DNA from: Thermoanaerobaculia bacterium
Lineage (GTDB): Bacteria; Acidobacteriota; Thermoanaerobaculia; Gp7-AA8
DNA: 64,000 bases
Direction: 5' to 3'
NCBI GenBank assembly: GCA_035629865.1
Contig: DASPHC010000082.1
Coordinates: 12,158 to 76,157, forward strand
Shown: one piece after another, positions 1 through 64,000 of the stretch
Layout of the letters: each line of letters starts with the position of its first letter
Position numbering within the stretch: the stretch's first letter is position 1
Program-made: the position numbers and the translations under genes
The notes under the pieces: generated by a model
What the model was told of the DNA's origin: nothing
Database searches by the model: none
Seen by the model: the letters and a program-made list of their open reading frames with translations, nothing else

Positions 1-498
1 CCAGGCCACGCCGTAGCTGCCGGCGATGCCGACCAGCGAGGCGATAAGGATGATGACCACGCGGGCCGCGTCGAAGTGACGCAGGAACCCGAAGTAGACC
101 ACCATGATGGCCCCGATGAAGAGCTCCAGCAGGAGGATGAACTTTCCCTGCGTGACCAGGTAGGTCTTGCAGGTCTCGTAGATCAGCTCCGAGATCTCGC
201 GCATGGAGCTGTGGACGGGCAGGTTCTTGAGCTGCGTGTACATCATCAGGCCGAACAGCAGGCCGAAGACGCACACGATCAAACCGCCCAGGAGCAGGCG
301 ATCCCCGCCCATTCCGAGGAACTGCACACTGCCGAGATCCGGCAGAACGAGATCGGCCTCCGAACGATGCTCGGTGGTTGCGACCGCGGGGTCGGACGAC
401 GTTAGTGGTGCCTGTTCCTCCTGCGCCGCGGCAATCCCGACGAACGAGAGAGTGCCGATCAGCGCCGCGAGCAGGACGCGCATGTACCAGGACTTCAT
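1..498 (-). CDS. hppA: Membrane H+/Na+-translocating pyrophosphatase, N-terminal 166 codons (gene continues past left edge)
   Basis: The reverse complement of 1-498 is fully open and starts at ATG (496-498) with GGAGGA just upstream. It reads MKSWYMRVLLAALIG...NLPVHSSMREISELIYETCKTYLVTQGKFILLLELFIGAIMVVYFG...SLVGIAGSYGVAW, like M-PPase N-termini (M-x-E-I...E-x4-YL-x2-Q, then TM helices). It is not in the ORF track because it has no stop in the window. ORF 76..405 + is its antisense shadow. Confidence 0.65.
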   Translation of the reverse strand, partial: MKSWYMRVLLAALIGTLSFVGIAAAQEEQAPLTSSDPAVATTEHRSEADLVLPDLGSVQFLGMGGDRLLLGGLIVCVFGLLFGLMMYTQLKNLPVHSSMREISELIYETCKTYLVTQGKFILLLELFIGAIMVVYFGFLRHFDAARVVIILIASLVGIAGSYGVAW

Positions 499-574
499 GA
501 TTCCTCCGTGTTGGATGAAATGACCCAGTGGGGTTCGGGTCACTAAAGGCGCGCGGATTGTAGCAAAACGGTCA

Positions 575-673
575 AGAAGAGGGCAGAAGGCAGAGGGCAG
601 AGGGCAGAAGGCAGAAGTGGCGGACGCCACGGTCCTCCTTCTGCCCTCTGCCCTCTGCCCTCTGCCTTCTGCC
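575..673. repeat. Long inverted repeat; each arm is about 5 tandem heptamers GGCAGAR (or complement)
   Basis: 575-617 aagaagagggcagaaggcagagggcagagggcagaaggcagaag pairs with 637-673 ccttctgccctctgccctctgccctctgccttctgcc. The loop contains a mini-hairpin, gtggcg-ga-cgccac. The right arm ends 1 nt before the minus-strand TAA (674-676) of the GAF gene. Confidence 0.9.
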
Positions 674-2050
674 TTATCTCTCGACCAGTTCCAGGTCGGC
701 GCCGATCTCGAGCTGGAACTTGCCTCGGCCGGTCGAGGCGATCCGGATGTCGGCGCACTTTTCCCGGAGGCGGTGGCGCAGGAGGATCAGGCGGCTCTCG
801 AGGTTGTCCTTGATCTCCGGGAGGCCGAGGCTCTTGTCGAGGCGGAGCTCGCGGTTGGTGAAGGTGGTGCGGCCCTGGCGTTTCCACTCGTCGAGCAGCT
901 TCCAGAGGATGCGGCCGGGAACATTGCGGATCAGGTATTCGTTGTCGAGAAAGACGGCGTCGTCTTCCCTGTAATAGATCAGTGTCCGGCGGGGACGCTT
1001 CGGGGCGACGGCGGCCGGCGGCCGCGCGGCGGGCCTGGCCTCGGCGGCTACGACCGGCTCGTCGGCTTCCAGGACGCGGTCGATGCCGAGGGCGATCTGG
1101 TTGCCGATGATGTCGAGATAGGCCTGGTCCCATTCGCCGAAGGCCATCGGGTCGCGGCTCTCGGCGGCCAGGACGCCGATCAGGCGGTCCTCCACGGAGA
1201 GCGGAATCACGATCGCGCTCTGGGCGTCGGGGAGGCCGGGGAGCGGGATCTCGGGACGTGCCCCTTTGCCGCCGCCGGAGAGGACGGAGCGGCGGACGGC
1301 GCGTCCGTATCGGAGGCTCTCGTCGAGACCGGTGATGCGCAGCACGCGGCGCTCGCGCGCGACGGTACCGATCAGCCCATCGCCCATCGCCACCTCCGCG
1401 CCGACCCCGCCGCCGTAGCCGTGGCAGGCGGTGGTGACGAGGCGCCCGGCCTGCTCGTCCGTCTCTTTTTCATGCAGCAGGACGATGGTGTGCTCGAAGC
1501 CGAAGTAGACGGCGAGGGCGTCGAGGGTCGCGGCGAGCAGCGTCTCCAGGTCGTCGGCCCGGTTGATCCGCTCGGAAACGAGCTGCAATCCGCGCAACTC
1601 CGTCCGGAGGCCACCGACCGAGACTTCCTCGTGGACCGGGGCCTCGGTCTGGGTGAGGAAGCCTTCGACCTTCTGGGCGCTGACGACTTCGAAGACGTCG
1701 GCCGCAATCAGACGGAACACGCCTTCCATCCCGGTGTGGGAGGCGATGGCCTGGATGCGCATGGCCATGCTGTCGAAGAGCGGCCCTTTCGCTTCCGAGC
1801 GGAGGAAGCGCAACCGGAGCCGGTAGGCCTGCATGGTCAGCGGATCCCACACCTCGACCGCCGCGTTCGGGTTCTCGTCGAGGTTCCGGCGGGTCTTGTT
1901 GAAGAACTGGCAGGAGAGAGCGACGTGGTTGTCGTCGACCAGGTAGACGTGGCTGACGTAGGTGATGTTCGGCATCCCCCCGGCGTCGGCGGTGGCGGCG
2001 ATGCTCGGGACGACGCCCTGGAAGCAGCGGGCGATCTCGGAGAGCTTCAT
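674..2050 (-). CDS. Regulator-like protein: PNPOx-like split barrel + GAF-like domain + OmpR/PhoB-type winged helix
   Basis: 458-aa ORF. N-term NITYVSHVYLVDDNHVALSCQFFNKTRRNLDENPNAAVEVWD fits the PNPOx-family pattern. The middle, FGFEHTIVLL...GLIGTVARERRVLRI...IGVLAAES, is GAF-like. C-term VFLDNEYLIRNVPGRILWKLL...RLILLRHRLREK...GRGKFQLE is winged-helix-like. ATGA overlap (2047-2050) with the upstream gene. Confidence 0.8.
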   Translation of the reverse strand: MKLSEIARCFQGVVPSIAATADAGGMPNITYVSHVYLVDDNHVALSCQFFNKTRRNLDENPNAAVEVWDPLTMQAYRLRLRFLRSEAKGPLFDSMAMRIQAIASHTGMEGVFRLIAADVFEVVSAQKVEGFLTQTEAPVHEEVSVGGLRTELRGLQLVSERINRADDLETLLAATLDALAVYFGFEHTIVLLHEKETDEQAGRLVTTACHGYGGGVGAEVAMGDGLIGTVARERRVLRITGLDESLRYGRAVRRSVLSGGGKGARPEIPLPGLPDAQSAIVIPLSVEDRLIGVLAAESRDPMAFGEWDQAYLDIIGNQIALGIDRVLEADEPVVAAEARPAARPPAAVAPKRPRRTLIYYREDDAVFLDNEYLIRNVPGRILWKLLDEWKRQGRTTFTNRELRLDKSLGLPEIKDNLESRLILLRHRLREKCADIRIASTGRGKFQLEIGADLELVER

Positions 2051-2505
2051 GAAAGCGGCTCTCCCGCCTTCGGGCCGGGGGTCTGGTCGAATACCGCCTC
2101 GACCGAGATGTCGATGGCGAAGGCCGGCCAGTGGGCGATCCGGCGCGTGATGTGGCGGGGCAGGCCGATGGTGTCGAGCACCTCGGCGAACTGTTCGAGC
2201 CGCTCCCGGACGAACCCCTCGTCGGCGGCGGGGGCGAGGCGCACCCCGCGGGTCAGGCCTTTGATCTGGATGGTCTCGTGCGAGAGGGGATGGGAGCAGG
2301 TGACCGCCAGCCGGTGTGTCGTGGCGACGTTGGCGACCGTCTCCTGCGCCGTGGCCGCGGGGAGGAAGACGGTGACGGTGTCGAAGTCGTCTTTGGTCCG
2401 GATGGCGATGCCGCGGCAGCAGGTGGGGATCCCGTCCGCGTCGACGCTGCCGACCACGACGGATACCCCACCGACCGCATAGTTCTGGAGCTTTCCCCGG
2501 GACAT
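2047..2505 (-). CDS. Small PNPOx-like (split-barrel flavin-binding family) protein
   Basis: ORF 2047..2592. I prefer the internal ATG at 2505 (MSRGKLQNYAVGGVSVVVGSVDADGIP...) because the first 29 codons run through the GTTGTCG hairpin repeat. Translationally coupled to the GAF gene. Confidence 0.6.
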   Translation of the reverse strand: MSRGKLQNYAVGGVSVVVGSVDADGIPTCCRGIAIRTKDDFDTVTVFLPAATAQETVANVATTHRLAVTCSHPLSHETIQIKGLTRGVRLAPAADEGFVRERLEQFAEVLDTIGLPRHITRRIAHWPAFAIDISVEAVFDQTPGPKAGEPLS

Positions 2506-2539
2506 GTCTCGGGGGGATTTTAGGATCTTTTTAGGAAAA

Positions 2540-2601
2540 CCGTTGTCGGTTTCAGTTGTGCGCTGCCGATTCGGACAACTGACAACCGACAACGGACAAC
2601 C
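2540..2601. repeat. Hairpin with GTTGTCG-type heptamer arms
   Basis: 2540-2562 ccgttgtcggtttcagttgtgcg versus 2572-2595 cggacaactgacaaccgacaacgg, with loop ctgccgatt. Confidence 0.85.
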
Positions 2602-2621
2602 TTCCGGCGAGATCCGTTGGA

Positions 2622-3818
2622 CTAAAGCGAAAGTTTCAACATCACCGGCTCTTCCAGCTTCTCGTCGAGCCAGATGGTGTGGTCTTCGTTGAACGACCGC
2701 AGGCCGGGGTTGGCGATGAAGTAGTAGTCGTTGCCGGCGACGGTGCCGGTGGTGGGGATCTCGAAGAGGGCGTTCTTCGACTCGAGGATCTCGACCTGGC
2801 CGCTCTCCGGGCGGACGCGGATGACGCGCGCCTTGCCGATGGCGTTCTGGATGCCGATCAGGGAGCCGTTGTGGACGGAAAGGCCGTCGATGCCGTTGAG
2901 GAGGGACTTCGACTCGATCCGTGTCCGGGCTTTCGTCGCCAGGTCGAAGCGGTGGATGCCGCGGAAGTCGGCGACGTAGAGGGTGCGCTCGTCCTCGGAG
3001 ACGGCAATGCCGTTGGGGTATTGGAGCTCGCTCGCCCAGATCTCGAGGGTATCGGCGCCCGGGGCGAGCCGGACGACGTTGCTCCGGCCCATGTCGGTGG
3101 CGAAGAGGGAACCGTCGGCCAGGAGGGTCAGATCGTTGAGCCGGCCGGGCGTGGCGACGACCTTCTTCACCAGCCGGCCGTCGCGGAGGTCGTACGCGGC
3201 GAGCATCGAGGCGTGCTCCGCGCCGGGGGTGAAGCCGCGCATCTCCTCGGTGGTGCTGCTGATGACCCAGAGAAGGCGGCGCTTCGTGTCGACTTTCACG
3301 CCGAGGCCACCGTACATGCCGTCCTGCCCCTCGGACACGAAGTCCCTGGCGCGGCCGTCGCGCGTGACCCGCAGCACTTTGCGGCGGTAGATCCCGCTGA
3401 CGTAGAAGACGTCGTCGACCGGGTCGTACGCGATCCCCTCCGGGACGAGGTCACGGTAGCCGGCGAGGGTGAACGCCGGGCGGGCTTTGTCGACCCGCGG
3501 CTCGCGCTTTTCCAGCCGGGACACGATGTCGCGAAACGCGCGGGTATTGGTGTTGCGGAAGTCGATCGGACTGACGCCGTGCTCCCACCCCAGCTCGTCG
3601 AGCCGCTCGAGCCACTTCACCACGCTCGCGTGGTCGTGGGCGCGGTCGTGGTAGGACGCCAGGAGGTAGATCCACGGGGTGTGGGTGGGCTGCTGCGCGA
3701 TGGCGTCGGTGAGGCCTTTGATCGCGTTTTGCGTCGCTTCATCGACGGTGGCCGGCGGCGGCGGAACGCTCTGGCAGGCGAGGACGACGAGGAGCGCGAA
3801 CAGACCGAGGCGTTTCAT
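2622..3818 (-). CDS. Secreted lipoprotein with a probable six-bladed beta-propeller (SMP-30/gluconolactonase/strictosidine-synthase-like)
   Basis: 398-aa ORF. Lipobox-like signal MKRLGLFALLVVLAC. Repeated blade-like segments (PEGIAYDP..VFYVS, LWVISS, LNDLTLLADGSLFATD, YPNGIAVSEDERTLYVAD, GIDGLSV). The family call is tentative. Confidence 0.6.
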   Translation of the reverse strand: MKRLGLFALLVVLACQSVPPPPATVDEATQNAIKGLTDAIAQQPTHTPWIYLLASYHDRAHDHASVVKWLERLDELGWEHGVSPIDFRNTNTRAFRDIVSRLEKREPRVDKARPAFTLAGYRDLVPEGIAYDPVDDVFYVSGIYRRKVLRVTRDGRARDFVSEGQDGMYGGLGVKVDTKRRLLWVISSTTEEMRGFTPGAEHASMLAAYDLRDGRLVKKVVATPGRLNDLTLLADGSLFATDMGRSNVVRLAPGADTLEIWASELQYPNGIAVSEDERTLYVADFRGIHRFDLATKARTRIESKSLLNGIDGLSVHNGSLIGIQNAIGKARVIRVRPESGQVEILESKNALFEIPTTGTVAGNDYYFIANPGLRSFNEDHTIWLDEKLEEPVMLKLSL

Positions 3819-3882
3819 GGTGTCCGGGAGGGTAAATGCTCCCGCGGCCGGACGGGGATCTCGTCATCGAATCGTTGCAGCC

Positions 3883-3947
3883 ATGGGACCTATAGGACAA
3901 ATGGGGTGGGCGGGGCCTCATAGGTCCCATAGGTCCATTCGTCCCAT
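3883..3947. repeat. Inverted repeat built from 9-mers ATGGGACNN / ATAGGACNN
   Basis: 3883-3909 atgggacct ataggacaa atggggtgg; centre gcggggcct; 3919-3947 cataggtcc cataggtcc attcgtccc at (the complement orientation of the same unit). Confidence 0.8.
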
Positions 3948-3963
3948 CGCCCGAAGGCAACTG

Positions 3964-3987
3964 CAGGGCCGCCTTGCGGCGGCCCTG
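3964..3987 (-). terminator. GC-rich hairpin just downstream of the ompA-like gene stop (no clear U-tract)
   Basis: cagggccgcc-ttgc-ggcggccctg, a 10-bp perfect stem 7 nt after the minus-strand stop at 3994-3996. Confidence 0.45.
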
Positions 3988-3993
3988 GATGCC

Positions 3994-4677
3994 TTACTGC
4001 GCCGAGGCCTGTTGCGGGGCCTGGATGTGGATCTCGACGCGGCGGTTGGCCTGACGGCCTTCCGCGGTGTCGTTCGAGGACTTCGGACGGGCTTCGCCGA
4101 AGCCGTAGACGGTGACGCTGCCGGCGGTGACGCCCTGGTCGATCAGGTAGTCGGCGACCGCGGAGGCGCGTTGCTCGGAGAGGCGCTGGTTGTGCGAATC
4201 CGTGCCGGTTGAGTCGGTGTGCCCTTCGACGATGAGACGGTTGTCGGGGTACTGGCGGAAGTTCCCGGCGAGCTCGTTGAGCGTCGTGCGGGACGTGCCG
4301 CGCAGCGCGGACGAGTTGACGTCGAAGAGGATGTCGTTGGTGAGGCGGACCGAGATCTCCCCTTCCGACGGACGGGTGACTTCGACCCCTTCGATCTGAC
4401 GGAGCTCCTGTTCCTGCTTGTCCATGCGCCGGCCGGCGGCGGCGCCGATGGCCGCGCCCGTCGCGGCGCCGATGACCGCGCCCGTACGGTTGCTGCCCGA
4501 CTGGTTGCCGATGACGGCGCCGGCGACGCCGCCGATCACGGCACCGATGACGGCACCGCGCTTGGTCTTCTTGTTCGGGTCATCCGACGAGCCGGAGCCT
4601 GAATCGGTGGTGGCGCAGGCAAAGGTGAATGCTGCGATGAGTACGAGGATCAGAGTCTTGCGAAACATGCTGTTCAA
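3994..4677 (-). CDS. OmpA-family lipoprotein with glycine-zipper region
   Basis: 227 aa. Signal plus Cys (LIAAFTFAC). Gly-zipper GAVIGAVIGGVAGAVIGN...GAVIGAATGAAIGAAAG. OmpA C-terminal signature GHTDSTGTDSHNQRLSEQRASAVADYL...ANRRVEI. Confidence 0.9.
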   Translation of the reverse strand: MNSMFRKTLILVLIAAFTFACATTDSGSGSSDDPNKKTKRGAVIGAVIGGVAGAVIGNQSGSNRTGAVIGAATGAAIGAAAGRRMDKQEQELRQIEGVEVTRPSEGEISVRLTNDILFDVNSSALRGTSRTTLNELAGNFRQYPDNRLIVEGHTDSTGTDSHNQRLSEQRASAVADYLIDQGVTAGSVTVYGFGEARPKSSNDTAEGRQANRRVEIHIQAPQQASAQ

Positions 4678-4699
4678 AACAACCTCCTAAGGTCACTGA

Positions 4700-4731
4700 A
4701 ACGAAAAACGACGCTCGTCTCCGAGCGTCGT
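4700..4731 (-). terminator. Rho-independent terminator of the second ompA-like gene
   Basis: The minus strand reads acgacgctcg-gaga-cgagcgtcgt followed by tttttcgtttc. Stem at 4708-4717/4722-4731, T-tract at 4700-4708. Confidence 0.8.
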
Positions 4732-4837
4732 AGATTCAACATTGGTACCGACCGGCACGGCCGGCTGCGCTGGTTGCCCAAGGCTGGGGCACGAGTGGCG
4801 CCAGTCCGTAGGCTCTGAGCTGGGAATCCATGATCAT

Positions 4838-5485
4838 TTACGCGTTCGCCCGGACGTAGATCTCGACCCGGCGGTTGCGCTGGCGGCCGCTGGAGGTGTC
4901 GTTCCCCGACTTGGGGCGGGACTCGCCGTAGCCGACCGCGTCGATACGCGAGCTGCTGACACCGTTTGCGTCCAGGTAGTTGGCTACCGAGCTGGCCCGG
5001 CGATTCGACAGGCGCTGGTTGTACGAGGAGGTACCGACCGAGTCCGTGTGGCCGGCGACCACGATGGTGGTGTCGCCGTAGCGGTCAAACACGTCTGCCA
5101 TCTCGCGCAGCTCGTCGCGGGAGCTGGAGCGGAGGGAAGCCGAGTTGAAGTCGAACAGGATCTCGTTCCGCATGGTGACCTTGAGCTCGTCTTCATCCGT
5201 ACGGGTGACGTCGATGCCTTCGATCTGGCGGAGCTCACGCTCCTGTTTGTCCATCATGTGGCCGACGATCGCGCCGGTGGCTGCACCGACGGCACCGCCG
5301 ATGACCGCGCCGCGCTTGGCGTTCCCCGAGCCGCGGTTGTTGTGGATGATGGCTCCGGCGATCGCACCGGCCACGCCGCCGATGACGGCGCCTTTCTTGG
5401 TCTTGTCGCGGGTGGTTGCCACATCCGCGGCGAACGCGGTGGTCGCCATGAGGGCGATGAGCAGGCTGGCGATGAACTGTTTCAT
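4838..5485 (-). CDS. OmpA-family protein with glycine-zipper region (paralogue of 3994-4677)
   Basis: 215 aa. Signal peptide MKQFIASLLIALMATTAFA. GAVIGGVAGAIAGAII...GAVIGGAVGAATGAIVG. GHTDSVGTSSYNQRLSNRRASSVANYL...RNRRVEI. AAGGAG RBS upstream. Confidence 0.9.
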   Translation of the reverse strand: MKQFIASLLIALMATTAFAADVATTRDKTKKGAVIGGVAGAIAGAIIHNNRGSGNAKRGAVIGGAVGAATGAIVGHMMDKQERELRQIEGIDVTRTDEDELKVTMRNEILFDFNSASLRSSSRDELREMADVFDRYGDTTIVVAGHTDSVGTSSYNQRLSNRRASSVANYLDANGVSSSRIDAVGYGESRPKSGNDTSSGRQRNRRVEIYVRANA

Positions 5486-5519
5486 TGGCTGTCTCCTTGT
5501 GTTGTCCTGGTCTCCACTA

Positions 5520-5536
5520 TCGCAACCGGGCTGCCA
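5520..5536 (-). promoter_or_regulatory. Sigma-54-type -24/-12 promoter-like element upstream of ompA-like gene 4838-5485
   Basis: The minus strand reads TGGCAG-cccgg-TTGCGA (consensus TGGCAC-N5-TTGCW), about 35 nt upstream of the ATG at 5485. Confidence 0.4.
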
Positions 5537-5585
5537 CGTCGCGAATAACTATGGAGGAAAAGCGGCGCCGACAGTTCGTAGCCGG

Positions 5586-6713
5586 GTGTACCATCCTTCC
5601 GTGCCGGCCGACCGAACTCTGCGGGATGAACTTCGTAACCTATTGCAATACGGAGACTTGAGCTTCCGCGACTTCGTCGAGCTGGCCCTCTACCATCCCC
5701 AGTTCGGGTACTACAGCCGAGCTGCAAATCCGGTCGGAAAGGTGGCGGATTACATCACCGGACCCTCGCTCAGCCCGGCATTTCCCTTCGCCATCGCCGA
5801 GCTCTTCGGCGAGTTTGTGCGCCGCTGCGAGGGCGAGGTGTACACGTTTGTGGACATCGGCTGCGGGGATGGCGGGCTGGTGCGGGAGGTTGCCGCACAG
5901 ATCCAGGATGAAAATGCGCGGTTCTTCGGCGTCGACCGCGCCCTCGACCGCGCCCTTCGCCAGAGCAATGATGAAGGCATCTCCTTCGTGCGCACCCTCG
6001 ACGAGGTTCCCCGCGACGGCGCCCACTTCCTCTTCTCCAACGAGCTCTACGACGCCCTTCCCTTTGCCCGCCTCGTCCAGCGGGGGGAGCATCTGCACGA
6101 GCTTTGGGTGACCGAGCGCGACGGAACGCTCGACTGGAGCGAGCATGAAGCCCCTCCGGTGTACGACGACTACTTCGCCGAGCGGGGGATTGTGCTGGCC
6201 GAGGGGCAGTTCGCCGATCTGTCGCTGGAGTGGGAGGCGTACCACGAAGACGTCCTCCGCTTCTTCGACCGCGCCCTCGCCGTCACCATCGATTATGGAT
6301 ATCCCCAGGAGAAGCTCTTCCACTCCCGGGCGCGGCGCTTCGGAACGGCGGCCGCGTATTCGCGGCAGCGGGTCCATCGCGATCTCCTGGCCGACCCGGG
6401 GGAGCAGGACCTGACCGCCCACGTCAACTTCACCGATCTGGAGCGGGCGGGGAGCCGCCAGGGGGCGAAGACGCTCTTCTTCGACGTCCTCGCCAAGTTC
6501 CTTCTCTCCGTCGGAATCACCCGGCATGAGCTCTTTCGGCCGGTGCACGAGGTGGGGATCGAGACGGCGGACGAAGGGCTGCAACTCATTCAGGCGCGGG
6601 AGGATGCACGCAGGCTGGTGCTTCCCGACGGGCTCGGGGTGGAGCAGCGGGTGCTGGTGCAGGGGAAGAACGTTCCGCGGGACGGCTGGTCGTTCCGGCA
6701 GGAGCTTTTCTAA
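5586..6713 (+). CDS. MidA/NDUFAF7-family class I SAM-dependent methyltransferase (DUF185)
   Basis: The ORF is open from 5145, but its first ~147 codons are antisense to the ompA-like gene. The likely start is GTG 5586 or GTG 5601. FRDFVELALYHPQFGYYS...DYITGPSLSPAF...FVDIGCGDGGL...SNELYDALPF...TIDYGY...DLTAHVNFT are typical of the MidA family. Confidence 0.8.
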   Translation: MYHPSVPADRTLRDELRNLLQYGDLSFRDFVELALYHPQFGYYSRAANPVGKVADYITGPSLSPAFPFAIAELFGEFVRRCEGEVYTFVDIGCGDGGLVREVAAQIQDENARFFGVDRALDRALRQSNDEGISFVRTLDEVPRDGAHFLFSNELYDALPFARLVQRGEHLHELWVTERDGTLDWSEHEAPPVYDDYFAERGIVLAEGQFADLSLEWEAYHEDVLRFFDRALAVTIDYGYPQEKLFHSRARRFGTAAAYSRQRVHRDLLADPGEQDLTAHVNFTDLERAGSRQGAKTLFFDVLAKFLLSVGITRHELFRPVHEVGIETADEGLQLIQAREDARRLVLPDGLGVEQRVLVQGKNVPRDGWSFRQELF

Positions 6714-6730
6714 CCGTTCGTTTTTGTCCG

Positions 6731-6758
6731 TTGACTCTGACTTGGGGCAGTCTACAAT
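6731..6758 (+). promoter_or_regulatory. Sigma-70-like promoter of the nuo operon
   Basis: TTGACT (6731-6736) - 16 nt - TACAAT (6753-6758), 33 nt before the nuoA ATG. Confidence 0.6.
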
Positions 6759-6790
6759 TGCGCCGGTTCTTCAACCTCAGCGAGCAAAAG

Positions 6791-7150
6791 ATGGCAAATT
6801 ACTCGGTGCTTCTGGTAGCCGCGCTCATCGTGCTGTCAGTACCAGTTTTGACACTTTTTATCCTTGCGCCGCTGATCCGCGCATCGCGGCCGGGCAAGGT
6901 GAAGCTCGAGCCTTATGAATGCGGGATCGCGGCAACCTCGCTGGCTTTCGATCACCGCTTCTCGGTCCGCTACTTCCTGATCGCGGTCCTCTTCATCATC
7001 TTCGACGTGGAGACGGTGTTCCTCTTCCCCTGGGCGATCCGCTTCAAGCAGCTCGGCCTGTTCGGAGCTGTCGAGATGGCAATCTTCCTCGCGATCCTGC
7101 TGGTCGGTTACTTCTATGCCTGGAAGAGGAAGGTTCTTACATGGGTCTGA
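6791..7150 (+). CDS. nuoA: NADH-quinone oxidoreductase subunit A
   Basis: Internal ATG 6791 of ORF 6731..7150. 119 aa, 3 TM. PYECG and [14 protein letters not shown] motifs. Confidence 0.95.
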
Positions 7151-8163
7151 TCGAGAACCGCTTCGAGTCGAACGTTCTCACCTCGACCGTCGACAAGTTC
7201 TTCAATTGGGCGCGTAAATCCTCTCTCTGGCCGATGCAGTTCGGCCTGGCCTGCTGTGCCATCGAGATGATGGCCGTGCTCGACCCGCGGCACGACATGG
7301 CCCGCTTCGGCGCCGAGGTCTTCCGCGCCACTCCCCGTCAGGCCGACCTGATGATCGTCTCCGGGACGGTCACCGAGAAGATGGCTCCGATCGTCCGCCG
7401 CCTGTGGGACCAGATGCCCGATCCGAAGTGGGTGATCGCCATGGGCTCGTGCGCCACCTGCGGCGGCCCGTACGACACTTACGCCGTGACCCAGGGAGTC
7501 GACCGGCTGGTTCCGGTCGACGTCTACATCCCCGGCTGCCCCCCACGCCCCGAGGCGCTGATCTGGGGGCTGATGGAGCTCCAGAAGAAGATCGAGAAGA
7601 TGCACATCCTGCGGAAGGGCGGCGAGGCGTACGACTTCGCGCGCGCCGCGGTGCGCGACACCCTCCGGCCGGCCCACGAAGGTCCGGCGCTGCGCGCCGA
7701 ACAGGCCGCCCAGCTCAAGCAGGCGCCGATCTCGGGCGTCAAGCGCGCTCCCTCCGCTCCGGCGGCGGCGAAGCCGAAGGCGGCTCCCGCGGCGGTGGCC
7801 GAGGCTCCGGTCGAAGGCGACGTCTCCCAGGCCGAGCTCGAACAGGCTGCCGCACCCGAAGTGCTCCCGGGAGAAGAGACGGACGGCGCATCTCCTGCCG
7901 CCCCGTTCCATCGCGACGATCTGATGCTCACCGAGCGCATGCAGATGGCGGACGAGATGGGCGGCAAGTGGGAGACCAAGCTCTTCGCGGCGATGGCCCA
8001 GACCGACTGCGGCGCCTGCGGCTGGGACTGCGAAGGCTACGCAGACGCCATCGCCTCCGGCGAGACCGACGACATCTCACTCTGCGTCCCCGGCGAGTCG
8101 GAGACGCTGGACATGCTGGAAGCGTTGATGAAGGAAAAGGGGAGGACGTACTCGGGGGTGTAG
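7141..8163 (+). CDS. nuoB: NADH-quinone oxidoreductase subunit B with long C-terminal extension ending in an RnfB-type Fe-S domain
   Basis: ATG 7141 within ORF 6919..8163, overlapping the nuoA end. Core motifs are [18 protein letters not shown] and IPGCPPRPE. The core is followed by an Ala/Pro-rich linker and the tail [33 protein letters not shown]. Confidence 0.95.
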
Positions 8164-8166
8164 AGA

Positions 8167-8372
8167 TTGTTGTCGGTTGTCGGTTGTCCGAAACCTGTTT
8201 GGCCTGGGCGGCAGGCCTGGCGGGAACCGACAGGGTTTCAGGTGCCTGCGTTCTTTTGCCGTTGCTGTTTGCTGATTGTTGATGTGGTCTGGGTTGTCCC
8301 GCGTTGGTTATCCGTAAGTCTTCGCTCGGGCGAGGCCGGTTCGGACAACCGACAACCGGCAACCGACAACCC
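8167..8372. repeat. Long-range inverted repeat (GTTGTCG heptamer arms) enclosing a structured ~140-nt insert
   Basis: 8167-8195 ttgttgtcggttgtcggttgtccgaaacc versus 8338-8372 ggttcggacaaccgacaaccggcaaccgacaacc. Inner hairpins: gaaacctgt...acagggtttc (8190-8239) and ggcctg-ggcgg-caggcc (8201-8217). Confidence 0.8.
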
Positions 8373-8399
8373 CCTCGGCAACCGGGAACCAGCAACAGA

Positions 8400-9266
8400 A
8401 TGTCAGAGTTAACTCCGCCGAGCTCACCTCCACCTGCGGCGGCGCCTGCGGCGCCCGCGGCGCGCAGCGTCGACGAGATCAAACGCGATCCGCTGGTTGC
8501 GGCCGCGGTGTCGCGCGTGAGCGATGCGATCACCGGGGCGAGGGAGATGGTCGGCGAGATCACGCTCTTCGTCGAGCGCGACCGCATCGTCGATGTCTGC
8601 CGCGCCTTCAAGAGCGACGGCTTCGTCTATCTCGTCGACCTGGCCGGCGTCGACTATTCGAAGTTCCCGAACCACACCGGCCCGCGCTTCAGCGTCGCCT
8701 ACATGCTCTACTCGTTCGCCAGGAACGCGCGGGTGCGGCTGCGGGTCTGGACCGGCGACGGCGAGCCGGTGCCGTCCGTGACCTCGGTCTGGAAGACGGC
8801 CAACTGGCACGAGCGCGAGACCTTCGACATGCTCGGCATCACCTTCACCGGCCACCCGAACCTCGAGCGCATCCTGATGTGGGAAGGCTTCAACGGCTTC
8901 CCGCTGCGCAAAGACTTCCCGATCCGCGGTATCGACACCGGTGCGCGCATCTACCCGGAAGTCTTCCCCGAAGGGGGCGGTCCGAAGGCGGGATCGACCG
9001 GCAAGGACGTCAAGGACGTCAATGTCTACAAGGGCGAATGGAAGCGCTACGGCACCTGGCCTGCCGCGCAGATCGGCGGCGGCAATGGTGCGAAAGCGCC
9101 GGCGAAACCGGCCGCTCCTGCAGCGAAGCCGGTAGCCGCGGTCGCTCCGGCAGCTGCGCCGGAACCGGCGCCTGCGCCTGAACCGGAACCGGCGCCTGCA
9201 CCTGAACCGGAACCGGCGCCTGCACCTGAAGTGGAGACGGAGACGGAGGACGATACAGATGCTTGA
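8400..9266 (+). CDS. nuoC: NADH-quinone oxidoreductase subunit C with Pro/Ala/Glu-rich C-terminal tail
   Basis: ATG 8400 within ORF 8304..9266 (upstream codons lie in the repeat). [24 protein letters not shown] signature. The tail [24 protein letters not shown] is encoded by short tandem DNA repeats. Confidence 0.9.
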
Positions 9267-10374
9267 CGTCCATGAGATGGAGGTCAACTTCGGTCCCCAG
9301 CATCCGTCGACGCACGGCGTGCTGCGAGTGCTGCTGAAGATCGACGGCGAGCGGATCCTCGACGCCAAGCCGATCATCGGCTATCTCCACCGCGGCACCG
9401 AGAAGCTCTTCGAGTACATGGCCTATCCGCAGTGCATCCCGCACACGGACCGGATGGACTACGTGGCGGCGGCGACGAACAACCTCGGCTTCGTCGAGAC
9501 GGTCGAGAAGCTGCTCGGCGTCGCCAAACAGATCCCCCGCCGCGCGCAACTGATGCGGGTGATGCTGTCGGAGCTGCAGCGTATCTCCTCGCACCTCCTC
9601 TGGCTCGCCACGCACGCCATCGACATCGGCGCCATGACGCCGTTCTTCTACACCTTCCGGGAGCGCGAGCAGATCCTCGACCTCTTCGAGAACTACTGCG
9701 GCGCGCGCCTGACGCTGAACTGCATGCGCATCGGCGGCATGCCCGAAGATCTGCCGCACGGCTGGCTCGAAGACGTCGACGCCTTCACCGCGAAGTTCCC
9801 GGCCGCGATCGACGAGTACGAGTCGCTGCTGACCAACAACCGCATCTGGAAGCGCCGCACCGTCGGTATCGGCGTGCTCTCGCCCGAAGAGGCGATCGAG
9901 TGGGGCATCACCGGTCCGCCCCTGCGCGGCTCGGGCGTCGAGTGGGACCTCCGCCGCGCGCAACCATACGAGTGCTATCCGGAGCTCGAGTTCGACGTGC
10001 CGGTCGGAAAGAACGGCGACACCTACGACCGCTACCTCGTCCGGATGGAGGAGATGCGCCAGTCCACCCGCATCCTCCGCCAGTGCATCCCCCTGGTCCG
10101 CCAGACTCCCGCCGGCGACATCAAGGCGAAGATGTCCAAAGTCATCCGCCCGCCGGAAGGGGAGGCCTACCACTCCATCGAATCGCCGAAGGGGGAGATC
10201 GGCTACTACATCGTCTCCGACGGCAAGACCCAGAACGCCTACCGCTGTCACGTCCGCCCGCCGTCGTTCGTGAATCTGCAGGCTTTGCCCGCAATGGCGA
10301 AGGGACATCTGGTGAGCGATCTGGTCGCGTTGATCGGGACGATCGACATCGTGTTGGGAGAGGTGGATCGATGA
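9259..10374 (+). CDS. nuoD: NADH-quinone oxidoreductase subunit D
   Basis: 371 aa. [24 protein letters not shown], and the end [10 protein letters not shown]. 8-nt overlap with nuoC. Confidence 0.97.
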
Positions 10375-10378
10375 TGAG

Positions 10379-10460
10379 GAAATGCAAAATGCAAAATGCA
10401 AAATGCGAAATTGAAAACCGTTTTTTCATTTTGCATTCTGCATTTTGCATTTTGCATTTC
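10379..10460. repeat. AT-rich hairpin with arms of tandem heptamer AATGCAA
   Basis: 10379-10417 gaaatgcaaaatgcaaaatgcaaaatgcgaaattgaaaa versus 10423-10460 ttttcattttgcattctgcattttgcattttgcatttc. Confidence 0.9.
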
Positions 10461-10489
10461 GATGCTGCGGCGGTGTCGGAGGGACGCGC

Positions 10490-11626
10490 GTGAATCAAGC
10501 CCTGCTGACCTACCTCATCTGGCCGGTCGTGAAGTTCTCGATCGCCTTCATCATCGTCCAGGCGATCGTCGCGGCGATGAACTGGGTCGAGCGCAGGCTG
10601 CTCGGGCTCTTCCAGGCCCGCCTCGGTCCGAATCGCGTCGGACCCGCGGGGCTGCTGCAGATCATTGCCGACCCGATCAAGTTCCTGCTCAAGGAAGACA
10701 TCGTGCCGTCGAGCGCGGAGAAGGTGGGCCACTTTCTCGGGCCGGTGCTGCCGCTCGTCCCGGCGTTCGTCGTCTTCACGCTCATCCCGTACGGACCGCC
10801 GCCGACGTTCACCGTCACGCGCGTCAACGTCGGGTTGCTGCTGATCCTGGCCATGACCTCCACGGCGGTCTACGGGATCATCCTCGGCGGCTGGGCGTCG
10901 AACAACAAGTACTCGCTCATGGGCGGCCTTCGCTCGGCGGCGCAGATGGTGTCGTACGAGGTGCCGTTCGGCCTCTCGATCGTCGGCGTGCTGATGCTCA
11001 CCGGCTCGCTCGACCTCGTCACCATCGTCCGCTACCAGGAAGCGAACGCCTGGAACCTCTTCCCGCAGATCGTGGCCTGCTTCATCTTCCTGGTGTCGAT
11101 GAATGCGGAGAACAACCGCACCCCGTTCGACCTCCCGGAAGCGGAATCGGAGCTGGTGGCCGGCTATCACACCGAGTATTCGGCGATGAAGTTCGCTTTC
11201 TTCATGCTGGCCGAGTACTCGATGATGATCGTGAACTGCTGCCTGATCGTCACCCTCTTCTTCGGCGGCTGGGGCCTCGGCATGTTCGGCATCGGACTGA
11301 CCACCGAGGTGCTGGGGAAGATGGGCATCTGGGGCGGGCTGCTCGGCGCGGCCATCTTCTTCACCAAGGTCATGCTGTTCCTGCTCGGCTACGTCTGGCT
11401 GCGGGCGACCTTCCCCCGTTTCCGTTTCGACCAGCTCATGGACCTCGGCTGGAAGTTCCTGATCCCCCTCTCGCTGGCGAACATCTTCATCACCGGCATC
11501 TTCATTCTCATCGGACAGGAGCGGCTCATGAGCTGGGTCGGCGTGGTCCTGATCGGTCTCACCGCGTACTACCTGTTCCGCCCGAAGCGCGCTGCACGCT
11601 CACAAAAGGTGGCTCATGCAAGTTGA
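10490..11626 (+). CDS. nuoH: NADH-quinone oxidoreductase subunit H
   Basis: GTG 10490 (GGAGGGA 6 nt upstream) within ORF 10445..11626. GLLQIIADPIKF and NRTPFDLPEAESELVAGYHTEYS signatures. Confidence 0.95.
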   Translation: MNQALLTYLIWPVVKFSIAFIIVQAIVAAMNWVERRLLGLFQARLGPNRVGPAGLLQIIADPIKFLLKEDIVPSSAEKVGHFLGPVLPLVPAFVVFTLIPYGPPPTFTVTRVNVGLLLILAMTSTAVYGIILGGWASNNKYSLMGGLRSAAQMVSYEVPFGLSIVGVLMLTGSLDLVTIVRYQEANAWNLFPQIVACFIFLVSMNAENNRTPFDLPEAESELVAGYHTEYSAMKFAFFMLAEYSMMIVNCCLIVTLFFGGWGLGMFGIGLTTEVLGKMGIWGGLLGAAIFFTKVMLFLLGYVWLRATFPRFRFDQLMDLGWKFLIPLSLANIFITGIFILIGQERLMSWVGVVLIGLTAYYLFRPKRAARSQKVAHAS

Positions 11627-12149
11627 GTATCCGAAGGAGAGGTGGTCGGACAAGTTCCTCCTCCTCGACATGCTCGAGGGGCTGAAGACGACGTTCCGGG
11701 AGCTGTTCAAGCCGAAGGTGACGATCCGCTACCCCGAGGAGCGGATGGAGCCGGCGGACCGGTTCCGAGGGATGTTCAAGTTCTCCTACGACCGCTGCAT
11801 CGCCTGCAAGCTCTGCGCGGTGGCCTGCCCGATCGACATCATCTACATCGACGTCCACGACGAGACCATCGAAGAGGGCGGCAAGAAGAAGAAGATCAAG
11901 ATCCTCGACCGCTACGACATCGACGTCAAACGCTGCATGTTCTGCGCGCTCTGCGAAGAAGCCTGCCCCACCAAGCCGAAGTCGATCTGGCTCACCACCA
12001 AGACCTACGAGCTGGCCAGCTACGACCGCAACGACCTGTACTTCAACATGCAGCAGCTCGAGTACTGGGACGACCGTCCGAAGTACACGGGATTGCCGGA
12101 AGAGGAGGAGAAGCCGCGGCTCGACGAGACGCGCCTTCTCAACTCATAA
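11616..12149 (+). CDS. nuoI: NADH-quinone oxidoreductase subunit I (2x[4Fe-4S])
   Basis: CIACKLCAVACP and CMFCALCEEACP motifs. 11-nt overlap with nuoH. Confidence 0.95.
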   Translation: MQVEYPKERWSDKFLLLDMLEGLKTTFRELFKPKVTIRYPEERMEPADRFRGMFKFSYDRCIACKLCAVACPIDIIYIDVHDETIEEGGKKKKIKILDRYDIDVKRCMFCALCEEACPTKPKSIWLTTKTYELASYDRNDLYFNMQQLEYWDDRPKYTGLPEEEEKPRLDETRLLNS

Positions 12150-12152
12150 GTC

Positions 12153-12821
12153 ATGGAATCGCTCTCCGAAAGCATTCCCCTGCTCGTCTTCATGCTCATC
12201 GGCACGGTGGCCGTGGCCTCGTCGATTCTCGTCGTGGCGATGCGCAACCCGGTGCACTCGGCGCTCTTCCTCCTGCTCACGTTTCTCTGCGTGGCGGTGC
12301 TGTTCGTCATCAAGGCGGCCGAGTTCGTGGCCGCGGTGCAGGTGCTCGTCTACGCGGGCGGCATCATGGTGCTGTTCCTCTTCGTGGTCATGCTGATCAA
12401 CCACCGCGAGCTGCCGGAGGACAAGGTCCTCTCGCCGGTCTGGCTCGGTGGGATCGGCATCGGCCTCGCGGTGCTCGTCCTCTTCGCCACGATCGTCCGC
12501 AGCGGCGCGTACCACGACCAGGTGCCGGACGCCGCGCGCAAGCTGTCGACGGTGAGGGAGGTGGTCGACCATCCGACCGACCCGAACAAGCTCGTGCGCC
12601 GCTCGAAAGAGAACCGCAATTCCGAGGCGGTGGCGATGGCGCTCTACACGGACTACCTCGTCCCGTTCGAAGTGGCCTCGCTGTTCCTGCTCGTGGCGAT
12701 GATCGGCGCGATCGTGATCGGCAAGCGCGAGCTCTCAGCCGAAGAAGAAGAGACCACGCCGCAGTTCATCCTCGACCGCGCGGAGACGGAGAAGGAAGTG
12801 AAGGAGGCGATGAGTGCTTGA
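12153..12821 (+). CDS. nuoJ: NADH-quinone oxidoreductase subunit J
   Basis: 222 aa, hydrophobic ND6-like N-terminal part (FVAAVQVLVYAGGIMVLFLFVVML), position between nuoI and nuoK. Confidence 0.9.
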   Translation: MESLSESIPLLVFMLIGTVAVASSILVVAMRNPVHSALFLLLTFLCVAVLFVIKAAEFVAAVQVLVYAGGIMVLFLFVVMLINHRELPEDKVLSPVWLGGIGIGLAVLVLFATIVRSGAYHDQVPDAARKLSTVREVVDHPTDPNKLVRRSKENRNSEAVAMALYTDYLVPFEVASLFLLVAMIGAIVIGKRELSAEEEETTPQFILDRAETEKEVKEAMSA

Positions 12822-12824
12822 GTT

Positions 12825-12923
12825 GAAGGGCCGAGGGCCGAGGGCCAAGGGCCGAGGGGAAGGCCCGGTCGCGCCCACATCTGCTGCTTCTCCCTCGGCC
12901 CTCGGCCCTCGGCCCTCGGCCCT
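12825..12923. repeat. Hairpin with arms of tandem heptamer GGGCCGA
   Basis: 12825-12860 gaagggccgagggccgagggccaagggccgagggga versus 12891-12923 tccctcggccctcggccctcggccctcggccct, with a ~30-nt loop. Confidence 0.9.
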
Positions 12924-12940
12924 GCGCCCCGGAGGTGCGA

Positions 12941-13243
12941 ATGCCCAGCACTGAAGCCTACCTCATGCTCTCCGGCACCCTCTTCGCCGTCGGGCTGATC
13001 GGCGTGATCGTCCGGCGGAACATGATCACCGTGCTGATGTCGATCGAGCTGATGCTCAACGCCGTCAACATCAACCTGGTCGCCTTCTCCCACCGCCTGG
13101 CCAACCTGGAAGGGCAGGTCTTCACGATCTTCGTCATCTGCATCGCCGCCGGCGAGGCCGCGGTCGGGCTGGCGATCATCATCCAGTTGTACCGGCTGCG
13201 CAGCACCGTGAATGTCGACGAGGTGAGGACGCTGAATGGATAA
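12941..13243 (+). CDS. nuoK: NADH-quinone oxidoreductase subunit K
   Basis: ATG 12941, 5 nt after GGAGG (12931-12935). The track ORF starts at GTG 12935. ND4L-like: [19 protein letters not shown]. Confidence 0.9.
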
Positions 13244-15395
13244 GGCATTACTGGCAGTCGTCCTGCTGCCCGCGCTCGGTGCGCTGATCAACGGCGCGCG
13301 CGCGTTCAGCGATCCGCACCAGCCGAAGAACAAGAGCGTGACGAACATCGTCGCGCTGGGGGCGACGTTCCTTTCGGCGATCGTGGCCACGTTCTTCGTG
13401 GTCCTCCCGTACCACGGGCCGGGACCGGTGCAGTTCTCCTATTACGAATGGATCCCGTCGGGGATCGGGGCGGTTGGTAACCAGATCGCGAATTTCTCGA
13501 TCGACCTGGCGTTCCGCGTCGACCCGCTCTCCTGCACCATGCTGATGATCGTCACCTGGATCGGCTTCCTGATCCACGTCTACGCCACCGGCTACATGGC
13601 GCACGAGAAGGGCTACACGCGCTTCTTCACCTACCTCAACCTCTTCATGTTCATGATGCTGTTGCTCGTGCTCGGCGCGAACTACATGGTCATGTTCGTC
13701 GGGTGGGAAGGGGTGGGGCTCTGCTCCTACCTGCTGATCGGCTTCTATTACGACAAGAACTTCGCCGCCGACGCAGGGAAGAAGGCGTTCATCACCAATC
13801 GCATCGGCGACTTCGGCTTCATCCTCGGCATCTTCCTGATCTTCAACACCTTCGGCACCTCGGACTACGGCAAGGTTTTCGCGCTCGCCGCGCAGGGCGG
13901 GATCGCGGAGTACGGCGGGGTCGCCACGGCCATCTGCCTCCTGCTGTTCGTCGGTGCCTGCGGCAAGTCGGCGCAGGTGCCGCTGTACGTCTGGCTGCCG
14001 GACGCGATGGCCGGCCCGACGCCGGTCTCGGCGCTCATCCACGCGGCCACCATGGTCACCGCGGGCGTCTACATGGTCGTCCGCTCGAACGTGCTGTTTC
14101 GGATGGCGCCCGACGCGGCGCTGGTGGTCGCCATCATCGGCGCGGTCACGGCCATCTTCGCCGCCTCGATCGCCCTGGTGCAGAACGACATCAAGAAAGT
14201 CCTGGCCTACTCGACCGTCTCGCAGCTCGGCTACATGTTCCTGGCCGCCGGCGTCGGCGCGTACACCGCGGCGATCTTCCACGTCATGACCCACGCCTTC
14301 TTCAAGGCCTGCCTCTTCCTCGGCGCCGGCTCGGTCATTCACGGCTGCGGCGGCGAGCAGGACATGCGCAAGATGGGCGGCCTCAAGAAGTACATGCCGC
14401 GGACGCACCTGACGATGTTCATCGCCACGGTGGCCATCGCCGGCATCCCGCCGCTGGCCGGCTTCTTCTCGAAGGACGAGATCCTGGCTAACGCCTTCTC
14501 GCACCACAAGCCGCTCTGGATCCTCGGCATCATCACCGCGGGCATGACCTCGTTCTACATGTTCCGCCTCTACTTCATGACCTTCCACGGCAGCTACCGC
14601 GGGGCGCATGCCGTAGGGATCGAGGAGTCGGAGCCGGCGCACGGCGGTCACAACCTGATTCCGGCCCAGCCGCACCTCGACCAGGGCGACGCGCACAGCG
14701 ACAAGGCCCACGGCCATCACGCCCACAGCCACGATCCGCACGAGTCGCCGCTCAGCATGACCGGCGTGCTCGGCATCCTCGCGTTCCTCTCGTTCGTCGG
14801 CGGGTTCATCGGATTGCCGGCGGCTCTCGGCGGCCTGCATCCGACCTGGTTCCAGCAGTGGCTCTCCCCGGTGCTGCTGCCGATCGCCGGCGACCGCTAC
14901 GAGTTCCACCACGCCTCGCACGCGCTCGAGTACACGCTGATGGCGGTCTCGATCGGCGTCGCGGCGCTGGGCTGGTTCTTCGCGCGCCGCTTCTACGGTC
15001 TCGACCCGTCGTGGGCGACGCCGAAGCGGATTGCCAACAACTTCGCGCCGATCCACCGCCTGCTCGAGAACAAGTACTGGGTGGACGAGCTCTATAACAA
15101 GACCGTCATCGCCGGCACGCTGCTGCTCTGCCGGATTCTCTGGTGGGTCGACATGTGGATCGTGGACGGCGTGGTCAACGGCGTCCGCCACCTCACCGTC
15201 TTCGCCTTCGGCCACGGCTCGAACCTGTTCGACAAATACGTCGTCGACGGTGCGGTCAACGGCGTGGCGTACGGTGCCCGAGGGGGCTCGATGATGTTCC
15301 GCAGGGTCCAGAGCGGCCTGGTCCAGAACTACGCACTGATCATGGGCGGCGGGGTCGTCCTGATCGCGATGGTGTACCTGTTCATGAAGCCGTAA
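13236..15395 (+). CDS. nuoL: NADH-quinone oxidoreductase subunit L
   Basis: 719 aa. [14 protein letters not shown] and [35 protein letters not shown]. Overlaps the nuoK end. Confidence 0.95.
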
Positions 15396-15414
15396 TCAGG
15401 GAGAAGAGAGTCGA

Positions 15415-17028
15415 ATGGGCATTCTCAACATCATCACGTACATCCCGCTGGCCGGAGCGCTGGTCCTCCTGGTTGCCGTGAACAGGAACAATCCGCGCCT
15501 GGCCCGGGTCATCGCCACCGTCACGGTGGTGATCGACTTCCTGGCCTCCCTCTGGCTGTGGCCGAACTTCGACCGCGCCGCCACGGGCGCGAAGATGTGG
15601 CAGTTCCGCGAGACCTACGACTGGATCCCCTCGCTCGGCGTCCAGTACGACTTCGGCATCGACGGCATCTCCCTGCTGCTGATCCTGATGACCACGTTCT
15701 TCGGCATCATTGCCGTGGTCTCCTCCTACAGCGCCATCAACTTCCGCGAGAAGGAGTACTACACCCTCCTGCTCCTGCTGCAGACCGGCATGATCGGCAC
15801 GTTCTGCGCCCTCGACTTCTTCCTCTTCTACGTCTTCTGGGAAATCATGCTCGTGCCGATGTACTTCATCATCGGCATCTGGGGCGGCGCGCGGAAGCTC
15901 TACGCGGCCATCAAGTTCTTCATCTACACCCTGGCCGGTTCGGTGCTGATGCTGCTCTCGATCCTGGCCCTGTACTTCTTCAACGACGGCGGCATCCCGT
16001 TCCTCAACATCGCCGGACTCAATAATCCCGGCACCTTCAGCGTCCTGAAGTTCCACGAGATCGGACACCTGATCCCGCCGACGCTGCAGTTCTGGATCTT
16101 CGCCGGCTTCTTCTTCGGCTTCGCCATCAAAGTCCCGATGTTCCCGTTCCACACCTGGCTGCCCGACGCGCACGTCGAGGCGCCGACCGCGGGCTCGATC
16201 ATCCTCGCCGCGGTCCTGCTGAAGATGGGCACCTACGGCTTCGTGCGCTTCGCCCTGCCGATCCTGCCGGACGGCACGAAGCAGTGGCTGATCCCGATCG
16301 TGGTGCTGTCTCTCATCGGCATCATCTATGGCGCGCTCGTGTCGCTGGTGCAGAAGGACATGAAGAAGCTGGTGGCCTACTCCTCGGTCTCCCACCTCGG
16401 CTTCGTCATGCTGGGCATGTTCGCCCTCAACCCGATGGGCCTGCGCGGCTCGATCCTGCAGATGATCAACCACGGCATCTCCACCGGCGCCCTCTTCCTT
16501 CTGGTCGGCGTGATCTACGAGCGGCGGCACACGAGGATGATCGCGGATTACGGCGGGCTGGCGAAGCAGATGCCGATGTACGCCACGCTGTTTCTCATCG
16601 CCGCGCTCTCGTCGATGGGACTGCCGGCGCTGAATGGCTTCATCGGCGAGTTCACGATCCTCCTCGGCGTGGCCAACTCCGAGGCGTACGGCACGATCCT
16701 CTACGCCGTGATCGCCTCGGTGGGCATCGTCCTCGGCGCCGCCTACCTGCTGTGGCTCTACCAGCGCGTCTTCTGGGGGCCGCTCGACAACCCCGCCAAC
16801 GCGACGGTCGAGGACGTGAACTGGCGCGAGCGCGGCCTGCTCTTCGCGCTCGTCGCGGCCATGATCTGGATCGGCGTCTATCCGAAGCCGCTCTTCGAGA
16901 TCATGGAAAAGCCGGTCGACTACATCGTCCAGAAAGTCGATCCCGAGTACTTCGCCCGCAACCCCGTCACCTATCCGGCCGAGCCGGTCGCCGCCCCCGC
17001 GGACCATCATGAGGTAGCTGCGAAATGA
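15415..17028 (+). CDS. nuoM: NADH-quinone oxidoreductase subunit M
   Basis: 537 aa. FYVFWEIMLVPMYFIIGIWGG and KVPMFPFHTWLPDAHVEAPTAGS. Confidence 0.95.
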   Translation: MGILNIITYIPLAGALVLLVAVNRNNPRLARVIATVTVVIDFLASLWLWPNFDRAATGAKMWQFRETYDWIPSLGVQYDFGIDGISLLLILMTTFFGIIAVVSSYSAINFREKEYYTLLLLLQTGMIGTFCALDFFLFYVFWEIMLVPMYFIIGIWGGARKLYAAIKFFIYTLAGSVLMLLSILALYFFNDGGIPFLNIAGLNNPGTFSVLKFHEIGHLIPPTLQFWIFAGFFFGFAIKVPMFPFHTWLPDAHVEAPTAGSIILAAVLLKMGTYGFVRFALPILPDGTKQWLIPIVVLSLIGIIYGALVSLVQKDMKKLVAYSSVSHLGFVMLGMFALNPMGLRGSILQMINHGISTGALFLLVGVIYERRHTRMIADYGGLAKQMPMYATLFLIAALSSMGLPALNGFIGEFTILLGVANSEAYGTILYAVIASVGIVLGAAYLLWLYQRVFWGPLDNPANATVEDVNWRERGLLFALVAAMIWIGVYPKPLFEIMEKPVDYIVQKVDPEYFARNPVTYPAEPVAAPADHHEVAAK

Positions 17029-18500
17029 CCTGGGGCGACACCGTCTACCTCCTGCCGGAGGTCATCCTCACGCTGGGGGCCTGCTTCCTGCTGCTGGCGC
17101 CGGTCATCGGCTTCCGCACCGACGCCGGCACGGCGAAAGTGGCGATGCTGGCGGTGCTCGCCGTCACCATCGTCGCGCTGTTCGTCTCCTCGTGGGCGGT
17201 CGGGGACATCCCGCAGACGCGCGGCTTCGCGTCGATGTTCGTCCTCGACAAGTTCTCCCTCTTCTTCAAGCTGCTCTTCCTCGTCACCATCGCCATGGTG
17301 ACGCTGCTCTCCGACCGCTACCTGCGCGGCACGCGCTATTCGGCCTGGGAGTACTACTCGCTGATGGGCTTCGCCCTCATCGGGATGATGTTCATGGCCT
17401 CGGGCGTCCACCTGGCGACGATCTACGTCGGGCTGGAGCTGATGTCGCTGTCGAGCTACGTCCTGGCGGGATACTTCAAGAACGAACAGAAATCGACCGA
17501 GGCGGCGATGAAGTACTTCGTCCTCGGCGCGGTCAGTTCGGCCATCCTGCTATACGGGATCACGCTGATCTACGGCGTCACCGGGTCGCTGAACCTGCTG
17601 ACCATCTCCAGCCAGATGTCGCAACTGGTGACCAACGACGCGCTGATGTTCGGGATCATGCTCCTCGGTGCGGGACTCTGCTTCAAGATCGCCGCGGCGC
17701 CGTTCCACGTCTGGACCCCGGACGTCTACGAGGGAGCCCCGACCCCGATCACCGCATTCCTGTCGACTGCCTCGAAGGCGGCCGCGTTCGCGATCTTCGT
17801 CCGCATCTTCTACGTCGGCATGCACCACTTTCGCCTCGACTGGCAGAACGTCCTGGCGATCGTGGCGGCGCTCTCGATGATCGTCGGCAACCTCGCTGCC
17901 ATCACCCAGGACAACGTCAAACGGATGATCGCCTACTCGTCCATCGGACATGCCGGCTACGTGCTGCTCGGCATCCTGGCGGTGAGCGAGATGGGCCTGC
18001 GGGGAGTATTGGTCTACTCGGTGGTCTATGTCTTCGCCACGCTCGGTATCTGGGCGTGCGTGCTGGTGCTGGCGCAGACGGAGTATGCCGGCGAGCGGGT
18101 GGAGGACTTCGACGGGCTGCACCGGCGGGCGCCGTTCTGGGCCTTCGCCATGATCGTCTTCCTGCTGTCCCTCGGCGGCATCCCGCCGACGGCCGGGTTC
18201 ATCGGCAAGTACTTCCTCTTCTATGCGGCCGTAGGAGCGGGCTTCGGCTGGTTGGCCATCATCGCCGTTCTGATGTCCGCGGTCTCGATCTTCTACTACT
18301 TCCGCCTGGTCACGGCGATGTACTTCCGCGACGGGAAGGGAACGGAGACGCCGGTCGTGGCCGGCGGGGGACTGATGGTGGTGGGGGTGGTGTGCCTCAT
18401 CGCGACGCTGGTCCTCGGCGTCCTGCCGTCGCGTTTCATCGACGAGGTGATCCGCACCGGCGACCCGGTCACCAGGCGTCTCGCCAATGCCGGACGATAA
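17025..18500 (+). CDS. nuoN: NADH-quinone oxidoreductase subunit N
   Basis: 491 aa. GLELMSLSSYVLAG and FKIAAAPFHVWTPDVYEGAPTP. ATGA overlap with nuoM. Confidence 0.95.
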   Translation: MTWGDTVYLLPEVILTLGACFLLLAPVIGFRTDAGTAKVAMLAVLAVTIVALFVSSWAVGDIPQTRGFASMFVLDKFSLFFKLLFLVTIAMVTLLSDRYLRGTRYSAWEYYSLMGFALIGMMFMASGVHLATIYVGLELMSLSSYVLAGYFKNEQKSTEAAMKYFVLGAVSSAILLYGITLIYGVTGSLNLLTISSQMSQLVTNDALMFGIMLLGAGLCFKIAAAPFHVWTPDVYEGAPTPITAFLSTASKAAAFAIFVRIFYVGMHHFRLDWQNVLAIVAALSMIVGNLAAITQDNVKRMIAYSSIGHAGYVLLGILAVSEMGLRGVLVYSVVYVFATLGIWACVLVLAQTEYAGERVEDFDGLHRRAPFWAFAMIVFLLSLGGIPPTAGFIGKYFLFYAAVGAGFGWLAIIAVLMSAVSIFYYFRLVTAMYFRDGKGTETPVVAGGGLMVVGVVCLIATLVLGVLPSRFIDEVIRTGDPVTRRLANAGR

Positions 18501-18702
18501 ACAGAAACGCGAATACCGCCAGCTTCTCGAGGCCTCGGCCATCGCCTGGATGTTCCCCATCGCCATCGGCCTGGGGGCGCTGTGGGGGTGGGGGATGGAC
18601 AAGCTGTTCGGGACGTGGCCGTGGCTGACCGCAATCTTCACCGGCTTCGGGATCATCGCGGCCTTCGTGAACCTCTTCCGCATGTCGTCCGGCCCGAAGT
18701 GA
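18487..18702 (+). CDS. atpZ: AtpZ/AtpI-type small membrane protein of F-ATPase operons
   Basis: 71 aa, two TM helices (AIAWMFPIAIGLGALWGW; WLTAIFTGFGIIAAFVNLF). Position immediately before atpI/atpB. The start lies 14 nt inside nuoN. Confidence 0.65.
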   Translation: MPDDKQKREYRQLLEASAIAWMFPIAIGLGALWGWGMDKLFGTWPWLTAIFTGFGIIAAFVNLFRMSSGPK

Positions 18703-19136
18703 CGACGAGCCCGCCGCCGGAGCCGCCTCCGCTCGAAGAGCCCCCCTGGTACGAGCGGGAAACGCCGGCCGACGTGCTCCGGCGGATCAAGCGGACGGCG
18801 CTGGGGGCCTATGCGGTTTTCGCGGTTTTCTCCCTGATTTCGGGCGGTTTTCCGGCCTTTCTCGGGTTGACTTGCAGTGCAGCCGTCACTATGATCAGCT
18901 TCCTTTGGTTGGAGGAGATCGTTGACGTTCTGCTCCAACCGGCGGCACACCTGCACGCTCGGAGGCTGACGTTGCGTACCCTGGCGCGCTTCGCTCTCCT
19001 CGGTGTGGCGCTCACGGTCACGATCATCATTGCTCGTTTCAATGCGTTAAGTGTGTTGCTGGGGTTCTCAATCGTCGTGGTGGGAATCTGCGGCGAAGCT
19101 CTGTATTCCCTGGTCCGAGAGGTAGCTCGAAGGTAG
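18699..19136 (+). CDS. atpI: ATP synthase protein I-like membrane protein
   Basis: GTG 18699 (GTGA overlap with the atpZ stop) within ORF 18582..19136. Four predicted TM helices. Sits directly before atpB. Confidence 0.55.
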   Translation: MTTSPPPEPPPLEEPPWYERETPADVLRRIKRTALGAYAVFAVFSLISGGFPAFLGLTCSAAVTMISFLWLEEIVDVLLQPAAHLHARRLTLRTLARFALLGVALTVTIIIARFNALSVLLGFSIVVVGICGEALYSLVREVARR

Positions 19137-19838
19137 ATGGAACACGAACACTCAATCCTGTACGAGCCGTTCAACAAATACATCTGGCGCCACGCGTTCG
19201 GGTTCGACGTTCCCGATCACGTGATCATGGCCCTTTTGGTCCTGCTCCTGAGCTCGATCATCTTTCCGCTCATGTCGCGGAAGATCAGCAAGGACAACCC
19301 GGGCGGCTTCCAGCAGTTCCTCGAACTGATCGTCGGCGGACTCAAAGGGCTGCTGCACGAGATCGTCGGGCCGCACTCGGAGCGCTTCCTCTACATCATC
19401 GGCGGCTTCGCGGTCTTCATCTTCGTCTCGAACCTCTTCGGCCTCTTCTTCTTCCTGCAGCCGCCGACCGGCAACGTCAACACCACGTTCGCCCTCTCGC
19501 TGACGGCGTTCCTCTACTACAACATCCAGGGGATCAAGGCGCAGGGGGTGGGGCACTACCTCGCGCACTTCGCCGGCCCGATCTGGTGGCTGGCGCCGCT
19601 CATGTTCCCCATCGAGTTGATCGGACACTTCGCCCGCATCCTCTCGCTGGGCATGCGTCTGTTCGGGAACATCTTCGGCGAGCACACCGCCACCGGGATC
19701 TTCATGGGCATGATGCCGTTCGTCGTTCCCTGGCCGATGATGGGCCTGGGGATCTTCGGCGCCTTCCTGCAGACGTTCGTCTTCATCATGCTGACGATGG
19801 TGTACATCGGCGGAGCAGTCGCCACGGAAGAGCACTAA
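19137..19838 (+). CDS. atpB: F0F1 ATP synthase subunit a
   Basis: 233 aa. LSLGMRLFGNIFGEH (essential Arg region). Multi-TM. Confidence 0.95.
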   Translation: MEHEHSILYEPFNKYIWRHAFGFDVPDHVIMALLVLLLSSIIFPLMSRKISKDNPGGFQQFLELIVGGLKGLLHEIVGPHSERFLYIIGGFAVFIFVSNLFGLFFFLQPPTGNVNTTFALSLTAFLYYNIQGIKAQGVGHYLAHFAGPIWWLAPLMFPIELIGHFARILSLGMRLFGNIFGEHTATGIFMGMMPFVVPWPMMGLGIFGAFLQTFVFIMLTMVYIGGAVATEEH

Positions 19839-19889
19839 ACAGACATCGAACAACCTACGGGTTTCGACATCAACAAGGAGGAGAGTCTA

Positions 19890-20201
19890 GTGAATAAGAA
19901 AACCATCATCCTGTTCGTCATCCTCGCGCTGACGACCTTCTCGGCGTTCGCGCAGGACGCGACGACCACGACCAGCAACGGCGTCCTGTGGGGCCCGATC
20001 TCGGCCGCGTTCGTCCTCGGCATCGCCGCCGCGGCCGGCGCCATCGGCCAGTCCCGCGCCATCGTCGCGGCCTGCGAAGGCATCGCCCGCAACCCGGGAG
20101 CCGCCGGCGCGATCCGTCTGGCGATGATCATCGGTCTCGCGCTCATCGAGTCGCTGGTCATCTACGCGCTCATCATCGCGTTCATCGTCCAGGGCAAGTA
20201 A
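19890..20201 (+). CDS. atpE: F0F1 ATP synthase subunit c with N-terminal signal-peptide-like extension
   Basis: GTG start with AAGGAGGAG upstream. GIAAAAGAIGQS...ARNPGAAG...LALIESLVIYALIIAF (c-ring hairpin with carboxylate E). Confidence 0.9.
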   Translation: MNKKTIILFVILALTTFSAFAQDATTTTSNGVLWGPISAAFVLGIAAAAGAIGQSRAIVAACEGIARNPGAAGAIRLAMIIGLALIESLVIYALIIAFIVQGK

Positions 20202-20230
20202 AAGAAGCTGCCGTTCGGTCGTGCCGAGAG

Positions 20231-20260
20231 GCCCGGCGCCGTCAGGTGCCGGGCTTTTCT
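20231..20260 (+). terminator. Rho-independent terminator after atpE
   Basis: gcccggc-gccgtcaggt-gccgggc followed by ttttct. Confidence 0.7.
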
Positions 20261-20305
20261 GCGTTCGGGCAGCGTATTTGCTGAGTCAGCTCCCGGAGGT
20301 ACTGT

Positions 20306-20473
20306 GTGAACTGGTTTAATCTCGCGTTCGCCGGGTGGATCATCGTCATCGTGGCACTGGCCCTGGTGGGCTGGAGGTTCGGCGTCGAGCCGTTCTGGAT
20401 CGGCATCGGAGCCCTGCTCCTCCTCGGCGTCGCCATCATCACCTCCGTCAAAAACGCCAAACCGCGCATCTGA
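20306..20473 (+). CDS. Possible 55-aa two-TM membrane peptide
   Basis: GTG 20306, 6 nt after GGAGG. Reads VNWFNLAFAGWIIVIVALALVGWRFGVEPFWIGIGALLLLGVAIITSVKNAKPRI, ending at TGA 20471-20473. Too short for the ORF track. Confidence 0.4.
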   Translation: MNWFNLAFAGWIIVIVALALVGWRFGVEPFWIGIGALLLLGVAIITSVKNAKPRI

Positions 20474-20570
20474 CGGGCTATCCGCAAGCGCTACGGGTTT
20501 GTTCCCAATGACTTACGCTTGGGTAGACGCGCCCATGCCGATGCAAAATCTACCGATCTGGTAGTAAAAA

Positions 20571-20770
20571 CTTCCGAAAGCGAAGCGACAATCTCGTATC
20601 GCCTTGCAAAAAGTTCCGAAAGCAATCAGAGATTCTCCAATTTAAATCAGAGAATCTCCCATTTGAATCGGAGAATCTCTGATTGAAATCAGAGATTCTC
20701 TCATCGGAATCGGAGAATCTCTCATCGCGATACGAGGATCCCGCGACGAGATTGGAGAGCGGCCCGGCGA
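20571..20770. repeat. 21-bp tandem array (about 9 units, 5 well preserved) with dyad-symmetric core AATCrGAGAwTCTC
   Basis: Units at 20624, 20645, 20666, 20687 and 20708: aatcagagattctccaattta / aatcagagaatctcccatttg / aatcggagaatctctgattga / aatcagagattctctcatcgg / aatcggagaatctctcatcgc. Degenerate units flank them (ttccgaaagc recurs 42 nt apart at 20572 and 20614). Confidence 0.85.
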
Positions 20771-20786
20771 GCAAGGCTGCCGGCCG

Positions 20787-21011
20787 CTCCTTACGGCGAG
20801 ACGCCGTCCGCCGGCGGGACGCCGCCGGTCCAGCCGACGCGACGTCGGCGCTCCGGCGCATGACCGCGCTCCTCGCGAATCGATCGTCCGTGTATCGAAG
20901 CGAAGCGTGGCTCATTCATCGCAAACCGTGCGTCCGCGCGTGGAGCGCCCGCGTCGCGCGGGCTGGCACGGCGGCGTCTCGCCGGCGCACGGCGTCTCGC
21001 CGTAAGGGGAG
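20787..21011. repeat. ~225-bp palindromic (MITE-like) element with ~47-bp terminal inverted repeats
   Basis: Left end ccttacggcgagacgccgtccgccggcgggacgccgccggtccagcc. The reverse complement of the right end is ccttacggcgagacgccgtgcgccggcgagacgccgccgtgccagcc. Confidence 0.6.
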
Positions 21012-21023
21012 TGACAAATCACC

Positions 21024-21070
21024 GCCTTCAGGCCGGGCCTACAGATCTGTCGCCGCCCTGGGCGGCTTCC
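21024..21070 (+). repeat. REP-like element (hairpin + GCCTACAGATCT + cgccgcc-N-ggcggc hairpin)
   Basis: gccttcaggccgggcctacagatctgtcgccgccctgggcggcttcc. Related copies at 42785-42834 (inverted) and 42951-43003. Confidence 0.7.
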
Positions 21071-21086
21071 CGGCGACGCCGGCCGC

Positions 21087-21566
21087 GTGCAACAATCATC
21101 GTCCGTGAGCTCGAAGACCTTCAAGACGACGATCGTTCGTGAAGGGTCGATGTGCTTCATCCCCGTCCCTTTCGATCCTGCGCCGGTGTTCGGCCGCGTC
21201 CGCGCGCCGGTGACGGTGACGGTGAACGGGTACACCTACCGCAGCACCATCGCCTCCATGGGCGGCACCACCTGCATCCCCCTGCGGAAGAGCAACCGTG
21301 AGGCCGCCGGTCTGGAGGGAGGCGAGACGCTGGACGTGCAGCTCGACCTGGACACCGAAAAGCGCGAGGTTGCGCCGCCGCCGGACCTGACCAGGGCCCT
21401 GAAGGCGGCACCGCCGGCCTTGCAGCGCTGGCGTGAGCTCAGCTACAGCCATCAGCGCGAATACGTCGAGGCGATCGAATCCGCGAAGAAGCCGGAGACG
21501 CGCCTCCGCCGCATTCAGACAACCGTACGCGCTGTCGCCGCGCGGCCGGCCAGACAGCGCAAGTAG
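21087..21566 (+). CDS. DUF1905 / YdeI-family protein
   Basis: 159 aa (alternative GTG start at 21105). FKTTIVREGSMCFIPVPFDPAPVFG..RAPVTVTVNGYTYRSTIASMGG fits the DUF1905 beta-barrel pattern. C-term LSYSHQREYVEAIESAKKPETRLRRI fits the YdeI/OmpD-associated pattern. Confidence 0.7.
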   Translation: MQQSSSVSSKTFKTTIVREGSMCFIPVPFDPAPVFGRVRAPVTVTVNGYTYRSTIASMGGTTCIPLRKSNREAAGLEGGETLDVQLDLDTEKREVAPPPDLTRALKAAPPALQRWRELSYSHQREYVEAIESAKKPETRLRRIQTTVRAVAARPARQRK

Positions 21567-21591
21567 ACAACTCGTGGCCCGCGAGTGAACA

Positions 21592-21630
21592 CAAAAAAGC
21601 CGGCGCGTGCAGCGCCGGCTTTGCGTTGTT
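21592..21630. terminator. Bidirectional intrinsic terminator between convergent genes
   Basis: aaaaaa-gccggcgc-gtgca-gcgccggc-tttgcgttgttg. Confidence 0.75.
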
Positions 21631-21646
21631 GCTCAGTAGGTTAGCG

Positions 21647-22720
21647 TCAATGCTCGTTCAGGAGGCGGCGGAGGGCATCGACGGCGGCGGTGCTGGTGAT
21701 CTGCTCGTCGAGCGGGATCTCGCGGGTCTCGCTCCAGACCGCGTCTTTCATGATCACGTACTGCAGCTTGCCGTTGTCGCGGGTGAAGAGCGCCAGGCGC
21801 TCGGTGCTGGAGTAGATGCCTTCCACGCGGCTGGCGTCGGTGGCCATCTTCAGGGTCGGGGCGCCGGAGCTGCCTTCGCCGCGGCCGACCGGGACGCGGA
21901 GGCGGCCGTTCGCGACCGGGGGCTTGGCGGGGCGGATGCGGACCTGGTGAAGGCGGCCCGTGTCGACGTCGCCGAAGATCACCAGGACGCTGTCCTGTTT
22001 CGGCGAGGCGAAGAGAAGCGGCTGGCGGAGGACGGCGGGATCGACGGCCTCGACGACCGGAGGCTCGGTGGTTTCTTCGCCCGTCCCGCCCGCGCTGGTC
22101 ACAGCGGGATCGGTCTCGGGAGTCTCTTCGATGGTGAACTGCTTGAGGCCCAGGTAATCGGGCTCGCCGTTGATCGCGCCGTTGTCGATGGTGACCATCG
22201 CGTACTGCGCGGCCTGGGCGCCGTCTTCACTGCTCGACTCCCACCACACCAGGTGCACGCTGACCGCGGATCCGGGAGCGAGCGTGCCGTCTTCTTCGGC
22301 GACGCGGCGGGTGAGGGCGATGCGGAGGTTGGTACGGCGGTTCCACTGGTCGCCGAACGTGCGGGCCGGCGTCCAGGTGCCGTTCGCGTCGCGGCAGGCG
22401 AAGAGGAGCTGACCGGACGTGATGCCGACGTGGCGCAGCCAGAAGACGAACAGCGTCTTCGAGTCGGCGTCGTAGGCGATGGCGGGATTCGTATGCGCGC
22501 CGTGCTCCAACGTCGCCGGGATGATCTCGGTGTGCGACTCGGTCCCAAACTGCTCGCGCAGGACGAGGTTCGAGGACAGGAAGCCGCCGGCTTCCGAGCT
22601 CACGTCGACGCTTTCGACGGTGAAGAGGACGCCATGCGGCGTGAGCACGGACTCGCGCTTCTGCGCCGATGCGAGGAGCGGCAGAGCGAGCAGCCCGAGG
22701 ATGAGGACGAGTCTTCTCAT
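21647..22720 (-). CDS. Secreted hypothetical protein
   Basis: 357 aa. Signal peptide MRRLVLILGLLALPLLASA. No motif I recognise. ATGA-coupled to the upstream TPR gene. Confidence 0.7.
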   Translation of the reverse strand: MRRLVLILGLLALPLLASAQKRESVLTPHGVLFTVESVDVSSEAGGFLSSNLVLREQFGTESHTEIIPATLEHGAHTNPAIAYDADSKTLFVFWLRHVGITSGQLLFACRDANGTWTPARTFGDQWNRRTNLRIALTRRVAEEDGTLAPGSAVSVHLVWWESSSEDGAQAAQYAMVTIDNGAINGEPDYLGLKQFTIEETPETDPAVTSAGGTGEETTEPPVVEAVDPAVLRQPLLFASPKQDSVLVIFGDVDTGRLHQVRIRPAKPPVANGRLRVPVGRGEGSSGAPTLKMATDASRVEGIYSSTERLALFTRDNGKLQYVIMKDAVWSETREIPLDEQITSTAAVDALRRLLNEH

Positions 22721-23607
22721 AATTTGAAATTCACCATCGACCGGAGGTCGATGGCAAAAAGGAGGTTCTTCAGGTTCTTGAACTGCGGGTAGAACTTCGC
22801 GAGCTGCTCGAAATGGAACGACGCTCCGTCGGTGTCGCCGGCCTTGTAGCAGGCCTCGCCGAGGAGATAGTGAGAGTTGCGGATCTGGCGGGAGTCCTTC
22901 GCGAGCTCCAGCGCGGCCTCACCGTAGTGCTGCGCGCGCACGTAGTCGCCCTGCTCGACGTAGCCGTAGCAGAGGTCGACGTACGCTTCGGCGCGGCCGA
23001 TCGGGTCGTGCAGGATCTCCAGCGCCTCGTGCACGTAGAGCAGACCCTCGTCGAGCTTTCCCTGCAGCAGCAGGCAATAGCCGAGGTTCTCGAGCGCGTA
23101 GGCGTGGCTGAGATCGCGATCGCGGTTCTCGCGCGACTCCTCCGACATCAGCAGCGCTTCCTGGAAGCACTCGATGGCGGTGGGGATCTGCGAGTCGAGC
23201 TCGTAGATGTTGCCGAGCTCCACGAGGACGATGCGGCGCCACGCCGTTTCCTTCGCTTCTTCCGCGGTGCGGAGAGCGAGCTGGCCGTAGAAGAGCGCCC
23301 GCTTGAGGTCGTTCTCGAGGCGGTATTTGTACTGGAGCGCGTACGCCGCGAGATAGACGTGGCGTACGTTGTTGCGGCGCATGATGACGCGCGCCAGCTC
23401 GTGGACCTCGGGGCCCGTGCGCTCGAGCGCGATCATCGCGTCTGCTTTGTTGATGGTGATGAGCTCGCGCGCGTCTTCGTCCTGTGCGAGCGCGAGAGCG
23501 TCGTCGTAAAGTCCGAGCGCTTCTTCGTAATCGCCGAGCCGGACCCGGTTCAACGCGGACTGACGCAGTTCTTCCACACGACCCGCATGCTGATCAAGCA
23601 TCGGCAT
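22717..23607 (-). CDS. TPR-repeat protein
   Basis: ORF 22717..23634. ATG 23607 is preferred (GGAGG 6 nt upstream). Repeated A-x3-Y/F-x2-A-L helix pairs throughout (YEEALGLYDDALAL, ALFYGQLALRTAEEA, AIECFQEALLM, YVRAQHYGEAALELA, ASFHFEQLAKFYP). Confidence 0.8.
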   Translation of the reverse strand: MPMLDQHAGRVEELRQSALNRVRLGDYEEALGLYDDALALAQDEDARELITINKADAMIALERTGPEVHELARVIMRRNNVRHVYLAAYALQYKYRLENDLKRALFYGQLALRTAEEAKETAWRRIVLVELGNIYELDSQIPTAIECFQEALLMSEESRENRDRDLSHAYALENLGYCLLLQGKLDEGLLYVHEALEILHDPIGRAEAYVDLCYGYVEQGDYVRAQHYGEAALELAKDSRQIRNSHYLLGEACYKAGDTDGASFHFEQLAKFYPQFKNLKNLLFAIDLRSMVNFKL

Positions 23608-23950
23608 CTCCACCCTCCACCCCGTCGAACTCATCGCCTTCCTGCGCGCGTTTGAACTCGATGAAACTCTCGACTTCTTTCTGGGCGCTCGGGCTCAGCG
23701 AACGGAACTTCTCGAACACCGTGTTGGCGCGATTGTTCTCGTCGAAGAAGTCTCCGATGCTCAGGTCGAAGCACTGCAGAATCTTGAGGAGCGTGTCGAG
23801 ACCGACTTTGTATTCTCCCTGCTCCATGCGGGAGAGATCGGACTGATGGATGCCGATCTTCTCGGCGAGCTCCACCTGCGTGAGCTTCCGCTGGCGGCGG
23901 AGCTGCCGGATTTTGCGACCTACGAGCTCGAGTTGTGCTGGCCTGTTCAT
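23594..23950 (-). CDS. XRE-family helix-turn-helix transcriptional regulator
   Basis: 118 aa. IRQLRRQRKLTQVELAEKIGIHQSDLSRMEQGEYKVGLDTLLKILQCF is a canonical HTH_XRE. Confidence 0.9.
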   Translation of the reverse strand: MNRPAQLELVGRKIRQLRRQRKLTQVELAEKIGIHQSDLSRMEQGEYKVGLDTLLKILQCFDLSIGDFFDENNRANTVFEKFRSLSPSAQKEVESFIEFKRAQEGDEFDGVEGGDADA

Positions 23951-24191
23951 GGCAGTGTGCGTTGACTTTTATGCTATTAAACAATAACCTGAGCAAAGAT
24001 TCAAGAGCAGCGTTCACCCGGGGCAGATCCCAGCGCGAAAGTTAACCGCCACGTACGCCAGATTCCACCTTCTCCGCGAGCTCATCAAGCGCGATCTTAC
24101 CGCCCGTTTCACCGGATCGGCGCTCGGTCTGGCCTGGGCGGTCCTCCAGCCTCTGAGCCTCGTCCTCCTTTATTGGTTTGTTTTCACCTAC

Positions 24192-24815
24192 ATGATTCCG
24201 GGGGGACGGATGGGGACGGCAGTCACCGGTGGCGCCTACATCTATTTCCTCATCTCGGGTCTCCTCCCCTGGCTCGGAGTGAATGAAGGGCTGATGCGCT
24301 CGACGACTTCCGTGGTGGAAAGCTCGGCCATCGTCCGGCGGCTGCCTCTCCGGAGCGAGCTTCTCGTGGTCGTGCCGAACGCGACCGCAATGATCTTCCA
24401 GGGCGTCGGCCTCCTGGCGTTCGTGGTCGCGGTGGTCGCGCAGGGGATGCCGATCCGGAATCTCTGGATCCTTCCGGCGGCGCTGGTGCTGCAGTTCCTG
24501 TTACAACTCGGAGTCGGTTTTTTTCTCGCCACGACCTACGTCTTCTTCCGGGACGTGGCGCAGATCCTCGGCTTCGTTCTTTCGGTCGCTTTCTACCTCA
24601 GTCCTATCCTTTATTCAGCAGGGGGACGGTTCGAGACGTACTTCTTCTGGAATCCGATGACGCCGCTGCTCGGTTTGTTTCGCAGCGCAATGCTCTCCTC
24701 CCCGTTACCTGACGCCGGTTCGATCGTCTACTTGTTGACGGTCGCCATTTCGGTGTTCGCTGCCGGACTGCTCTTTTTCCGGCGAGCCCGGCCTTCACTG
24801 GTCGACGTCATCTAG
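24192..24815 (+). CDS. wzm: ABC-2 type (Wzm/TagG-like) polysaccharide export permease; start uncertain or 5' defective
   Basis: 207-aa ORF from ATG 24192, multi-TM. In-frame homology continues upstream to ~24048 (ATYARFHLLRELIKRDLTARFTGSALGLAWAVLQPLSLVLLYWFVFTY, the usual Wzm N-terminus). There is no ATG/GTG/TTG between the stop at 23985 and 24192. Confidence 0.75.
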   Translation: MIPGGRMGTAVTGGAYIYFLISGLLPWLGVNEGLMRSTTSVVESSAIVRRLPLRSELLVVVPNATAMIFQGVGLLAFVVAVVAQGMPIRNLWILPAALVLQFLLQLGVGFFLATTYVFFRDVAQILGFVLSVAFYLSPILYSAGGRFETYFFWNPMTPLLGLFRSAMLSSPLPDAGSIVYLLTVAISVFAAGLLFFRRARPSLVDVI

Positions 24816-24835
24816 TTCATCTCAGGAGAAAACAA

Positions 24836-26590
24836 ATGTCTGTTCGGAAGTTCATCGGTGGTGTCTTGTCCGTCCTGGTTCTGACGGTCCTGCCGGCCGC
24901 AGCGCAGGACGCGGTCAAAAAAGACGAGGTCACGCCGGCCGCAAAGGCGCACGACACTTCGGCCGTGCCGGATGGCGGCATGCCGCACTGGATCCGGCCG
25001 GAGACGCCCGAGCAGCGCAAGGAGCGGCTCAGCACGCAGGAAGACCCCGGCATCAATCCCAACGAGGAGACGATCTGGTGGCGCTTCGGCAAGCAGTACC
25101 GGATCCGCAAGTTCGACAAGAAGTGGTCCCGCTACACCGACCAGCCCGGCTTCGTGAAGCCGTTCGCGTTCGCGAACTTCACCGAAGAGCTCTACCAGGA
25201 GAACGAGAAGTGGGTCTGGGTCTGGATGGAAGAGCTCGAGGACGTGCCTCCGCCGACCGAAGAGGACGTGCGGGAGGCGAACTACCGCGAGCTCGATCAG
25301 ACTCAGGTGGAGTTCCTCGAATCGCTCCGCGGTGAATTCACCCCGCTCGAAGCGCCGAAGTCGAACGTGAAGGTCCGCTTCGAGAAGGCGTCGACCGGCT
25401 TGCCGGAAGAAGGATCGTGGCGCAACTCGCTGGCGGTCGCCGACATGAACGGAGACGGTCACGCCGACATCATCCTTCCGCCGGAGCGCGCCGGCCGCAT
25501 CATCCCGTCGATCTTCCTCGGCGACGGCAAGGGGACGTGGAAGTTCTGGTCGACGGTCCAGTGGCCGGGCCGCCTGAACTACGGCAGCGTGGTCGCCGCC
25601 GATTTCAACAAAGACAAGAAGATGGACCTCGCCTTCGGCGTCCACCTGAGCGGTGTGGCGATCCTGATGGGCGACGGCAAGGGCAACTTCACCGAGGCCG
25701 AGCGCCTCACCAACTTCCCGACGCGGCGCGTCCTCGTCCGCGACGTCGATGCCGACGGCTGGATGGACGTGGTGGCCCTCAGCGAAGGCCCGGTCATGCG
25801 CGGCAGCGACCTCAAAGGCCCCGGCTTCGGCAACCTCCGCGCGTACCTGAACCGGAAGAAGGGGACGGAGTGGGAGGGGGCGAACATCGCCGATCCGAAG
25901 CAGCGCATCAGCGGCGACTGGCTCGCCGCCGGCGACTTCAACGGCGACAAGTTCCCCGACTTCGTCGGCTCCAACCTCTACTTCAACGGCACCGACACCA
26001 TTTACCTGAGCAAAGGGGCGAACGCGTACGAGTCGCTCGCCGGCCAGCAGTCGATCGTTCCGTTCCGCTCCTACTACTGGGCGACGACGGCCGGCCGCTT
26101 CAGCTCGCGCAACCGCGACGAGGCCATCGTGACATTCACGCGCCAGTGGGTGCCGCGTCTCGACCCGAAGCTGATCCCGGCGCCGCCACTCGAGAAAGTC
26201 TCGGGCCTCGACCGGATCAGTTTCGAGGGGGGAACGCCGAAGCGGACGCCGATCGTCCGCTGGGGCGGGAAGAGCGCCAGCCGCGTCACCGGGATCGGGA
26301 GCGGAGACTTCGACGGCGACGGGCATCAGGACATTCTTTATGCGCGAGCGGACGAGCGTGCGTTCAAGCTGCTGGTCGGCGACGGGAAGGGTGGGTTCCG
26401 CGAGGCGGTGCTCGAAGGATTGGAGCTGGCGGGCACGCAGCGGTTCTACGACCTCGGACTTGCGGACGTGAACGGGGACAAACGGCTCGACGTGGTCATG
26501 ATGTACGAGGCGCAGACCGGAACGTCGTTTTCGCGCAAAAACGGTAAAGTCGAAGTGTTTTTGAACCGAGGAGCGGGGAAAGCGGAGTGA
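24836..26590 (+). CDS. Secreted FG-GAP/VCBS-repeat beta-propeller protein
   Basis: 584 aa. Signal peptide ...VLPAAAQD. Calcium-loop repeats ADMNGDGHADI, AADFNKDKKMDL, VRDVDADGWMDV, AGDFNGDKFPDF, SGDFDGDGHQDI, LADVNGDKRLDV. RBS AGGAG follows 20 nt after the wzm stop. Confidence 0.85.
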   Translation: MSVRKFIGGVLSVLVLTVLPAAAQDAVKKDEVTPAAKAHDTSAVPDGGMPHWIRPETPEQRKERLSTQEDPGINPNEETIWWRFGKQYRIRKFDKKWSRYTDQPGFVKPFAFANFTEELYQENEKWVWVWMEELEDVPPPTEEDVREANYRELDQTQVEFLESLRGEFTPLEAPKSNVKVRFEKASTGLPEEGSWRNSLAVADMNGDGHADIILPPERAGRIIPSIFLGDGKGTWKFWSTVQWPGRLNYGSVVAADFNKDKKMDLAFGVHLSGVAILMGDGKGNFTEAERLTNFPTRRVLVRDVDADGWMDVVALSEGPVMRGSDLKGPGFGNLRAYLNRKKGTEWEGANIADPKQRISGDWLAAGDFNGDKFPDFVGSNLYFNGTDTIYLSKGANAYESLAGQQSIVPFRSYYWATTAGRFSSRNRDEAIVTFTRQWVPRLDPKLIPAPPLEKVSGLDRISFEGGTPKRTPIVRWGGKSASRVTGIGSGDFDGDGHQDILYARADERAFKLLVGDGKGGFREAVLEGLELAGTQRFYDLGLADVNGDKRLDVVMMYEAQTGTSFSRKNGKVEVFLNRGAGKAE

Positions 26591-26689
26591 AATGTCGGAT
26601 TTCCGTTGCAGTCGGGGCTGATCGCGGGTATAGTCCGCAAAATCCTCTAAAGGGATATGGCGCTATCGCATAAAAAAGCGGCAAGGGTA

Positions 26690-26718
26690 TTGACTTCGCG
26701 AATATTTCAGCCTACTTT
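26690..26718 (+). promoter_or_regulatory. Possible sigma-70-like promoter
   Basis: TTGACT (26690-26695) - 17 nt - TACTTT (26713-26718) in a less GC-rich 274-nt spacer. Confidence 0.35.
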
Positions 26719-26864
26719 TGAGCAGTTCAGTCGATCAGCAGCCACTTTCGTTTGAAAAACGGATTGTCAAAACTGAATACGGAGGTGATCGTATCGTCTG
26801 GATTGGGTGAGCCAAGCCTTCGTTCGTTTTTCACTAAATACAGTTGGAAGTGTAGGAGATAGAA

Positions 26865-28271
26865 ATGAAGAAACTTACCGTTTGGGCATTGCTGGCCACG
26901 CTCGTGGTTGCAGGCTCGGCGTTCGCGCTGCCGCAGCGCGGCCTGGTGGAAGGCAATGCGACCTTCGCCACCGGCGCTCCGGCAACGACGGACAACGATG
27001 ACGCCTGCGACATCGGCGTTGCGCCAGCCGCCACGCTGCTCCTCCCGTACTTCGAGGTGGACCTCACCTCGCGTGCGGGCGAACAGACCGTGTTTTCGAT
27101 CACGAATGTGTCGGATGTCGAGCAGGTCGCTCACATCACGCTGTGGACGGATTACTCGTTCCCGGTCATCGACTTCAACGTGTTCCTGACCGGCTACGAC
27201 GTCCAGAGCATCAACCTCTATGACGTCATCGCGCTCGGCCAGATCGCGCCGACCCGCGGTACCGGCTTCGAGGACTCGGGCTCGCCGCAGGGCGCGTTCT
27301 CGTCCGACGACGCCAACCCGCTCGTTGCGCAGACCACCTGCCGCAACCTGCCGATGCAGCTCGACCAGGCCTACCGCACTCGTATGCAGCAGGCCTTCAC
27401 CCTGGGCCGCGTTCCGGCTCTCGGTACGGGCGGCGTCGCCTGCACCAACATCGGCGGCACGCACACCAATGCCGTCGGTTACGCGACGATCGACGTCGCG
27501 AGCGTCTGCGGCACGCAGCTGCCCAGCGATCCGGCGTACTTCACGGGCGCTGGTGAAGCGCTGTTCGACAACGTCCTGGTCGGCGACTACCAGCAGGTCA
27601 ACGCTGCGCAGAACTACGCCCAGGGCAATCCGATGGTTCACATCCGTGCAGTCCCTGAGGGTGGCACGCCGGAAGATGCGATCGCGACCAACTTCACGCG
27701 CACGTTCTACGGCCGTTACCAGGCTGCCGGTACCCCGACGGCTGACCGCCGTCAGCCGCTCCCGTCGACCTTCGCCGCTCGCTGGATCGACGGTGGCACG
27801 GGTGCGTTCGAGACCTACTACAAGATCTGGCGTGAAGGCGACGTGACCGGCCTGGCCGGCTGCACGGGCGCTGATGCCGTGATCAACAACGTGACCCAGG
27901 TCACCGAGTTCGTCACCTTCGACGAAGAAGAGAACGCTATTGGAGCCGCGCCGGAAGAAGGCCCGGTTTCGCCCCCGATCACCAACGAGTTCGTGCTGCC
28001 GGAAACCGGTCTCCACCGGATGGGCGACGGCGAGACCTTCCCCGAGTTCGAAGATGAAGTCGCGGGCTGGATCTACATGAACCTCGACAACGACGCCGAT
28101 GACGACATCGCTTCCCAGAACTGGGTCGTCGTCTCGATGCGCGCGCAGGGTGTCTACTCGGTCGACTTCGACGCTGCGTGGCTCGGCAATGGTTGCTCGC
28201 CGGAAGCTCCGGAGTCCGAAGTGAACGAGGGCACCGCGTCCATCGGACCGGCGCCGAACGTCACCCCGTAA
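26865..28271 (+). CDS. Secreted hypothetical protein (no recognised domain)
   Basis: 468 aa. Signal MKKLTVWALLATLVVAGSAFA. GGAG RBS. Blocks LLLPYFEVDL, HITLWTDYSFPVIDFNVFLTGYDVQSINLYD, GYATIDVASVCG, TFYGRYQ, GWIYMNLDN. Confidence 0.8.
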   Translation: MKKLTVWALLATLVVAGSAFALPQRGLVEGNATFATGAPATTDNDDACDIGVAPAATLLLPYFEVDLTSRAGEQTVFSITNVSDVEQVAHITLWTDYSFPVIDFNVFLTGYDVQSINLYDVIALGQIAPTRGTGFEDSGSPQGAFSSDDANPLVAQTTCRNLPMQLDQAYRTRMQQAFTLGRVPALGTGGVACTNIGGTHTNAVGYATIDVASVCGTQLPSDPAYFTGAGEALFDNVLVGDYQQVNAAQNYAQGNPMVHIRAVPEGGTPEDAIATNFTRTFYGRYQAAGTPTADRRQPLPSTFAARWIDGGTGAFETYYKIWREGDVTGLAGCTGADAVINNVTQVTEFVTFDEEENAIGAAPEEGPVSPPITNEFVLPETGLHRMGDGETFPEFEDEVAGWIYMNLDNDADDDIASQNWVVVSMRAQGVYSVDFDAAWLGNGCSPEAPESEVNEGTASIGPAPNVTP

Positions 28272-28296
28272 TCCCGTAGTCAGGCGTTTCGCCGAA

Positions 28297-28330
28297 AGGC
28301 GGGCCGGTTCGCCGGCCCGCCTTTTTTCTT
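28297..28330 (+). terminator. Rho-independent terminator
   Basis: aggcgggccgg-ttcg-ccggcccgcct followed by tttttctt. Confidence 0.85.
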
Positions 28331-28380
28331 GGTTCGAGCACCGTTCCGTCCAAGCTTTGCTCGAGCGATGAAAAAATCCG

Positions 28381-28408
28381 TTGTCAATTTTGTCGGTTCG
28401 CTTACAAT
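28381..28408 (+). promoter_or_regulatory. Sigma-70-like promoter of the giant PKD gene
   Basis: TTGTCA (28381-28386) - 16 nt - TACAAT (28403-28408). Confidence 0.5.
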
Positions 28409-28486
28409 AACAACGCTTTCTCGCTGGTCCACGCGCGAGCGGTATCGATCGTCCGTCCGTTCTCGAATCCATTCCGGGGGTGTCTG

Positions 28487-31400
28487 GTGAAGTTTGGGTG
28501 CAAATTGAGTCTCGTTCTGCTTACGCTCGTCCTGGCGACGTCGTCTGCATTCGGCAATAACTATCCGTATCCCGGGAAACGCACCGAGGTGCCCTGCACC
28601 GGCTGTCCGGATGACAACAAGGACCTTCCCACCTACGCGTACAACGATCCGATCGTGGCGCACGTGGGCCGGTTCGTCGATTCGAGCCGCACCATCAACG
28701 CGCAGCACATCGGCATGCGCACCATCCGCGCCCGCGCCATCCGCTCCAACCTCAATACCGATCGTGTTTACCTCGCCCTCGGCGAGACGGTCGGCAGCTA
28801 CAACATGGACACGTTCTTCACCACGGTCCTGAAAGCGCAGATGTCGCCGGCGAGCACCCTCCAGACCGGCGATCCTTATGGCCGTTACAGCACTCCGATC
28901 GAGCGCATCGCCATCCCGGATTCGTTCCTCTACCCGGAAGCGAAGAAGTCCGGCTGGCGGACCGAGTGGCTCGACCACCAGGTCAACCTCACCGACTTCG
29001 ACTCTGACGATCGCGGCAACGTCTACGTCGGAAACCTCTACTGGGGCTGGGGCATCTCGAAGGACACGGGCCTCACGAACGGAACGCACATGACGTTCGT
29101 GTCGCAGACCGACGCAGGCATTGAGCCGAACGCGGTGATCTCGATCAAGTCGGGCAACCGGTACTACGCCATCATCGCCACCGCCGCGAACTCGAACTCG
29201 GCGAAGCAGATCGTTTACGACACTACCAACCCGGCCTCGCCGGTGAAGGGCGTGACCCGCACCGGCAAGCATTGGGGAGTTTCGAGCTGGACGAAGAACG
29301 ACGAACTGGAGCGCATCGCCATCATCAGCCCTGACGGCGTACTGCGCATCTACAGCTACTCCTCGCTCGTCAGCGGCACTCCGATCGCGGAGTTCTCGCC
29401 GCAGGGCTCCGCCAAGTACCTCGATGCCGCCATCGACGAGACGGGCCGCATCTGGGTCGCCGAGACGAACTCCAACGTGCTCGTGCGCATCTCACCCAAC
29501 GGCAGCGGCTACACGCGGACTACCCACTCGGTCTACGGCGGGCCGTTCGCTCCGCTCAAGATCGCCGCGGCCGGAGGCTACGTCGCCATCGCCGGCAAGA
29601 CCGACGCGAACGAAGTTCGCCTCATCAAGCTCGAAGGCTCGAACCCCGTTCCGGTCGATACCAACAACTTTTTCCGCAAATACTACTTCGCGCCGCCGCT
29701 CGGCTACGCCGGCCCGACGCTTTTCGTTCCCGCCTACACCTCGTTCTCCGACATCGGACTGGTCGAGCATGGGAACAAGACCTATCTGATCTTCAGCGCT
29801 GAGGGTCTCGGCGACGTCTACGAGATCGAGGCGGGAGAAGCGATCTCCGCTTCGATGATCCCGAACTCGTTCGGCACGACGAACCCGAATGCCCCGAAAC
29901 CGGTCGACGGGCCGTTCTACGGCGACCTCCTGAAGTTCAAGGCTACCAGCAACAGCACGACCGCCACCTACACGGTCGATTGGAACTTCGGCAACCCTGA
30001 GGCGCCGACCAACATCCGACAGACGGACCTCGGCGCTCAGATCGAGCACCAGTACAGCGGTCTCACCACCGCTGCCAAGATCTCGGCGCCGAAGACGGTC
30101 ACGGCCAAGGCGACGAGCGACGCCTCGATCGCCTCCGACCTCACCGTCAACCTCAAGGTGCCGGTCGCACGAGTCGGCATCCCGGGCCGTGCCCAGGGGA
30201 TGACCACCGCGACCAAGGAAGCGTTCGTCGTCGTCGCCGGTGAGAAGTTCACCGACGCCTCGGATGGTGCGGTCGAAGGCCACTACTCGAGCTGGGCGAT
30301 CGACAGCCTGCCGGCCGTGAAGATCAAGCCGAACGGCGAGATCCCGGTCGGAGCTCTCGGCTCTCACACGCTGACCATGACCGCGAACTACGGCATGTAC
30401 GACGAGACCACGCTCACCGGCTCGAACCCGTACACGGTCCTCGTCGATCAGTTGACGTACACCGTGCGTCCGTTCACGGCGACCATCAAGCCGCCGGCGA
30501 ACAGCGCCAATAACCTCACATTCACCGCCGACGCCCGTGCGACCCCGGACCGGCTGCTCCTCAACACTTCGCAGTGGACCGTGACCTGGACGCTGGTCGG
30601 TGGTTCGGCCGCCGCGGCCGAGGCCGCGGGCTTTGAGCCGACCGCGGCGGAGACCGTCAACGTCGGCACCGTCCCGCCGTTCGTCGTCCCGAAGGGACTG
30701 ATCGTCAACGGCAGCAAGGTCAAGCTGCAGATCACCGTCCCCGCCGCCGCCGTCACGTTGCCGGCGTACGTTAGCGTCGAAGACGAAACGACCCTGGTCA
30801 TCCCCGACCCGGCCGTCTCGAAGACCGGCTGCGGCAACGCCGGCGATCCCTGCACGCTGACCGCAAAGTCGGCGGCCAGCCCGAGCGCCTCCACCAGTTC
30901 GTGGAGCCTGTCGTGGAGCATCAAGCTCGGCAGCAACACGGTGAAGACCGGTACCGATAACCCGATCACTTTTACGCCGGCCACTGCCGGCGCCTACACC
31001 GCCACCGTCACCGACACGGTATTCGGCAAGACCGGCAAACTGGATTTCACCGTGGCCGCGGCCACATGTGGCCCGATCGCCGAGTCGCACCAGGCGAATC
31101 CTGCCACGGATTGCGGCAACAACTGCCAGGCCAACGTCGACATCGAGTTCACGCCGAACTTCTTCGGCTACGCCGTGCAGCCGTGTGACCAGTTCACCTG
31201 GGATTTTGGTGACAACACCAAGGCCACGACCGAAGTCGCCAAGCACAAGTACACCGCGAACGGCACCTATCCGGTGAAGTTCACCCTCAAGAACAATACC
31301 GGCTCGCACACGTGGCCGACGCTCTCGGTCAAGATCGGCGGCGGCGTCGTCACGCCGCCCACGTGCGTCGCGCCGACCGCGATCACGTTCGACTGGCTCG

Positions 31401-33673
31401 GCACCAAGGGCTGCAGCCCGAGCAAGGCTTGTGAAGTCGGGGAGTCGGTGAAGTTCACCGGCCGCCGCGGCGCGAGCGCGCTCGCCAACTGCGACACCAC
31501 GCAGTGGAACATCAACGGCACCCAGACGGCGACCAAGTCGCCCTCGTTCACCTTCACCTCCACCGGTACCTTCACGGTTTCGTTGACCGTCTCCAACGGG
31601 GAAGGCACGGCGCCGGCCGTCTCCAAGTCGGTCAACGTCGTTCCGTCCACCGCTTCCTGCACCGGCTCGGCGCCGGAGCAGGCCGTCAGCATCGAGTACG
31701 AAGGTGCGGTCAGCGGCTGCATCGGCGGCGGTACGGTTCTCTGCCAGGCCACCGAGACGATCCAGTTCAACCCGACCTTCTTCGGCTACTCGCCGCAGCC
31801 CTGCGACCGTTACGAGTGGGATTTCGGCGACGGTACGCCGAAGTCGTCCGCGCAGTCGCCGACGCATGCTTACGCTGATGCAGTCAACCGGACGGCGACG
31901 CTGCGGGTCTACAACACCAACAACCCCACCGGCGTGACGAAGACGGCGGACGTGCTGTTCAGCACCGCGCCGATCAAGCAGCAGCCGGTGCTCGCGTTCT
32001 CCAATCCGCCCTCCAGCGGCTCCAAGGGTGTTCAGATGACGTTCACCGTCGATTCGGACATCAGCACCACCGGCTGGGTGTGGAACTTCGGTGACGGCAC
32101 CGGCAACGACACCTCGCAGTCGACGCGGGTCGCGAGGAACAGCACCATCACGCACACATTCAACAAGACGGGCCCGGTCAGCGTGCAGGTTTCCGCGCGG
32201 AACGCCGAGGAAACGAACCTCAGCCGCGTCGGTATCGCCGTATTGACCCTCGACATCACCGAGACACCCGAGTACCGCTACCTGCTGCCGGTCGTCACGC
32301 ACGGTCCCGGTCAGAACAACAGCGTCTGGCGCACGGACGTGCAGATCTACAACCCCGATCCGACGGTCTCCGACAATAACCAGCTCGAGCTGACCGCCAC
32401 GTTCAATGGCGCCCCCACGACGCTCCGTGTCGCCCAGTCGACCTATATCTTCGAAGACTTCATGCAGCGCCTGACCACCGCGAGCTCCGCGTCGGGTCCG
32501 GTCATCCTCAGTACCCGGTCGAAGTACGCGCCGCAGATCTGGACGCGTACCTATAACCAGACCGAGAACGGCACCTTCGGCCAGTTCATCCCGGCCATCC
32601 GTCTCGACGCAGCCGGCGGCGGCAGCGCCATCGGTACCGGCAAGTACTTCCTGGCCGGCCTGAGGAACGACGCCAGCTACCGCACGAACCTGGGCTTCGT
32701 GAACCCGAACGACCAGGCCATCACGGTCCACGTGGCGGTCTACGACGACCAGGGTCTCAGCCTCGGCCAGTTCGACCGGACGCTCCAGCCGTTCGTCCTC
32801 GACCAGTTCCCGATCACCCATGCGTCGGCCCTTCCGAACCTCAAGGCAGACCGTCCGTTCAGCCTCGAGATGACGGTACCGGACGGGAAGTGGATGATCT
32901 CCTACGCTTCGTCCATCAACAGCGCCAGCAACGATCCGGTCTACCTGCAGGCCATCCGCGAGAGCGAGCTCTCGTCGGTCGACTATCGCGACAGCTTCAT
33001 CCCCGGCGTCGGACACGTCGGCGCCTGGCGCAGCGACGTGACGGTCTTCAACCCCTACAACCGGGTCGTAACGGTCGACCTGTCGTACTACGACCAGAGC
33101 GGCGCGCTGAAGGGTGAGGCGAACAACGTCCCGGTCCCCGCGGGCGCGTTCCTGCAGTACAACGACTTCCTCAAGCAAGGTGTCTTCGGCAACCTGGCCG
33201 ACTCGCTCGGCGTCCTTCGCGTCAGCGTACCGTCGACCGTCGCCGCGGATCACTTCCCAATGACGTTCGCCCGCACCTACAACGACGACGGCAGCGGCAA
33301 GACTTACGGCCAGGGCATCGGCGGCTTCGCCGCCTCCCGCGCCAACGTCAAGCCTGGCAAGCCGGCGCTGATCCCTGCCGTCCGCAACGTCCCCGGCAAG
33401 TACTACACGAACGTCGGCCTGACGAACGTCTCCAATACAGACGCCGTCGTGACGGTGAAGGTGCTCAACCCGAACACCGGCGCCGAGATCGCGGCCCAGC
33501 AGCACACCGTCAAGGCGTTCCAGAGCCTCGTCTACCGTCTCGACATCGGCGCCTTCGAGAATGCCTCGATCAAGGTCGAAGTCACGGGCGGCAACATCTG
33601 GGCCTTCTGCTCGATGATCGACGACCGTACGAAGGATCCGGAGTACATCTCGGCGCAGCCGGTCGTGCAGTAA
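28487..33673 (+). CDS. Giant secreted protein: N-terminal propeller-like region, multiple PKD/Ig-like domains, two C-terminal copies of an uncharacterised beta-rich domain
   Basis: 1728 aa, GTG start. Signal LVLATSSAFG. PKD signatures WDFGDNTKATTEVAKHKYTANGTYPV, WDFGDGTPKSSAQSPTHAY, WNFGDGTGND. C-terminal tandem domains begin at YRYLLPVVTHGPGQNNSVWRTDVQIYNP and at FIPGVGHVGAWRSDVTVFNP. Confidence 0.9.
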   Translation: MKFGCKLSLVLLTLVLATSSAFGNNYPYPGKRTEVPCTGCPDDNKDLPTYAYNDPIVAHVGRFVDSSRTINAQHIGMRTIRARAIRSNLNTDRVYLALGETVGSYNMDTFFTTVLKAQMSPASTLQTGDPYGRYSTPIERIAIPDSFLYPEAKKSGWRTEWLDHQVNLTDFDSDDRGNVYVGNLYWGWGISKDTGLTNGTHMTFVSQTDAGIEPNAVISIKSGNRYYAIIATAANSNSAKQIVYDTTNPASPVKGVTRTGKHWGVSSWTKNDELERIAIISPDGVLRIYSYSSLVSGTPIAEFSPQGSAKYLDAAIDETGRIWVAETNSNVLVRISPNGSGYTRTTHSVYGGPFAPLKIAAAGGYVAIAGKTDANEVRLIKLEGSNPVPVDTNNFFRKYYFAPPLGYAGPTLFVPAYTSFSDIGLVEHGNKTYLIFSAEGLGDVYEIEAGEAISASMIPNSFGTTNPNAPKPVDGPFYGDLLKFKATSNSTTATYTVDWNFGNPEAPTNIRQTDLGAQIEHQYSGLTTAAKISAPKTVTAKATSDASIASDLTVNLKVPVARVGIPGRAQGMTTATKEAFVVVAGEKFTDASDGAVEGHYSSWAIDSLPAVKIKPNGEIPVGALGSHTLTMTANYGMYDETTLTGSNPYTVLVDQLTYTVRPFTATIKPPANSANNLTFTADARATPDRLLLNTSQWTVTWTLVGGSAAAAEAAGFEPTAAETVNVGTVPPFVVPKGLIVNGSKVKLQITVPAAAVTLPAYVSVEDETTLVIPDPAVSKTGCGNAGDPCTLTAKSAASPSASTSSWSLSWSIKLGSNTVKTGTDNPITFTPATAGAYTATVTDTVFGKTGKLDFTVAAATCGPIAESHQANPATDCGNNCQANVDIEFTPNFFGYAVQPCDQFTWDFGDNTKATTEVAKHKYTANGTYPVKFTLKNNTGSHTWPTLSVKIGGGVVTPPTCVAPTAITFDWLGTKGCSPSKACEVGESVKFTGRRGASALANCDTTQWNINGTQTATKSPSFTFTSTGTFTVSLTVSNGEGTAPAVSKSVNVVPSTASCTGSAPEQAVSIEYEGAVSGCIGGGTVLCQATETIQFNPTFFGYSPQPCDRYEWDFGDGTPKSSAQSPTHAYADAVNRTATLRVYNTNNPTGVTKTADVLFSTAPIKQQPVLAFSNPPSSGSKGVQMTFTVDSDISTTGWVWNFGDGTGNDTSQSTRVARNSTITHTFNKTGPVSVQVSARNAEETNLSRVGIAVLTLDITETPEYRYLLPVVTHGPGQNNSVWRTDVQIYNPDPTVSDNNQLELTATFNGAPTTLRVAQSTYIFEDFMQRLTTASSASGPVILSTRSKYAPQIWTRTYNQTENGTFGQFIPAIRLDAAGGGSAIGTGKYFLAGLRNDASYRTNLGFVNPNDQAITVHVAVYDDQGLSLGQFDRTLQPFVLDQFPITHASALPNLKADRPFSLEMTVPDGKWMISYASSINSASNDPVYLQAIRESELSSVDYRDSFIPGVGHVGAWRSDVTVFNPYNRVVTVDLSYYDQSGALKGEANNVPVPAGAFLQYNDFLKQGVFGNLADSLGVLRVSVPSTVAADHFPMTFARTYNDDGSGKTYGQGIGGFAASRANVKPGKPALIPAVRNVPGKYYTNVGLTNVSNTDAVVTVKVLNPNTGAEIAAQQHTVKAFQSLVYRLDIGAFENASIKVEVTGGNIWAFCSMIDDRTKDPEYISAQPVVQ

Positions 33674-33697
33674 GTTTCAAATCCAGGCTGTTCTTCG

Positions 33698-33727
33698 GTG
33701 GCGGGCTACGGCCCGCCACTTTTTTTG
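33698..33727 (+). terminator. Rho-independent terminator of the giant gene
   Basis: gtggcgggc-tacg-gcccgccac followed by ttttttt. Confidence 0.9.
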
Positions 33728-33734
33728 GTCACAA

Positions 33735-33820
33735 ACAGGACTGACAGGACCTACAGGACAGAGCAGGTTTCCCCCGCCCGAGCCCGCCCTATTGGTCCTA
33801 CCAGTCCTATCGGTCCTATT
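33735..33820. repeat. Imperfect inverted repeat of 9-mers ACAGGACNN / complement of ATAGGACNN
   Basis: 33735-33761 acaggactg acaggacct acaggacag; 33791-33817 attggtcct accagtcct atcggtcct. Ends 3 nt before the wzt ATG. Confidence 0.75.
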
Positions 33821-33823
33821 AGA

Positions 33824-35053
33824 ATGTCCTTGATGGAGACCGCCGTCCATGCAGTCGACGTGTCGAAGCACTATGACGTCTACCGGCGTCCGATCGACCG
33901 CGTCGTCGAGCTGCTGACTCGCCGTCCCCAGCACGTCGTCTTCCCGGCGCTGGAGAGTGTCACCTTCGACGTCCAGCGCGGCGAGACCCTCGGGATCATC
34001 GGCCAGAACGGTGCCGGCAAGAGCACGCTCCTCAAGCTGCTCTGCGGCGTGACCCGTCCCAGTTCCGGCACGCTCGAGGCTCGCGGCACGATCGCCTCAA
34101 TCCTCGAGCTGGGGACCGGCTTCCATCCCGAGTTCAGCGGCCGCGACAACGCCGCCCTCAATGCCGCCATCCTCGGCCTGTCGCCGGCCGAGATCCGCGA
34201 CCGGCTGCCTGCGATCCTGGAGTTCTCCGAGCTCGGCTCGTTCCTCGACCGCCCGGTCAAGACCTACTCCTCCGGCATGTACATGCGCCTGGCGTTCTCG
34301 GTGGCGGTGAACGTCGACCCCGACATCCTGGTCATCGATGAGGCCCTCGCGGTCGGCGACGGGCACTTTCAGAAGAAGTGCATCGACAAGATCCGGCAGT
34401 TCCAGGAGGAGAAGAAGACCATTCTCTTCTGCTCGCACTCGCTCTACTACGTCACGTCGATCTGCAGGCGCGCGCTCTGGCTCGACCGCGGCCGGGCCAT
34501 GCGTTTCGGACCGTCGCTCGACGTCGTCCACGAGTACGAGACGTTCCTTCTCGAGCGCGACCGCGAGCATCCGGCGACCGACGTTCCCGCGGTCGAGACG
34601 GGAACGCCGGTGCGATTGCGTGAGATCGTCGTCTGCGATCGCGACGGCCTGCCGCGCGACCGTTTCGGGCGCGGCGAGGATGTGCAGGTCCGGATGCGCA
34701 TCGAGGCCGATGACCCGGCGCAGGCGATTCACGTCCTGGTGGGGGTCCACCGCGCCGCCGACGACCTGCAATGCTTTGCCGTCGGTACCCACTCCGACGG
34801 TTTGCCGCCGCTCTCGGGCCGCACCGAATACGACATCACCGTCCGCCTGCTCGACCTGCCATTGCTGCGCGGCGAGTATTCGATCATCGCCTTCGTCGGC
34901 GACGAGAACGCCATCACTGTCTTCGACCGCCGCGACGTCCGCCCCGCGTTCTCGATGACGGGGGAACGTTTCGAGGTCGGCCTGATCGATGTCGACCATC
35001 GCTGGGACCTCGGCCGGTCGCACGTGGAAGTCGCCGCATTCGAACGGCGATGA
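33824..35053 (+). CDS. wzt: Wzt/TagH-like polysaccharide ABC transporter ATP-binding protein with C-terminal beta-rich (Wzt_C-like) domain
   Basis: ATG 33824 (or 33833) within ORF 33698..35053. Walker A GQNGAGKST, signature YSSGMYMRLAF, Walker B ILVIDEAL, then a ~165-aa extension. Confidence 0.9.
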   Translation: MSLMETAVHAVDVSKHYDVYRRPIDRVVELLTRRPQHVVFPALESVTFDVQRGETLGIIGQNGAGKSTLLKLLCGVTRPSSGTLEARGTIASILELGTGFHPEFSGRDNAALNAAILGLSPAEIRDRLPAILEFSELGSFLDRPVKTYSSGMYMRLAFSVAVNVDPDILVIDEALAVGDGHFQKKCIDKIRQFQEEKKTILFCSHSLYYVTSICRRALWLDRGRAMRFGPSLDVVHEYETFLLERDREHPATDVPAVETGTPVRLREIVVCDRDGLPRDRFGRGEDVQVRMRIEADDPAQAIHVLVGVHRAADDLQCFAVGTHSDGLPPLSGRTEYDITVRLLDLPLLRGEYSIIAFVGDENAITVFDRRDVRPAFSMTGERFEVGLIDVDHRWDLGRSHVEVAAFERR

Positions 35054-36078
35054 TCTCGCTGCTGGTGGTCAACTACCGGAGCGCCGCGTTAGCCGCGGAT
35101 GCGATCCGCACAGCCCGCGCCGCATCGTCCTCTCCGCTGCAGGTGGTGGTCGTCGACAACAGTTGCGATGCCGCCGAGGCGGAGGCGCTGCGCGGCGTTG
35201 CCGACGTGCTGGTGATCTCGGACACGAACCGCGGATACGCGGGGGCGATCAACGCCGGCCGCCGCGTCTGCGAGGGAGAGGCGATCGTCATCAGCAATCC
35301 GGACGTCGCCTTCGCGCCGGGTGCGATCGACGAGCTCCGCGCCGCACTCGAAAGCGCCGCCGTCGCCGGTCCGGCGCTCTTCTGGGACGACTCGTACGAA
35401 TGGATGCTGCCGCCGGGCGATCTCAGTACCGCCCCGGAGAAGCTGGACGAGGTGCTGGCCGGCCGCTCGCGCGCCTGGTTCGAGCAGCGCGACCGCCGCC
35501 GGTTCCGGAAACGGCTCGCGTTCTGGTCGCTCGGGAAAACGACCGAGGTGCGGATGCTCTCCGGTGCCGTCATGGCCGTCCGCACCGCCGACTTCGACCG
35601 GCTCGGCGGCTTCGACGAGCGCTTCCCGCTGTACTTCGAGGAGACCGACTTCCTCCGGCGCGTGGCCGAGGCTCACCGCCGTATCGTCTACGTCCCCGCC
35701 GCACGGGTCCGGCATCTGTATAACCAGAGCGCTGCACAGGTCGCGAGCGAGGCGGCCTCGCGGTACGCCCAGTCCGAGCTGCGGTATCTGGAGAAGTGGA
35801 ATGGTCCGTTCGCCGGCCGGCTCCTCAAGCGCCTCGAACGGCCCCTTCCGGCGTACGAAGCGCGTCCTTTCGAGGGTACCCTCCCTCTCGACCGCGATGA
35901 CCTGGTCGTGGAGGCATCTCCGCTTCCCTCGTTCTCGACAGCCGCGGGACACTTTCCGGCCGGCAGGCAGGTCGCCCTTCCGCCCGAGGTCCGGCGTTCC
36001 CTTCGAGGCGATCTCTACCTTCGGACAGTCGTCCGCGATTCGGGCGAAGTTCTCGCAACATATAGAATCCCTGCATGA
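35050..36078 (+). CDS. Family 2 glycosyltransferase
   Basis: ATG 35050 (ATGA overlap with the wzt stop) within ORF 34771..36078. ISLLVVNYRS...VVVVDNSCD...NRGYAGAINAG...ISNPDV...FFEETDF-type GT2 motifs. Confidence 0.85.
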   Translation: MISLLVVNYRSAALAADAIRTARAASSSPLQVVVVDNSCDAAEAEALRGVADVLVISDTNRGYAGAINAGRRVCEGEAIVISNPDVAFAPGAIDELRAALESAAVAGPALFWDDSYEWMLPPGDLSTAPEKLDEVLAGRSRAWFEQRDRRRFRKRLAFWSLGKTTEVRMLSGAVMAVRTADFDRLGGFDERFPLYFEETDFLRRVAEAHRRIVYVPAARVRHLYNQSAAQVASEAASRYAQSELRYLEKWNGPFAGRLLKRLERPLPAYEARPFEGTLPLDRDDLVVEASPLPSFSTAAGHFPAGRQVALPPEVRRSLRGDLYLRTVVRDSGEVLATYRIPA

Positions 36079-37553
36079 GCTCGACCGGCGTCAGCGTGGT
36101 CGTTCCGCTGCGTGGCGACGGCCTCAGTCCGGCACGCGAGGTCATTTCGAATTACCTCGAGACCACCGGCCTGACCTTCGAGGTGCTCGCCCCGAGCGCG
36201 GATGATTTCGGCGCCGCACTGCGGCGCGGCGTGAGCGATGCCAAAGGGAGAGTGGTCGTGATCGCCGATCCCGCGCTGCCGTATCCCGTCAGCGCCATCG
36301 GCGACGCCGTCGCGCTGATCGAGTCCGGAACGACCGACGTCGTCTTCGCCAGCAGCCGCGCCGACTATCGGGGGCCGTTCTTCCCGCGCTGGCTGCTCGT
36401 GCCGCTGCTGCCCGACCGCACGATCTCGCTGGCCGCGTTCTCCTCGACCGCGGCGAAGGTCGTCGTCGGCGAGTCGCGCCTGTCCGACGGCGGCTGCGAG
36501 CTCGAGATCGCCTTCCTCGCGAACAAGTACGGTTTCCGCGTCGAGTACCTGGTCGTGCAATCGCAGGCCGCGGAGCCGCGCTCGTTCGGCGCCCTCGGCG
36601 GCGTCATCCCGGCGATCAAGGTGCGGATGGCGAACCGCCGCAACGCCTATCGGGCCGCCCGCCGCTGCCCGGTCTGTTTCTCGCCCGAAGTGTGGAGCTC
36701 GGCGCAGATTCCGGGGAACGTCGTTCGCGCCTGCCGCCGCTGCAAGTGCCGCTACCTGAACCAGTTCACCGACGACGAAGGGACGCACCCGGTGCGGCGA
36801 GTGCTGCGGGCGCACGGCATGCCGGCCGAGCCGGCGTACGAGTCGCACTCCCCGCCGGCACGCGAGCGGACCAGCCGCCGCCGCTTTCGCTGGGTCCGCG
36901 AGCAGTTGCCGCTGCGCGCGCGCGTCCTCGAAGTGGGCGTGCGCGACGGCAGCTTCGGTGCCTTCGCGGCAGGGGAGTACGAATACGTCGGCATCGACCC
37001 CGCGTCCGCAGCGGCGCGGCACGCCCGCGCCCGCGGGCTGGAGGTCTACTGCGCCTCCCTCTCCTCGTTCGTCAACACCGGCCCCGCCTTCGACGGAATC
37101 ACGCTCTTCCACGTATTCGAGAACATGGCCGAGCCGCACGACACGCTGGCACGCATCAAAGACCTCCTCAAGCCGGGGGGTGTGCTGTTCCTCTCGACGT
37201 TCGACACCGAAGGGATCATTTACCTGCTCTCCGAGCGCAAGCGGATGTCGCAGAACTTCCGCACCCACCTGATCCTCTACTCCCGATCCGCGCTGATCGA
37301 ACTGCTCGAGCATTCCGGCTTCGAGATCCTCGACATCGGCCCCGACTTCGAATATCGCGACCACAAGTTCCTGCGCCACTGGATCGCCTCGCACCATCCG
37401 GTGGCCGCGCCGGTGACGCTTCCGGTCCTGAACCTGCTCCCGGACCCGTTGATCGTCAGCACCGGCTCGATCCGCATCGTCGCCAAGCGGCGCTCCGGGC
37501 CGCCGCTGAACGCGCGCGCCATCCGCTCCGTCGAGCCGACTCATGCCCGCTGA
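36075..37553 (+). CDS. Fusion protein: GT2-like domain + Cys4 zinc ribbon + class I SAM methyltransferase
   Basis: 492 aa. N-term VSVVVPLRGDG...VVVIADP. Middle CPVCFSPE...CRRCKC. C-term VLEVGVRDGSFGAFAAGEYEYVGIDP...LKPGGVLFLSTFD. ATGA overlap with the upstream GT2. Confidence 0.75.
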   Translation: MSSTGVSVVVPLRGDGLSPAREVISNYLETTGLTFEVLAPSADDFGAALRRGVSDAKGRVVVIADPALPYPVSAIGDAVALIESGTTDVVFASSRADYRGPFFPRWLLVPLLPDRTISLAAFSSTAAKVVVGESRLSDGGCELEIAFLANKYGFRVEYLVVQSQAAEPRSFGALGGVIPAIKVRMANRRNAYRAARRCPVCFSPEVWSSAQIPGNVVRACRRCKCRYLNQFTDDEGTHPVRRVLRAHGMPAEPAYESHSPPARERTSRRRFRWVREQLPLRARVLEVGVRDGSFGAFAAGEYEYVGIDPASAAARHARARGLEVYCASLSSFVNTGPAFDGITLFHVFENMAEPHDTLARIKDLLKPGGVLFLSTFDTEGIIYLLSERKRMSQNFRTHLILYSRSALIELLEHSGFEILDIGPDFEYRDHKFLRHWIASHHPVAAPVTLPVLNLLPDPLIVSTGSIRIVAKRRSGPPLNARAIRSVEPTHAR

Positions 37554-38523
37554 GCTGACCACGCGTCCTTATCGCATCGGCGATGAGGCGGCGATTCTCG
37601 ACCTCTTCGCCCGCTCCTTCCCGCACGCGCCGCGGTCCCTCGAGCACTTCCGGTGGAAGTACCGGCAGAATCCGTTTGGAAACGAACGGATCAGCCTCAC
37701 CTATAGCGGCGGCGCGCTGGCCGGCCACTACTCCGGTTACCCCGTGCCGTTCCGCGCGTACGGAAAGGACGTCCTCGCGCAGCACATCGGCGACACCATG
37801 ACCGACGTCGCCTACCGGCACATCGGCCGCGGCCCGTCCAGCGTCCTGGGGCGGACGGCGCTGCACTTCTACGAGAACTTCTGCGAGGGCCAGGTCGCCT
37901 TCAACTACGGCTTCAACGTCGCAAACATCCAGAAGTTCTCCCTCCGATTCCTGCGCAGCGACCGGGTCGAGCCGGTCACCTACCGCGTCGCGCAGCCATT
38001 CCCGCCCATCCGCCGCTACGAGCGCTGGCTGCGCGGCTACTCGCTCGAGATCGCCCGCCAGACGGATGAAGAGTGGGACACGCTGTTCGAGCGGGCGGCC
38101 CCTGCCTATCGCTTTTGCGTCCGCCGTGACGCCGCCTACGTCCGCTGGCGCTATCTCGCCGTTCCCGCCGGTCCGTACCACGTCGTTGCGGTCCGGAAGT
38201 GGCGGCGGCTCGTCGGCTGGATCGCCTTCCGCATCCGAGAGAACCGCTTCGCCCTCGGCGACGCACTCTTCCATCCTGACTTCACGGACGCCGTCCAGGT
38301 GGCCCTCCGCCACATCGTCCCCTCGTATCCCGTCGACGTCATCGAAGGGTGGTTCCCGCCCCGGCCCCAGTGGCTCGACGCCACCCTCACCAACCTCGGC
38401 TTCGAGACCCGTCCCGAGCCGCAGGACTTGTCGGTCATGTGCGTCCCCTTCACCTGGCCGGACGTGGTGGAGCGGATGCGGGAGGATCTGTATTACACGT
38501 GGGGGGACTCGGACCTTTTTTGA
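37543..38523 (+). CDS. GNAT-family acyl/acetyltransferase-like protein
   Basis: 326 aa. YRIGDEAAILDLFARSF...ALAGHYSGYPV...VAYRHIGRGPSSVLGRTA resembles the GNAT motif A region. Overlaps the upstream gene by 11 nt. Confidence 0.55.
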   Translation: MPAELTTRPYRIGDEAAILDLFARSFPHAPRSLEHFRWKYRQNPFGNERISLTYSGGALAGHYSGYPVPFRAYGKDVLAQHIGDTMTDVAYRHIGRGPSSVLGRTALHFYENFCEGQVAFNYGFNVANIQKFSLRFLRSDRVEPVTYRVAQPFPPIRRYERWLRGYSLEIARQTDEEWDTLFERAAPAYRFCVRRDAAYVRWRYLAVPAGPYHVVAVRKWRRLVGWIAFRIRENRFALGDALFHPDFTDAVQVALRHIVPSYPVDVIEGWFPPRPQWLDATLTNLGFETRPEPQDLSVMCVPFTWPDVVERMREDLYYTWGDSDLF

Positions 38524-38607
38524 GGGGACAGGTCCCATCAACCCCTGTCGACCGTGTCGGCCTGCTTTCTGCAAGCCGTTCTCATCCGTCGTTAGAATGC
38601 GGCAGTC

Positions 38608-39024
38608 ATGAACCTGGGCCACGACAACAGCGGGGTGCGTGAGAGGCGGTTGGGCGACGTCGATCGAAAGCGTGTTCTCGTGATCGACGACGACCTGCCC
38701 ATCCGCGGCATGCTTGCCGCCGCTCTCCGGCAGCACGGCTTCCAGGTGTTGCTCGCGGGGGACGGCGCCGAAGGGCAGCGGGCGCTGACCATCCACCACC
38801 CCGACATCATCCTCCTCGACCTGGCCATGCCAGGGATGAACGGGTGGGATTTCCTGCAGCGCCTGCAAGAGACCGGACACCTCGGCCATGTCCCGATCAT
38901 CGTCGTCTCCGCCCACGTCCGCGTCGAACCGCAGGCTCTGCTGCAGATGGGCGTGGCCGCGATCCTGCCGAAGCCCTTCCATCTTCCCGACCTCATCGGG
39001 CTGATCGAGCACCTCGCCGCGTGA
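38608..39024 (+). CDS. Stand-alone response regulator receiver protein (CheY-like)
   Basis: RVLVIDDDLPIRGML...PDIILLDLAMPGMNGWDFL...VPIIVVSAH...ILPKPF. Confidence 0.9.
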   Translation: MNLGHDNSGVRERRLGDVDRKRVLVIDDDLPIRGMLAAALRQHGFQVLLAGDGAEGQRALTIHHPDIILLDLAMPGMNGWDFLQRLQETGHLGHVPIIVVSAHVRVEPQALLQMGVAAILPKPFHLPDLIGLIEHLAA

Positions 39025-39683
39025 CCAGGAACGACGTCGCGGACAGGCTTGCCGGTCTCTACACGCGGCGCTTCCTGCAGGGCTACGTGCGCTGGAAAGT
39101 CCGCACCGACCCCGCCTACGGCGCCGTGCTGGAGGTCCTGCGCGGCCGGAGCGAGCCGCTGATCGACGTCGGCTGCGGCGTCGGCCTGCTGGCCTTCTAC
39201 CTGCGCGAGCATGGCTACACGGCGCCGATCATCGGCATCGACTTCGACGAGCGGAAGATCGAGGTGGCCCGCATCGCCGCCACGCGCTACCGCGGCATCG
39301 ACTTCATCGGCGGCGACGCCCGCGAGCCGCTTCCGGACCGCCACGACGTCGTGCTGCTCGACGTCCTCCACTACTTCGACCGCGACTCGCAGCAACGCAT
39401 CCTCGCCAATGCCGCCCGCGCCGCCGGGCCGGAGGGCGTAATCGTCATCCGCCAGGGCATCCGCGACGGCTCGTGGCGGCACCGCCTCACCACGATCGTC
39501 GACGGCCTCGCGCGCGTCTTCCGCTGGATGAAAGCGGAACGGCTGGTCTTCCCGGCCCGGGAAGAGCTCCTCGGCGCGTTCGACGGATTCGAGGCCGAGG
39601 TCCGGCCGCTGTGGGGCAACATGCCCTACAACAGCTACCTCTTCGTCCTCAGGCGGTCCGCAACTGCTCGTCGTCCGGAATGA
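39021..39683 (+). CDS. Class I SAM-dependent methyltransferase
   Basis: GTG 39021 (GTGA overlap with the regulator stop) within ORF 38844..39683. Motif I LIDVGCGVGLLAFYL. DVVLLDVLHYF. Confidence 0.8.
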   Translation: MTRNDVADRLAGLYTRRFLQGYVRWKVRTDPAYGAVLEVLRGRSEPLIDVGCGVGLLAFYLREHGYTAPIIGIDFDERKIEVARIAATRYRGIDFIGGDAREPLPDRHDVVLLDVLHYFDRDSQQRILANAARAAGPEGVIVIRQGIRDGSWRHRLTTIVDGLARVFRWMKAERLVFPAREELLGAFDGFEAEVRPLWGNMPYNSYLFVLRRSATARRPE

Positions 39684-40392
39684 CGAACGTGTAGCCGCGC
39701 TCCTTCACCCCCACGATCGCCCGTTCCAGCACGCGCAGCGAATGCTCGCGGCCCTGGTGCAGCATCAGGATCGCGCCGGGACCGAGGTCGGGGAGGAGCC
39801 GCGCCAGCACCTGGTCGCCGTCGCTGACGAAACTGTCGAACCCGCGCGCCGACCAGCCGATGAGGCGCATCCCGCGCCGTTTCAGCACCGGATGGACGGC
39901 CGGATTCTTGATGCCCACCGGAGCGCGGAACCATCGCGGCGCGGCGCCGGTCGCATCGGCCAATGCGCGATTGCAGCCGTCGACCTCCATCCCGACACGT
40001 CCGGGCAGCGAGCACCAGAAGCTCGCGGACGGATGCGTGTGCGAATGGTTGGCGACCGAGTGGCCGCGCGCGACGATCTCCTGCACCAGCTCCGGCCGCT
40101 CGGCCGCAAGGACCCCTTTGACGAAAAACGTAGCCCGCACGCCGTGTCGCTCGAACAGGTCGAGCACCGCGCGGGTGTCTTCTGTGGGGCCGTCGTCGAT
40201 CGTCAGCCACACTTCTGGTTTCTTCGTGGCGAAACGGGTCACCACGGGACCGAGCCACTGCACGTTCGGCCGGAACGTCGGATAGAAGAGGAGCGCGTGC
40301 GACAGCGCGAGCACGCCCACTCCGGCCAGCGGAGAATGCGGCCAGAGGAGGATCAGGCCGATCGGCGCGACCGCCGCGAAACCGAGGATCAC
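39649..40392 (-). CDS. Polysaccharide deacetylase (NodB/CE4 family) with N-terminal TM helix
   Basis: GTG 40392 (GTGA overlap with the upstream stop, AGGAGG upstream) within ORF 39649..41181. WLTIDDGP, HSVANHSHTHP, RWFRAPVG motifs. Confidence 0.85.
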   Translation of the reverse strand: MILGFAAVAPIGLILLWPHSPLAGVGVLALSHALLFYPTFRPNVQWLGPVVTRFATKKPEVWLTIDDGPTEDTRAVLDLFERHGVRATFFVKGVLAAERPELVQEIVARGHSVANHSHTHPSASFWCSLPGRVGMEVDGCNRALADATGAAPRWFRAPVGIKNPAVHPVLKRRGMRLIGWSARGFDSFVSDGDQVLARLLPDLGPGAILMLHQGREHSLRVLERAIVGVKERGYTFVIPDDEQLRTA

Positions 40393-40949
40393 TGCCCTGA
40401 CGATGCCGGACCTCCTGTCGATGACTCCAGTTGCGCGATCGGGCCGCGCAGCAGAAATACGATTCCGGCCGCGATCGCGTTGAGCGCCAGGATGCCGAAG
40501 AACTGCCAGGCCACGAAGCGGACCCAGGTCGCGCGGGTCGCGAACCAGACGGAAACGGCGATCATGGTCAGGAAGAAGAAGAGGTTGTTCACGCGGGCCG
40601 GCCGCGTCCCGGCGCGAGCGACCGCGTTCCATGCCGGCACGATCGTGATGCCGGCGATGACGAGAAACGCCTGGACGCCGAGCAGCGCGAGCGGCACGGC
40701 GGCGAGCAGCGCGAGGGGCAGCGGCCACGCCGAAAAGAGCGCCGCCACGTAACAGGTCACCGTCAGCATGATCCACGATGCCACAGTCCATGTTTCCACA
40801 TTGCTCTGCTGGCGCTCGATGACCAAAATCCCCTCGTGCGGTTCGGGCCGCGCGCCACGCAGACGCAGGTACGCCGCGAGGCGGAACAGCCCGTGATCGT
40901 GCCGCGAGGGGAACAGCCGTACTTCGCCGTGACCGCGGATGAACCTCAC
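40389..40949 (-). CDS. Integral membrane protein, unknown function
   Basis: GTG 40949 (GTGA overlap with the acyltransferase stop) within ORF 40389..41375. 186 aa with 4-5 hydrophobic helices. Confidence 0.5.
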   Translation of the reverse strand: MRFIRGHGEVRLFPSRHDHGLFRLAAYLRLRGARPEPHEGILVIERQQSNVETWTVASWIMLTVTCYVAALFSAWPLPLALLAAVPLALLGVQAFLVIAGITIVPAWNAVARAGTRPARVNNLFFFLTMIAVSVWFATRATWVRFVAWQFFGILALNAIAAGIVFLLRGPIAQLESSTGGPASSGQ

Positions 40950-41854
40950 GCGGCGAGCTCCTCCGAATACGGCTGGAAAGTGAACCACTGGAACCACGCC
41001 CGATGGATGACGCTCTCCAGCTCGCGGCTCCATTGCGCGACCGCCAGTTCGAAGGCCTCGCTTCGATCGCGCGTCCGGACCACCTCGATCGGCTTGCCGA
41101 CCACGAGCCGGTAGTGACGCCGGCCGATGCGCATGATGAACAGCGGATAGATCGGCACCCGCGCGGCCATGGCCAGCGCAAATGGCCCGGCGGGAAGCCT
41201 GGCCGGCTTCCCGAACAGCGTCGCCGGCAACGCCGAGATGCCGGGTGTCACCCGATCGCCCTGGATGGCGATGATCTCCCCCCGCTGCAGCGAGTGCAGC
41301 AGGTCGAGCGCGAGCGCGCTGGCGCGCGTGCTGAAGTCGATCTTCAGCCCCGCGCCGATGGTGCGGTCGGTCCACTCTTTCTCGTAACGCTGCGTCTCCG
41401 GATCGGTCTCCGGCGCCCGCACCATCACGATCTGCCGCTGCGACACTTCGGCGAAGAGCTGCGCGCCGAGGTCATAGCTCCCCATGTGCGCGGTCAGGAT
41501 GATTGCGCCGCCTTCACGCGCCTCCAACTCCCGGAAGTGCTCCATCCCCTCGAAGTCCCAGTCCGGTCCGACGCGCAGTTCCTGGAAGCGGACGTTGTCG
41601 CTGATGGTCCAGGCGAAGTTGCAGAAGACCCGGTACGTGCGCATGAAGTTCCCGAGGGCGTTCGAGCCCGGCAGGATCGCCGTCAGGTTGCGCATGACTC
41701 CGCGGCGCCCGGGCCCCCACAGCAGGAAGATCAGCGCCCACGTCCCGACCACGAACGGCTCGGCCCACAGCGGCATGTAGAGCACGCCAAACCGGAGCAA
41801 CCGGCGCCAGAAGACGCCGTGCACGAGGAACCGCCGGACCCACGGAGCGGACAC
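40946..41854 (-). CDS. LPLAT-superfamily (LpxL/HtrB-like) lipid acyltransferase
   Basis: 302 aa. N-terminal TM, HX4D motif in ILTAHMGSYDL, downstream IAIQGDR. Confidence 0.75.
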   Translation of the reverse strand: MSAPWVRRFLVHGVFWRRLLRFGVLYMPLWAEPFVVGTWALIFLLWGPGRRGVMRNLTAILPGSNALGNFMRTYRVFCNFAWTISDNVRFQELRVGPDWDFEGMEHFRELEAREGGAIILTAHMGSYDLGAQLFAEVSQRQIVMVRAPETDPETQRYEKEWTDRTIGAGLKIDFSTRASALALDLLHSLQRGEIIAIQGDRVTPGISALPATLFGKPARLPAGPFALAMAARVPIYPLFIMRIGRRHYRLVVGKPIEVVRTRDRSEAFELAVAQWSRELESVIHRAWFQWFTFQPYSEELAA

Positions 41855-41881
41855 GGCGCGGATGATACTAGGAGCGGGGCA

Positions 41882-41917
41882 ATGGGACTGATGGGACCTA
41901 TGGGACTGATGGGACTT
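41882..41917 (+). repeat. Four direct 9-mers ATGGGACNN (single arm, no partner)
   Basis: atgggactg atgggacct atgggactg atgggactt. Confidence 0.85.
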
Positions 41918-41964
41918 TCATAACTCCGCGACGCCCCACGTACCACGCTTATTTACAGTGATAT

Positions 41965-42100
41965 CGACGGTTTGTTGCCCCTCTCCCCGCCGGGCCGGGG
42001 AGAGGGATGTCCGGCACCTGCGCGCGGCAATCCCCACGGCGGTTCGGATCGCGGCACCTGCGTAAGACCAGGTGCCGGACGGGGTGAGGGGCTGTGCCAT
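41965..42100 (+). repeat. Composite REP-like element (copy 1 of 2)
   Basis: ttgttgcccctctcccc-gccgggcc-ggggagagggatgtccggcacctgcgcg...agaccaggtgccggacggggtgaggggc. Same modules and order as 56151-56280. Confidence 0.7.
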
Positions 42101-42243
42101 CGGCGCTGAGGGAGCGTCCTTCCGCTCCTCCACCCCAATCGTGGCCGGCTCCACGACACCTTCCTCCGCTTCCTCCTCAACTGCGGAGGGTCGTCGAACC
42201 CGCAACCACATTTCTTTGCTATGACTTACCGGTACGCGCCGTG

Positions 42244-42600
42244 AACCAGCGACTCATCTCCGCAGGTCAAAACATCATCTCCGCGAATCAAAGCTTTGAT
42301 TGTTTGAATCAAAGCTCTGACTCTTTGAATCAAAACTTTGACTCCGTGAATCAAAGCATTGATTGTTTGAATCAACGCTTTGACTCTTTGAATCAAAGCT
42401 CTGACTCTTTGAATCAAAGCATTGACTCCGCGAATCAAAGCTTTGACTCTTTGAATCAACGCTTGGACTCCGCGAATCAAAGCATTGACTCTTTGAATCA
42501 AAGCTTTGACTCCGCGAATCAGAGCTTTGACTCCCTGAATCAAAGCTTTGACTCCGCGAATGAACACACTGATTCCATGAGTGAGCGCTTTGACTGCAGC
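42244..42600. repeat. 21-bp tandem array, about 17 units, core palindrome AATCAAAGCTTTGATT/GACT
   Basis: Units in exact 21-nt register from 42286 to 42558, e.g. aatcaaagctttgattgtttg, aatcaaagctctgactctttg, aatcaaagcattgactccgcg. Degenerate units lie at both ends. The consensus unit has 7 of 21 G+C. Confidence 0.95.
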
Positions 42601-42784
42601 GGAAGCGCCGAATTGCGACACCCGCCCGTGCTACGCGACACCCGCCGTGCTGCGCGACATTCCCGCTCCCATTCCCCGCGCGACGCGCCTTCTCGTCGCA
42701 TAGCGCGGCATGTTCCGTCGCGACCTGCAACCACTTCGCGCGCCTGGAATAGGCGGCCGTCTGCTGGTGCAAAGAAAACTTATG

Positions 42785-43003
42785 GGAGCCGCCGGAGGCG
42801 GCGGAAGATCTGTAGGCCCGGCCTTCAGGCCGGGTTCAACAAGCGCGCCCACCAGGCGAGCCCGTGTAGCGGGCGACAGAGAAGAACGTTTGCGCGGTGC
42901 TGGTGTTCTGTCGCCCGCTTCGCGGGCTCGCCTTCGCTGGCCCGCGCGATACCCGCCCTGAAGGGCGGGCCTACAGATCTTTCGCCGCCTTCGGCGGCTC
43001 CCC
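42785..43003. repeat. ~220-bp palindromic MITE-like element whose termini are inverted copies of the GCCTACAGATCT REP
   Basis: 42785-42834 ggagccgccggaggcggcggaagatctgtaggcccggccttcaggccggg versus 42951-43003 acccgccctgaagggcgggcctacagatctttcgccgccttcggcggctcccc. The interior also has dyad symmetry (ggcgagcccg...cgggctcgcc). Confidence 0.7.
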
Positions 43004-43058
43004 AGGGAGGACTGGCCACCTATTTCCGGGGAGCGGTACTCAGATGCGCGAGCCGGGC

Positions 43059-43475
43059 TCAGTCCTCAATCGCCTCGATGCCAAGTTGCCGAAGTCGCTC
43101 GAGGTGGTCATGCATGGCTTTGAGCTCTTCGGGGGAGTGTTCCTTCCAGTCCGTGATCTCGCCCGTGACCCGAAGTGGATTCCGAGAGCGGTAGGACTTC
43201 GTCGGATTGCCCGGGAACTTCTTGTCCGTCAGATTCGGATCATCTTCGATCGGGCCGGTTGGTTCCACGATGTAGATTCTGCCGCGTCCTTCTCCGAGGG
43301 CCAGCTCGGCCCCCCAGGTGGCGGCATTCAGGGTGGCGGTCAGATAGACGTAGGCCGCATGCTTTCTCTTGCCGTAATTCGAGTTGTAGCCGGGCCCGAT
43401 CAGGTCCCCCGGTTTCAGGTCGGCCTTCGTGCCATGGTAGAAACGCTGCGAATTGAGGTCGTCAGTGGCTGCCAT
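43059..43475 (-). CDS. arr: NAD+--rifampin ADP-ribosyltransferase
   Basis: 138 aa. FYHGTKADLKPGDLI, WGAELA, GRIYIVEPTGPIEDDPNLTDKKFPGNPTKSYRS..PLRV and the end IED align almost block for block with Mycolicibacterium smegmatis Arr. Confidence 0.95.
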   Translation of the reverse strand: MAATDDLNSQRFYHGTKADLKPGDLIGPGYNSNYGKRKHAAYVYLTATLNAATWGAELALGEGRGRIYIVEPTGPIEDDPNLTDKKFPGNPTKSYRSRNPLRVTGEITDWKEHSPEELKAMHDHLERLRQLGIEAIED

Positions 43476-43493
43476 CGGTTCACTGTTGTTGTC

Positions 43494-44642
43494 CTATCCC
43501 GACAAATCACGCAGTTCCTTCTCCACCATGGGCAACTCTGCCTGCAGCAGCCGGAACAGCGCGCTTCCCATCAGCTCCCGGTCGCCGGGGTACGTCGGTA
43601 CCACGTGCAACGGGAAGCGCTCGAAGATCTCGCGGTCACTGCGCTTACGGCGCTTCTGCACCTCATGACGCTTCCGGGCCAGGCTGGCCTCGTTCTTCGC
43701 GATCCAGTCGAAGGCACGGAACTGCATCGCCGTCAGCGGATCGTCGATCGCCACGAGCGGCTCCCGCAGGATGCGGCGGCGTCTCCGCTTCGGCGGTTTT
43801 CCGAAGGGACGCTGCAGCTCCTCGGCGCGCGGATTCCGCGTCGTTGCGTAGTGGTGAAGGCGGTGCAGATAGGTGAAGAAGATCGAGCCGCCGGCCTCGG
43901 CGAGGTTCTCGTAGTTCTTGATCGCGGTCTGCAGGGCGTTGCGCTCGAAGAGCACGCCCCGCTCGAAATCGCCGAGGCGGTTGCTGGTCGTGCTCGAAGC
44001 ATGGCGCACCAGCGCGCGCGGCTCGAACAGCACCCGGCCGCCGGAGATCCAGGTCCGCCAGCCGAAATCGACGTCCTCGAGATAGGCGAAGAAATCGTCG
44101 TCGAACGCGCCGAGCTCCATCAGCGCGGCGCGGCGCGAGATCATGTTCCCGCCGCAGGCGAAGAGGATCTCCTCCCCCGCGGCCGGCTCTTCGCGCGAGC
44201 CGAGCGGGTAGCGGAAGCCGTTCTGGAACGCGTGCCCATCGAACGTCAGTACCCCGCCGATGAAGTCGATCTTCGTCCCGGTCGGGTCGACGATCTTCCC
44301 GCCGATCGAGACCACGTCCTCCGGCGCATTCTCCATCGCCGCGACGAACGCCGCCAGCCATCCCGGCTCCGGCACCGCGTCGTTGTTGAGGAAGATCACG
44401 AAGTCGGCCGTCGAGCCCGCGAGCGCCGCCGCCAGCCCGCCGGTGAAGCCGCGGTTCTCCGGCAGGGCGAACAGCTTCACGTCCGGGTGCTTCGTCGTGA
44501 GCGCGGTGACGCTGCCGTCGGTCGAGCCGTTGTCGACGACGGTGATCGACGCCCCTGCCGTCAGTTGCGGCTCCAGCGCGGCGACGCATTCCAGCGTCTC
44601 CTTCCGGTTGTTCCAGTTCACGATGATGACTTCGGTGGTCAT
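43494..44642 (-). CDS. Family 2 glycosyltransferase
   Basis: ATG 44642 (ATGA overlap with the upstream stop) within ORF 43494..44975. VIIVNWNNRKETLECV, VVDNGSTDGS, NRGFTGG, FLNNDA, YLEDVDF. Confidence 0.85.
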   Translation of the reverse strand: MTTEVIIVNWNNRKETLECVAALEPQLTAGASITVVDNGSTDGSVTALTTKHPDVKLFALPENRGFTGGLAAALAGSTADFVIFLNNDAVPEPGWLAAFVAAMENAPEDVVSIGGKIVDPTGTKIDFIGGVLTFDGHAFQNGFRYPLGSREEPAAGEEILFACGGNMISRRAALMELGAFDDDFFAYLEDVDFGWRTWISGGRVLFEPRALVRHASSTTSNRLGDFERGVLFERNALQTAIKNYENLAEAGGSIFFTYLHRLHHYATTRNPRAEELQRPFGKPPKRRRRRILREPLVAIDDPLTAMQFRAFDWIAKNEASLARKRHEVQKRRKRSDREIFERFPLHVVPTYPGDRELMGSALFRLLQAELPMVEKELRDLSG

Positions 44643-45850
44643 GCGCGGAGCCGCCGTCTGATGCGGGCGAGGATCGACAGCGGCCGCTCCCGGATCGCCG
44701 GAGGCAGCGCGAAGATCTCCTTCGTCTTCTCGAACCGAGGCGCGCGGCAGAACTCCCGGAGCGGCATCAGCGTCCGGTCCCACTGGTGCTCGCGCACGAA
44801 CTGCTGGCCGCCGGTGACCATCCGCTCGTAACGCTCGCGGTCGCGGAGAAGGGCCACGATCTCCCCGGCGAACGTCTCGGGCGCGTCGGTGGCGATCACC
44901 GAGCCGGCGCCGTAGCGCACCAGAAGCTCGTCGGTCCCGGGCGCGGAGCTCGTGATGACCGGCAGGCCGCACCACAGATAGTCGTAAATGCGGGTGCGCA
45001 TCGAGAGGTCGGTCTCCAGCGAGCGGGGGAACGTCAGCAGCGCCAGGCCGAACTGCTCAAAGTACGCGGCCCGCTCGGTATACGCCGCCCACGGCTCGAA
45101 GCGGACGAAGTCATACCGCTTCCTGCGCACGTATTCGATCGCCTCGGCCAGCTTCCCCTGCGGCGTGATGTCGGGGTTCGGATGCCGGGTGAAGGTGAGC
45201 GTCACCTCCGGCATCGAGCGCTTCGCGATGGCCACCGCCTCGATCGCCGTGGCCGGCTCGTACCAGTCGTAGATGCCGCCGAAGAGGATGTCGTGGGCGC
45301 GGCGCGGCTTCGGGTTGCGCGGCGCCTGCACGCCGAACGGAGCGATGCGGATCAGCGATTCGAGGCGCGGATCGGCCTCGAACAGCATCGGGTTCAGGCG
45401 GCCCGCCGCGACCATCAGGCCGAGGTAGAAGAGACGCTGCGCCTCGGAGGCACAGAGGAAGAAATCGCCGCGCACGAGCGAGTTCATGACCGTGAGGTGG
45501 TCGTACTGAAACACCTCCGTGCCGCGCTCGGCGTAGTAATTCAGGTTCTCGATGATGAACGGGTCGTAAAGGTCGATCACCGTCGGGATCGGCCGCGCGT
45601 GCTGCCCGAAGGCGTTGATGATGTGCCCCTGCACGACCGCCACGTCGCTTTCGCTGCTGACGCGCGCGAAGGCCTCGCCGCCGATCGCCACCGCGCGGCA
45701 GCCTTCGATCGCGCCGGCGTCGGGGGAGAGCACCGTCACCTCGTGCCCGTCGCCGCGCAGCACGTGCGCCATCTCCACGAAACGGACGCCGACGCCGGCC
45801 GGATGGCCGTGCCCGAGAGGCTCGGGACAGACCAGCATCACCCGGCTCAT
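44639..45850 (-). CDS. GT-B fold (family 4-like) glycosyltransferase
   Basis: ATG 45850 (ATGA overlap) within ORF 44639..46888. 403 aa. MSRVMLVCPEPLGHG...; C-terminal half FEQFGLALLTFPRSLETDLSMRTRIYDYLWCGLPVITS resembles the EX7E region. Confidence 0.7.
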   Translation of the reverse strand: MSRVMLVCPEPLGHGHPAGVGVRFVEMAHVLRGDGHEVTVLSPDAGAIEGCRAVAIGGEAFARVSSESDVAVVQGHIINAFGQHARPIPTVIDLYDPFIIENLNYYAERGTEVFQYDHLTVMNSLVRGDFFLCASEAQRLFYLGLMVAAGRLNPMLFEADPRLESLIRIAPFGVQAPRNPKPRRAHDILFGGIYDWYEPATAIEAVAIAKRSMPEVTLTFTRHPNPDITPQGKLAEAIEYVRRKRYDFVRFEPWAAYTERAAYFEQFGLALLTFPRSLETDLSMRTRIYDYLWCGLPVITSSAPGTDELLVRYGAGSVIATDAPETFAGEIVALLRDRERYERMVTGGQQFVREHQWDRTLMPLREFCRAPRFEKTKEIFALPPAIRERPLSILARIRRRLRA

Positions 45851-47733
45851 CCGCGTCCTCGCGCCTTCTCCACCATCGTGTGGAGCTTCCAGGTTTTCGA
45901 GCTGTAGATCATCTCGAGCAGGCCGTTGAGGCGTGCAATCTCGACGCGCAGCCGTCCGATCTCCTCGTTGGCGGCGTTCGTCGCGGCCAGCAGGTCGCCG
46001 TTGTCGCGCGTGATCCGCTCGATCTCCGCACTCTGCAGCACATTCTCGTTCTCGAGCCGTGGCACCAGCAGTTGCAGCGCGCCGAGAGCACCTTCGAGCT
46101 CGCGCACGCGGAGCGCGTAGCCGTTGATCAGGTACTGCGCCTCGGCTCCCTCGCGCACCATCCGCTCCACGCCGAGGCGAGTCTCGTCGAGCTGACCCTT
46201 TGCTTCGACCACCGCGGAGTAGATCGTGTTGGTCCGGCGCTTCTGCCGCTCGAAGACGTTGGCGATGACGTTGTTGTCGATCAGCGCAGCGTGCTTGCTC
46301 CACACCTGCAGCTTCGCCTGCCGGAACGCGTCCGACCCTTCCGGCGTGGCAAGCACCACCGACGAGCCGCCCGCGAAGTGGCGGATCTCGCAGGTGATGC
46401 GCGGGATGCGCAGCAGCGAGCCGCTCTGCGACAGCCGGATCAGAAAGTCCCAGTCCTCGAAGAGATCGAACGCCGGATCGAAGCCGCCCACGTCGAGGAA
46501 CGTCTCCCGCGCCACCAGCAGTGCCGGCAGCGGGATGTAGTTGTCGAGGAGCAGCAGATCCGGATCGTAGTCCTGCGCGAAGAGCCGCATGCGCGAGCGG
46601 GTCTCGTACGCGCCGCTCTCCCCCGGCTGCAGGAACGCCGAGACCGCGTCGGTGTACCAGCCGGCGTGACCTCGCGCGTCCGATACCCGTGCGGCGCTGG
46701 CCAGCGTGGCCAGATGCTCCGGGTAATACAGATCGTCGTCGTCGAGAAAGGCGATGTACGCATTCGACGCGGCCCGGACCCCCGCATTCGCCGCCTCGGA
46801 GCGTCCGCGCGAGCTCTCGTGCTCGACCAGCTTCACGCCCTCGACGCCCGGCGACGCACCGCCGTCGTTCACGATCACGATCTCGCATGGATATCCGGTC
46901 GCACGGATCGACTCGATCGCCTCGCGCAGCAGCGCCGGCCGGTCCTTCGTCCGGACGATGACGCTGACCGGCAGCGTTTCCCGGGTGGTCTCGACCTCCC
47001 GGGCCGCACCGGTCAACCGCCGCAGCTCGCTCAGAGCCGTCGTCCGCAGCTTTGGCAGATCCAGGACGAAGAACGCCTCCGCGAACCTGGCCTCGGCCGG
47101 CAGCGTCATGGCGCGATAGGCGTTCAGCCCGCGCGCGTAGCCGGCGTAGTCGCGGACCGCGGTCTGCGACGCATGCTCCCCGATCGCCGCGTATTTGGCT
47201 TCCGCGACCTCGGTGATGTCGACGATGGCATTCGGCCGGAACGGCTGGCTGATCTCGTAGAACGCCACCCGCGCCAGCGCCAGGTCGGCAAAAAGCGTCT
47301 CGTCCTGCTGTACCAGCTCGCAGAAGACCCGGCAGAGGGCGAGGTGATCGGGGTGGATCTCGACCGGACTCGGGACCACGATCAGGTCGGGCCGAAAGGC
47401 GAGCAGCTCCTCCCGGAGCCGCGGTCCCGCCTCCTCGCCGAGGGCCCGGTCGGGGAAGCGGAGGAACTCCACCTCGGCGGTTCCCAGCCGTTCCACCCCC
47501 CGGCGCGATTCCTGCTCACGCAGGATAGCGGCCCCGGCTTCTGCGCCGTCGGTCGCAATCACGATTCGGACGGCGCGCCGCTCGCGCAGGTGCAGCGCGA
47601 CCAGTCCGCCGCAGCCGATTACTTCATCATCAGGATGGGGCGCCAGGACGAGCAGCCTTTCGCCACGGAGCAGCGCCGGCTCGTACGGAATCGCGTCCGC
47701 CTCAGTCAACACGGGGGCATTGTATTCGGTCAC
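45847..47733 (-). CDS. Fusion: PIG-L/LmbE-family deacetylase + GT2 glycosyltransferase + C-terminal coiled coil
   Basis: 628 aa. LVLAPHPDDEVIGCGG and HPDH (PIG-L). VSVIVRTKDRPALLREAIESI...VNDGG...FLDDDD (GT2). The last ~130 aa are heptad-like (LRVRELEGALGALQLL...EEIGRLRVEIARLNGLLEMI). Confidence 0.85.
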   Translation of the reverse strand: MTEYNAPVLTEADAIPYEPALLRGERLLVLAPHPDDEVIGCGGLVALHLRERRAVRIVIATDGAEAGAAILREQESRRGVERLGTAEVEFLRFPDRALGEEAGPRLREELLAFRPDLIVVPSPVEIHPDHLALCRVFCELVQQDETLFADLALARVAFYEISQPFRPNAIVDITEVAEAKYAAIGEHASQTAVRDYAGYARGLNAYRAMTLPAEARFAEAFFVLDLPKLRTTALSELRRLTGAAREVETTRETLPVSVIVRTKDRPALLREAIESIRATGYPCEIVIVNDGGASPGVEGVKLVEHESSRGRSEAANAGVRAASNAYIAFLDDDDLYYPEHLATLASAARVSDARGHAGWYTDAVSAFLQPGESGAYETRSRMRLFAQDYDPDLLLLDNYIPLPALLVARETFLDVGGFDPAFDLFEDWDFLIRLSQSGSLLRIPRITCEIRHFAGGSSVVLATPEGSDAFRQAKLQVWSKHAALIDNNVIANVFERQKRRTNTIYSAVVEAKGQLDETRLGVERMVREGAEAQYLINGYALRVRELEGALGALQLLVPRLENENVLQSAEIERITRDNGDLLAATNAANEEIGRLRVEIARLNGLLEMIYSSKTWKLHTMVEKARGRG

Positions 47734-47759
47734 AAGTACAATGCCGGTGGGTTCGCCGG

Positions 47760-48803
47760 ATGCCGGAAGAGGTCATGAGAGAGGAGCTGGCGCGTCTGCG
47801 CGCCGAGCACCGCCAGATTCGCGAACTGCTGGAGCTCATCCAGGAGCTGACGTCGCGTGCCGTTCGCAGCGAATCGGTAGGAGACCTCTTTTCCCGGGCC
47901 TTCCCGACCCTCTTCCGCTGCCTCCCGTTCGACGCCGGCCTGGCGGTCATGCTCGAACAGAACCTCGACCTCTACATCGTCACCAGGGAAGGCACCGAGG
48001 GGCTGGTCAACGACGCCCTGATCGGCAACATGCGCTCCCGGCTCGAACAGCTCATCCCGGTCTCGTTCGCGACCACCGAGGTTGTCGTCAAGTCCGAATC
48101 GCACGACCTGCCGGCCCGGGAAACGGCGGTTTCCGCGCTGCCGGAAGAGAGCCACGCCCTGCTCGAACAGGGAGGCCGCACCGCCGGCCTGCTGCTCCTC
48201 TACCGCGCCGAGCCGGAGTTCACCCCGGCCGAGCGGCAGGTACTGACGATCTTCTCGACCCAGGTCTCGATGCTGCTCGACACCATCCACGCCCGCGAGC
48301 GGATCGTGAACCTCGCCGACACCGACGACCTGACCGGCATCTGGAACAAACGCTACCTCCGCCGCCAATTGCCGCAGGAGATGGAGCGGGCCCGCACGTT
48401 CGGCGTGCCGCTCTCCCTGCTCCTGTTCGACATCGACGAGTTCAAGAGCATCAACGACAGCTTCGGCCACGTGATGGGCGACGTCGTCCTGTCGGAGCTC
48501 TGCGGCACGATCCGCGACACCCTGCGGCCGACCGACGTCCTGGCCCGCTTCGGCGGCGACGAGTTTGCGATCATCCTGCCGCACACCGACGCCGGCGGCG
48601 CGGCCCGGGTCGCCGAGCGCATCCTGGACCGCGTCCGCGCGCTGGTCATCCCCACCGACGAAGAGGCCGCGATCCAATGCTCCATCTCCATCGGGGTGGC
48701 CGAATTCCAGCGGGATGACCTGACGGCCAACGACCTCATTCGCCGCGCCGACGAGCACCTCTATCAATCGAAACGGCAGGGGAAAAACCGCTACACTGCC
48801 TGA
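47760..48803 (+). CDS. Diguanylate cyclase (GAF-like sensor + GGDEF)
   Basis: 347 aa. DDLTGIWNKRYL...LLLFDIDEFKSINDSFGH..GD...ARFGGDEFAIIL. Confidence 0.9.
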   Translation: MPEEVMREELARLRAEHRQIRELLELIQELTSRAVRSESVGDLFSRAFPTLFRCLPFDAGLAVMLEQNLDLYIVTREGTEGLVNDALIGNMRSRLEQLIPVSFATTEVVVKSESHDLPARETAVSALPEESHALLEQGGRTAGLLLLYRAEPEFTPAERQVLTIFSTQVSMLLDTIHARERIVNLADTDDLTGIWNKRYLRRQLPQEMERARTFGVPLSLLLFDIDEFKSINDSFGHVMGDVVLSELCGTIRDTLRPTDVLARFGGDEFAIILPHTDAGGAARVAERILDRVRALVIPTDEEAAIQCSISIGVAEFQRDDLTANDLIRRADEHLYQSKRQGKNRYTA

Positions 48804-48808
48804 ACAGC

Positions 48809-49543
48809 ATGGCCAGGCATTACCTCATCGCGAACTGGAAGATGAACCTCCCGCCGGAGGGGATCGAGCAGTACCTCGCCGGCGTCTCGGGCATCGACCC
48901 GCGCGACGTTACGATCGTCGTCGCGCCGCCGTATCCGTTCCTCCGCCACGTCGTCCACGCCCGCGGGGTCGAAGTGGCGGGACAGAACTGCAGCGACCAC
49001 GAGTCGGGGGCGTTCACCGGTGAAGTCTCCCCTCGGATGCTCCGCGAGTGCGGCGCCGATTACGTCATCCTCGGCCATTCCGAGCGCCGCAACCTCTTCC
49101 ACGAGACGGATGCTCTGATCGCCCGCAAACTGGCCCTGTCCATCCGGACCGGACTCTCCCCGGTGCTCTGCATCGGCGAAGACCTCCGGGTCCGCGACTC
49201 CGGCCAGGTGGCGCGCTTCCTGGCCGACCAGATCAAGGTCGCGGCCGTCGACGCGCTGGAGAGCGTCGAAGAGATCGTGATCGCCTACGAGCCCGTCTGG
49301 GCCATCGGTACGGGGCGGAACGCCAGCGGGGCCATGGTCGCCGAGACCCTGGTCGAGATCCGCCAGGCCCTGGAGCGCTTCTGGCCGGCCCGTGCGGCCG
49401 CCGCGCCGATCCTTTACGGCGGCAGCGTCACCCCCGACAACGTCTCCGACCTCGTCCAGCACGGCACCATCGACGGCTTTCTGGTGGGAGGAGCCAGCCT
49501 CGATGCGCGGAAGTTCATGGCCATCCACGCCGGGATGCGATGA
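48809..49543 (+). CDS. tpiA: Triosephosphate isomerase
   Basis: ANWKMN, GAFTGE, GHSERR, YEPVWAIGTG, YGGSV, GFLVGGASL. Confidence 0.95.
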   Translation: MARHYLIANWKMNLPPEGIEQYLAGVSGIDPRDVTIVVAPPYPFLRHVVHARGVEVAGQNCSDHESGAFTGEVSPRMLRECGADYVILGHSERRNLFHETDALIARKLALSIRTGLSPVLCIGEDLRVRDSGQVARFLADQIKVAAVDALESVEEIVIAYEPVWAIGTGRNASGAMVAETLVEIRQALERFWPARAAAAPILYGGSVTPDNVSDLVQHGTIDGFLVGGASLDARKFMAIHAGMR

Positions 49544-49616
49544 GACTTGACGCGGGCCCCCATTCCGGGAAGAATTCGCACCCCTGACCCGTTAGGGACA
49601 GCGCACCGGAGAACCC

Positions 49617-49919
49617 ATGATCGTTTTGCTACTCATCCTGCACGTCCTCATCAGCATCTTCCTGATCCTCGTCGTCCTCGTCCAGCAGGGCAAGGGGGCG
49701 GATCTGGCCGGAGCTTTTGGTGGCGGCGGGTCGCAGACAGCGTTCGGCGCGCGCGGCGCGACGACCCTCCTGCACAAGCTCACGACCGGGTTCTTCATCG
49801 CCTTCGTCGTCACCTCCATGACCCTCGCGGTCCTTCAGGCCCGCCCACGTGGATCGGTGCTGGCGGATACCCCGGCTGCCCCGACGGCCCCCGCGCCGGC
49901 GGCTCCGGCCAAGAAGTAA
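49617..49919 (+). CDS. secG: Preprotein translocase subunit SecG
   Basis: 100 aa. ILVVLVQQGKGADLAGAFGGGGSQTAFGARG is the SecG signature. Conserved tpiA-secG-tRNA-Leu neighbourhood. Confidence 0.85.
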   Translation: MIVLLLILHVLISIFLILVVLVQQGKGADLAGAFGGGGSQTAFGARGATTLLHKLTTGFFIAFVVTSMTLAVLQARPRGSVLADTPAAPTAPAPAAPAKK

Positions 49920-49944
49920 GCAGCACTCGTTCTTTGCAGCACCT

Positions 49945-50029
<85 letters not shown>

Positions 50030-50046
50030 TTCAGCACAAACGCAAA

Positions 50047-50075
50047 GCTCGCCGAAAGGCGGGCTTTTGCGTTTG
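50047..50075 (+). terminator. Hairpin plus T-rich tract after tRNA-Leu
   Basis: gctcgcc-gaaa-ggcgggc followed by ttttgcgtttg. The flanks extend the stem (gcacaaacgcaaa.../...tttgcgtttgtgc). Confidence 0.6.
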
Positions 50076-50171
50076 TGCCGCTGGTCGAACCTTGCGGAGG
50101 CATGCCGGGACCCGGATGAGCAGGATGCGTCGCATTGCGGCGGCGCATCTTGCTCGAAAGGCGCGCTACTG

Positions 50172-50846
50172 CTATTCGAACCGCGTGGAGCTCGTTTCGT
50201 TGTTGAAGCCGAAGTCGTCCAGGTCGCCGACGATCAGGCCGCCCTCGATGTACAGCCGGGACGGATTCTGGCAATTCGGGTCGGGGGTCATATCGAAGTC
50301 ACGGCACGAGTAAAGGACCGTCCAGTACCAATCGCACGCGGCGTAGACGCAGGAGATGCTGTTGTTCCAGCTGATGCTGTCGAGCTGCGTGTACTGGCCG
50401 GAAGACGGATACATGCTGAGCCAGGCGGCGTCGCCGCACCAGCGCGACTTCTCGAACCTGGTGTAGGTGTTGGTCCAGGAGCAGCCGCCCGGCCAGTTCG
50501 GCGTGACGTCGCGGTCGAGAGTGCCGTTGGTGGCGGCGCCGGACGTCCGTTTCTTCATGAACGCCTGCGCCACCTCGTGCGACGTAAAGAGGTGGAACGT
50601 ATTGTTCTTGTGGTCCTCCCTCGTAATGACCCAGGTCAGACCGACGTCCGGCAGGCGGGTAGCGGCCGGGAATTCGACGCCGTCGAAAATGAACGCCTTC
50701 TTTGGCGTGCGGTCGTATCGATCCTGCAGATCGGCGATCTTTCCGGCTTGGTCACGGCCGCCGCGGGCGCGCGGGGGATCATCGGCAAATGCGGAAATGG
50801 TGAACAGAAGAACAGTCACGACGACCAGAGCGGTGCGAGTTTTCAC
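50172..50846 (-). CDS. Secreted Cys-rich protein with beta/gamma-crystallin-like (peptidase-inhibitor I36-like) C-terminal motifs
   Basis: GTG 50846, 5 nt after AAGGAG, within ORF 50172..50882. Signal VKTRTALVVVTVLLFTISAFA. Greek-key-like ends QLDSISWNNSISCV and DLDDFGFNNETSSTRF. Confidence 0.6.
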   Translation of the reverse strand: MKTRTALVVVTVLLFTISAFADDPPRARGGRDQAGKIADLQDRYDRTPKKAFIFDGVEFPAATRLPDVGLTWVITREDHKNNTFHLFTSHEVAQAFMKKRTSGAATNGTLDRDVTPNWPGGCSWTNTYTRFEKSRWCGDAAWLSMYPSSGQYTQLDSISWNNSISCVYAACDWYWTVLYSCRDFDMTPDPNCQNPSRLYIEGGLIVGDLDDFGFNNETSSTRFE

Positions 50847-51099
50847 AGACTTCTCCTTATGTACAGTGAAGTTCGGCCGCATTCTTGCGCTTCCACCGGT
50901 GACAAAGCGGAGACGCGGTACGTTGAATATTGCACAACGCCGGCGCGGTGCGATGTGCCATGTCGTGCCATTAAGACGGCAATGCTGAGCCGCCTTGACA
51001 ACTGTCGGTTACGGGTCATACTTATGGCTTCCAATCACTGATGGCCAGACAACCTTGGACGGCGGACCAGTAGAAACGCGCGTCAAAGGGGGAAGTTCG

Positions 51100-51696
51100 A
51101 TGACTTTCTGTCCGCCATTGCAGCCGTCAGTGTTTGTAATCGCGCCGACTGACGTTTCAGTACAGGTTCGCGCCGCGAACGCGTCCGTTCTCCGCTTCGA
51201 GAGCTCCGAGGAATTCGAACAATGGAGCCACGGCTCCGCCGCAGGCGTTGCGGTTGCGGTCTATGCCGCGCTCGCGGAATGGAACATCGATCTTTCGACG
51301 TCCTGCTCGCTACGCACACAGGAGATCATTGCGCGATTGTGCGAGCGTCCGATCGTTCCCTCTGTAAAGGAACTGTTCGCGGTGTGCTCGTCGCGGCGCT
51401 CCTGCTACAGAGCGTGGACTGAAGACCTTCCGGTCATGCCGGCGGAATTCCTCACGCGCGTGCGATTGCTGCATTTACGCGCGGCGGCCGCCCACGACGG
51501 TCTCACGGCACCACGGCCGCCTGCGATCAGAAACCGCACCGGCCACGACACGAACAGGCGCATCGCGTTTCTCGTCGCGGCGATGCTGAAATTCCACAAG
51601 GGCAAAGCCGCGGTCAGCCCTTCGTCCTTCCCGGAAAAACGAAGCTCTGACGCCGACGAGCGGGCGGCCCGGAGCGGCGCGGTTACCGGTCGGTGA
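51100..51696 (+). CDS. Hypothetical protein, possibly with an AraC-like helix-turn-helix
   Basis: ATG 51100 (AAGGGGGA upstream) within ORF 50995..51696. The segment SVKELFAVCSSRRSCYRAWTEDLPVMPAEFLTRVRL resembles one AraC-type HTH. Weak. Confidence 0.35.
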   Translation: MTFCPPLQPSVFVIAPTDVSVQVRAANASVLRFESSEEFEQWSHGSAAGVAVAVYAALAEWNIDLSTSCSLRTQEIIARLCERPIVPSVKELFAVCSSRRSCYRAWTEDLPVMPAEFLTRVRLLHLRAAAAHDGLTAPRPPAIRNRTGHDTNRRIAFLVAAMLKFHKGKAAVSPSSFPEKRSSDADERAARSGAVTGR

Positions 51697-52003
51697 TCCG
51701 CCGGTCGTACTCCGCCGCGCGGTCCAGGAACGACTCGATCGACCGTGCCAGCGCCAGCTTCTCCGTCAGCTCCGGCGCCTTGTCGAAATCGGCGCGGAGG
51801 CGTTCGGCCTCGGCGAGGTAATAGTCGCGCAGGCCGACCTCGATCTTGAACTCGGGGTACTTTTCGGCGAGCGTGCGCATCCATTCCTCCACCTGGCGGC
51901 GGCGGTCTTTGTCACCCGTTCCCGCCTTCAGATCGTCGAGCAGCGTGGTGACGACGCCCGAGAGGATGGTCATGCGCTGTTGCTGCAATGCTTCATTTGA
52001 CAT
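51683..52003 (-). CDS. Hypothetical helical protein
   Basis: ORF 51683..52021 (ATG 52003 preferred). No recognisable motif. Confidence 0.4.
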   Translation of the reverse strand: MSNEALQQQRMTILSGVVTTLLDDLKAGTGDKDRRRQVEEWMRTLAEKYPEFKIEVGLRDYYLAEAERLRADFDKAPELTEKLALARSIESFLDRAAEYDRRITDR

Positions 52004-52031
52004 GTCGGCGCATGGTATCAACTAACCTGCC

Positions 52032-53399
52032 ATGCCCACGAAGACGATCTCCCGGCTCCTCCTCACCCTGATCTTCGCCGCCGCCGCCACCGCCCAGTCG
52101 AAGGCGGGGGACTTTGAAGTGAAGCCGCTTCCGGCGCAGACGAAGGCGCCGACGAAGGTGCGGTCGGTGGCCCGGAACGGGCAGCCGCAACTGCGCGCCT
52201 GCGACGTCGACATCTGCAACACCACCCAGCCCCACACCTGCGTGCAGGTGGAGTATCCGGAGACGGCGTGGCGCACCTGTATCTCGAACCAGGGCCGCCG
52301 CGGGATCGTCCTCGGTCCCACCGACCTGCGGCGCAATCCGAACGCTCCCTGGATGCGCATCCTGCGGGAGGGGAGTGTCGCCGAGATCTTCGTTCCGTAT
52401 CACGTGCTGCCGCTGCGCCTCTTCGACCACCAGACCACCAACGTCGGCTCCATCCGCGAGGTCACTCCTGCCGACGCGGGCGTGGCGGGCGACCTGCTGA
52501 CGTTCTCGGGCGACCCCACGCCGCGCATCGTCGCGGAGCTGAAGGATCGCGGCATCGCCTGGCTCTGCAAGGAGGGGCGAAACACGGTCCGGCGCGGCCA
52601 GGAGCTCGTGCTGTGGGGCGTGCAGGACGCGGCCAACTACGACTTCATTACCGAATACCGGCTGCGGGACGACGGGAGCATCGGCTTCCGCGTCGGCGCC
52701 ACCGGCTTCAATAACCCCTATTTTCCGCCCGCGAGCACGACCGACGCGCACATGCACGACATCCTCTGGCGGGTCGACGTCGACCTCAACGGCGCCGAGG
52801 GCGACAGCGCCGTGCTGCTGACCCATCGGGAGGGAGAGAGCGCGCCGTTCCTCGTCGCCACCGACGTGGAAGAGGCGTTCAACAACGGCCGCGAAGGAAC
52901 CGCCGTCTGGAATCCGCAGCGCTTTCTCACCATCGGCGTCGAGGACGAGACCACGAACTCGTACGGCCACAAGATCGGCTACGCCATGCGCATCAACCCC
53001 GAGGGGCTGGCGCGGCACTACGGCGAGCAGGCGGGGCGCTCGGGGGAGAGCTTTACTCACGTCGACTTTGCGGTGACGACGTTCAAGCAGAACGAGCGCG
53101 ACGTGCATTTCGACAACCCGCATCGCCGCTACGTCCACCCCGATCAGTACCTCCTCGGCGAGCTCCCGTTCGCCGGCTCCGGCGTCTCCGACGGGGAGTC
53201 GATCGAGAATACCGACATCATTCTTTGGTACCGCTCCGCCACTCACCACGACCCGCACGATGAGGACCACGCACCCGGCGATCCCGCCAATCTGATGACC
53301 GGGATCACTTCTGTGCACTGGACGGGCTTCGACTTCGAGCCGCGCAATCTTTTCGATTTCAATCCCCTCGGCGGCCCCAGCCGCACGAACTGCCAGTAG
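52032..53399 (+). CDS. Secreted copper amine oxidase-like protein (catalytic domain only)
   Basis: 455 aa, signal peptide. AANYDFITEYRLRDDGSIGFRVGATG (TPQ N-Y-D motif), HMHDILWRVDVDLNG (H-x-H copper ligands), NTDIILWYRSATHHDPHDED (third His region) match the CuAO D4 domain blocks. Confidence 0.75.
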   Translation: MPTKTISRLLLTLIFAAAATAQSKAGDFEVKPLPAQTKAPTKVRSVARNGQPQLRACDVDICNTTQPHTCVQVEYPETAWRTCISNQGRRGIVLGPTDLRRNPNAPWMRILREGSVAEIFVPYHVLPLRLFDHQTTNVGSIREVTPADAGVAGDLLTFSGDPTPRIVAELKDRGIAWLCKEGRNTVRRGQELVLWGVQDAANYDFITEYRLRDDGSIGFRVGATGFNNPYFPPASTTDAHMHDILWRVDVDLNGAEGDSAVLLTHREGESAPFLVATDVEEAFNNGREGTAVWNPQRFLTIGVEDETTNSYGHKIGYAMRINPEGLARHYGEQAGRSGESFTHVDFAVTTFKQNERDVHFDNPHRRYVHPDQYLLGELPFAGSGVSDGESIENTDIILWYRSATHHDPHDEDHAPGDPANLMTGITSVHWTGFDFEPRNLFDFNPLGGPSRTNCQ

Positions 53400-53515
53400 C
53401 ACGTTTCGCGGTCGGTCTACGGGAGAGACGACGAGAGGCCTCCGGCGGGCCGGCCCGGTCGGTCTCTCCCATGGACTGACCGAGAACCATACGGCTTAGC
53501 TACAATGCGCGCGGC

Positions 53516-55015
53516 ATGAAGGTGCTCATTGCAAATCGGGGTGAGATCGCCGTACGGGTCATTCGCGCGTGCCGCGAGATGGGCTACCCCACCGTCGCCG
53601 TCTACTCCGAGCCCGACCGCAGCGCGCTTCACGTCGTCTCCGCCGACCAGGCCATGCCCATTGGGGCTGCACCATCGCGCGAAAGCTACCTCCGCATCGA
53701 CCGCATCCTCGAAGCCGCGAAGAAAAGCGGCGCCGAGGCCATCCATCCCGGCTACGGCTTCCTTGCCGAAAACGCCGGCTTCGCCCGTGCCTGCCGCGAG
53801 GCCGGGCTGCTGTTCATCGGCCCCTCGCCCGAGTCCATCGACGCGATGGGCTCCAAGACCGAGTCGCGGCAGCGGATGCAGGCCGCCGGAGTGCCGGTCG
53901 TTCCCGGCCTCACCGAGCCGGTGAAGTCGTTCGACGAGATCGCGGCGTTTGCGGCCGAGGCGGGCTTCCCGATCATGATCAAAGCGAGCGCCGGCGGGGG
54001 AGGGAAAGGGCTGCGCCTCGTCGAGCGCGAGGAAGACCTGAAGTCCTCCTTCGAGCGCGTCACCAGTGAGGCCGAGTCCTTCTTCGGCGACGGCGCCGTC
54101 TACGCCGAGAAATTCATCACCTCGCCGCGCCACATCGAAGTGCAGATCGTCGGCGACCAGCACGGCAACATCGTCCACGTCGGCGAGCGCGAATGCACGT
54201 TGCAGCGCCGCCATCAGAAGGTCGTCGAGGAGTGCCCTTCTCCTGTCGTCGACGCGCCGCTGCGCGAGCGCCTGGGCGCCATGGCCGTGAAAGCCGCGGC
54301 GGCCGTCAACTACTACTCCACCGGCACCATCGAGTGCCTGATGGGGCCGGACCGCGAGTTCTACTTTCTCGAGATGAACACGCGCCTCCAGGTCGAGCAC
54401 CCGGTCACCGAGATGGTGTGGGGCGTCGACCTGGTGAAAGAGCAGCTCCGCATCGCGCGCGGCGAGAAGCTGTCGTTCCGGCAGGAAGACCTGCGCCCCC
54501 TCGGCCATTCGCTGGAGTGCCGCATCTACGCCGAAGACCCGTCGCGCAAGTTCGCGCCGTCGCCCGGCCTGATCCGCTACATCAACCTTCCGCAGGGGCC
54601 CGGCGTGCGCAACGACCAGGGCGTCTACGCCGGCTACACCGTGCCGGTGTATTACGACCCGATGCTCTCGAAGCTCATCGTGCACGGGCAGTCGCGCGAG
54701 GAGGCCATCGGGCGGATGCGCCGCGCGCTGACGGAGTACCGCGTCGAGGGGATCGAGACCACGATCCCGTTCTTCACCTTCCTCATGGACCATCCCGACT
54801 TCGCCGCGGCGAACTTCGACACCGGCTTCATCGACCGGATACTGCCGGAGATCGACTTCGCCCGCCGTCCTTCCTCGGAGCATGACGTCGATGCCGCCAT
54901 CGCGGCGGCCGCGATCCTGGCGTTCGAGGAGTCGCAGCGGGTGCAGATCCCCGAGGATGGACCGTCGCGCTGGCGTGCCGCGGGACGCGAAGAAGCGATG
55001 CGGGGGCGGCTGTGA
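53516..55015 (+). CDS. accC: Biotin carboxylase subunit (acetyl/acyl-CoA carboxylase)
   Basis: MKVLIANRGEIAVRVIRAC..., ATP-grasp GGGGKGLR, EMNTRLQVEHPVTE. Confidence 0.95.
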   Translation: MKVLIANRGEIAVRVIRACREMGYPTVAVYSEPDRSALHVVSADQAMPIGAAPSRESYLRIDRILEAAKKSGAEAIHPGYGFLAENAGFARACREAGLLFIGPSPESIDAMGSKTESRQRMQAAGVPVVPGLTEPVKSFDEIAAFAAEAGFPIMIKASAGGGGKGLRLVEREEDLKSSFERVTSEAESFFGDGAVYAEKFITSPRHIEVQIVGDQHGNIVHVGERECTLQRRHQKVVEECPSPVVDAPLRERLGAMAVKAAAAVNYYSTGTIECLMGPDREFYFLEMNTRLQVEHPVTEMVWGVDLVKEQLRIARGEKLSFRQEDLRPLGHSLECRIYAEDPSRKFAPSPGLIRYINLPQGPGVRNDQGVYAGYTVPVYYDPMLSKLIVHGQSREEAIGRMRRALTEYRVEGIETTIPFFTFLMDHPDFAAANFDTGFIDRILPEIDFARRPSSEHDVDAAIAAAAILAFEESQRVQIPEDGPSRWRAAGREEAMRGRL

Positions 55016-55509
55016 AGTTCATCGCCCGCGAAGGCGGCCGCGAGATCGGCGTCGAGGTCCAACGCCACGGTGCCGGCTACCGCGTCCGCATCGACGACCG
55101 CTGGCTGGAAGCCGATATGGTGAGCATTGGCCGCTACGTCCGCTCGTTGCGGCTCGACGATGGCACCCAGTTCTCGCTCGTCCACCACCGCGAAGGCAGC
55201 ACCCATGAGATCTCCTTCGGCGGCTCGACCGTCACCGTCGAGATCATCGATCCCCTCGCCGCAAAGCGCCGCGGCGGCGACGACGAGATGAGCAGCGGTG
55301 GCGTGGTCAAGGCGCTCATGCCCGGCCGCGTCGTACGCGTCCTCGTCTCGAAGGGCGACACCGTCCAGAAAGGCGCCGGTCTCCTGATCCTCGAAGCGAT
55401 GAAAATGGAGAACGAGATCCAGGCGCCGGCCGACGGCACCGTCGACGAGCTGTTCGTCGAGCCGGGACAGACCGTCGAGGCCGGGGCGGAGCTGCTGCTC
55501 ATCACATGA
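55012..55509 (+). CDS. Biotin/lipoyl-attachment (BCCP-like) protein
   Basis: GTG start overlapping the accC stop. C-terminal GDTVQKGAGLLILEAMKMENEIQAPADGTV carries the biotinyl-Lys motif AMKM. Confidence 0.85.
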   Translation: MKFIAREGGREIGVEVQRHGAGYRVRIDDRWLEADMVSIGRYVRSLRLDDGTQFSLVHHREGSTHEISFGGSTVTVEIIDPLAAKRRGGDDEMSSGGVVKALMPGRVVRVLVSKGDTVQKGAGLLILEAMKMENEIQAPADGTVDELFVEPGQTVEAGAELLLIT

Positions 55510-56021
55510 TCACGCTCGACCTCGTCCGTGACCTCTTCGACCACATGCAATGGGCCGACGCGGAGGTCTGGACGGCCGTCGAAGCGTGGAGGAAAGAGGC
55601 GGAGCCGGGCCCGAAGGCGGAGCGGCTGATGACGCTCCTCCAGCACCTGCACGACGTTCAGCACTCGTTTCTCCTGATGTGGACCACCGGCGGGCGCACC
55701 TCCCGCGAGCAGCTGACTCCGGAAGAGCTGCAGGAATGGGCGCGCGCGTTCTACGCCGGCGCGGGCCCCTTCCTCGCCAGCTTCGACATTGCCCGCAGCC
55801 ACGACATCGTCACCATGCCGTGGCTCCCCTACTTCGAGAAGCAGCTCGGCCGCACCCTCCAGCAGCCGACCTTCGCCGAAACGCTCGTCCAGGTTCCGAT
55901 GCACAGCACCTATCACCGCGGCCAGATCAACGCCCTCCTCCGCGAGCTCGGCGGCACCCCGCCGCTGGTCGACTACATCGCGTGGGTCTGGCTGGGAAAG
56001 CCGGCGCCGGTGTGGCCATAA
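55506..56021 (+). CDS. DinB-family protein
   Basis: 171 aa. HMQWADAEVW...HLHDVQHSFL...HSTYHRGQINALLRELG (the His triad pattern of DinB-like four-helix bundles). Confidence 0.7.
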   Translation: MITLDLVRDLFDHMQWADAEVWTAVEAWRKEAEPGPKAERLMTLLQHLHDVQHSFLLMWTTGGRTSREQLTPEELQEWARAFYAGAGPFLASFDIARSHDIVTMPWLPYFEKQLGRTLQQPTFAETLVQVPMHSTYHRGQINALLRELGGTPPLVDYIAWVWLGKPAPVWP

Positions 56022-56090
56022 TCGCCTGAGGCACCCGCGCAAGCGTCACGCTGGTCCCTCCGAGGCCCGCCCCCTCATCCGGCTTCGCCA

Positions 56091-56280
56091 CCTTCTCTCC
56101 CGTGCGCGGGGGAGAAGGGCAACAAAATGCGCGCCGCGCGAGGGTGCGCGCTTGTTGCCCCTCGCCCCCCGTTCAGGGGGGAGAGGGATGTTCGGCACCT
56201 GCGCGTGGCTATGTCGACGGTCTGCCGAAAGCGGAGGTGTTGGATAGAAGACCAGGTGCCGAACGGGGTGAGGGGGCGTG
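56091..56280 (+). repeat. Composite REP-like element (copy 2 of 2) with an extra upstream hairpin module
   Basis: ccttctctcc-cgtgcgcg-ggggagaagg, gggcaacaa...ttgttgccc, cccctcgcccccc-gttc-aggggggagaggg, ttcggcacctg...caggtgccgaa, cggggtgaggggg. Confidence 0.7.
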
Positions 56281-56369
56281 CCTCAGCGCGACAACCGTGC
56301 GGCCTCACGTCCACCCCGCGTGATGCAGCCCACACCTTCCCTCCCCCACTGCCGCCTATAATTCCGGCC

Positions 56370-59231
56370 ATGTCCAATCAGCCGCTCGGTCCCTATGTGA
56401 TCGGTGAACGTGTCGGTTCCTCGGTCTGGCTGGCCGAGGACACGCGCAACGGGAAGAGGGTCGCGATCAAGCTGCTGACCAAGCAGCTTCCGAAAGAGCA
56501 GGCCAAGCGCGACGCACTGATCCGCGACGTGCGCATCTCCGCGGCGCTCTATCACGCATTCCTCGTCCCGATCCTCGAGATCGCGCCGGTCGGCGACAAC
56601 CTCCTCATGGTCATGGAAGTCCTCGACGCCCAGAGCATCACGCGCAAGCTGCGCGGACAGCCGCTGGCGCGTCCCGAGTTCTTCCGCCTCTCCTACCAGC
56701 TCGCGAGCGTCGTGAAGTACCTGCACATGAAGAACATCCTCCACGGGAACATCAACGGCGACGCCGTGATGGTCACCCCCGAGGGGCAGGTGAAGCTGGG
56801 AGGCCTCAACCTCGCCAACCTGCTGCGCCGCGAGAACACCTCCACCGCCTACCAGCAGAAAGGGAGCGACGCCCGCAGCGTCGCCTACATGGCGCCCGAG
56901 CAGATCGCCACGCAGATGATGGAGGACAAGACCGACATCTTCTCGATCGGCGTCGTCCTCTACGAGATCGCCACCGGCAAGCTACCGTTCGCCGGCACCA
57001 CCGCTCCCGACATCGCGCGTGCCATCGTCGAGGGCAACCCCTCCTCGCCGAAGAGCTACAACCCGGACATCGAGAATCCGGTCCTGAACCTCCTCGGCGC
57101 CTGTCTCTTCAAGGACTCGTTCAAGCGGACCAAGGATGCGAAGGCGCTGGTCGAGATGATCGAGCGTTTCGACTCCGACTCCGTCGCGTTCGCGAACAAC
57201 CTCGAGAAGAAGATCATCGCTCCCTCTTCTTCGACGACCGAACATCGCCGCTCGATCCTCTTCATCGCCGACGTCGCGAATTACGATGCCCTCGCCGCGG
57301 AGGACGCAGACGCGGCGGCAAAGGCGGCGGCGCGGATGCAGCAGATCCTCGGCGAGTCGGTCTATCTGTTCGACGGGAAGGTCATCGACCCGTTCGGCAC
57401 GCGCATGGTGGCGGAGCTGCCGAACGTCGAGGCCGCGCTCGAGGCGGGACGGAAAGGAGAGTTCGATTTCTCCGGCGCCCAGCAGGACAACGGCGGCCTG
57501 GAGGTGCGGATGCTCCTCCACGCCGGCGATTTCGAGTTGCGCGACGGCACGCCTGTCGGCCCGTCGATCGAGAGGGCCGTGGAGACGCTCCGGCAGCTCA
57601 CGCCGAACACGCTCTTCATCACCGAGGAGTTCGTGAAGGAAGGGCGCGGGCACGTCCGCCTGCGTGATGCCGGCGCGCGTGCCGGGATGAAGCTCTACAC
57701 CATCGTCGCGCCGGAGCCGACGCCGGTCGCCGACACGTCGGTCGAGCCGTCGACCGCGGAGCTCGAAGCCGAGGCGGCGGCGGAAGCGGAAGCCGAGATC
57801 GCCGCGCTGGCGGCGCAGGCGAGGAAGCGGCGGACGATGCTCGCCGCCGTGGCCGCGGTGATCGTCGTCCTTCTCACCGGCGCGGTGCTGATGTGGATGC
57901 GGCGCGGCAGCGAGCCGGTCCCGGTGGCGACGAATACCGTGGCGCCGGTACCTACGGGCGCGACCGCGGAGCATCCGGCCAGGATCCATATCGCCCCGTT
58001 CACCGTCAGCGCGCCCGATCCCCTCATGGCCGAGCGCGCGAATGCGATCCGCCTCGGCGCGATCGAGATCCTGCGCAGCTATCCCGAACTGCAGATCGTC
58101 GAAAGCGACGGTCCAGACGCCGTGCCGTTCGGCGCGCAGGTGCGTGCCGGCGCCGCCGGTCCGGAGATCATCGCCACCTCGGGTGCGAAGACCTCGCAAC
58201 CGGCGGCATTGCTCGACGCCGCGAGCGGCATCCGGGCGATGGTGCAGTGGATCACCGCCGAGGTCCAGGCACCGGCGCGCACGTATACGGTGGCCGAGGC
58301 GCTGAACGCCTTCGCCGATGCCGCGGTCGCGCGGTCCGTCAACGACGTCACGCGCGCCGAGGCTTCGCTCCAGGCCGCGATCCAGGCCGACCCGCGTTTC
58401 CTCCCCGCGCAACTGATGGCCATGGACGTCTTCAGCAAGAACGGCAGGGAAGCCGACGCCGTGAACGCGGCGAAGCAGGTGGTGGCCATCGACCCGCGGA
58501 ACCTCGCCGCCGCGCGCAAAGTCGCGCGGGCGAGCATGGTCAGCGGCGACCTGCAGCAGTCCTTCGCCTTCTGGGAGATGGTGCTGAAGCGCGAGCCGGC
58601 CGACGCCGAGGCGCTCAATCACGTGGCCCGCTACGCGGTCGCGGCCGGCGACTCAGCAAAATTCAACGGCACGCTGACGAGGCTCAACGCCGTGCCGCGC
58701 GGCCAGATCGAGGCCCACGAGCCCGACGCCATCGCCGCCGCCGGCCGTATCGACGTCGCGGTCCAACGCTATTACACCGTTGAAGAGACGGCCCCCGATA
58801 ACCCGGCGCTGGCGCTGAAGATCGGCCGGCTGGCCGTGCTGCGCCACTCCCTGGGCGTCGCCGAAGCCGAGCTGGCGAAGCTCGCCAAGAGCGACCCTCT
58901 CTACGGCTACCACATGCTCCGCGCCTACATCGCCGCCGAAAAGAAAGACCGCGCCGGGGCGATGCAGGCCCTCGAGACCGCCATCAGCGCCGCGCAGGCG
59001 GGCGACGACTCCTGGACCTCGGCCGCCGAGATCCACGCCATCCTCGACGACACCGACGGCCTCCTCGCCGCCCTCGACAAAGCTGCCAAACGCAAAGAGC
59101 CCACCGCCGCCTATGTTCTCGCCCACCCTCTCTTCCGCTACCTCGGCAGCGACCCCCGCTTTCAGGCGCTGCAGACGAAGCTCGGCGAACAGCAGGCGGA
59201 GATTCGCACGGCGCTGGGGCAGGTGAAGTAG
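56370..59231 (+). CDS. Membrane protein: Ser/Thr-kinase-like (predicted pseudokinase) + class III cyclase-like domain + TM + TPR region
   Basis: ATG 56370 within ORF 56127..59231 (upstream codons lie in the REP element). VAIKLL and YMAPEQ are kept, but HRDLKPxN is HGNINGDA and DFG is LGG. Middle RRSILFIADVANYDAL...MLLHAGDFELRDG. TM MLAAVAAVIVVLLTGAVLMWM. C-terminal TPR-like helices. Confidence 0.8.
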   Translation: MSNQPLGPYVIGERVGSSVWLAEDTRNGKRVAIKLLTKQLPKEQAKRDALIRDVRISAALYHAFLVPILEIAPVGDNLLMVMEVLDAQSITRKLRGQPLARPEFFRLSYQLASVVKYLHMKNILHGNINGDAVMVTPEGQVKLGGLNLANLLRRENTSTAYQQKGSDARSVAYMAPEQIATQMMEDKTDIFSIGVVLYEIATGKLPFAGTTAPDIARAIVEGNPSSPKSYNPDIENPVLNLLGACLFKDSFKRTKDAKALVEMIERFDSDSVAFANNLEKKIIAPSSSTTEHRRSILFIADVANYDALAAEDADAAAKAAARMQQILGESVYLFDGKVIDPFGTRMVAELPNVEAALEAGRKGEFDFSGAQQDNGGLEVRMLLHAGDFELRDGTPVGPSIERAVETLRQLTPNTLFITEEFVKEGRGHVRLRDAGARAGMKLYTIVAPEPTPVADTSVEPSTAELEAEAAAEAEAEIAALAAQARKRRTMLAAVAAVIVVLLTGAVLMWMRRGSEPVPVATNTVAPVPTGATAEHPARIHIAPFTVSAPDPLMAERANAIRLGAIEILRSYPELQIVESDGPDAVPFGAQVRAGAAGPEIIATSGAKTSQPAALLDAASGIRAMVQWITAEVQAPARTYTVAEALNAFADAAVARSVNDVTRAEASLQAAIQADPRFLPAQLMAMDVFSKNGREADAVNAAKQVVAIDPRNLAAARKVARASMVSGDLQQSFAFWEMVLKREPADAEALNHVARYAVAAGDSAKFNGTLTRLNAVPRGQIEAHEPDAIAAAGRIDVAVQRYYTVEETAPDNPALALKIGRLAVLRHSLGVAEAELAKLAKSDPLYGYHMLRAYIAAEKKDRAGAMQALETAISAAQAGDDSWTSAAEIHAILDDTDGLLAALDKAAKRKEPTAAYVLAHPLFRYLGSDPRFQALQTKLGEQQAEIRTALGQVK

Positions 59232-59306
59232 TAGTTGCTGTTGCTGGTTCCTGGTGGCTCTTCGTCGAGGCGTAACCGCACAAGCAACCAGCAACCAGAA
59301 ACTACT
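59228..59306. repeat. Hairpin with GTTGCTG-type arms spanning two convergent stop codons
   Basis: 59228-59257 gtagtagttgctgttgctggttcctggtgg versus 59276-59305 ccgcacaagcaaccagcaaccagaaactac. Confidence 0.8.
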
Positions 59307-59613
59307 CCAGCGGTTCGGTCACCCTCGCCCGTCCCTGCTTGCGCCACTCCACGCCCATCACCCGGATGGAGTCGTTCAGATCGACGATGGCGAGGCGGGT
59401 GGCTTCGCGGAACATGGGGGCGCGGAAGCGGGTGTTGAGGACGCGGCGGCGGCCGTCGGTGATGCGGGTAGGGGAGATGGTCATCGAGTCGTCGTCCTGG
59501 CGCAGGTAAACGAAGCCGTTCGTCACCAGCGACGACAGCGTCTCGTAGACCCTGGCCGGCAGGATGAAGACGCCGTTCTGGCAGACGACGTAGAGCCCTT
59601 CGTTTGCATCCAT
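59302..59613 (-). CDS. Hypothetical 103-aa protein
   Basis: ATG 59613 within ORF 59302..59745. Divergent from queD by 1 nt. No motif recognised. Confidence 0.45.
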   Translation of the reverse strand: MDANEGLYVVCQNGVFILPARVYETLSSLVTNGFVYLRQDDDSMTISPTRITDGRRRVLNTRFRAPMFREATRLAIVDLNDSIRVMGVEWRKQGRARVTEPLE

Positions 59614-59614
59614 A

Positions 59615-60034
59615 ATGGTTTTGATGATCGTTACGGCACGACTGACGTTCTCGGCAGCCCACCGCTTGCACAATCCGAACCGTGATGCGGAGTGGAACCG
59701 CCGGACGTACGACAAATGCGACAACCCGCGCGGCCACGGCCACAACTACGCGCTCGAGGTCAGCGTCAAGGGACGGATCGACCCGGAGACCGGCATGGTC
59801 ATCGACCTCAAGCGGCTGAAGGACATCATGCGCGAGCGGGTCATCGACCGCGTCGACCACACGAGCCTCAACGAAGACGTCGACTTCCTCCGCGGCGTCA
59901 TTCCCACCGCCGAGAACCTGGCCCGCTCCTTCTGGCAGCAGCTCGCCCCGGCCATCCCGCACGGCGAGCTGTATGAGGTCGTGCTGCAGGAGACGGAGCG
60001 GAACTCGGTGCGGTATCGCGGGGAGGACGAGTGA
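59615..60034 (+). CDS. queD: 6-carboxy-5,6,7,8-tetrahydropterin synthase
   Basis: FSAAHRLHNP...CDNPRGHGHNYALEV...VIDLKRLKD...DHTSLNEDV are typical QueD/PTPS motifs. Confidence 0.9.
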   Translation: MVLMIVTARLTFSAAHRLHNPNRDAEWNRRTYDKCDNPRGHGHNYALEVSVKGRIDPETGMVIDLKRLKDIMRERVIDRVDHTSLNEDVDFLRGVIPTAENLARSFWQQLAPAIPHGELYEVVLQETERNSVRYRGEDE

Positions 60035-60035
60035 A

Positions 60036-60071
60036 TTGGTTGTCGGTTGTCCGTTGTCGGTTGTCCGAACC
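60036..60071 (+). repeat. Single arm of GTTGTCG/GTTGTCC heptamers
   Basis: ttggttgtcggttgtccgttgtcggttgtccgaacc. The last 19 nt are nearly identical to 8176-8195. Confidence 0.8.
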
Positions 60072-60110
60072 GGCGGCGCGAGAATCACACTCGGGGATAC
60101 ACTCACCCGC

Positions 60111-60347
60111 ATGAACTACGACCTGGCCATGATGGCCCTCGAAGGGCTCGCACGCGCGCCGATCCGCCTCCGCACCGAGGGGGGTGAGGTGATCCTCGAA
60201 GCCGAGCAGGCCTCGTTCAAAGAGCTGGCGCGACTGTGCCTGTTGCTGGGAGGCGTCCAGAGCGCGAAGGACGAGTTCGAGCTCTCGCCGGGAGTGCACG
60301 TCAGCAGCGACTCGCCGAAGCTGGTTTTGCGGATTCAGAGTAGTTGA
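60111..60347 (+). CDS. Hypothetical 78-aa protein
   Basis: ATG 60111 within ORF 59973..60347. MNYDLAMMALEGLARAPIRLRTEGGEVILEAEQASFKELARLCLLLGG.... A faint resemblance to small immunity-type proteins is not enough to name it. Confidence 0.35.
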   Translation: MNYDLAMMALEGLARAPIRLRTEGGEVILEAEQASFKELARLCLLLGGVQSAKDEFELSPGVHVSSDSPKLVLRIQSS

Positions 60348-60353
60348 GAAGAC

Positions 60354-60525
60354 TCCCCTGTCATCCTGAGCCCGCACGATCTCCCCACGAGCGGAAAGCA
60401 CGACGGCGAAGGACCTGGGTGGGTGGGTGAGCGAGGCACATTCTTCCCACCCCCACACGCCCAGGTCCTTCGCCGCCATGCTTCGCGTGCGAAGGGCAAT
60501 TCCTGTGGCTCAGGATGACAAGAGG
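60354..60525. repeat. ~170-bp nested inverted repeat (REP/MITE-like, GTCATCCTGAGC type)
   Basis: Outer arms: tgtcatcctgagcc (60359-60372) versus ggctcaggatgaca (60507-60520). Inner arms: ggcgaaggacctggg (60405-60419) versus cccaggtccttcgcc (60460-60474). Confidence 0.8.
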
Positions 60526-60966
60526 CTACGACTCATAGTCCGGCGAGTACGTCACCAGCTCATTCAGAAACACCGCCCTGGCCCGCTGCTGCTCATCATC
60601 CACTTCCAGCAGGTCGCGGATGGAGATCATGCCGATCAGCTTTCCGTCGTCGACCACCGGGAGGTGGCGGGCGTGGATGGAGTGCATCTTCTGGAGGGCC
60701 GTGTCGACGTCATCCGAAGGATCGCCTACGACGAGCTCTTTCGACATCACCACGTCCACCGGCGTGTTGTCTGGGTTGAGGCCGCGGGCCACGACGCGGG
60801 ACATGATGTCGCGCTCGGAGAAGATGCCTGCCAGCCGGCCGGCGTCGACCACAGCCACCGCGCCGATGTTCTTCTCGGTCATCTCCTGTGCCGCCGCGCG
60901 CACGTTATAGGAAGGATCGATCACCCACAGCGTCTGGCCCTCGATGAGCTCCGAGATCTGCTTCAT
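60526..60966 (-). CDS. CBS-domain pair protein
   Basis: ATG 60966 within ORF 60526..61053. Two CBS motifs (NIGAVAVVDAGRLAGIFSERDIM; HARHLPVVDDGKLIGMISIRDLL). Confidence 0.8.
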   Translation of the reverse strand: MKQISELIEGQTLWVIDPSYNVRAAAQEMTEKNIGAVAVVDAGRLAGIFSERDIMSRVVARGLNPDNTPVDVVMSKELVVGDPSDDVDTALQKMHSIHARHLPVVDDGKLIGMISIRDLLEVDDEQQRARAVFLNELVTYSPDYES

Positions 60967-60981
60967 GTCCGTCCCCTCTTC

Positions 60982-61015
60982 TAGTAGCGCAGCACCGTTA
61001 GTAGCGCAGCACCGT
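60982..61015. repeat. Perfect 17-bp tandem duplication across the apt stop codon
   Basis: tagtagcgcagcaccgt (60982-60998) is repeated at 60999-61015. Confidence 0.95.
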
Positions 61016-61522
61016 GTGCAGCTTGACCGCGGGATCGAATTTCCGGCGTCCATCCAGGAACTCCAGCTCGATCACCGTGGCCGCGCCGGCCAGCGTGGCG
61101 TCGAAACCTCGTACCAGATGCGTTGCGGCTGCAAGCGTGCCGCCAGTGGCGAGGACGTCGTCGATCACCAGCACCGTGTCGCCGGGCTGGAGGGCGTCGT
61201 CGTGGATCTCCAGGGCGTCGCTGCCGTATTCGAGCACGTACTCGTGGCGCCGCGTGGTCCACGGCAGCTTGCCCGGCTTGCGGATGGGGACGAAGCCCGC
61301 GCCGAGGTTCCGGGCGACGACGCTGCCGAAGATGAAGCCGCGCGACTCGATCCCGGCCACGATGGTCACGCCGGAATCGCGGAACGGCTCGGCCAGCAGC
61401 GCGCAGGAGCGTTCCAGCGCCTGCGGCGACCGCAGCAGCGGGGTGATGTCTTTGAACATGATGCCCGGCTTCGGAAAGTCGGGGACGTCGCGGATGAAGG
61501 TCTTCAGCTCGTCCGGCGTCAT
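60998..61522 (-). CDS. apt: Adenine phosphoribosyltransferase
   Basis: ATG 61522 within ORF 60998..61699. FPKPGIMFKDITPLL and the PRPP motif VLVIDDVLATGGT. Confidence 0.95.
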   Translation of the reverse strand: MTPDELKTFIRDVPDFPKPGIMFKDITPLLRSPQALERSCALLAEPFRDSGVTIVAGIESRGFIFGSVVARNLGAGFVPIRKPGKLPWTTRRHEYVLEYGSDALEIHDDALQPGDTVLVIDDVLATGGTLAAATHLVRGFDATLAGAATVIELEFLDGRRKFDPAVKLHTVLRY

Positions 61523-61797
61523 CAGAATTTCACGTCGAAGTCCGGCAGCTTCCCGCTGAACTCCTTCGGCTCCTGATCGATCTTCGTGACCTCCGCGTAG
61601 CGGGGGCCTTCGCGGATCTCCTCGATCCACTCGTCGATGTTCTTCTTCTCTCCTTCGACGAGTGCCTCGACCGAGCCGTCGCGGTTGTTCTGAATCCAAC
61701 CCTTCAGACCCATCCGCCGCGCGACGCGTGTCGCGTAAAAGCGGTAGCCGACTCCCTGGACCTTCCCGTGGATCCGCAGATGCCGCTGTTCCTTCAT
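61522..61797 (-). CDS. acyP: Acylphosphatase
   Basis: ATG 61797 within ORF 61522..62175. 91 aa. IHGKVQGVGYRFYA...GWIQNNRDGSVEA. The stop overlaps the apt start (TGATG). Confidence 0.9.
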   Translation of the reverse strand: MKEQRHLRIHGKVQGVGYRFYATRVARRMGLKGWIQNNRDGSVEALVEGEKKNIDEWIEEIREGPRYAEVTKIDQEPKEFSGKLPDFDVKF

Positions 61798-61844
61798 ATG
61801 GCGGGGGATTGTACCGAAAGCTCGCCGCGCTCGCGCGCCTTCGC

Positions 61845-62276
61845 TCAGGCCGACTTCTCCAGCATCACCCGGCCGGTCACGAGATTGTGGGTCTCGAAAT
61901 AGAAACGGATGTCGTGCCTCGCCAGGGCGTAGAGCTTGCGATCGCCTCCGCGCCCGCTGGCGCTGAGAAAGCCGTTGCCGTCCTCGCACACCATCAGGAT
62001 GTCGCCGCCGAACACCACCGGCGTCTCGGCGAGGAGCGAGAGGAACTGCGCGGCATCCGCCCCTCGGTCGATGATGATCCGTCCGATGTCGAGCCCGACG
62101 TCGTCGAGGGCGGCGCCGAGGGCCAGCCGGATGGCCTCGATCGAATCGAGAAAGGCGATCCGGTCGCGCATGCACGATCCGTAATTCCAGTCGATCGACG
62201 GCTTGGTGGCATCTCGTGCAATGAGGGTGATGCGCTGGTCACGATGCGGCATGATCGATTTCTCCTGACCCGCCAC
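61845..62276 (-). CDS. Hypothetical protein
   Basis: 143-aa ORF (ATG 62252 also possible). No motif recognised. Confidence 0.4.
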   Translation of the reverse strand: MAGQEKSIMPHRDQRITLIARDATKPSIDWNYGSCMRDRIAFLDSIEAIRLALGAALDDVGLDIGRIIIDRGADAAQFLSLLAETPVVFGGDILMVCEDGNGFLSASGRGGDRKLYALARHDIRFYFETHNLVTGRVMLEKSA

Positions 62277-62662
62277 TACGGTGCAAGCGCGCGTGCAGCG
62301 GCGGAAGGGCGGACTTTCGGCAGGGCCGTCTCGCCGTCGGCCGTCTCCGTCGCGGGCATCGGCACGTCGCGGAAGCCGAACGTCCCGACCGGCCAGACGT
62401 CGAGCGGGAGGTCGCGGTTGTTGATGCGATACGTCTTCCGCCGGCGGGAGCCGATCAGCTCCACGTAGCGTTCGTTCGGGATCGTGTACTCATCGCCCGC
62501 GTAGCGGAACTTCTGCCCCGGCTTGCCGTGGAAGCGGTATCCGATGGCCGTCAGGCCGCACTCCACCTTCGGCTCCTGGACCGGAGCGCGCCGGCGGAAC
62601 AGTTCGGAAGGGTTGATCTCGAGGTTGATGGCCGCCGTGAGTGCTGCTGCGAGGATGATCAT
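62276..62662 (-). CDS. Hypothetical exported protein
   Basis: ORF 62276..62695. ATG 62662 gives MIILAAALTAAINLE... (signal/anchor-like). No motif recognised. Confidence 0.4.
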   Translation of the reverse strand: MIILAAALTAAINLEINPSELFRRRAPVQEPKVECGLTAIGYRFHGKPGQKFRYAGDEYTIPNERYVELIGSRRRKTYRINNRDLPLDVWPVGTFGFRDVPMPATETADGETALPKVRPSAAARALAP

Positions 62663-62909
62663 GGGCTTGCTCCTTCGTTTTGCTGGAGCCCCCACAGTCC
62701 AATATCAGTACCGCCCTTGAATTTCAGTTAAACCATTCCATTCAAGTCGGTTAACGTGATTCTTCTGGATTCGGCCGCCGTCCGGATTGTGGATCGTGTT
62801 CGAAAACGGGACACCCTGGAGCGCTGTTTGCGAAGACAAAGCGTCGCTGGCGGCTTTGCGCGGACGACGGATGCCGTACGAGTGCCGAACGAGCGTGTAA
62901 TTCCCGGAC

Positions 62910-64000
62910 ATGCAAGAACTGAGAAACCGCATCCTCATCGTCGACGACGACCCGCAGATCGCGGCCGGACTGAGTGCGCTGTTGAGCGATGAGCGGGAGA
63001 CGCGCATCGCCTCGAACGGACGCGAGGCGATCGTCGCCTTCGGCGAGTTTTCGCCCGACATCGTCCTGCTGGACCTGCAGCTTCCCGACACCACCGGCAT
63101 CGACCTGCTGCACCAGTTCAAGATGTACGCGGAGTCGACCGCGGTCATCATGATGTCCGGCAACGGCACGCTGGACCGGGTGATCGAGTCGATGAAGCTC
63201 GGCGCCGAGACGTTCCTGCAGAAGCCGTTCGAGTTCGACGTCCTCGAGATCGTGCTGCAGCAGGTCGAGCGGATGGTCGCCAGCCGGCGGGAGCTCATGG
63301 CCTTGCGGCGCGCCGAAGCGCGCGGCGGCGAGCGGCTGGCCGGCACTTCTCCCGCCGTCACCCATCTGAACGACATCCTCGGCCAGATCGCCCGGGCGCC
63401 CTCTCCGGTGCTGATCCAGGGAGAGTCGGGGACGGGCAAGGGGATCATGGCCCGCCTGATTCACAACCGGTCGCAGCGAAGCCGCGCTCCCTTCGTCGAC
63501 CTGAACTGCGCCGGGCTTTCGAAAGAACTGCTGGAGTCTGAGCTGTTCGGCCACGAGCGCGGCGCGTTCACGAACGCCATGAATACCAAGCCGGGCCTCT
63601 TCGAGATCGCCGCCGAAGGGACGCTGTTCCTCGACGAGATCGGCGAGATGGAGCTCACCGTGCAGGCCCGGCTGCTCAAGGCTCTCGAGGAGAAGCGTTT
63701 TCGCCGCGTCGGAGGCATTCGCGACCTGCGGGCCGATTTCCGCCTGATCGCGGCCACCAACCGCGACCTCGCCGCCGAAGCGGCCGCGGGGCGGTTCCGC
63801 AGCGATCTGTACTACCGCCTGAACGTCGTACGGCTGCACATGCCTCCGCTGCGGGAGCGGATGGAGGACCTCCCCGTGCTCGCCGAGGAAGTGCTGCGGC
63901 CTCTGGCGAAAGAGCTCGGGCGGCCGATGCCGAAAATCAGTCCCGCGGCGATGAAAAAGCTGGCGTCCTATCCGTGGCCCGGCAACGTGCGCGAGCTGCG
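62910..64000 (+). CDS. Sigma-54-dependent response regulator (NtrC family), 3' end beyond window
   Basis: Open frame from ATG 62910 to the window edge. Receiver RILIVDDDP...DIVLLDLQLPD. AAA+ VLIQGESGTGKG, ESELFGHERGAFTNA (GAFTGA variant), LFLDEIGEM, RLIAATNRDL. Missing from the ORF track (no stop). The minus-strand ORFs here are shadows. Confidence 0.9.
   Translation, partial: MQELRNRILIVDDDPQIAAGLSALLSDERETRIASNGREAIVAFGEFSPDIVLLDLQLPDTTGIDLLHQFKMYAESTAVIMMSGNGTLDRVIESMKLGAETFLQKPFEFDVLEIVLQQVERMVASRRELMALRRAEARGGERLAGTSPAVTHLNDILGQIARAPSPVLIQGESGTGKGIMARLIHNRSQRSRAPFVDLNCAGLSKELLESELFGHERGAFTNAMNTKPGLFEIAAEGTLFLDEIGEMELTVQARLLKALEEKRFRRVGGIRDLRADFRLIAATNRDLAAEAAAGRFRSDLYYRLNVVRLHMPPLRERMEDLPVLAEEVLRPLAKELGRPMPKISPAAMKKLASYPWPGNVREL

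What the first reader, a model, noticed from the sequence alone, without database searches (positions are those of the whole stretch)
575..673. Class of very long intergenic hairpins whose arms are tandem heptamers (first example GGCAGAR x5)
Seen directly: 575-617 and 637-673 are reverse complements (~36-bp stem), and each arm is itself a tandem array of GGCAGAA/GGCAGAG. The same architecture (n x short unit, loop, n x complementary unit) recurs at 2540-2601, 3883-3947, 8167-8372, 10379-10460, 12825-12923, 33735-33820 and 59228-59306. The unit differs between sites (GTTGTCG, ATGGGACNN, AATGCAA, GGGCCGA, GTTGCTG). Shared architecture without shared sequence is not how ordinary REP or MITE copies look, and the stems are several times longer than intrinsic terminators. 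All copies are intergenic and often touch a stop or start codon. Because the arms are periodic, the helix could slip in register by one unit. They also explain odd low-complexity ORFs in the track (PSALCPLPSAL, GQRAEGRGQRAEG, MQNAKCKMQNAKC). Function is unknown. Candidates are RNase III-type processing or 3'-end stabiliser sites, terminators, or a self-propagating slipped-strand product.
Basis: seen in the sequence. Interest (0 to 1): 0.65.

Follow-up and report, generated by a model that had tools for sequence, protein, structure and literature searches.

The report
Hairpins built from tandem 7-base repeats
The long intergenic hairpins are real: they are inverted pairs of 7-base microsatellite arrays, a partly known and still unexplained kind of bacterial repeat, here filling the gaps between operon genes in a soil Acidobacterium.

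Summary
The window comes from an Acidobacteriota genome of class Thermoanaerobaculia, sampled from soil. It holds four strong hairpins with heptamer-array arms (575-676, 8167-8396, 10379-10460, 12825-12929). It also holds four weaker ones, two of them built from 9-mers, and two unpaired arrays. Shuffled sequence gives about 0.05 such hairpins.

Three hairpins lie inside the nuo operon. They start 4-5 nt after a stop codon, have no U-tract, and are not terminators.

The same period-7 design recurs in nuo loci of other Acidobacteriota and Chloroflexota and in viral contigs, but not in the proteobacterial loci. It is chiral: the 5' arm is G-rich and C-poor in 30 of 35 informative cases.

Related genomes keep a hairpin in the same spacer while unit, copy number and loop change, or they lack it.

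Units are not free-form. They recur at several sites per genome, share junctions, and lean to a nnKTCAG consensus.

Sense and antisense strands fold equally well, which points to upkeep at the DNA level.

Closest known are the convergent GGGAATC heptamer pairs of Xanthomonas and the heptamer repeats of cyanobacteria and Beggiatoaceae.

Best reading: self-renewing palindromic heptamer microsatellites, tolerated because the RNA stem brings stop and start codons together. Function is untested.

The parts
575..676 (-). Hairpin 1. 5' arm 578-617 and 3' arm 638-675, GGCAGAR x5-6, loop 618-637. It directly abuts the TAA stop (674-676) of the GAF-domain gene and lies 77 nt upstream of the H+-pyrophosphatase start (498).
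   Evidence: (-89.4 kcal/mol, z -11.8)
2540..2601 (-). Hairpin 2, short and degenerate, GTTGTCG family. It lies between the SGL-lactonase gene stop (2622) and the next gene's start (2506).
   Evidence: (z -5.2)
3883..3947 (-). Hairpin 3, made of degenerate 9-mers (ATGGGACNN). It lies between the OmpA-like gene stop (3994) and the SGL gene start (3818).
   Evidence: z -3.6
8167..8396 (+). Hairpin 4 in the nuoB|nuoC spacer. 5' arm 8169-8192 (GTTGTCG x3), structured 147-nt loop, 3' arm 8340-8371, then older degenerate units 8372-8396 that end 3 nt before the nuoC ATG (8400). The stop of nuoB is at 8161-8163.
   Evidence: a ~91%-identical relative in run X2 lacks 8163-8377
10379..10460 (+). Hairpin 5 in the nuoD|nuoH spacer. 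AAATGCA x4.6 / TGCATTT x5.4. It starts 4 nt after the nuoD stop (10372-10374).
   Evidence: z -9.5
12825..12929 (+). Hairpin 6 in the nuoJ|nuoK spacer. AGGGCCG x4.6 / CCCTCGG x4.6. It starts 5 nt after the nuoJ stop (12819-12821). GGAGGTG and the nuoK ATG follow 17 nt later.
   Evidence: z -9.4
33735..33820 (+). Hairpin 7, degenerate 9-mers (ACAGGACNN / CTAYNGGTC). It lies between the PKD-repeat gene and the ABC/Wzt gene, and folds better on the antisense strand.
   Evidence: (z -3.8)
59228..59306 (+). Hairpin 8, GTTGCTG x2-3 / AGCAACC x3. It overlaps the TAG stop (59229-59231) of the Ser/Thr kinase gene.
   Evidence: (z -2.9)
60036..60067 (+). Unpaired GGTTGTC x4 array 1 nt after the QueD-like gene stop. 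It is homologous to the 5' arm and junction of hairpins 2 and 4, and is read as a hairpin that has lost its 3' arm.
   Evidence: 94.6% to the reverse complement of 8335-8371
41882..41916 (.). Unpaired ATGGGACTG x4 array, the same 9-mer family as hairpin 3. It does not fold.

Best explanation
These are inverted pairs of heptanucleotide microsatellite arrays, that is, palindromic microsatellites. They belong to the same phenomenon as the over-represented intergenic heptamer repeats of many bacteria.

Shown here:
- Period 7 is specific.
- The two arms are reverse complements.
- The 5' arm is G-rich and C-poor.
- Arrays cluster at about 31 nt.
- The element usually makes up the whole spacer between a stop codon and the next start codon.
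- It persists at orthologous spacers while unit, copy number and loop turn over.
- It can lose one arm.

Inferred mechanism:
- Arrays gain and lose 7-nt units by replication slippage. Register-shifted helices are nearly as stable as the in-register one.
- The arms are created and kept Watson-Crick complementary by replication template switching within the palindrome.
- The structure therefore renews itself at the DNA level while its sequence drifts. Copies occasionally seed new sites.

Why it is tolerated (inferred): in the mRNA it folds into a stem of -30 to -90 kcal/mol whose base puts the upstream stop next to the downstream start. A ribosome terminating there melts the base of the stem and frees the next initiation region, so operon expression survives. 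Likely side effects are tight translational coupling, a barrier to 3' exonucleases, and an RNase III substrate.
For: - Period. Period 7 dominates the periods that are not multiples of 3: 14 arrays in the 64-kb window, 66 in 582 kb of Acidobacteriota loci, and 6 in 536 kb of mostly proteobacterial loci.
- Pairing. 27 inverted pairs in the nuoD loci and 37 after adding the nuoB loci.
- Chirality. G>C in the 5' arm in 30 of 35 cases, p = 2e-5. All partnered GTTGTCG arrays in viral contigs have the partner downstream: 5 by regex against 0 upstream.
- DNA-level upkeep. Across 28 hairpins of known transcription direction, the sense strand is more stable in 15 and the antisense in 13. G-U pairs number 81 against 87, p = 0.72.
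- Turnover at orthologous spacers. nuoD|H carries AAATGCA (window), AAATTGA (L001) and AATGTTG (L003), and nothing in L002 or L005. nuoB|C carries GTTGTCG, GTTGCGA (L081) and GTTGCTG-like units (L001), with a shared outer arm CAGGAACCAGCAACA next to the nuoC ATG.
- Arm loss. An X2 relative lacks the 5' arm and loop.
- Origin in place. L081:7294-7393 is a heptamer hairpin inside an intact ORF, with only a 3-nt (one-codon) net length difference from the window: 147 against 144 nt.
- Anatomy. The stem base lies 0-12 nt from the stop and 2-20 nt from the start in most co-directional cases.
- Slipped registers. They stay at -60 to -75 kcal/mol.
- No dedicated site. Arrays occur at every nuo junction in some lineage.
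- Literature. Template switching can create hairpins and homogenise inverted-repeat arms (PMC8794818, PMC8604942, PMC7202029). A slippage origin for heptamer SSRs has been proposed (cited in PMC4692102).
Against: - No +/-7 polymorphism was seen directly, because only unitigs were available.
- My test for mirrored order of variant units in the two arms was inconclusive. Arms can be very unequal: 2.9 against 13.7 units in L005 (sequence read).
- Copies at different loci share a unit, a junction or even a loop. Slippage plus template switching does not explain that; it needs some form of dispersal.
- The sharp length mode at 30-32 nt, the strict chirality and the nnKTCAG bias could instead reflect selection or a dedicated protein.
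- The translational-coupling step is pure inference.
- Why the period is 7 remains unexplained.
Confidence: 0.45

Rival explanations
1. They are selected RNA elements: intercistronic stem-loops that punctuate operons as RNase III processing sites, 3'-exonuclease barriers or translational couplers. The heptamer arrays are merely the easiest mutational route to a long stem.
For: - Stems are 20-38 bp and near-perfect.
- They sit flush with stop and start codons inside operons.
- The structure is kept while the sequence is replaced, at divergences where neutral sites should be saturated.
- The chirality puts the G-poor arm last and next to the start codon, which fits avoidance of Rho loading or of a structured leader (inference).
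- The length mode is near 31 nt.
- Most Xanthomonas heptamer repeats are transcribed (PMC4692102).
Against: - There is no sense-strand bias in stability or in G-U pairs.
- Close relatives do without them, with genes overlapping instead (L002, L005, L082).
- They occur at any nuo junction rather than at a conserved one.
- One lies inside an ORF.
- No transcript-end data exist.
Confidence: 0.25
2. They are small non-autonomous mobile elements, like REPINs, MITEs or foldback elements, whose inverted ends happen to be heptamer arrays. An enzyme encoded elsewhere moves them.
For: - The same unit occurs at several loci per genome. Two L033 copies share a homologous ~56-nt loop.
- The window's GTTGTCG copies share a junction.
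- Arm k-mers have a large excess depth in the metagenome.
- Presence and absence differ between relatives at exact gene junctions.
- A different palindromic element occupies the same nuoD|H spacer in L004.
Against: - There are no consistent target-site duplications at filled against empty sites (sequences).
- No transposase, RAYT or reverse transcriptase was found among about 40 window genes.
- Loops usually differ between copies with the same unit.
- Orthologous copies show gradual unit turnover.
- The intragenic case arose with almost no net insertion, 3 nt only.
Confidence: 0.17
3. The arrays are binding platforms for a protein that reads nucleic acid in a 7-nt register, such as cold-shock-domain proteins on the single-stranded 5' arm or a ribbon-helix-helix protein on duplex heptads. 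The protein competes with hairpin formation.
For: - The period is strictly 7 in several phyla.
- There is a loose shared unit consensus and TCAG enrichment.
- 5' arms are C-poor, G/T/A-rich heptamers.
- CspB binds one heptamer per molecule, as discussed in PMC4679880. The omega repressor binds 7-bp heptads in direct or inverted order (PMC4498918, seen as a search listing only, not read; the binding mode is from my own knowledge).
Against: - One 64-kb window holds at least five unrelated units, from AAATGCA to AGGGCCG, so a single sequence-specific binder is unlikely.
- No candidate gene is linked.
- Nothing here tests binding.
Confidence: 0.08
4. They are intrinsic transcription terminators, or they are assembly artefacts.
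For: They are long GC-rich stems after stop codons. Arm k-mers are repeated in the metagenome, which can confuse assemblers.
Against: - Three lie between co-transcribed nuo genes.
- None has a T-run, while a canonical terminator exists at 4731-4708.
- Unitigs of the source run cross whole hairpins without conflict.
- The class recurs in many independent assemblies.
Confidence: 0.03

Closest known systems
Convergent inverted pairs of GGGAATC heptamer repeats in Xanthomonas campestris / X. axonopodis pv. citri (Rehm et al. 2015, PMC4692102)
   Same: - Tandem 7-nt units, mostly about 4 copies.
- 70-75 cases of two nearby arrays on opposite strands in convergent orientation, able to form stem-loops.
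- Intergenic.
- 83% kept in the same gene context between species, with length changes.
- Mostly transcribed.
- The same G-rich-arm-first chirality as here.
   Different: - Xanthomonas has one G-tract unit, interpreted as a G-quadruplex former.
- Here there are at least five units per 64 kb, including A/T-rich ones that cannot form G4.
- The phylum differs.
- The stop-to-start bridging inside operons, the chirality statistics and the unit turnover were not described there.
Intergenic heptamer tandem repeats: cyanobacterial STRR and Nostoc heptamers, TAACTGA repeats of Beggiatoaceae (PMC4679880; bioRxiv 10.1101/2022.06.06.494920; survey in bioRxiv 10.1101/309039)
   Same: Period 7, intergenic, often ending within a few nt of a start codon, limited to certain lineages, function unknown. 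[quoted passage not shown] CTGA/TCAG-containing units are common in both.
   Different: Those are almost all direct, unpaired arrays: one inverted case among 170 sets in the Beggiatoaceae genome. Here at least half of the good arrays are inverted pairs.
REP / BIME / REPIN elements with RAYT transposases (PMC3116915, PMC2817692)
   Same: High-copy intergenic palindromes, often inverted doublets that form long hairpins after stop codons inside operons. They are known to stabilise upstream mRNA.
   Different: REPs share one conserved 20-40-nt sequence per family and are not tandem arrays. No RAYT was seen here, and unit sequences differ between sites.
Foldback transposons of Drosophila and bacterial MITEs (own knowledge)
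   Same: Inverted ends that are themselves tandem short repeats of variable number, around a variable middle.
   Different: Those are hundreds to thousands of bp long, with target-site duplications and a known transposase link. None of that was found here.
Intercistronic RNase III sites of phage T7 early mRNA, and intercistronic stabiliser hairpins such as malE-malF REP or the puf operon (own knowledge)
   Same: What it may work like: stable stems between cistrons of one transcript that set segment stability or separate the cistrons.
   Different: Those have defined internal loops and mapped cleavage or 3' ends. Nothing is mapped here, and there is no periodic arm structure there.

Membership tests
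Heptanucleotide simple-sequence repeats (STRR-type) | Head-to-tail repeats of exactly 7 nt, at least 3 copies | tested here: met
   TRF gives period 7 and 2.9-5.7 copies at 578-617, 640-673, 8169-8188, 8344-8371, 10380-10411, 10422-10459, 12827-12858 and 12892-12923.
Heptanucleotide simple-sequence repeats (STRR-type) | Period 7 over-represented against other periods that are not multiples of 3, in intergenic DNA | tested here: met
   The window has 14 arrays of period 7 against 1 of period 5 and none of periods 8, 10 or 11. All eight hairpins are intergenic.
Xanthomonas-type convergent heptamer pairs | Two nearby arrays of the same heptamer on opposite strands, with the G-rich arrays convergent | tested here: met
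   37 pairs in all; 5' arm G>C in 30 of 35.
Xanthomonas-type convergent heptamer pairs | Unit GGGAATC or another G-tract unit able to form a G-quadruplex | tested here: not met
   The units are GGCAGAR, GTTGTCG, AAATGCA and AGGGCCG. None is GGGAATC, and two have no GGG tract.
REP / REPIN | One conserved imperfect palindrome of 20-40 nt shared by all copies | tested here: not met
   Arms are arrays of different units at different sites. Only sub-families share sequence.
REP / REPIN | An associated RAYT (Y1 transposase) gene | tested here: inconclusive
   None among about 40 window genes scanned against Pfam. The rest of the genome is not available.
MITE / foldback element | Target-site duplication flanking the inverted ends | tested here: not met
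   No consistent flanking direct repeat at filled sites compared with empty orthologous sites (sequences). A single TCGATG pair at the window's nuoD|H site is not repeated elsewhere.
MITE / foldback element | Multiple copies with a homologous internal sequence | tested here: inconclusive
   Two L033 copies share their loop, and the window's GTTGTCG copies share only the junction. Most same-unit copies have unrelated loops.
Intrinsic terminator | Stem followed by a U-tract, at the end of a transcription unit | tested here: not met
   No heptamer hairpin is among the 15 terminator-like sites in 1-14000. Three lie inside the nuo operon.
Integron attC | RYYYAAC ... GTTRRRY core sites around an imperfect hairpin, downstream of a cassette, with an integrase nearby | tested here: not met
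   GTTGTCG does not fit GTTRRRY and lies in the 5' arm rather than the 3' arm (direct reading). The neighbours are nuo genes and no integrase was found.
RNase III substrate / mRNA stabiliser hairpin | Near-perfect double-stranded stem of at least 20 bp in a transcript | tested here: met
   Predicted stems of 24-38 bp. Transcription is inferred from the operon context only.
RNase III substrate / mRNA stabiliser hairpin | Mapped cleavage sites or 3' ends at the stem | not testable with these tools
   No RNA raw reads exist for the window, L003 or L033.
Any curated RNA family (Rfam 15) | Match at the gathering threshold | tested here: not met
   The only match in the window is a tRNA at 49945-50026.

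The most novel reading that the evidence does not exclude
Heptamer palindromes are not passive by-products. They would be the visible trace of a shared system spanning several phyla: Acidobacteriota, Chloroflexota, their phages, Xanthomonas and cyanobacteria. Under this reading, either a machinery with a 7-nt ruler writes and copies them, or they are a general form of 'operon punctuation' in which a chiral stem (G-rich arm first) lets ribosomes pass from stop to start and shields the transcript from Rho and from exonucleases. The strict period, the chirality, the ~31-nt arm mode and the nnKTCAG bias would then be design features.
Probability: 0.15. Interest if true: 0.8.

Novelty: new variant of a known kind. 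Interest (0 to 1): 0.55.

Why it matters
Tandem heptamers are reported as the most abundant intergenic periodic repeat in a wide range of prokaryotes, and nobody knows why (bioRxiv 10.1101/309039). This locus gives three things.
- A clean multi-unit case showing that the phenomenon does not depend on G-quadruplex potential.
- Three measurable regularities that any explanation must meet: chirality, a ~31-nt arm mode, and stop-to-start bridging.
- Orthologous series showing the structure kept while the sequence turns over.

If the DNA-level model holds, it is a natural bacterial example of template switching creating and maintaining long RNA hairpins. If the RNA-level model holds, it is a widespread and overlooked way of organising operon expression in soil phyla that are hard to culture. 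These repeats also generate spurious low-complexity ORFs and break short-read assemblies, which matters for MAG annotation.

Tried and rejected
- Exact-protein look-up of NuoD found no contig.
- The metagenome scan with NuoB gave only three useful relatives, L081-L083. Strain-level +/-7 polymorphism therefore could not be examined.
- RNA-run searches for the window, L003 and L033 found only one contig-level 'RNA?' run of a relative. Transcript ends could not be mapped.
- The permutation test for mirrored order of variant units in the two arms was underpowered and inconclusive.
- No consistent target-site duplication was found.
- The Rfam scan gave nothing.
- The terminator scan flagged none of the hairpins.
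- Pfam on about 40 genes found no transposase, RAYT or reverse transcriptase.
- A conserved functional site in the nuo operon was rejected, because arrays occur at every junction in some lineage.
- Stop codons in all three frames, as in TAACTGA, were considered as the reason for period 7. This was rejected for this window, because none of its four main units carries a stop triplet on the sense strand (direct reading).
- attC and V(D)J-type heptamers were rejected by sequence and context.

Full report
**1. What is there**

The window is 65% G+C. NuoD is 85-90% identical to that of MAGs labelled Thermoanaerobaculia, in Acidobacteriota. A soil metagenome, run X1, holds 97% of the sampled words.

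The first example is exactly as described. Arms 582-617 and 638-673 are 36 nt and 97% complementary around a 20-nt loop. Each is a GGCAGAR array of period 7. As RNA it folds at -89.4 kcal/mol, z = -11.8.

Three more sites are equally clear:
- 8169-8192 / 8340-8363, unit GTTGTCG, with a 147-nt loop.
- 10379-10460, unit AAATGCA.
- 12825-12929, unit AGGGCCG.

Four sites are weaker. 2540-2601 and 59228-59306 belong to the GTTGYYG type. 3883-3947 and 33735-33820 are built from degenerate 9-mers. Two arrays have no partner: 60036-60067 and 41882-41916.

My scan finds 5 periodic hairpins in the window, against 1 in twenty shuffles. Unitigs of the source run cross whole hairpins with no differences. 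The odd ORFs are translations of the arrays.

**2. Context**

The region is ordinary chromosome. It carries an H+-pyrophosphatase, a GAF protein, a lactonase, an OmpA-like protein, a Methyltransf_28 gene, nuoA-N, atpB/E and others. There is no transposase.

Three hairpins lie inside the nuo operon, at nuoB|C, nuoD|H and nuoJ|K. Their stems begin 4-5 nt after the stop codon. None has a T-run, and none is scored terminator-like, although a canonical terminator exists at 4731-4708. Rfam has no match.

**3. How widespread it is**

In 80 loci around nuoD, period 7 is the dominant period that is not a multiple of 3 in Acidobacteriota and Chloroflexota. It is rare in the mostly proteobacterial loci. 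I found 27 inverted pairs there and 37 after adding nuoB loci from metagenomes.

Thirty-three viral contigs carry (GTTGTCG)3. Several are hairpins, and the partner array always lies downstream.

Heptamer arrays occur at every nuo junction in some lineage, so no single site is special.

**4. Regularities**

(a) Chirality. The 5' arm is G>C in 30 pairs and G<C in 5, p = 2e-5. Base totals in 5' arms are G 364 and C 137. A palindrome reads the same on both strands, so this does not depend on gene direction. Pairs from one genome are not fully independent.

(b) Length. Arrays peak at 30-32 nt (48 of 205), and few exceed 35 nt.

(c) Position. In co-directional spacers the stem base lies 0-12 nt after the stop and often 2-8 nt before the next start, sometimes with no Shine-Dalgarno sequence outside the stem. 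In L146 the layout is TAA, hairpin, CAAT, ATG. L137, L033 and L028 are similar (the gene calls are crude).

(d) Units are not arbitrary. When 5'-arm units are aligned by rotation they give W-R-K-T-C-A-G, with 4.25 bits against 3.58 +/- 0.11 in shuffles. TCAG occurs in 10 of 72 non-redundant units against 1.8 expected.

(e) One-unit register shifts keep -60 to -75 kcal/mol in the first example.

**5. Evolution**

At nuoD|H the window has AAATGCA, L001 has AAATTGA and L003 has AATGTTG. L004 has a different palindromic element there. In L002 and L005 the genes overlap.

At nuoB|C the window (GTTGTCG, 147-nt loop), L081 (GTTGCGA, 6-nt loop) and L001 (GTTGCTG-like) share the outer arm CAGGAACCAGCAACA next to the nuoC ATG. 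This is one old hairpin whose units have turned over. L082 and L083 have TGATG with no spacer.

A relative about 91% identical, in run X2, lacks 8163-8377. That is the 5' arm, the loop and the inner 3' arm, which leaves a lone array. This probably explains lone arrays such as 60036-60067, which matches the reverse complement of 8335-8371 at 94.6%.

At nuoJ|K the window has AGGGCCG. L001 has AAATTGA there, the same unit as at its own nuoD|H site.

Within genomes, units recur. L033 has ATTTTGG at three sites, two of them with homologous loops. The window's three GTTGTCG copies share the junction GTTGTCCGAAnC. AAATGCA arms reach a depth of about 2300 against 11 in the source metagenome.

In L081 a heptamer hairpin (-52 kcal/mol) lies inside the intact Methyltransf_28 ORF. 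The segment is 147 nt against 144 nt in the window, a net difference of one codon. The design can therefore arise in place by conversion, without a large insertion.

**6. RNA or DNA**

For 28 hairpins of known transcription direction, the sense strand is the more stable in 15 and the antisense in 13. G-U pairs number 81 against 87, p = 0.72. Selection on the sense RNA that tolerated wobble pairs would leave an excess on the sense strand, and none is seen. Complementarity therefore looks maintained as Watson-Crick DNA. This is moderate evidence, not proof. Transcript ends could not be examined.

**7. Explanation**

I take these to be palindromic heptamer microsatellites.

Inferred steps:
- Arrays change by 7-nt slippage.
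- Arms are created and corrected by template switching within the palindrome, a mechanism known to create and maintain hairpins (PMC8794818, PMC8604942, PMC7202029).
- Copies occasionally seed other sites.
- Long palindromes are trimmed, which would give the length ceiling.

They are tolerated because the mRNA stem places the stop next to the start. A terminating ribosome would open the base of the stem and free the next initiation region. This matches the relatives that have overlapping genes instead.

The chirality may reflect selection: the G-poor arm comes last and is paired at once, so it offers no Rho loading site and leaves an unstructured leader once freed. It may instead reflect a bias of fold-back synthesis on G-rich nascent strands. 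I cannot tell which. Why the period is 7 is not explained. The polymerase-footprint idea cited in PMC4692102 is only a suggestion.

The rivals are selected RNA elements, small mobile elements, and platforms for a protein with a 7-nt register. All remain open and are scored in the report.

**8. Comparison with what is known**

Heptamer repeats are the commonest intergenic periodic repeat in prokaryotes, and their function is unknown.

In Xanthomonas there are 70-75 cases of GGGAATC arrays paired in convergent orientation close together. Their position is conserved between species while their length changes, and most are transcribed. That is the closest known case and shares the chirality. It differs in having one G-tract unit and a G-quadruplex interpretation, which cannot apply to AAATGCA or AAATTGA.

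The repeats of Beggiatoaceae and cyanobacteria are nearly all direct.

REP/REPIN, MITE, terminator, attC and Rfam membership each fail on at least one defining feature, as set out in the membership table.

**9. Verdict**

The feature is real and is a partly known kind in a new form and phylum, with new regularities. The mechanism is inferred and the function is untested. Interest is moderate to good.

Noticed in passing
window 42285-42595 and 20593-20740: Tandem arrays of 21-nt units (21 = 3 x 7), each holding a palindrome. One is GAATCAAAGCTTTGACTCnnn in about 15 copies; the other is AATCAGAGAATCTCTCATCGG in about 5-7 copies. The ORF over the first array (42275-42772, minus strand) has no Pfam match. 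They look like iteron-type binding arrays or a further repeat class.
   Followed up: partly
window 42784-43002 and 20789-21007 (shared motif 21030-21071 ~ 42962-43003): Two long imperfect inverted repeats, with 52-66-nt arms at 88-92% complementarity. Each lies about 200 nt from one of the 21-nt arrays. They share a 42-nt GGCCCGGCC...CTACAGATCT motif, which suggests a composite dispersed module present twice.
   Followed up: partly
window 60352-60528; L004:1326-1468: A palindromic MITE-like element with ends CTGTCATCCTGAGCC / GGCTCAGGATGACA and an inner GGCGAAGGAYCT. A member of the same family fills the nuoD|nuoH spacer of relative L004, exactly where the window has its AAATGCA hairpin.
   Followed up: partly
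L081:7294-7393 (orthologous to window 5853-5997): A heptamer hairpin (CGTTGCT x4 / AGCAACG x3, -52 kcal/mol) inside the in-frame coding sequence of the Methyltransf_28 gene, with only one extra codon relative to the window.
   Followed up: yes
window 41972-42106 and 56152-56289: A dispersed repeat, 76% identical over about 140 nt, lying in two intergenic regions.
   Followed up: no
all loci (W, L001-L160): Period-7 arrays have a sharp length mode at 30-32 nt (about 4.4 units, about three helical turns), and few exceed 35 nt. 5'-arm units lean to a nnKTCAG consensus, with TCAG in 10 of 72 units against 1.8 expected.
   Followed up: partly
window 6919-8163 and 5145-6713: NuoB carries a C-terminal extension of about 180 aa with a putative Fe-S domain (PF04060). 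A Methyltransf_28 gene sits just upstream of the nuo operon; from my own knowledge this Pfam family includes the complex I assembly factor NDUFAF7 (not tested here).
   Followed up: no
L005:1767-1928: A composite and very unequal hairpin: GATGGCA x2.9 plus GACGAGA x5.6 on the left, against GCCATCT/CTCTGCC x13.7 on the right. This is the same GGCAGAK unit family as the window's first example, but at a locus that is not syntenic with it.
   Followed up: partly
Such arrays may be filtered out as contamination in some pipelines.
   Followed up: no

Follow-up and report, generated by a model that had tools for sequence, protein, structure and literature searches.

The question raised by this locus is how a complex I that is encoded without NuoEFG is supplied with electrons. 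What donates electrons to the 11-subunit complex I is an acknowledged question, and a donor protein common to these enzymes has yet to be found (PMC11238625). The window, by which we mean the whole 64,000-nucleotide stretch of Thermoanaerobaculia DNA that was analysed (contig DASPHC010000082.1), contains such an operon, and its NuoB ends in a tethered FeS domain. This domain offers a new clue to how a NuoEFG-less complex I is fed, and is probably a built-in electron shuttle.

Gene content of the nuo operon

The operon has the order nuoA-B-C-D-H-I-J-K-L-M-N, and all eleven subunits were confirmed with Pfam. The genes and the immediate upstream neighbour are located as follows:

5586..6713, + strand: NDUFAF7/MidA-like methyltransferase (PF02636), directly upstream of nuoA; start codon uncertain
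6791..7150, + strand: nuoA (PF00507)
7141..8163, + strand: nuoB, 340 aa; core, extension, tether and FeS domain in a single ORF
8400..9266, + strand: nuoC, 288 aa from the Met at 8400
9259..10374, + strand: nuoD (PF00346), with nuoH directly next
10445..11626, + strand: nuoH (PF00146)
11616..12149, + strand: nuoI, two ferredoxin-type 4Fe-4S motifs separated by a conserved Lys-rich loop (GKKKKIK)
12153..18500, + strand: nuoJ, K, L, M and N (PF00499, PF00420 and three PF00361 matches)

As the earlier note on this DNA had described, the operon passes straight from nuoD (ending at 10374) to nuoH (starting at 10445). The same was seen in 66/66 related loci, with a nuoD-to-nuoH gap of at most 209 nt; the loci counted are those of Thermoanaerobaculia in which nuoD and nuoH were both located. 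NuoE, NuoF and NuoG were found neither among the ~40 other window ORFs scanned nor by motif search, and no NuoE or NuoF motif was present in 1.3 Mb of fetched flanks (up to 10 kb each) around the related loci. By gene content at the locus, the window operon is of the 11-subunit (NuoEFG-less) complex I type.

An N-module might nevertheless be supplied in trans, with NuoEFG encoded elsewhere assembling on this complex and the tail of NuoB serving as an auxiliary second entry or in some minor role. Other Acidobacteria often possess several nuo operons, one that contains nuoEFG and one that lacks it (bioRxiv 10.1101/197269), and a single nuoEFG set serving two nuo operons is a noted case (PMC4453560). 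The absence of nuoEFG from the operon in all 66 Thermoanaerobaculia loci and in three Verrucomicrobial loci described below, as well as of NuoE and NuoF motifs from the 1.3 Mb of flanks, argues against this arrangement, which we regard as quite unlikely.

Architecture and conservation of the NuoB fusion

nuoB is placed between nuoA and nuoC. The mechanical ORF opens at 6919, and the start at 7141 (MGLIENRF) overlaps the stop of nuoA. From this start, the protein is divided into the following parts:

7141..7620, + strand: NuoB core, aa 1-160 (PF01058), with Cys 38, 39, 104 and 133 in CCAIEM, GSCATCGG and IPGCPP
7621..7740, + strand: conserved post-core extension, aa 161-200; windowed identity 0.79-0.95 (75 orthologues)
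7741..7905, + strand: variable Ala/Pro/Glu-rich tether, aa 201-255 (~55 aa); windowed identity 0.25-0.61
7906..8160, + strand: C-terminal FeS domain, aa 256-340 (~85 aa); PF04060, NF004859, AlphaFold2
8008..8085, + strand: cysteine motif of the tail, C290-x2-C293-x3-C297 ... C315-x-P-G

The core is that of an ordinary NuoB, matching PF01058 over aa 38-147 (E 1.7e-29, 102.6 bits against a Pfam gathering score of 27) and the NF005012 model at 250.9 bits (cut-off 116). Column identity in the core was 95% among 75 orthologues. Residues C38, C39, C104 and C133, which we take to be the ligands of cluster N2, lie in the tandem CC, GxCxxxGG and PGCPP motifs and were invariant (n = 25 orthologues).

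Between core and tail, the earlier note had placed a single linker of ~95 aa. The overall span was correct, but it consists of a conserved extension of 40 aa followed by a variable tether of ~55 aa. Residues 161-175 and 181-189 of the extension are predicted to be helical in a low-confidence AlphaFold2 model of full-length NuoB. Ala, Pro and Glu together make up 50 of the 95 residues from 161 to 255, and the spacing from core to tail ranges from 75 to 103 aa among NuoB orthologues. Because the full-length model is poor (pLDDT 47, built on a shallow alignment), linker flexibility was judged from composition and variability alone.

The tail itself could be assigned with more detail. A Pfam search of NuoB, as the earlier note had proposed, gave a PF04060 'FeS' match at aa 287-317 (7999-8091) with 29.1 bits (gathering score 23), rising to 30.9 bits when the tail was searched by itself, and the tail is thereby a PF04060-type four-cysteine domain, as had been suspected. 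Its cysteines are at aa 290, 293, 297 and 315, and the tail peptide quoted previously was found verbatim in NuoB. The folded part is somewhat longer than the ~75 aa first described, at ~85 aa (256-340), and was modelled by AlphaFold2 as four helices with a pLDDT of 90.5. The tail is acidic in the manner of ferredoxins (net charge -11, pI 4.2). It is a small member of the PF04060 superfamily and is predicted to bind one [4Fe-4S] cluster.

An assembly or frameshift artefact was ruled out as the origin of the tail. NuoB core and tail were encoded in one uninterrupted ORF in 74/74 loci from species-representative Thermoanaerobaculia/Acidobacteriota genomes (the loci in which core and tail were both located), so the fusion is not a product of assembly; in addition, more than 115 protein clusters (83-100% identity) contain PF01058 and PF04060 together. 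Nor was there any indication of a chimeric join in the nuoB linker, through the whole of which in-frame GC3 stays between 0.75 and 0.93. All four tail cysteines, whose conservation had been put forward as a check, were invariant in 113/113 NuoB and NuoC tails, and the tail is 76-79% conserved as against 25-61% for the tether, which also varies in length. As judged from this pattern, the FeS domain is kept under purifying selection, duplicated copies included.

Recurrence of the FeS domain on NuoB, NuoC and NuoI

The earlier note had treated the tethered FeS tail as a feature of NuoB. Its presence there was borne out, the tail being found on NuoB in 74 loci, but it is not peculiar to this subunit: the domain also occurs on NuoC and on NuoI, in lineages that are related and in others that are not. 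Within the related loci, a second FeS domain ends the NuoC extension in 39 of 78 (plus one with a split ORF), and NuoB and NuoC are both tailed in 39 loci (40 with the split-ORF case), corresponding to about half of these genomes. In the window, NuoC has a C-terminal Ala/Pro/Glu-rich extension (9075-9263) with an acidic end and no domain. The domain is on NuoC alone in loci L001 and L089/L090, and in Verrucomicrobiota it is on NuoI (L086, L087 and L091); the operons of these three Verrucomicrobial loci have no nuoEFG. The cysteine motif was present in 118/118 NuoI homologues checked (120 listed). Between the two phyla the tails are 54% identical, and the host subunits are 32% (NuoI) and 33% (NuoC) identical. 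Recurrent fusion of the FeS domain to the Q-module subunits NuoB, NuoC or NuoI is thus shown. It was seen only in operons without nuoEFG, which also speaks against an N-module provided in trans. The earlier note knew of no description of this fusion, and our literature search likewise found no paper describing a PF04060 domain fused to a complex I subunit; Chadwick et al. 2018 may mention the NuoI extension.

Across the three host subunits, the tethers are ~49 to >130 residues long and poorly conserved. A constant domain at changing points of attachment fits a tethered mobile module better than a structural element. The earlier note had raised a docking site, and in a version of this the FeS domain would be docked permanently on NuoI, NuoB or NuoC as a static extension of the cluster wire, on which free ferredoxin or flavodoxin could land. 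Such an extension draws on the same domain and cysteine evidence as a mobile carrier, and a stable contact between the acidic tail and the basic loop of NuoI is conceivable. A single attachment point and a short linker would be expected of it, however, in place of the three subunits and the long, poorly conserved tethers that were found, and about half of the genomes have two copies of the domain per complex. We therefore consider a static wire unlikely, and retain the mobile module for what follows.

Relatives of the domain and a proposed route of electron entry

In the earlier note, the tail was said to resemble the FeS domains of RnfB and of corrinoid Fe-S proteins. This was right as to the PF04060 superfamily, but the nearest family is another one. 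The best match was to NF004859/PRK06214 'sulfite reductase subunit alpha' (86.2 bits, E 2e-24), in the FeS domain at its N-terminus, where model positions 43-147 align with NuoB aa 228-336; the score lies below the whole-protein cut-off of 432 bits, which NuoB does not reach. Profile searches recovered PRK06214-type proteins at E 1e-23 and lower. The NuoB tail is ~45-51% identical to this family over ~85 aa, with the four cysteines and the motifs WHD, ERM, AAMAQxDC, GYAxAIAxGE and LCxPG in common, and the NuoI tails match NF004859 positions 7-146, including an EQRxWL-like motif. The Nuo-borne tails are mutually closer (54-65%) than they are to PRK06214/NF004859. The surroundings of the domain also differ: it is N-terminal on the reductase and C-terminal on NuoB, and the FAD_binding_1 and NAD_binding_1 domains of the true PRK06214 members P0226 and P0244 are absent from NuoB.

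Membership of the RnfB family was rejected, as TIGR01944 scored 34.0 bits against a cut-off of 68.7. The N-terminal 4Fe-4S domain of RnfB shares with the tail both PF04060 and the pattern C-x2-C-x3/4-C...C-x-PG, but RnfB continues with ferredoxin-type dicluster domains, whereas NuoB has only PF01058 and PF04060. RnfB and complex I are both parts of membrane-bound redox-driven ion pumps. A PDB sequence search with the tail returned RnfB 8ahx_B only, at E 0.66. The N-terminal [4Fe-4S] domain of the corrinoid Fe-S proteins AcsC/CdhE is in the same Pfam family as the tail; membership of this group was also rejected, NuoB having no TIM-barrel or B12-related domains. In the corrinoid protein, the FeS domain is likewise small, hangs on a flexible linker and passes electrons on one at a time. 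Foldseek comparison of the tail model with the PDB gave no significant match, the best relevant one being 9fzy_F (E 5.7, TM 0.43 over 51 columns). Bradyrhizobium Flp was dropped as a characterised PRK06214-type relative; it is a 418-aa FAD/NAD(P)H flavoprotein, and the paper on it mentions no Fe-S domain.

The closest homologues of the domain point to a type of partner, an FAD/NAD(P)H reductase module. In P0226, P0244 and P0282, the homologous FeS domain is N-terminal to FAD_binding_1 and NAD_binding_1, and in P0326 it is flanked by a siroheme NIR_SIR module and an FAD/NAD module, a place that, going by domain order, would be taken by a carrier of electrons from one module to the other. The gene contexts of the tail-bearing proteins P0349, P0214 and P0226 gave no clear partner.

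Our preferred reading, which we hold to be somewhat more probable than not, is that the tail is a flexibly tethered [4Fe-4S] carrier resembling ferredoxin, by which a soluble redox partner and the cluster chain of NuoI and NuoB exchange electrons. The 40-residue extension and ~55-residue tether hold the FeS domain on the Q-module, from where it would dock on a soluble redox enzyme and accept one electron. Once loaded, the domain would swing to the exposed NuoI cluster N6a, and the electron would continue via N6b and N2 to quinone. In this way the domain would take over the part that NuoEFG plays in electron input to the 14-subunit enzyme. We infer the mobility of the domain, its docking on NuoI, the direction of electron flow and the identity of the donor. 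The Lys-rich loop GKKKKIK of NuoI may be the docking site of the acidic tail, and may also be common to many NuoI proteins. The FeS domain is attached to three subunits where input to the enzyme takes place, recurs in two phyla and is sometimes duplicated; it probably marks the site of electron entry.

For the donor, the earlier note had suggested a non-NADH protein such as ferredoxin. This stands as one option only; because the homologous domain adjoins an FAD/NAD(P)H module in PRK06214-type proteins, a flavoprotein that oxidises NAD(P)H is no less probable. On grounds of homology we put an FNR/CysJ-type NAD(P)H flavoprotein first among the candidates, with ferredoxin-reducing enzymes as the main alternative. 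Gene neighbourhood did not single out a donor. No FNR, ferredoxin or NuoEFG-like genes, no rnf genes and no NdhS, NdhV or NdhO Pfam matches were found among the window ORFs scanned, and no redox partner conserved beside the operon was found in the related loci, 1.3 Mb of which also gave negative motif scans. In the window, PNPOx-like flavoprotein genes lie upstream, with counterparts in only 10 related loci, and atp genes lie downstream of the nuo operon. Upstream neighbours of the operon are OmpA-like genes, the methyltransferase and H+-PPase; the NDUFAF7/MidA-like methyltransferase is upstream of nuoA in most related loci, mostly directly.

That no partner was identified around the operon in related loci would suit a domain off the electron path, one that adjusts how the complex works or is built, either by sensing redox state, oxygen or iron or by helping in Fe-S assembly. 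Sensor functions do occur among four-cysteine domains with a single cluster. We consider such a role highly improbable, as the homologous domain is found between catalytic redox modules in CysJ-like and NIR_SIR fusions, keeps reappearing on precisely those three subunits that surround the N6a/N6b/N2 chain, and is retained under selection where duplicated.

Electrons might also leave through the domain. Run in reverse, the complex would use quinol and the proton-motive force to reduce a low-potential acceptor, the domain passing low-potential electrons on to assimilatory enzymes, for instance sulfite or nitrite reductases of the siroheme type, in a manner similar to that of Rnf in some bacteria. 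Sulfite/nitrite-reductase-type systems are what the closest homologues serve, P0326 being fused to NIR_SIR, and RnfB falls within the domain superfamily; no sulfite/nitrite reductase or other acceptor gene was linked to the operon in 80 loci, though, and the direction of electron flow is not readable from sequence. We rate an output device as very unlikely. Since complex I is reversible, it would be a variant of the carrier explanation and no true opposite of it.

As a tethered carrier, the domain can be set beside known systems. Campylobacter-type complex I and archaeal Fpo/Fqo are known cases in which a different input device stands in for the N-module (PMC4453560). These devices, for a flavodoxin donor where NuoE/F are replaced in the Campylobacter type and with FpoF or ferredoxin in Fpo/Fqo, are separate, unrelated subunits in or near the operon, and neither system is known to use a PF04060 domain fused to NuoB, NuoC or NuoI. 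The cyanobacterial and chloroplast NDH-1 is likewise of the 11-subunit type without NuoEFG, and is fed by ferredoxin at the NuoI/NdhI end with the help of NdhS, NdhV and NdhO. There, free ferredoxin is caught by small extra subunits, whereas here a carrier-like domain is covalently fused; the ferredoxin-fed NDH-1 is also mentioned in PMC11238625. With regard to the tether, lipoyl domains of the E2 component of 2-oxoacid dehydrogenases are small carriers on Ala/Pro-rich tethers of variable length, sometimes in multiple copies. The likeness of this swinging arm to the NuoB tail is one of tethering and a mechanistic analogy only, since fold, cofactor and chemistry differ.

More tentatively, and with less than even confidence, these enzymes may form a distinct class of complex I, in which one or two tethered ferredoxin-like [4Fe-4S] domains (on NuoB, NuoC or NuoI) replace NuoEFG as the electron entry and are fed by an FNR/CysJ-type NAD(P)H flavoprotein or by several soluble donors. 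If true, this would be an unrecognised route from cytoplasmic reductant to quinone in Acidobacteriota (Thermoanaerobaculia) and Verrucomicrobiota, both abundant soil phyla. Thermoanaerobaculia have been found in 78.8% of soil datasets (PMC11245096), and because the host lineages are common in soil, the tailed complex I may matter for models of soil respiration.

In existing annotation, the tailed proteins are given as plain 'NuoB' or 'NuoI', and tail fragments are mislabelled 'sulfite reductase alpha'. The short stand-alone 'FeS' proteins returned by searches with the tail are fragments at contig edges, late start calls inside the tail or products of long-read frameshifts.

The NuoB fusion and its operon

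The earlier note described NuoB as carrying a tethered FeS domain in a complex I operon without nuoEFG, the genes for the NADH-oxidizing module. This was confirmed by Pfam searches, which placed both domains in one ORF and identified all eleven operon genes (nuoA, B, C, D, H, I, J, K, L, M and N).

Genes of the nuo region and its flanks
1–630, − strand: H+-pyrophosphatase fragment at the left edge of the window
~5586–6713, + strand: NDUFAF7/MidA-like methyltransferase (PF02636), directly upstream of nuoA
7141–8163, + strand: nuoB, 340 aa (ORF list and translation), start overlapping the nuoA stop codon
8400–9266, + strand: nuoC, with a C-terminal extension at 9075–9263
11616–12149, + strand: nuoI, with a Lys-rich loop between its two 4Fe-4S motifs
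18582–20201, + strand: atpI-like, atpB and atpE genes, immediately 3' of nuoN

The NuoB core matched PF01058 at aa 38–147 (E 1.7e-29), and PF04060 ("FeS") was found at aa 287–317 with 29.1 bits (gathering score, 23), rising to 30.9 bits when the tail was searched by itself (aa 256–340, 7906–8160). The peptide quoted in the note occurs verbatim in the translation, with cysteines at positions 290, 293, 297 and 315. The operon steps directly from nuoD (end 10374) to nuoH (start 10445), as had been read, and no NuoE, F or G, ferredoxin or FNR was found among the ~40 other ORFs scanned in the 64-kb window. A nuoEFG set or second 14-subunit operon may nevertheless lie elsewhere in the genome; other Acidobacteria commonly have both operon kinds, with and without nuoEFG (bioRxiv 10.1101/197269). 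Other membrane-energetics genes, namely the H+-pyrophosphatase fragment (also upstream in L002, a locus from another genome) and the atp genes, flank the nuo operon on both sides.

A full-length NuoB search returned at least 120 clusters (83–100% identity, 336–346 aa); nearly all of those listed contained both Pfam domains, and they were named as NuoB of "Thermoanaerobaculia bacterium" or Acidobacteriota. When GTDB species, each represented by one genome, were scanned with a tail profile, 257 stretches matched, and the best 80 loci were all from Thermoanaerobaculia/Acidobacteriota MAGs. The window proteins were mapped onto these 80 loci and ORFs were then extracted. Core and tail formed a single uninterrupted ORF in all 74 loci having both, the gene order was methyltransferase-nuoA-B-C-D-H-I-J-K-L-M-N, and nuoD and nuoH lay at most 209 nt apart (66/66). 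The chimeric join or frameshift in the linker that the note had wished checked is excluded by the one-ORF arrangement and conserved gene order; in-frame GC3 across the linker was coding-like throughout (0.75–0.93). All four cysteines were invariant in 113/113 NuoB- or NuoC-borne domains. The PF02636 methyltransferase preceded nuoA in most of the 80 loci, mostly directly. In mitochondria, the homologous enzyme serves in complex I assembly and methylates the counterpart of NuoD.

Segments of NuoB, with identity computed across 75 orthologues
aa 1–160: core, 95%
aa 161–200: post-core extension, 79–95%
aa 201–255: variable tether, 25–61%
aa 256–340: tail, ~79% (99% around the cysteines)

The ~95-aa linker proposed earlier is indeed rich in Ala, Pro and Glu (50/95 residues of aa 161–255), but the conservation pattern divides it into a conserved extension and a variable tether of ~55 aa. 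Among species, core and tail lay 75–103 aa apart. The tail has a strongly acidic character (net charge −11, pI 4.2), and AlphaFold2 gave a confident model of it as a domain of four helices (pLDDT 90.5). Nothing was drawn from the full-length model, which was of poor quality (pLDDT 47).

Relatives and hosts of the FeS domain

The best family match was NF004859 (PRK06214, "sulfite reductase subunit alpha"), whose positions 43–147 aligned with NuoB aa 228–336 at 86 bits (E 2e-24, NCBIfam). The RnfB likeness suggested at first held as far as the PF04060 domain, but membership was rejected: RnfB models scored at most 34 bits and fell short of their cut-offs. Membership among corrinoid Fe-S proteins was not borne out either: the corrinoid protein 9fzy_F was only an insignificant match in a fold search of solved structures. 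No close relative was found among solved structures by sequence either (RnfB 8ahx_B, E 0.66). True NF004859 members (proteins P0226, P0244 and P0282) combine the FeS domain with FAD_binding_1 and NAD_binding_1, and a relative, P0326, joins NIR_SIR, FeS, FAD and NAD domains in one chain. In CysJ, an FMN domain acts as the carrier linking the NAD(P)H/FAD module to the acceptor; in the NF004859 members and P0326 the FeS domain takes this inter-module place. Nuo-borne tails were 54–65% identical to one another, against 45–51% to reductase FeS domains. The NF004859 homology has led to systematic mis-annotation of contig-edge fragments of NuoB tails (P0122–P0201): JGI names them "sulfite reductase (NADPH) flavoprotein alpha-component", and NCBI either "sulfite reductase subunit alpha, partial" or "(Fe-S)-binding protein".

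NuoC ended in a linker and the same FeS domain in 39/78 loci, and in one more whose ORF is split. NuoB tails were 76% alike among themselves and NuoC tails 75%, but the two types only 63–64%, even inside one genome, which suggests that the duplication is old and that selection has kept both copies. In the window, NuoC carries no folded domain at this end: it closes with 63 residues rich in Ala, Pro and Glu and acidic at the tip (9075–9263, + strand), as it does in the 38 loci most similar to it. The counterpart of this stretch in sister lineages bears a second FeS domain, and the window's version resembles a tether whose FeS cargo was lost or never acquired.

Among 1.84 billion representative proteins, the tail profile matched only 671 at E ≤0.001, including NuoC fusions (P0205, P0225) and NuoI fusions (P0216, P0221). 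A third, partial context (loci L089/L090) had NuoC with the tail on a short linker. NuoI-tail operons (loci L086, L087, L091) read nuoA-B-C-D-I(+tail)-H-J-K-L... without nuoEFG. A search with one NuoI fusion returned at least 120 clusters (277–400 aa); among those listed, all organism-named clusters were from Verrucomicrobiota. The cysteine motif was present in 118/118 NuoI tails checked. Cross-phylum identity was 54% for the tail, 32% for host NuoI, 33% for NuoC and 47% for NuoD. An EQRxWL-like motif (e.g. PFNAEQREWLQKLF) lay upstream of the FeS domain in 108/118 NuoI fusions (P0361–P0478) and at the very start of PRK06214-type reductases (e.g. P0226); none was detected in NuoB of the window. 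The NuoI-tail operon of L091 (7217–19811, Verrucomicrobial contig) includes four PF00361 genes of the antiporter-like type (L, M, M, N), combining the tethered domain with an extra pumping subunit.

Other hosts were P0202, with three tandem tail-type FeS domains separated by Ala/Pro linkers; P0206/P0349 (loci L084, L085), a Thermoanaerobaculia protein of 225 aa whose N-terminus is Cys-rich; and P0207/P0214 (locus L088), ~250-aa proteins whose N-terminal domain has no annotation. No clear function emerged from the genes around them.

A candidate tethered carrier

Electron transfer in complex I runs from the N-module through N6a (the outer NuoI cluster), N6b and N2 (NuoB) to quinone; with NuoEFG missing, N6a is the exposed entry point. 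The tail would most likely act as a mobile one-electron carrier, a built-in ferredoxin moving to and fro between NuoI and a soluble redox enzyme. This reading fits the domain's small size, acidity and four cysteines, the length, variability and Ala/Pro-rich make-up of the tether, its attachment to any one of the three subunits around the cluster chain, and the presence of a second copy in some operons. A Lys-rich loop, GK(K/x)KK(I/V/L)K, between the two 4Fe-4S motifs of NuoI was present in 62/62 Thermoanaerobaculia sequences examined, the only ones compared, and is a candidate landing site for the acidic tail. Taken whole, the mechanism, for which we infer cluster binding, mobility and docking from sequence, seems somewhat probable. 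By homology, the leading guess for the donor is a NAD(P)H flavoprotein of the FNR/CysJ type; the data fit ferredoxin-reducing enzymes just as well, and no conserved partner gene was found beside the nuo operon in the Thermoanaerobaculia loci mapped. The direction of electron flow is not readable from sequence.

Complex I enzymes with other input modules have been described before (NdhS/ferredoxin, flavodoxin in Campylobacter, FpoF). The remark that the fusion was undescribed agrees with our search of the literature on complex I and PF04060 fusions (Chadwick et al. 2018 lay outside its coverage), which found no description of a NuoB-, NuoC- or NuoI-FeS fusion; the fusions mentioned in surveys of complex I variation were of the CD and BCD kinds alone. 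The tethered domain is directly relevant to what donates electrons to the 11-subunit complex, an open question (PMC11238625).

The nuoB–nuoC spacer

The 236-nt spacer (8164–8399) was predicted to form a long hairpin (MFE −111.5 kcal/mol, z −3.8), in which a tandem heptad, (GGTTGTC)n at 8169–8189, pairs with its inverse at 8343–8370. The motif recurs at 2573–2600 and 60039–60066, with 7 matches in the window against 0 expected by chance, and an exact-match search of 91 other loci found none; it looks like a genome-specific dispersed repeat.
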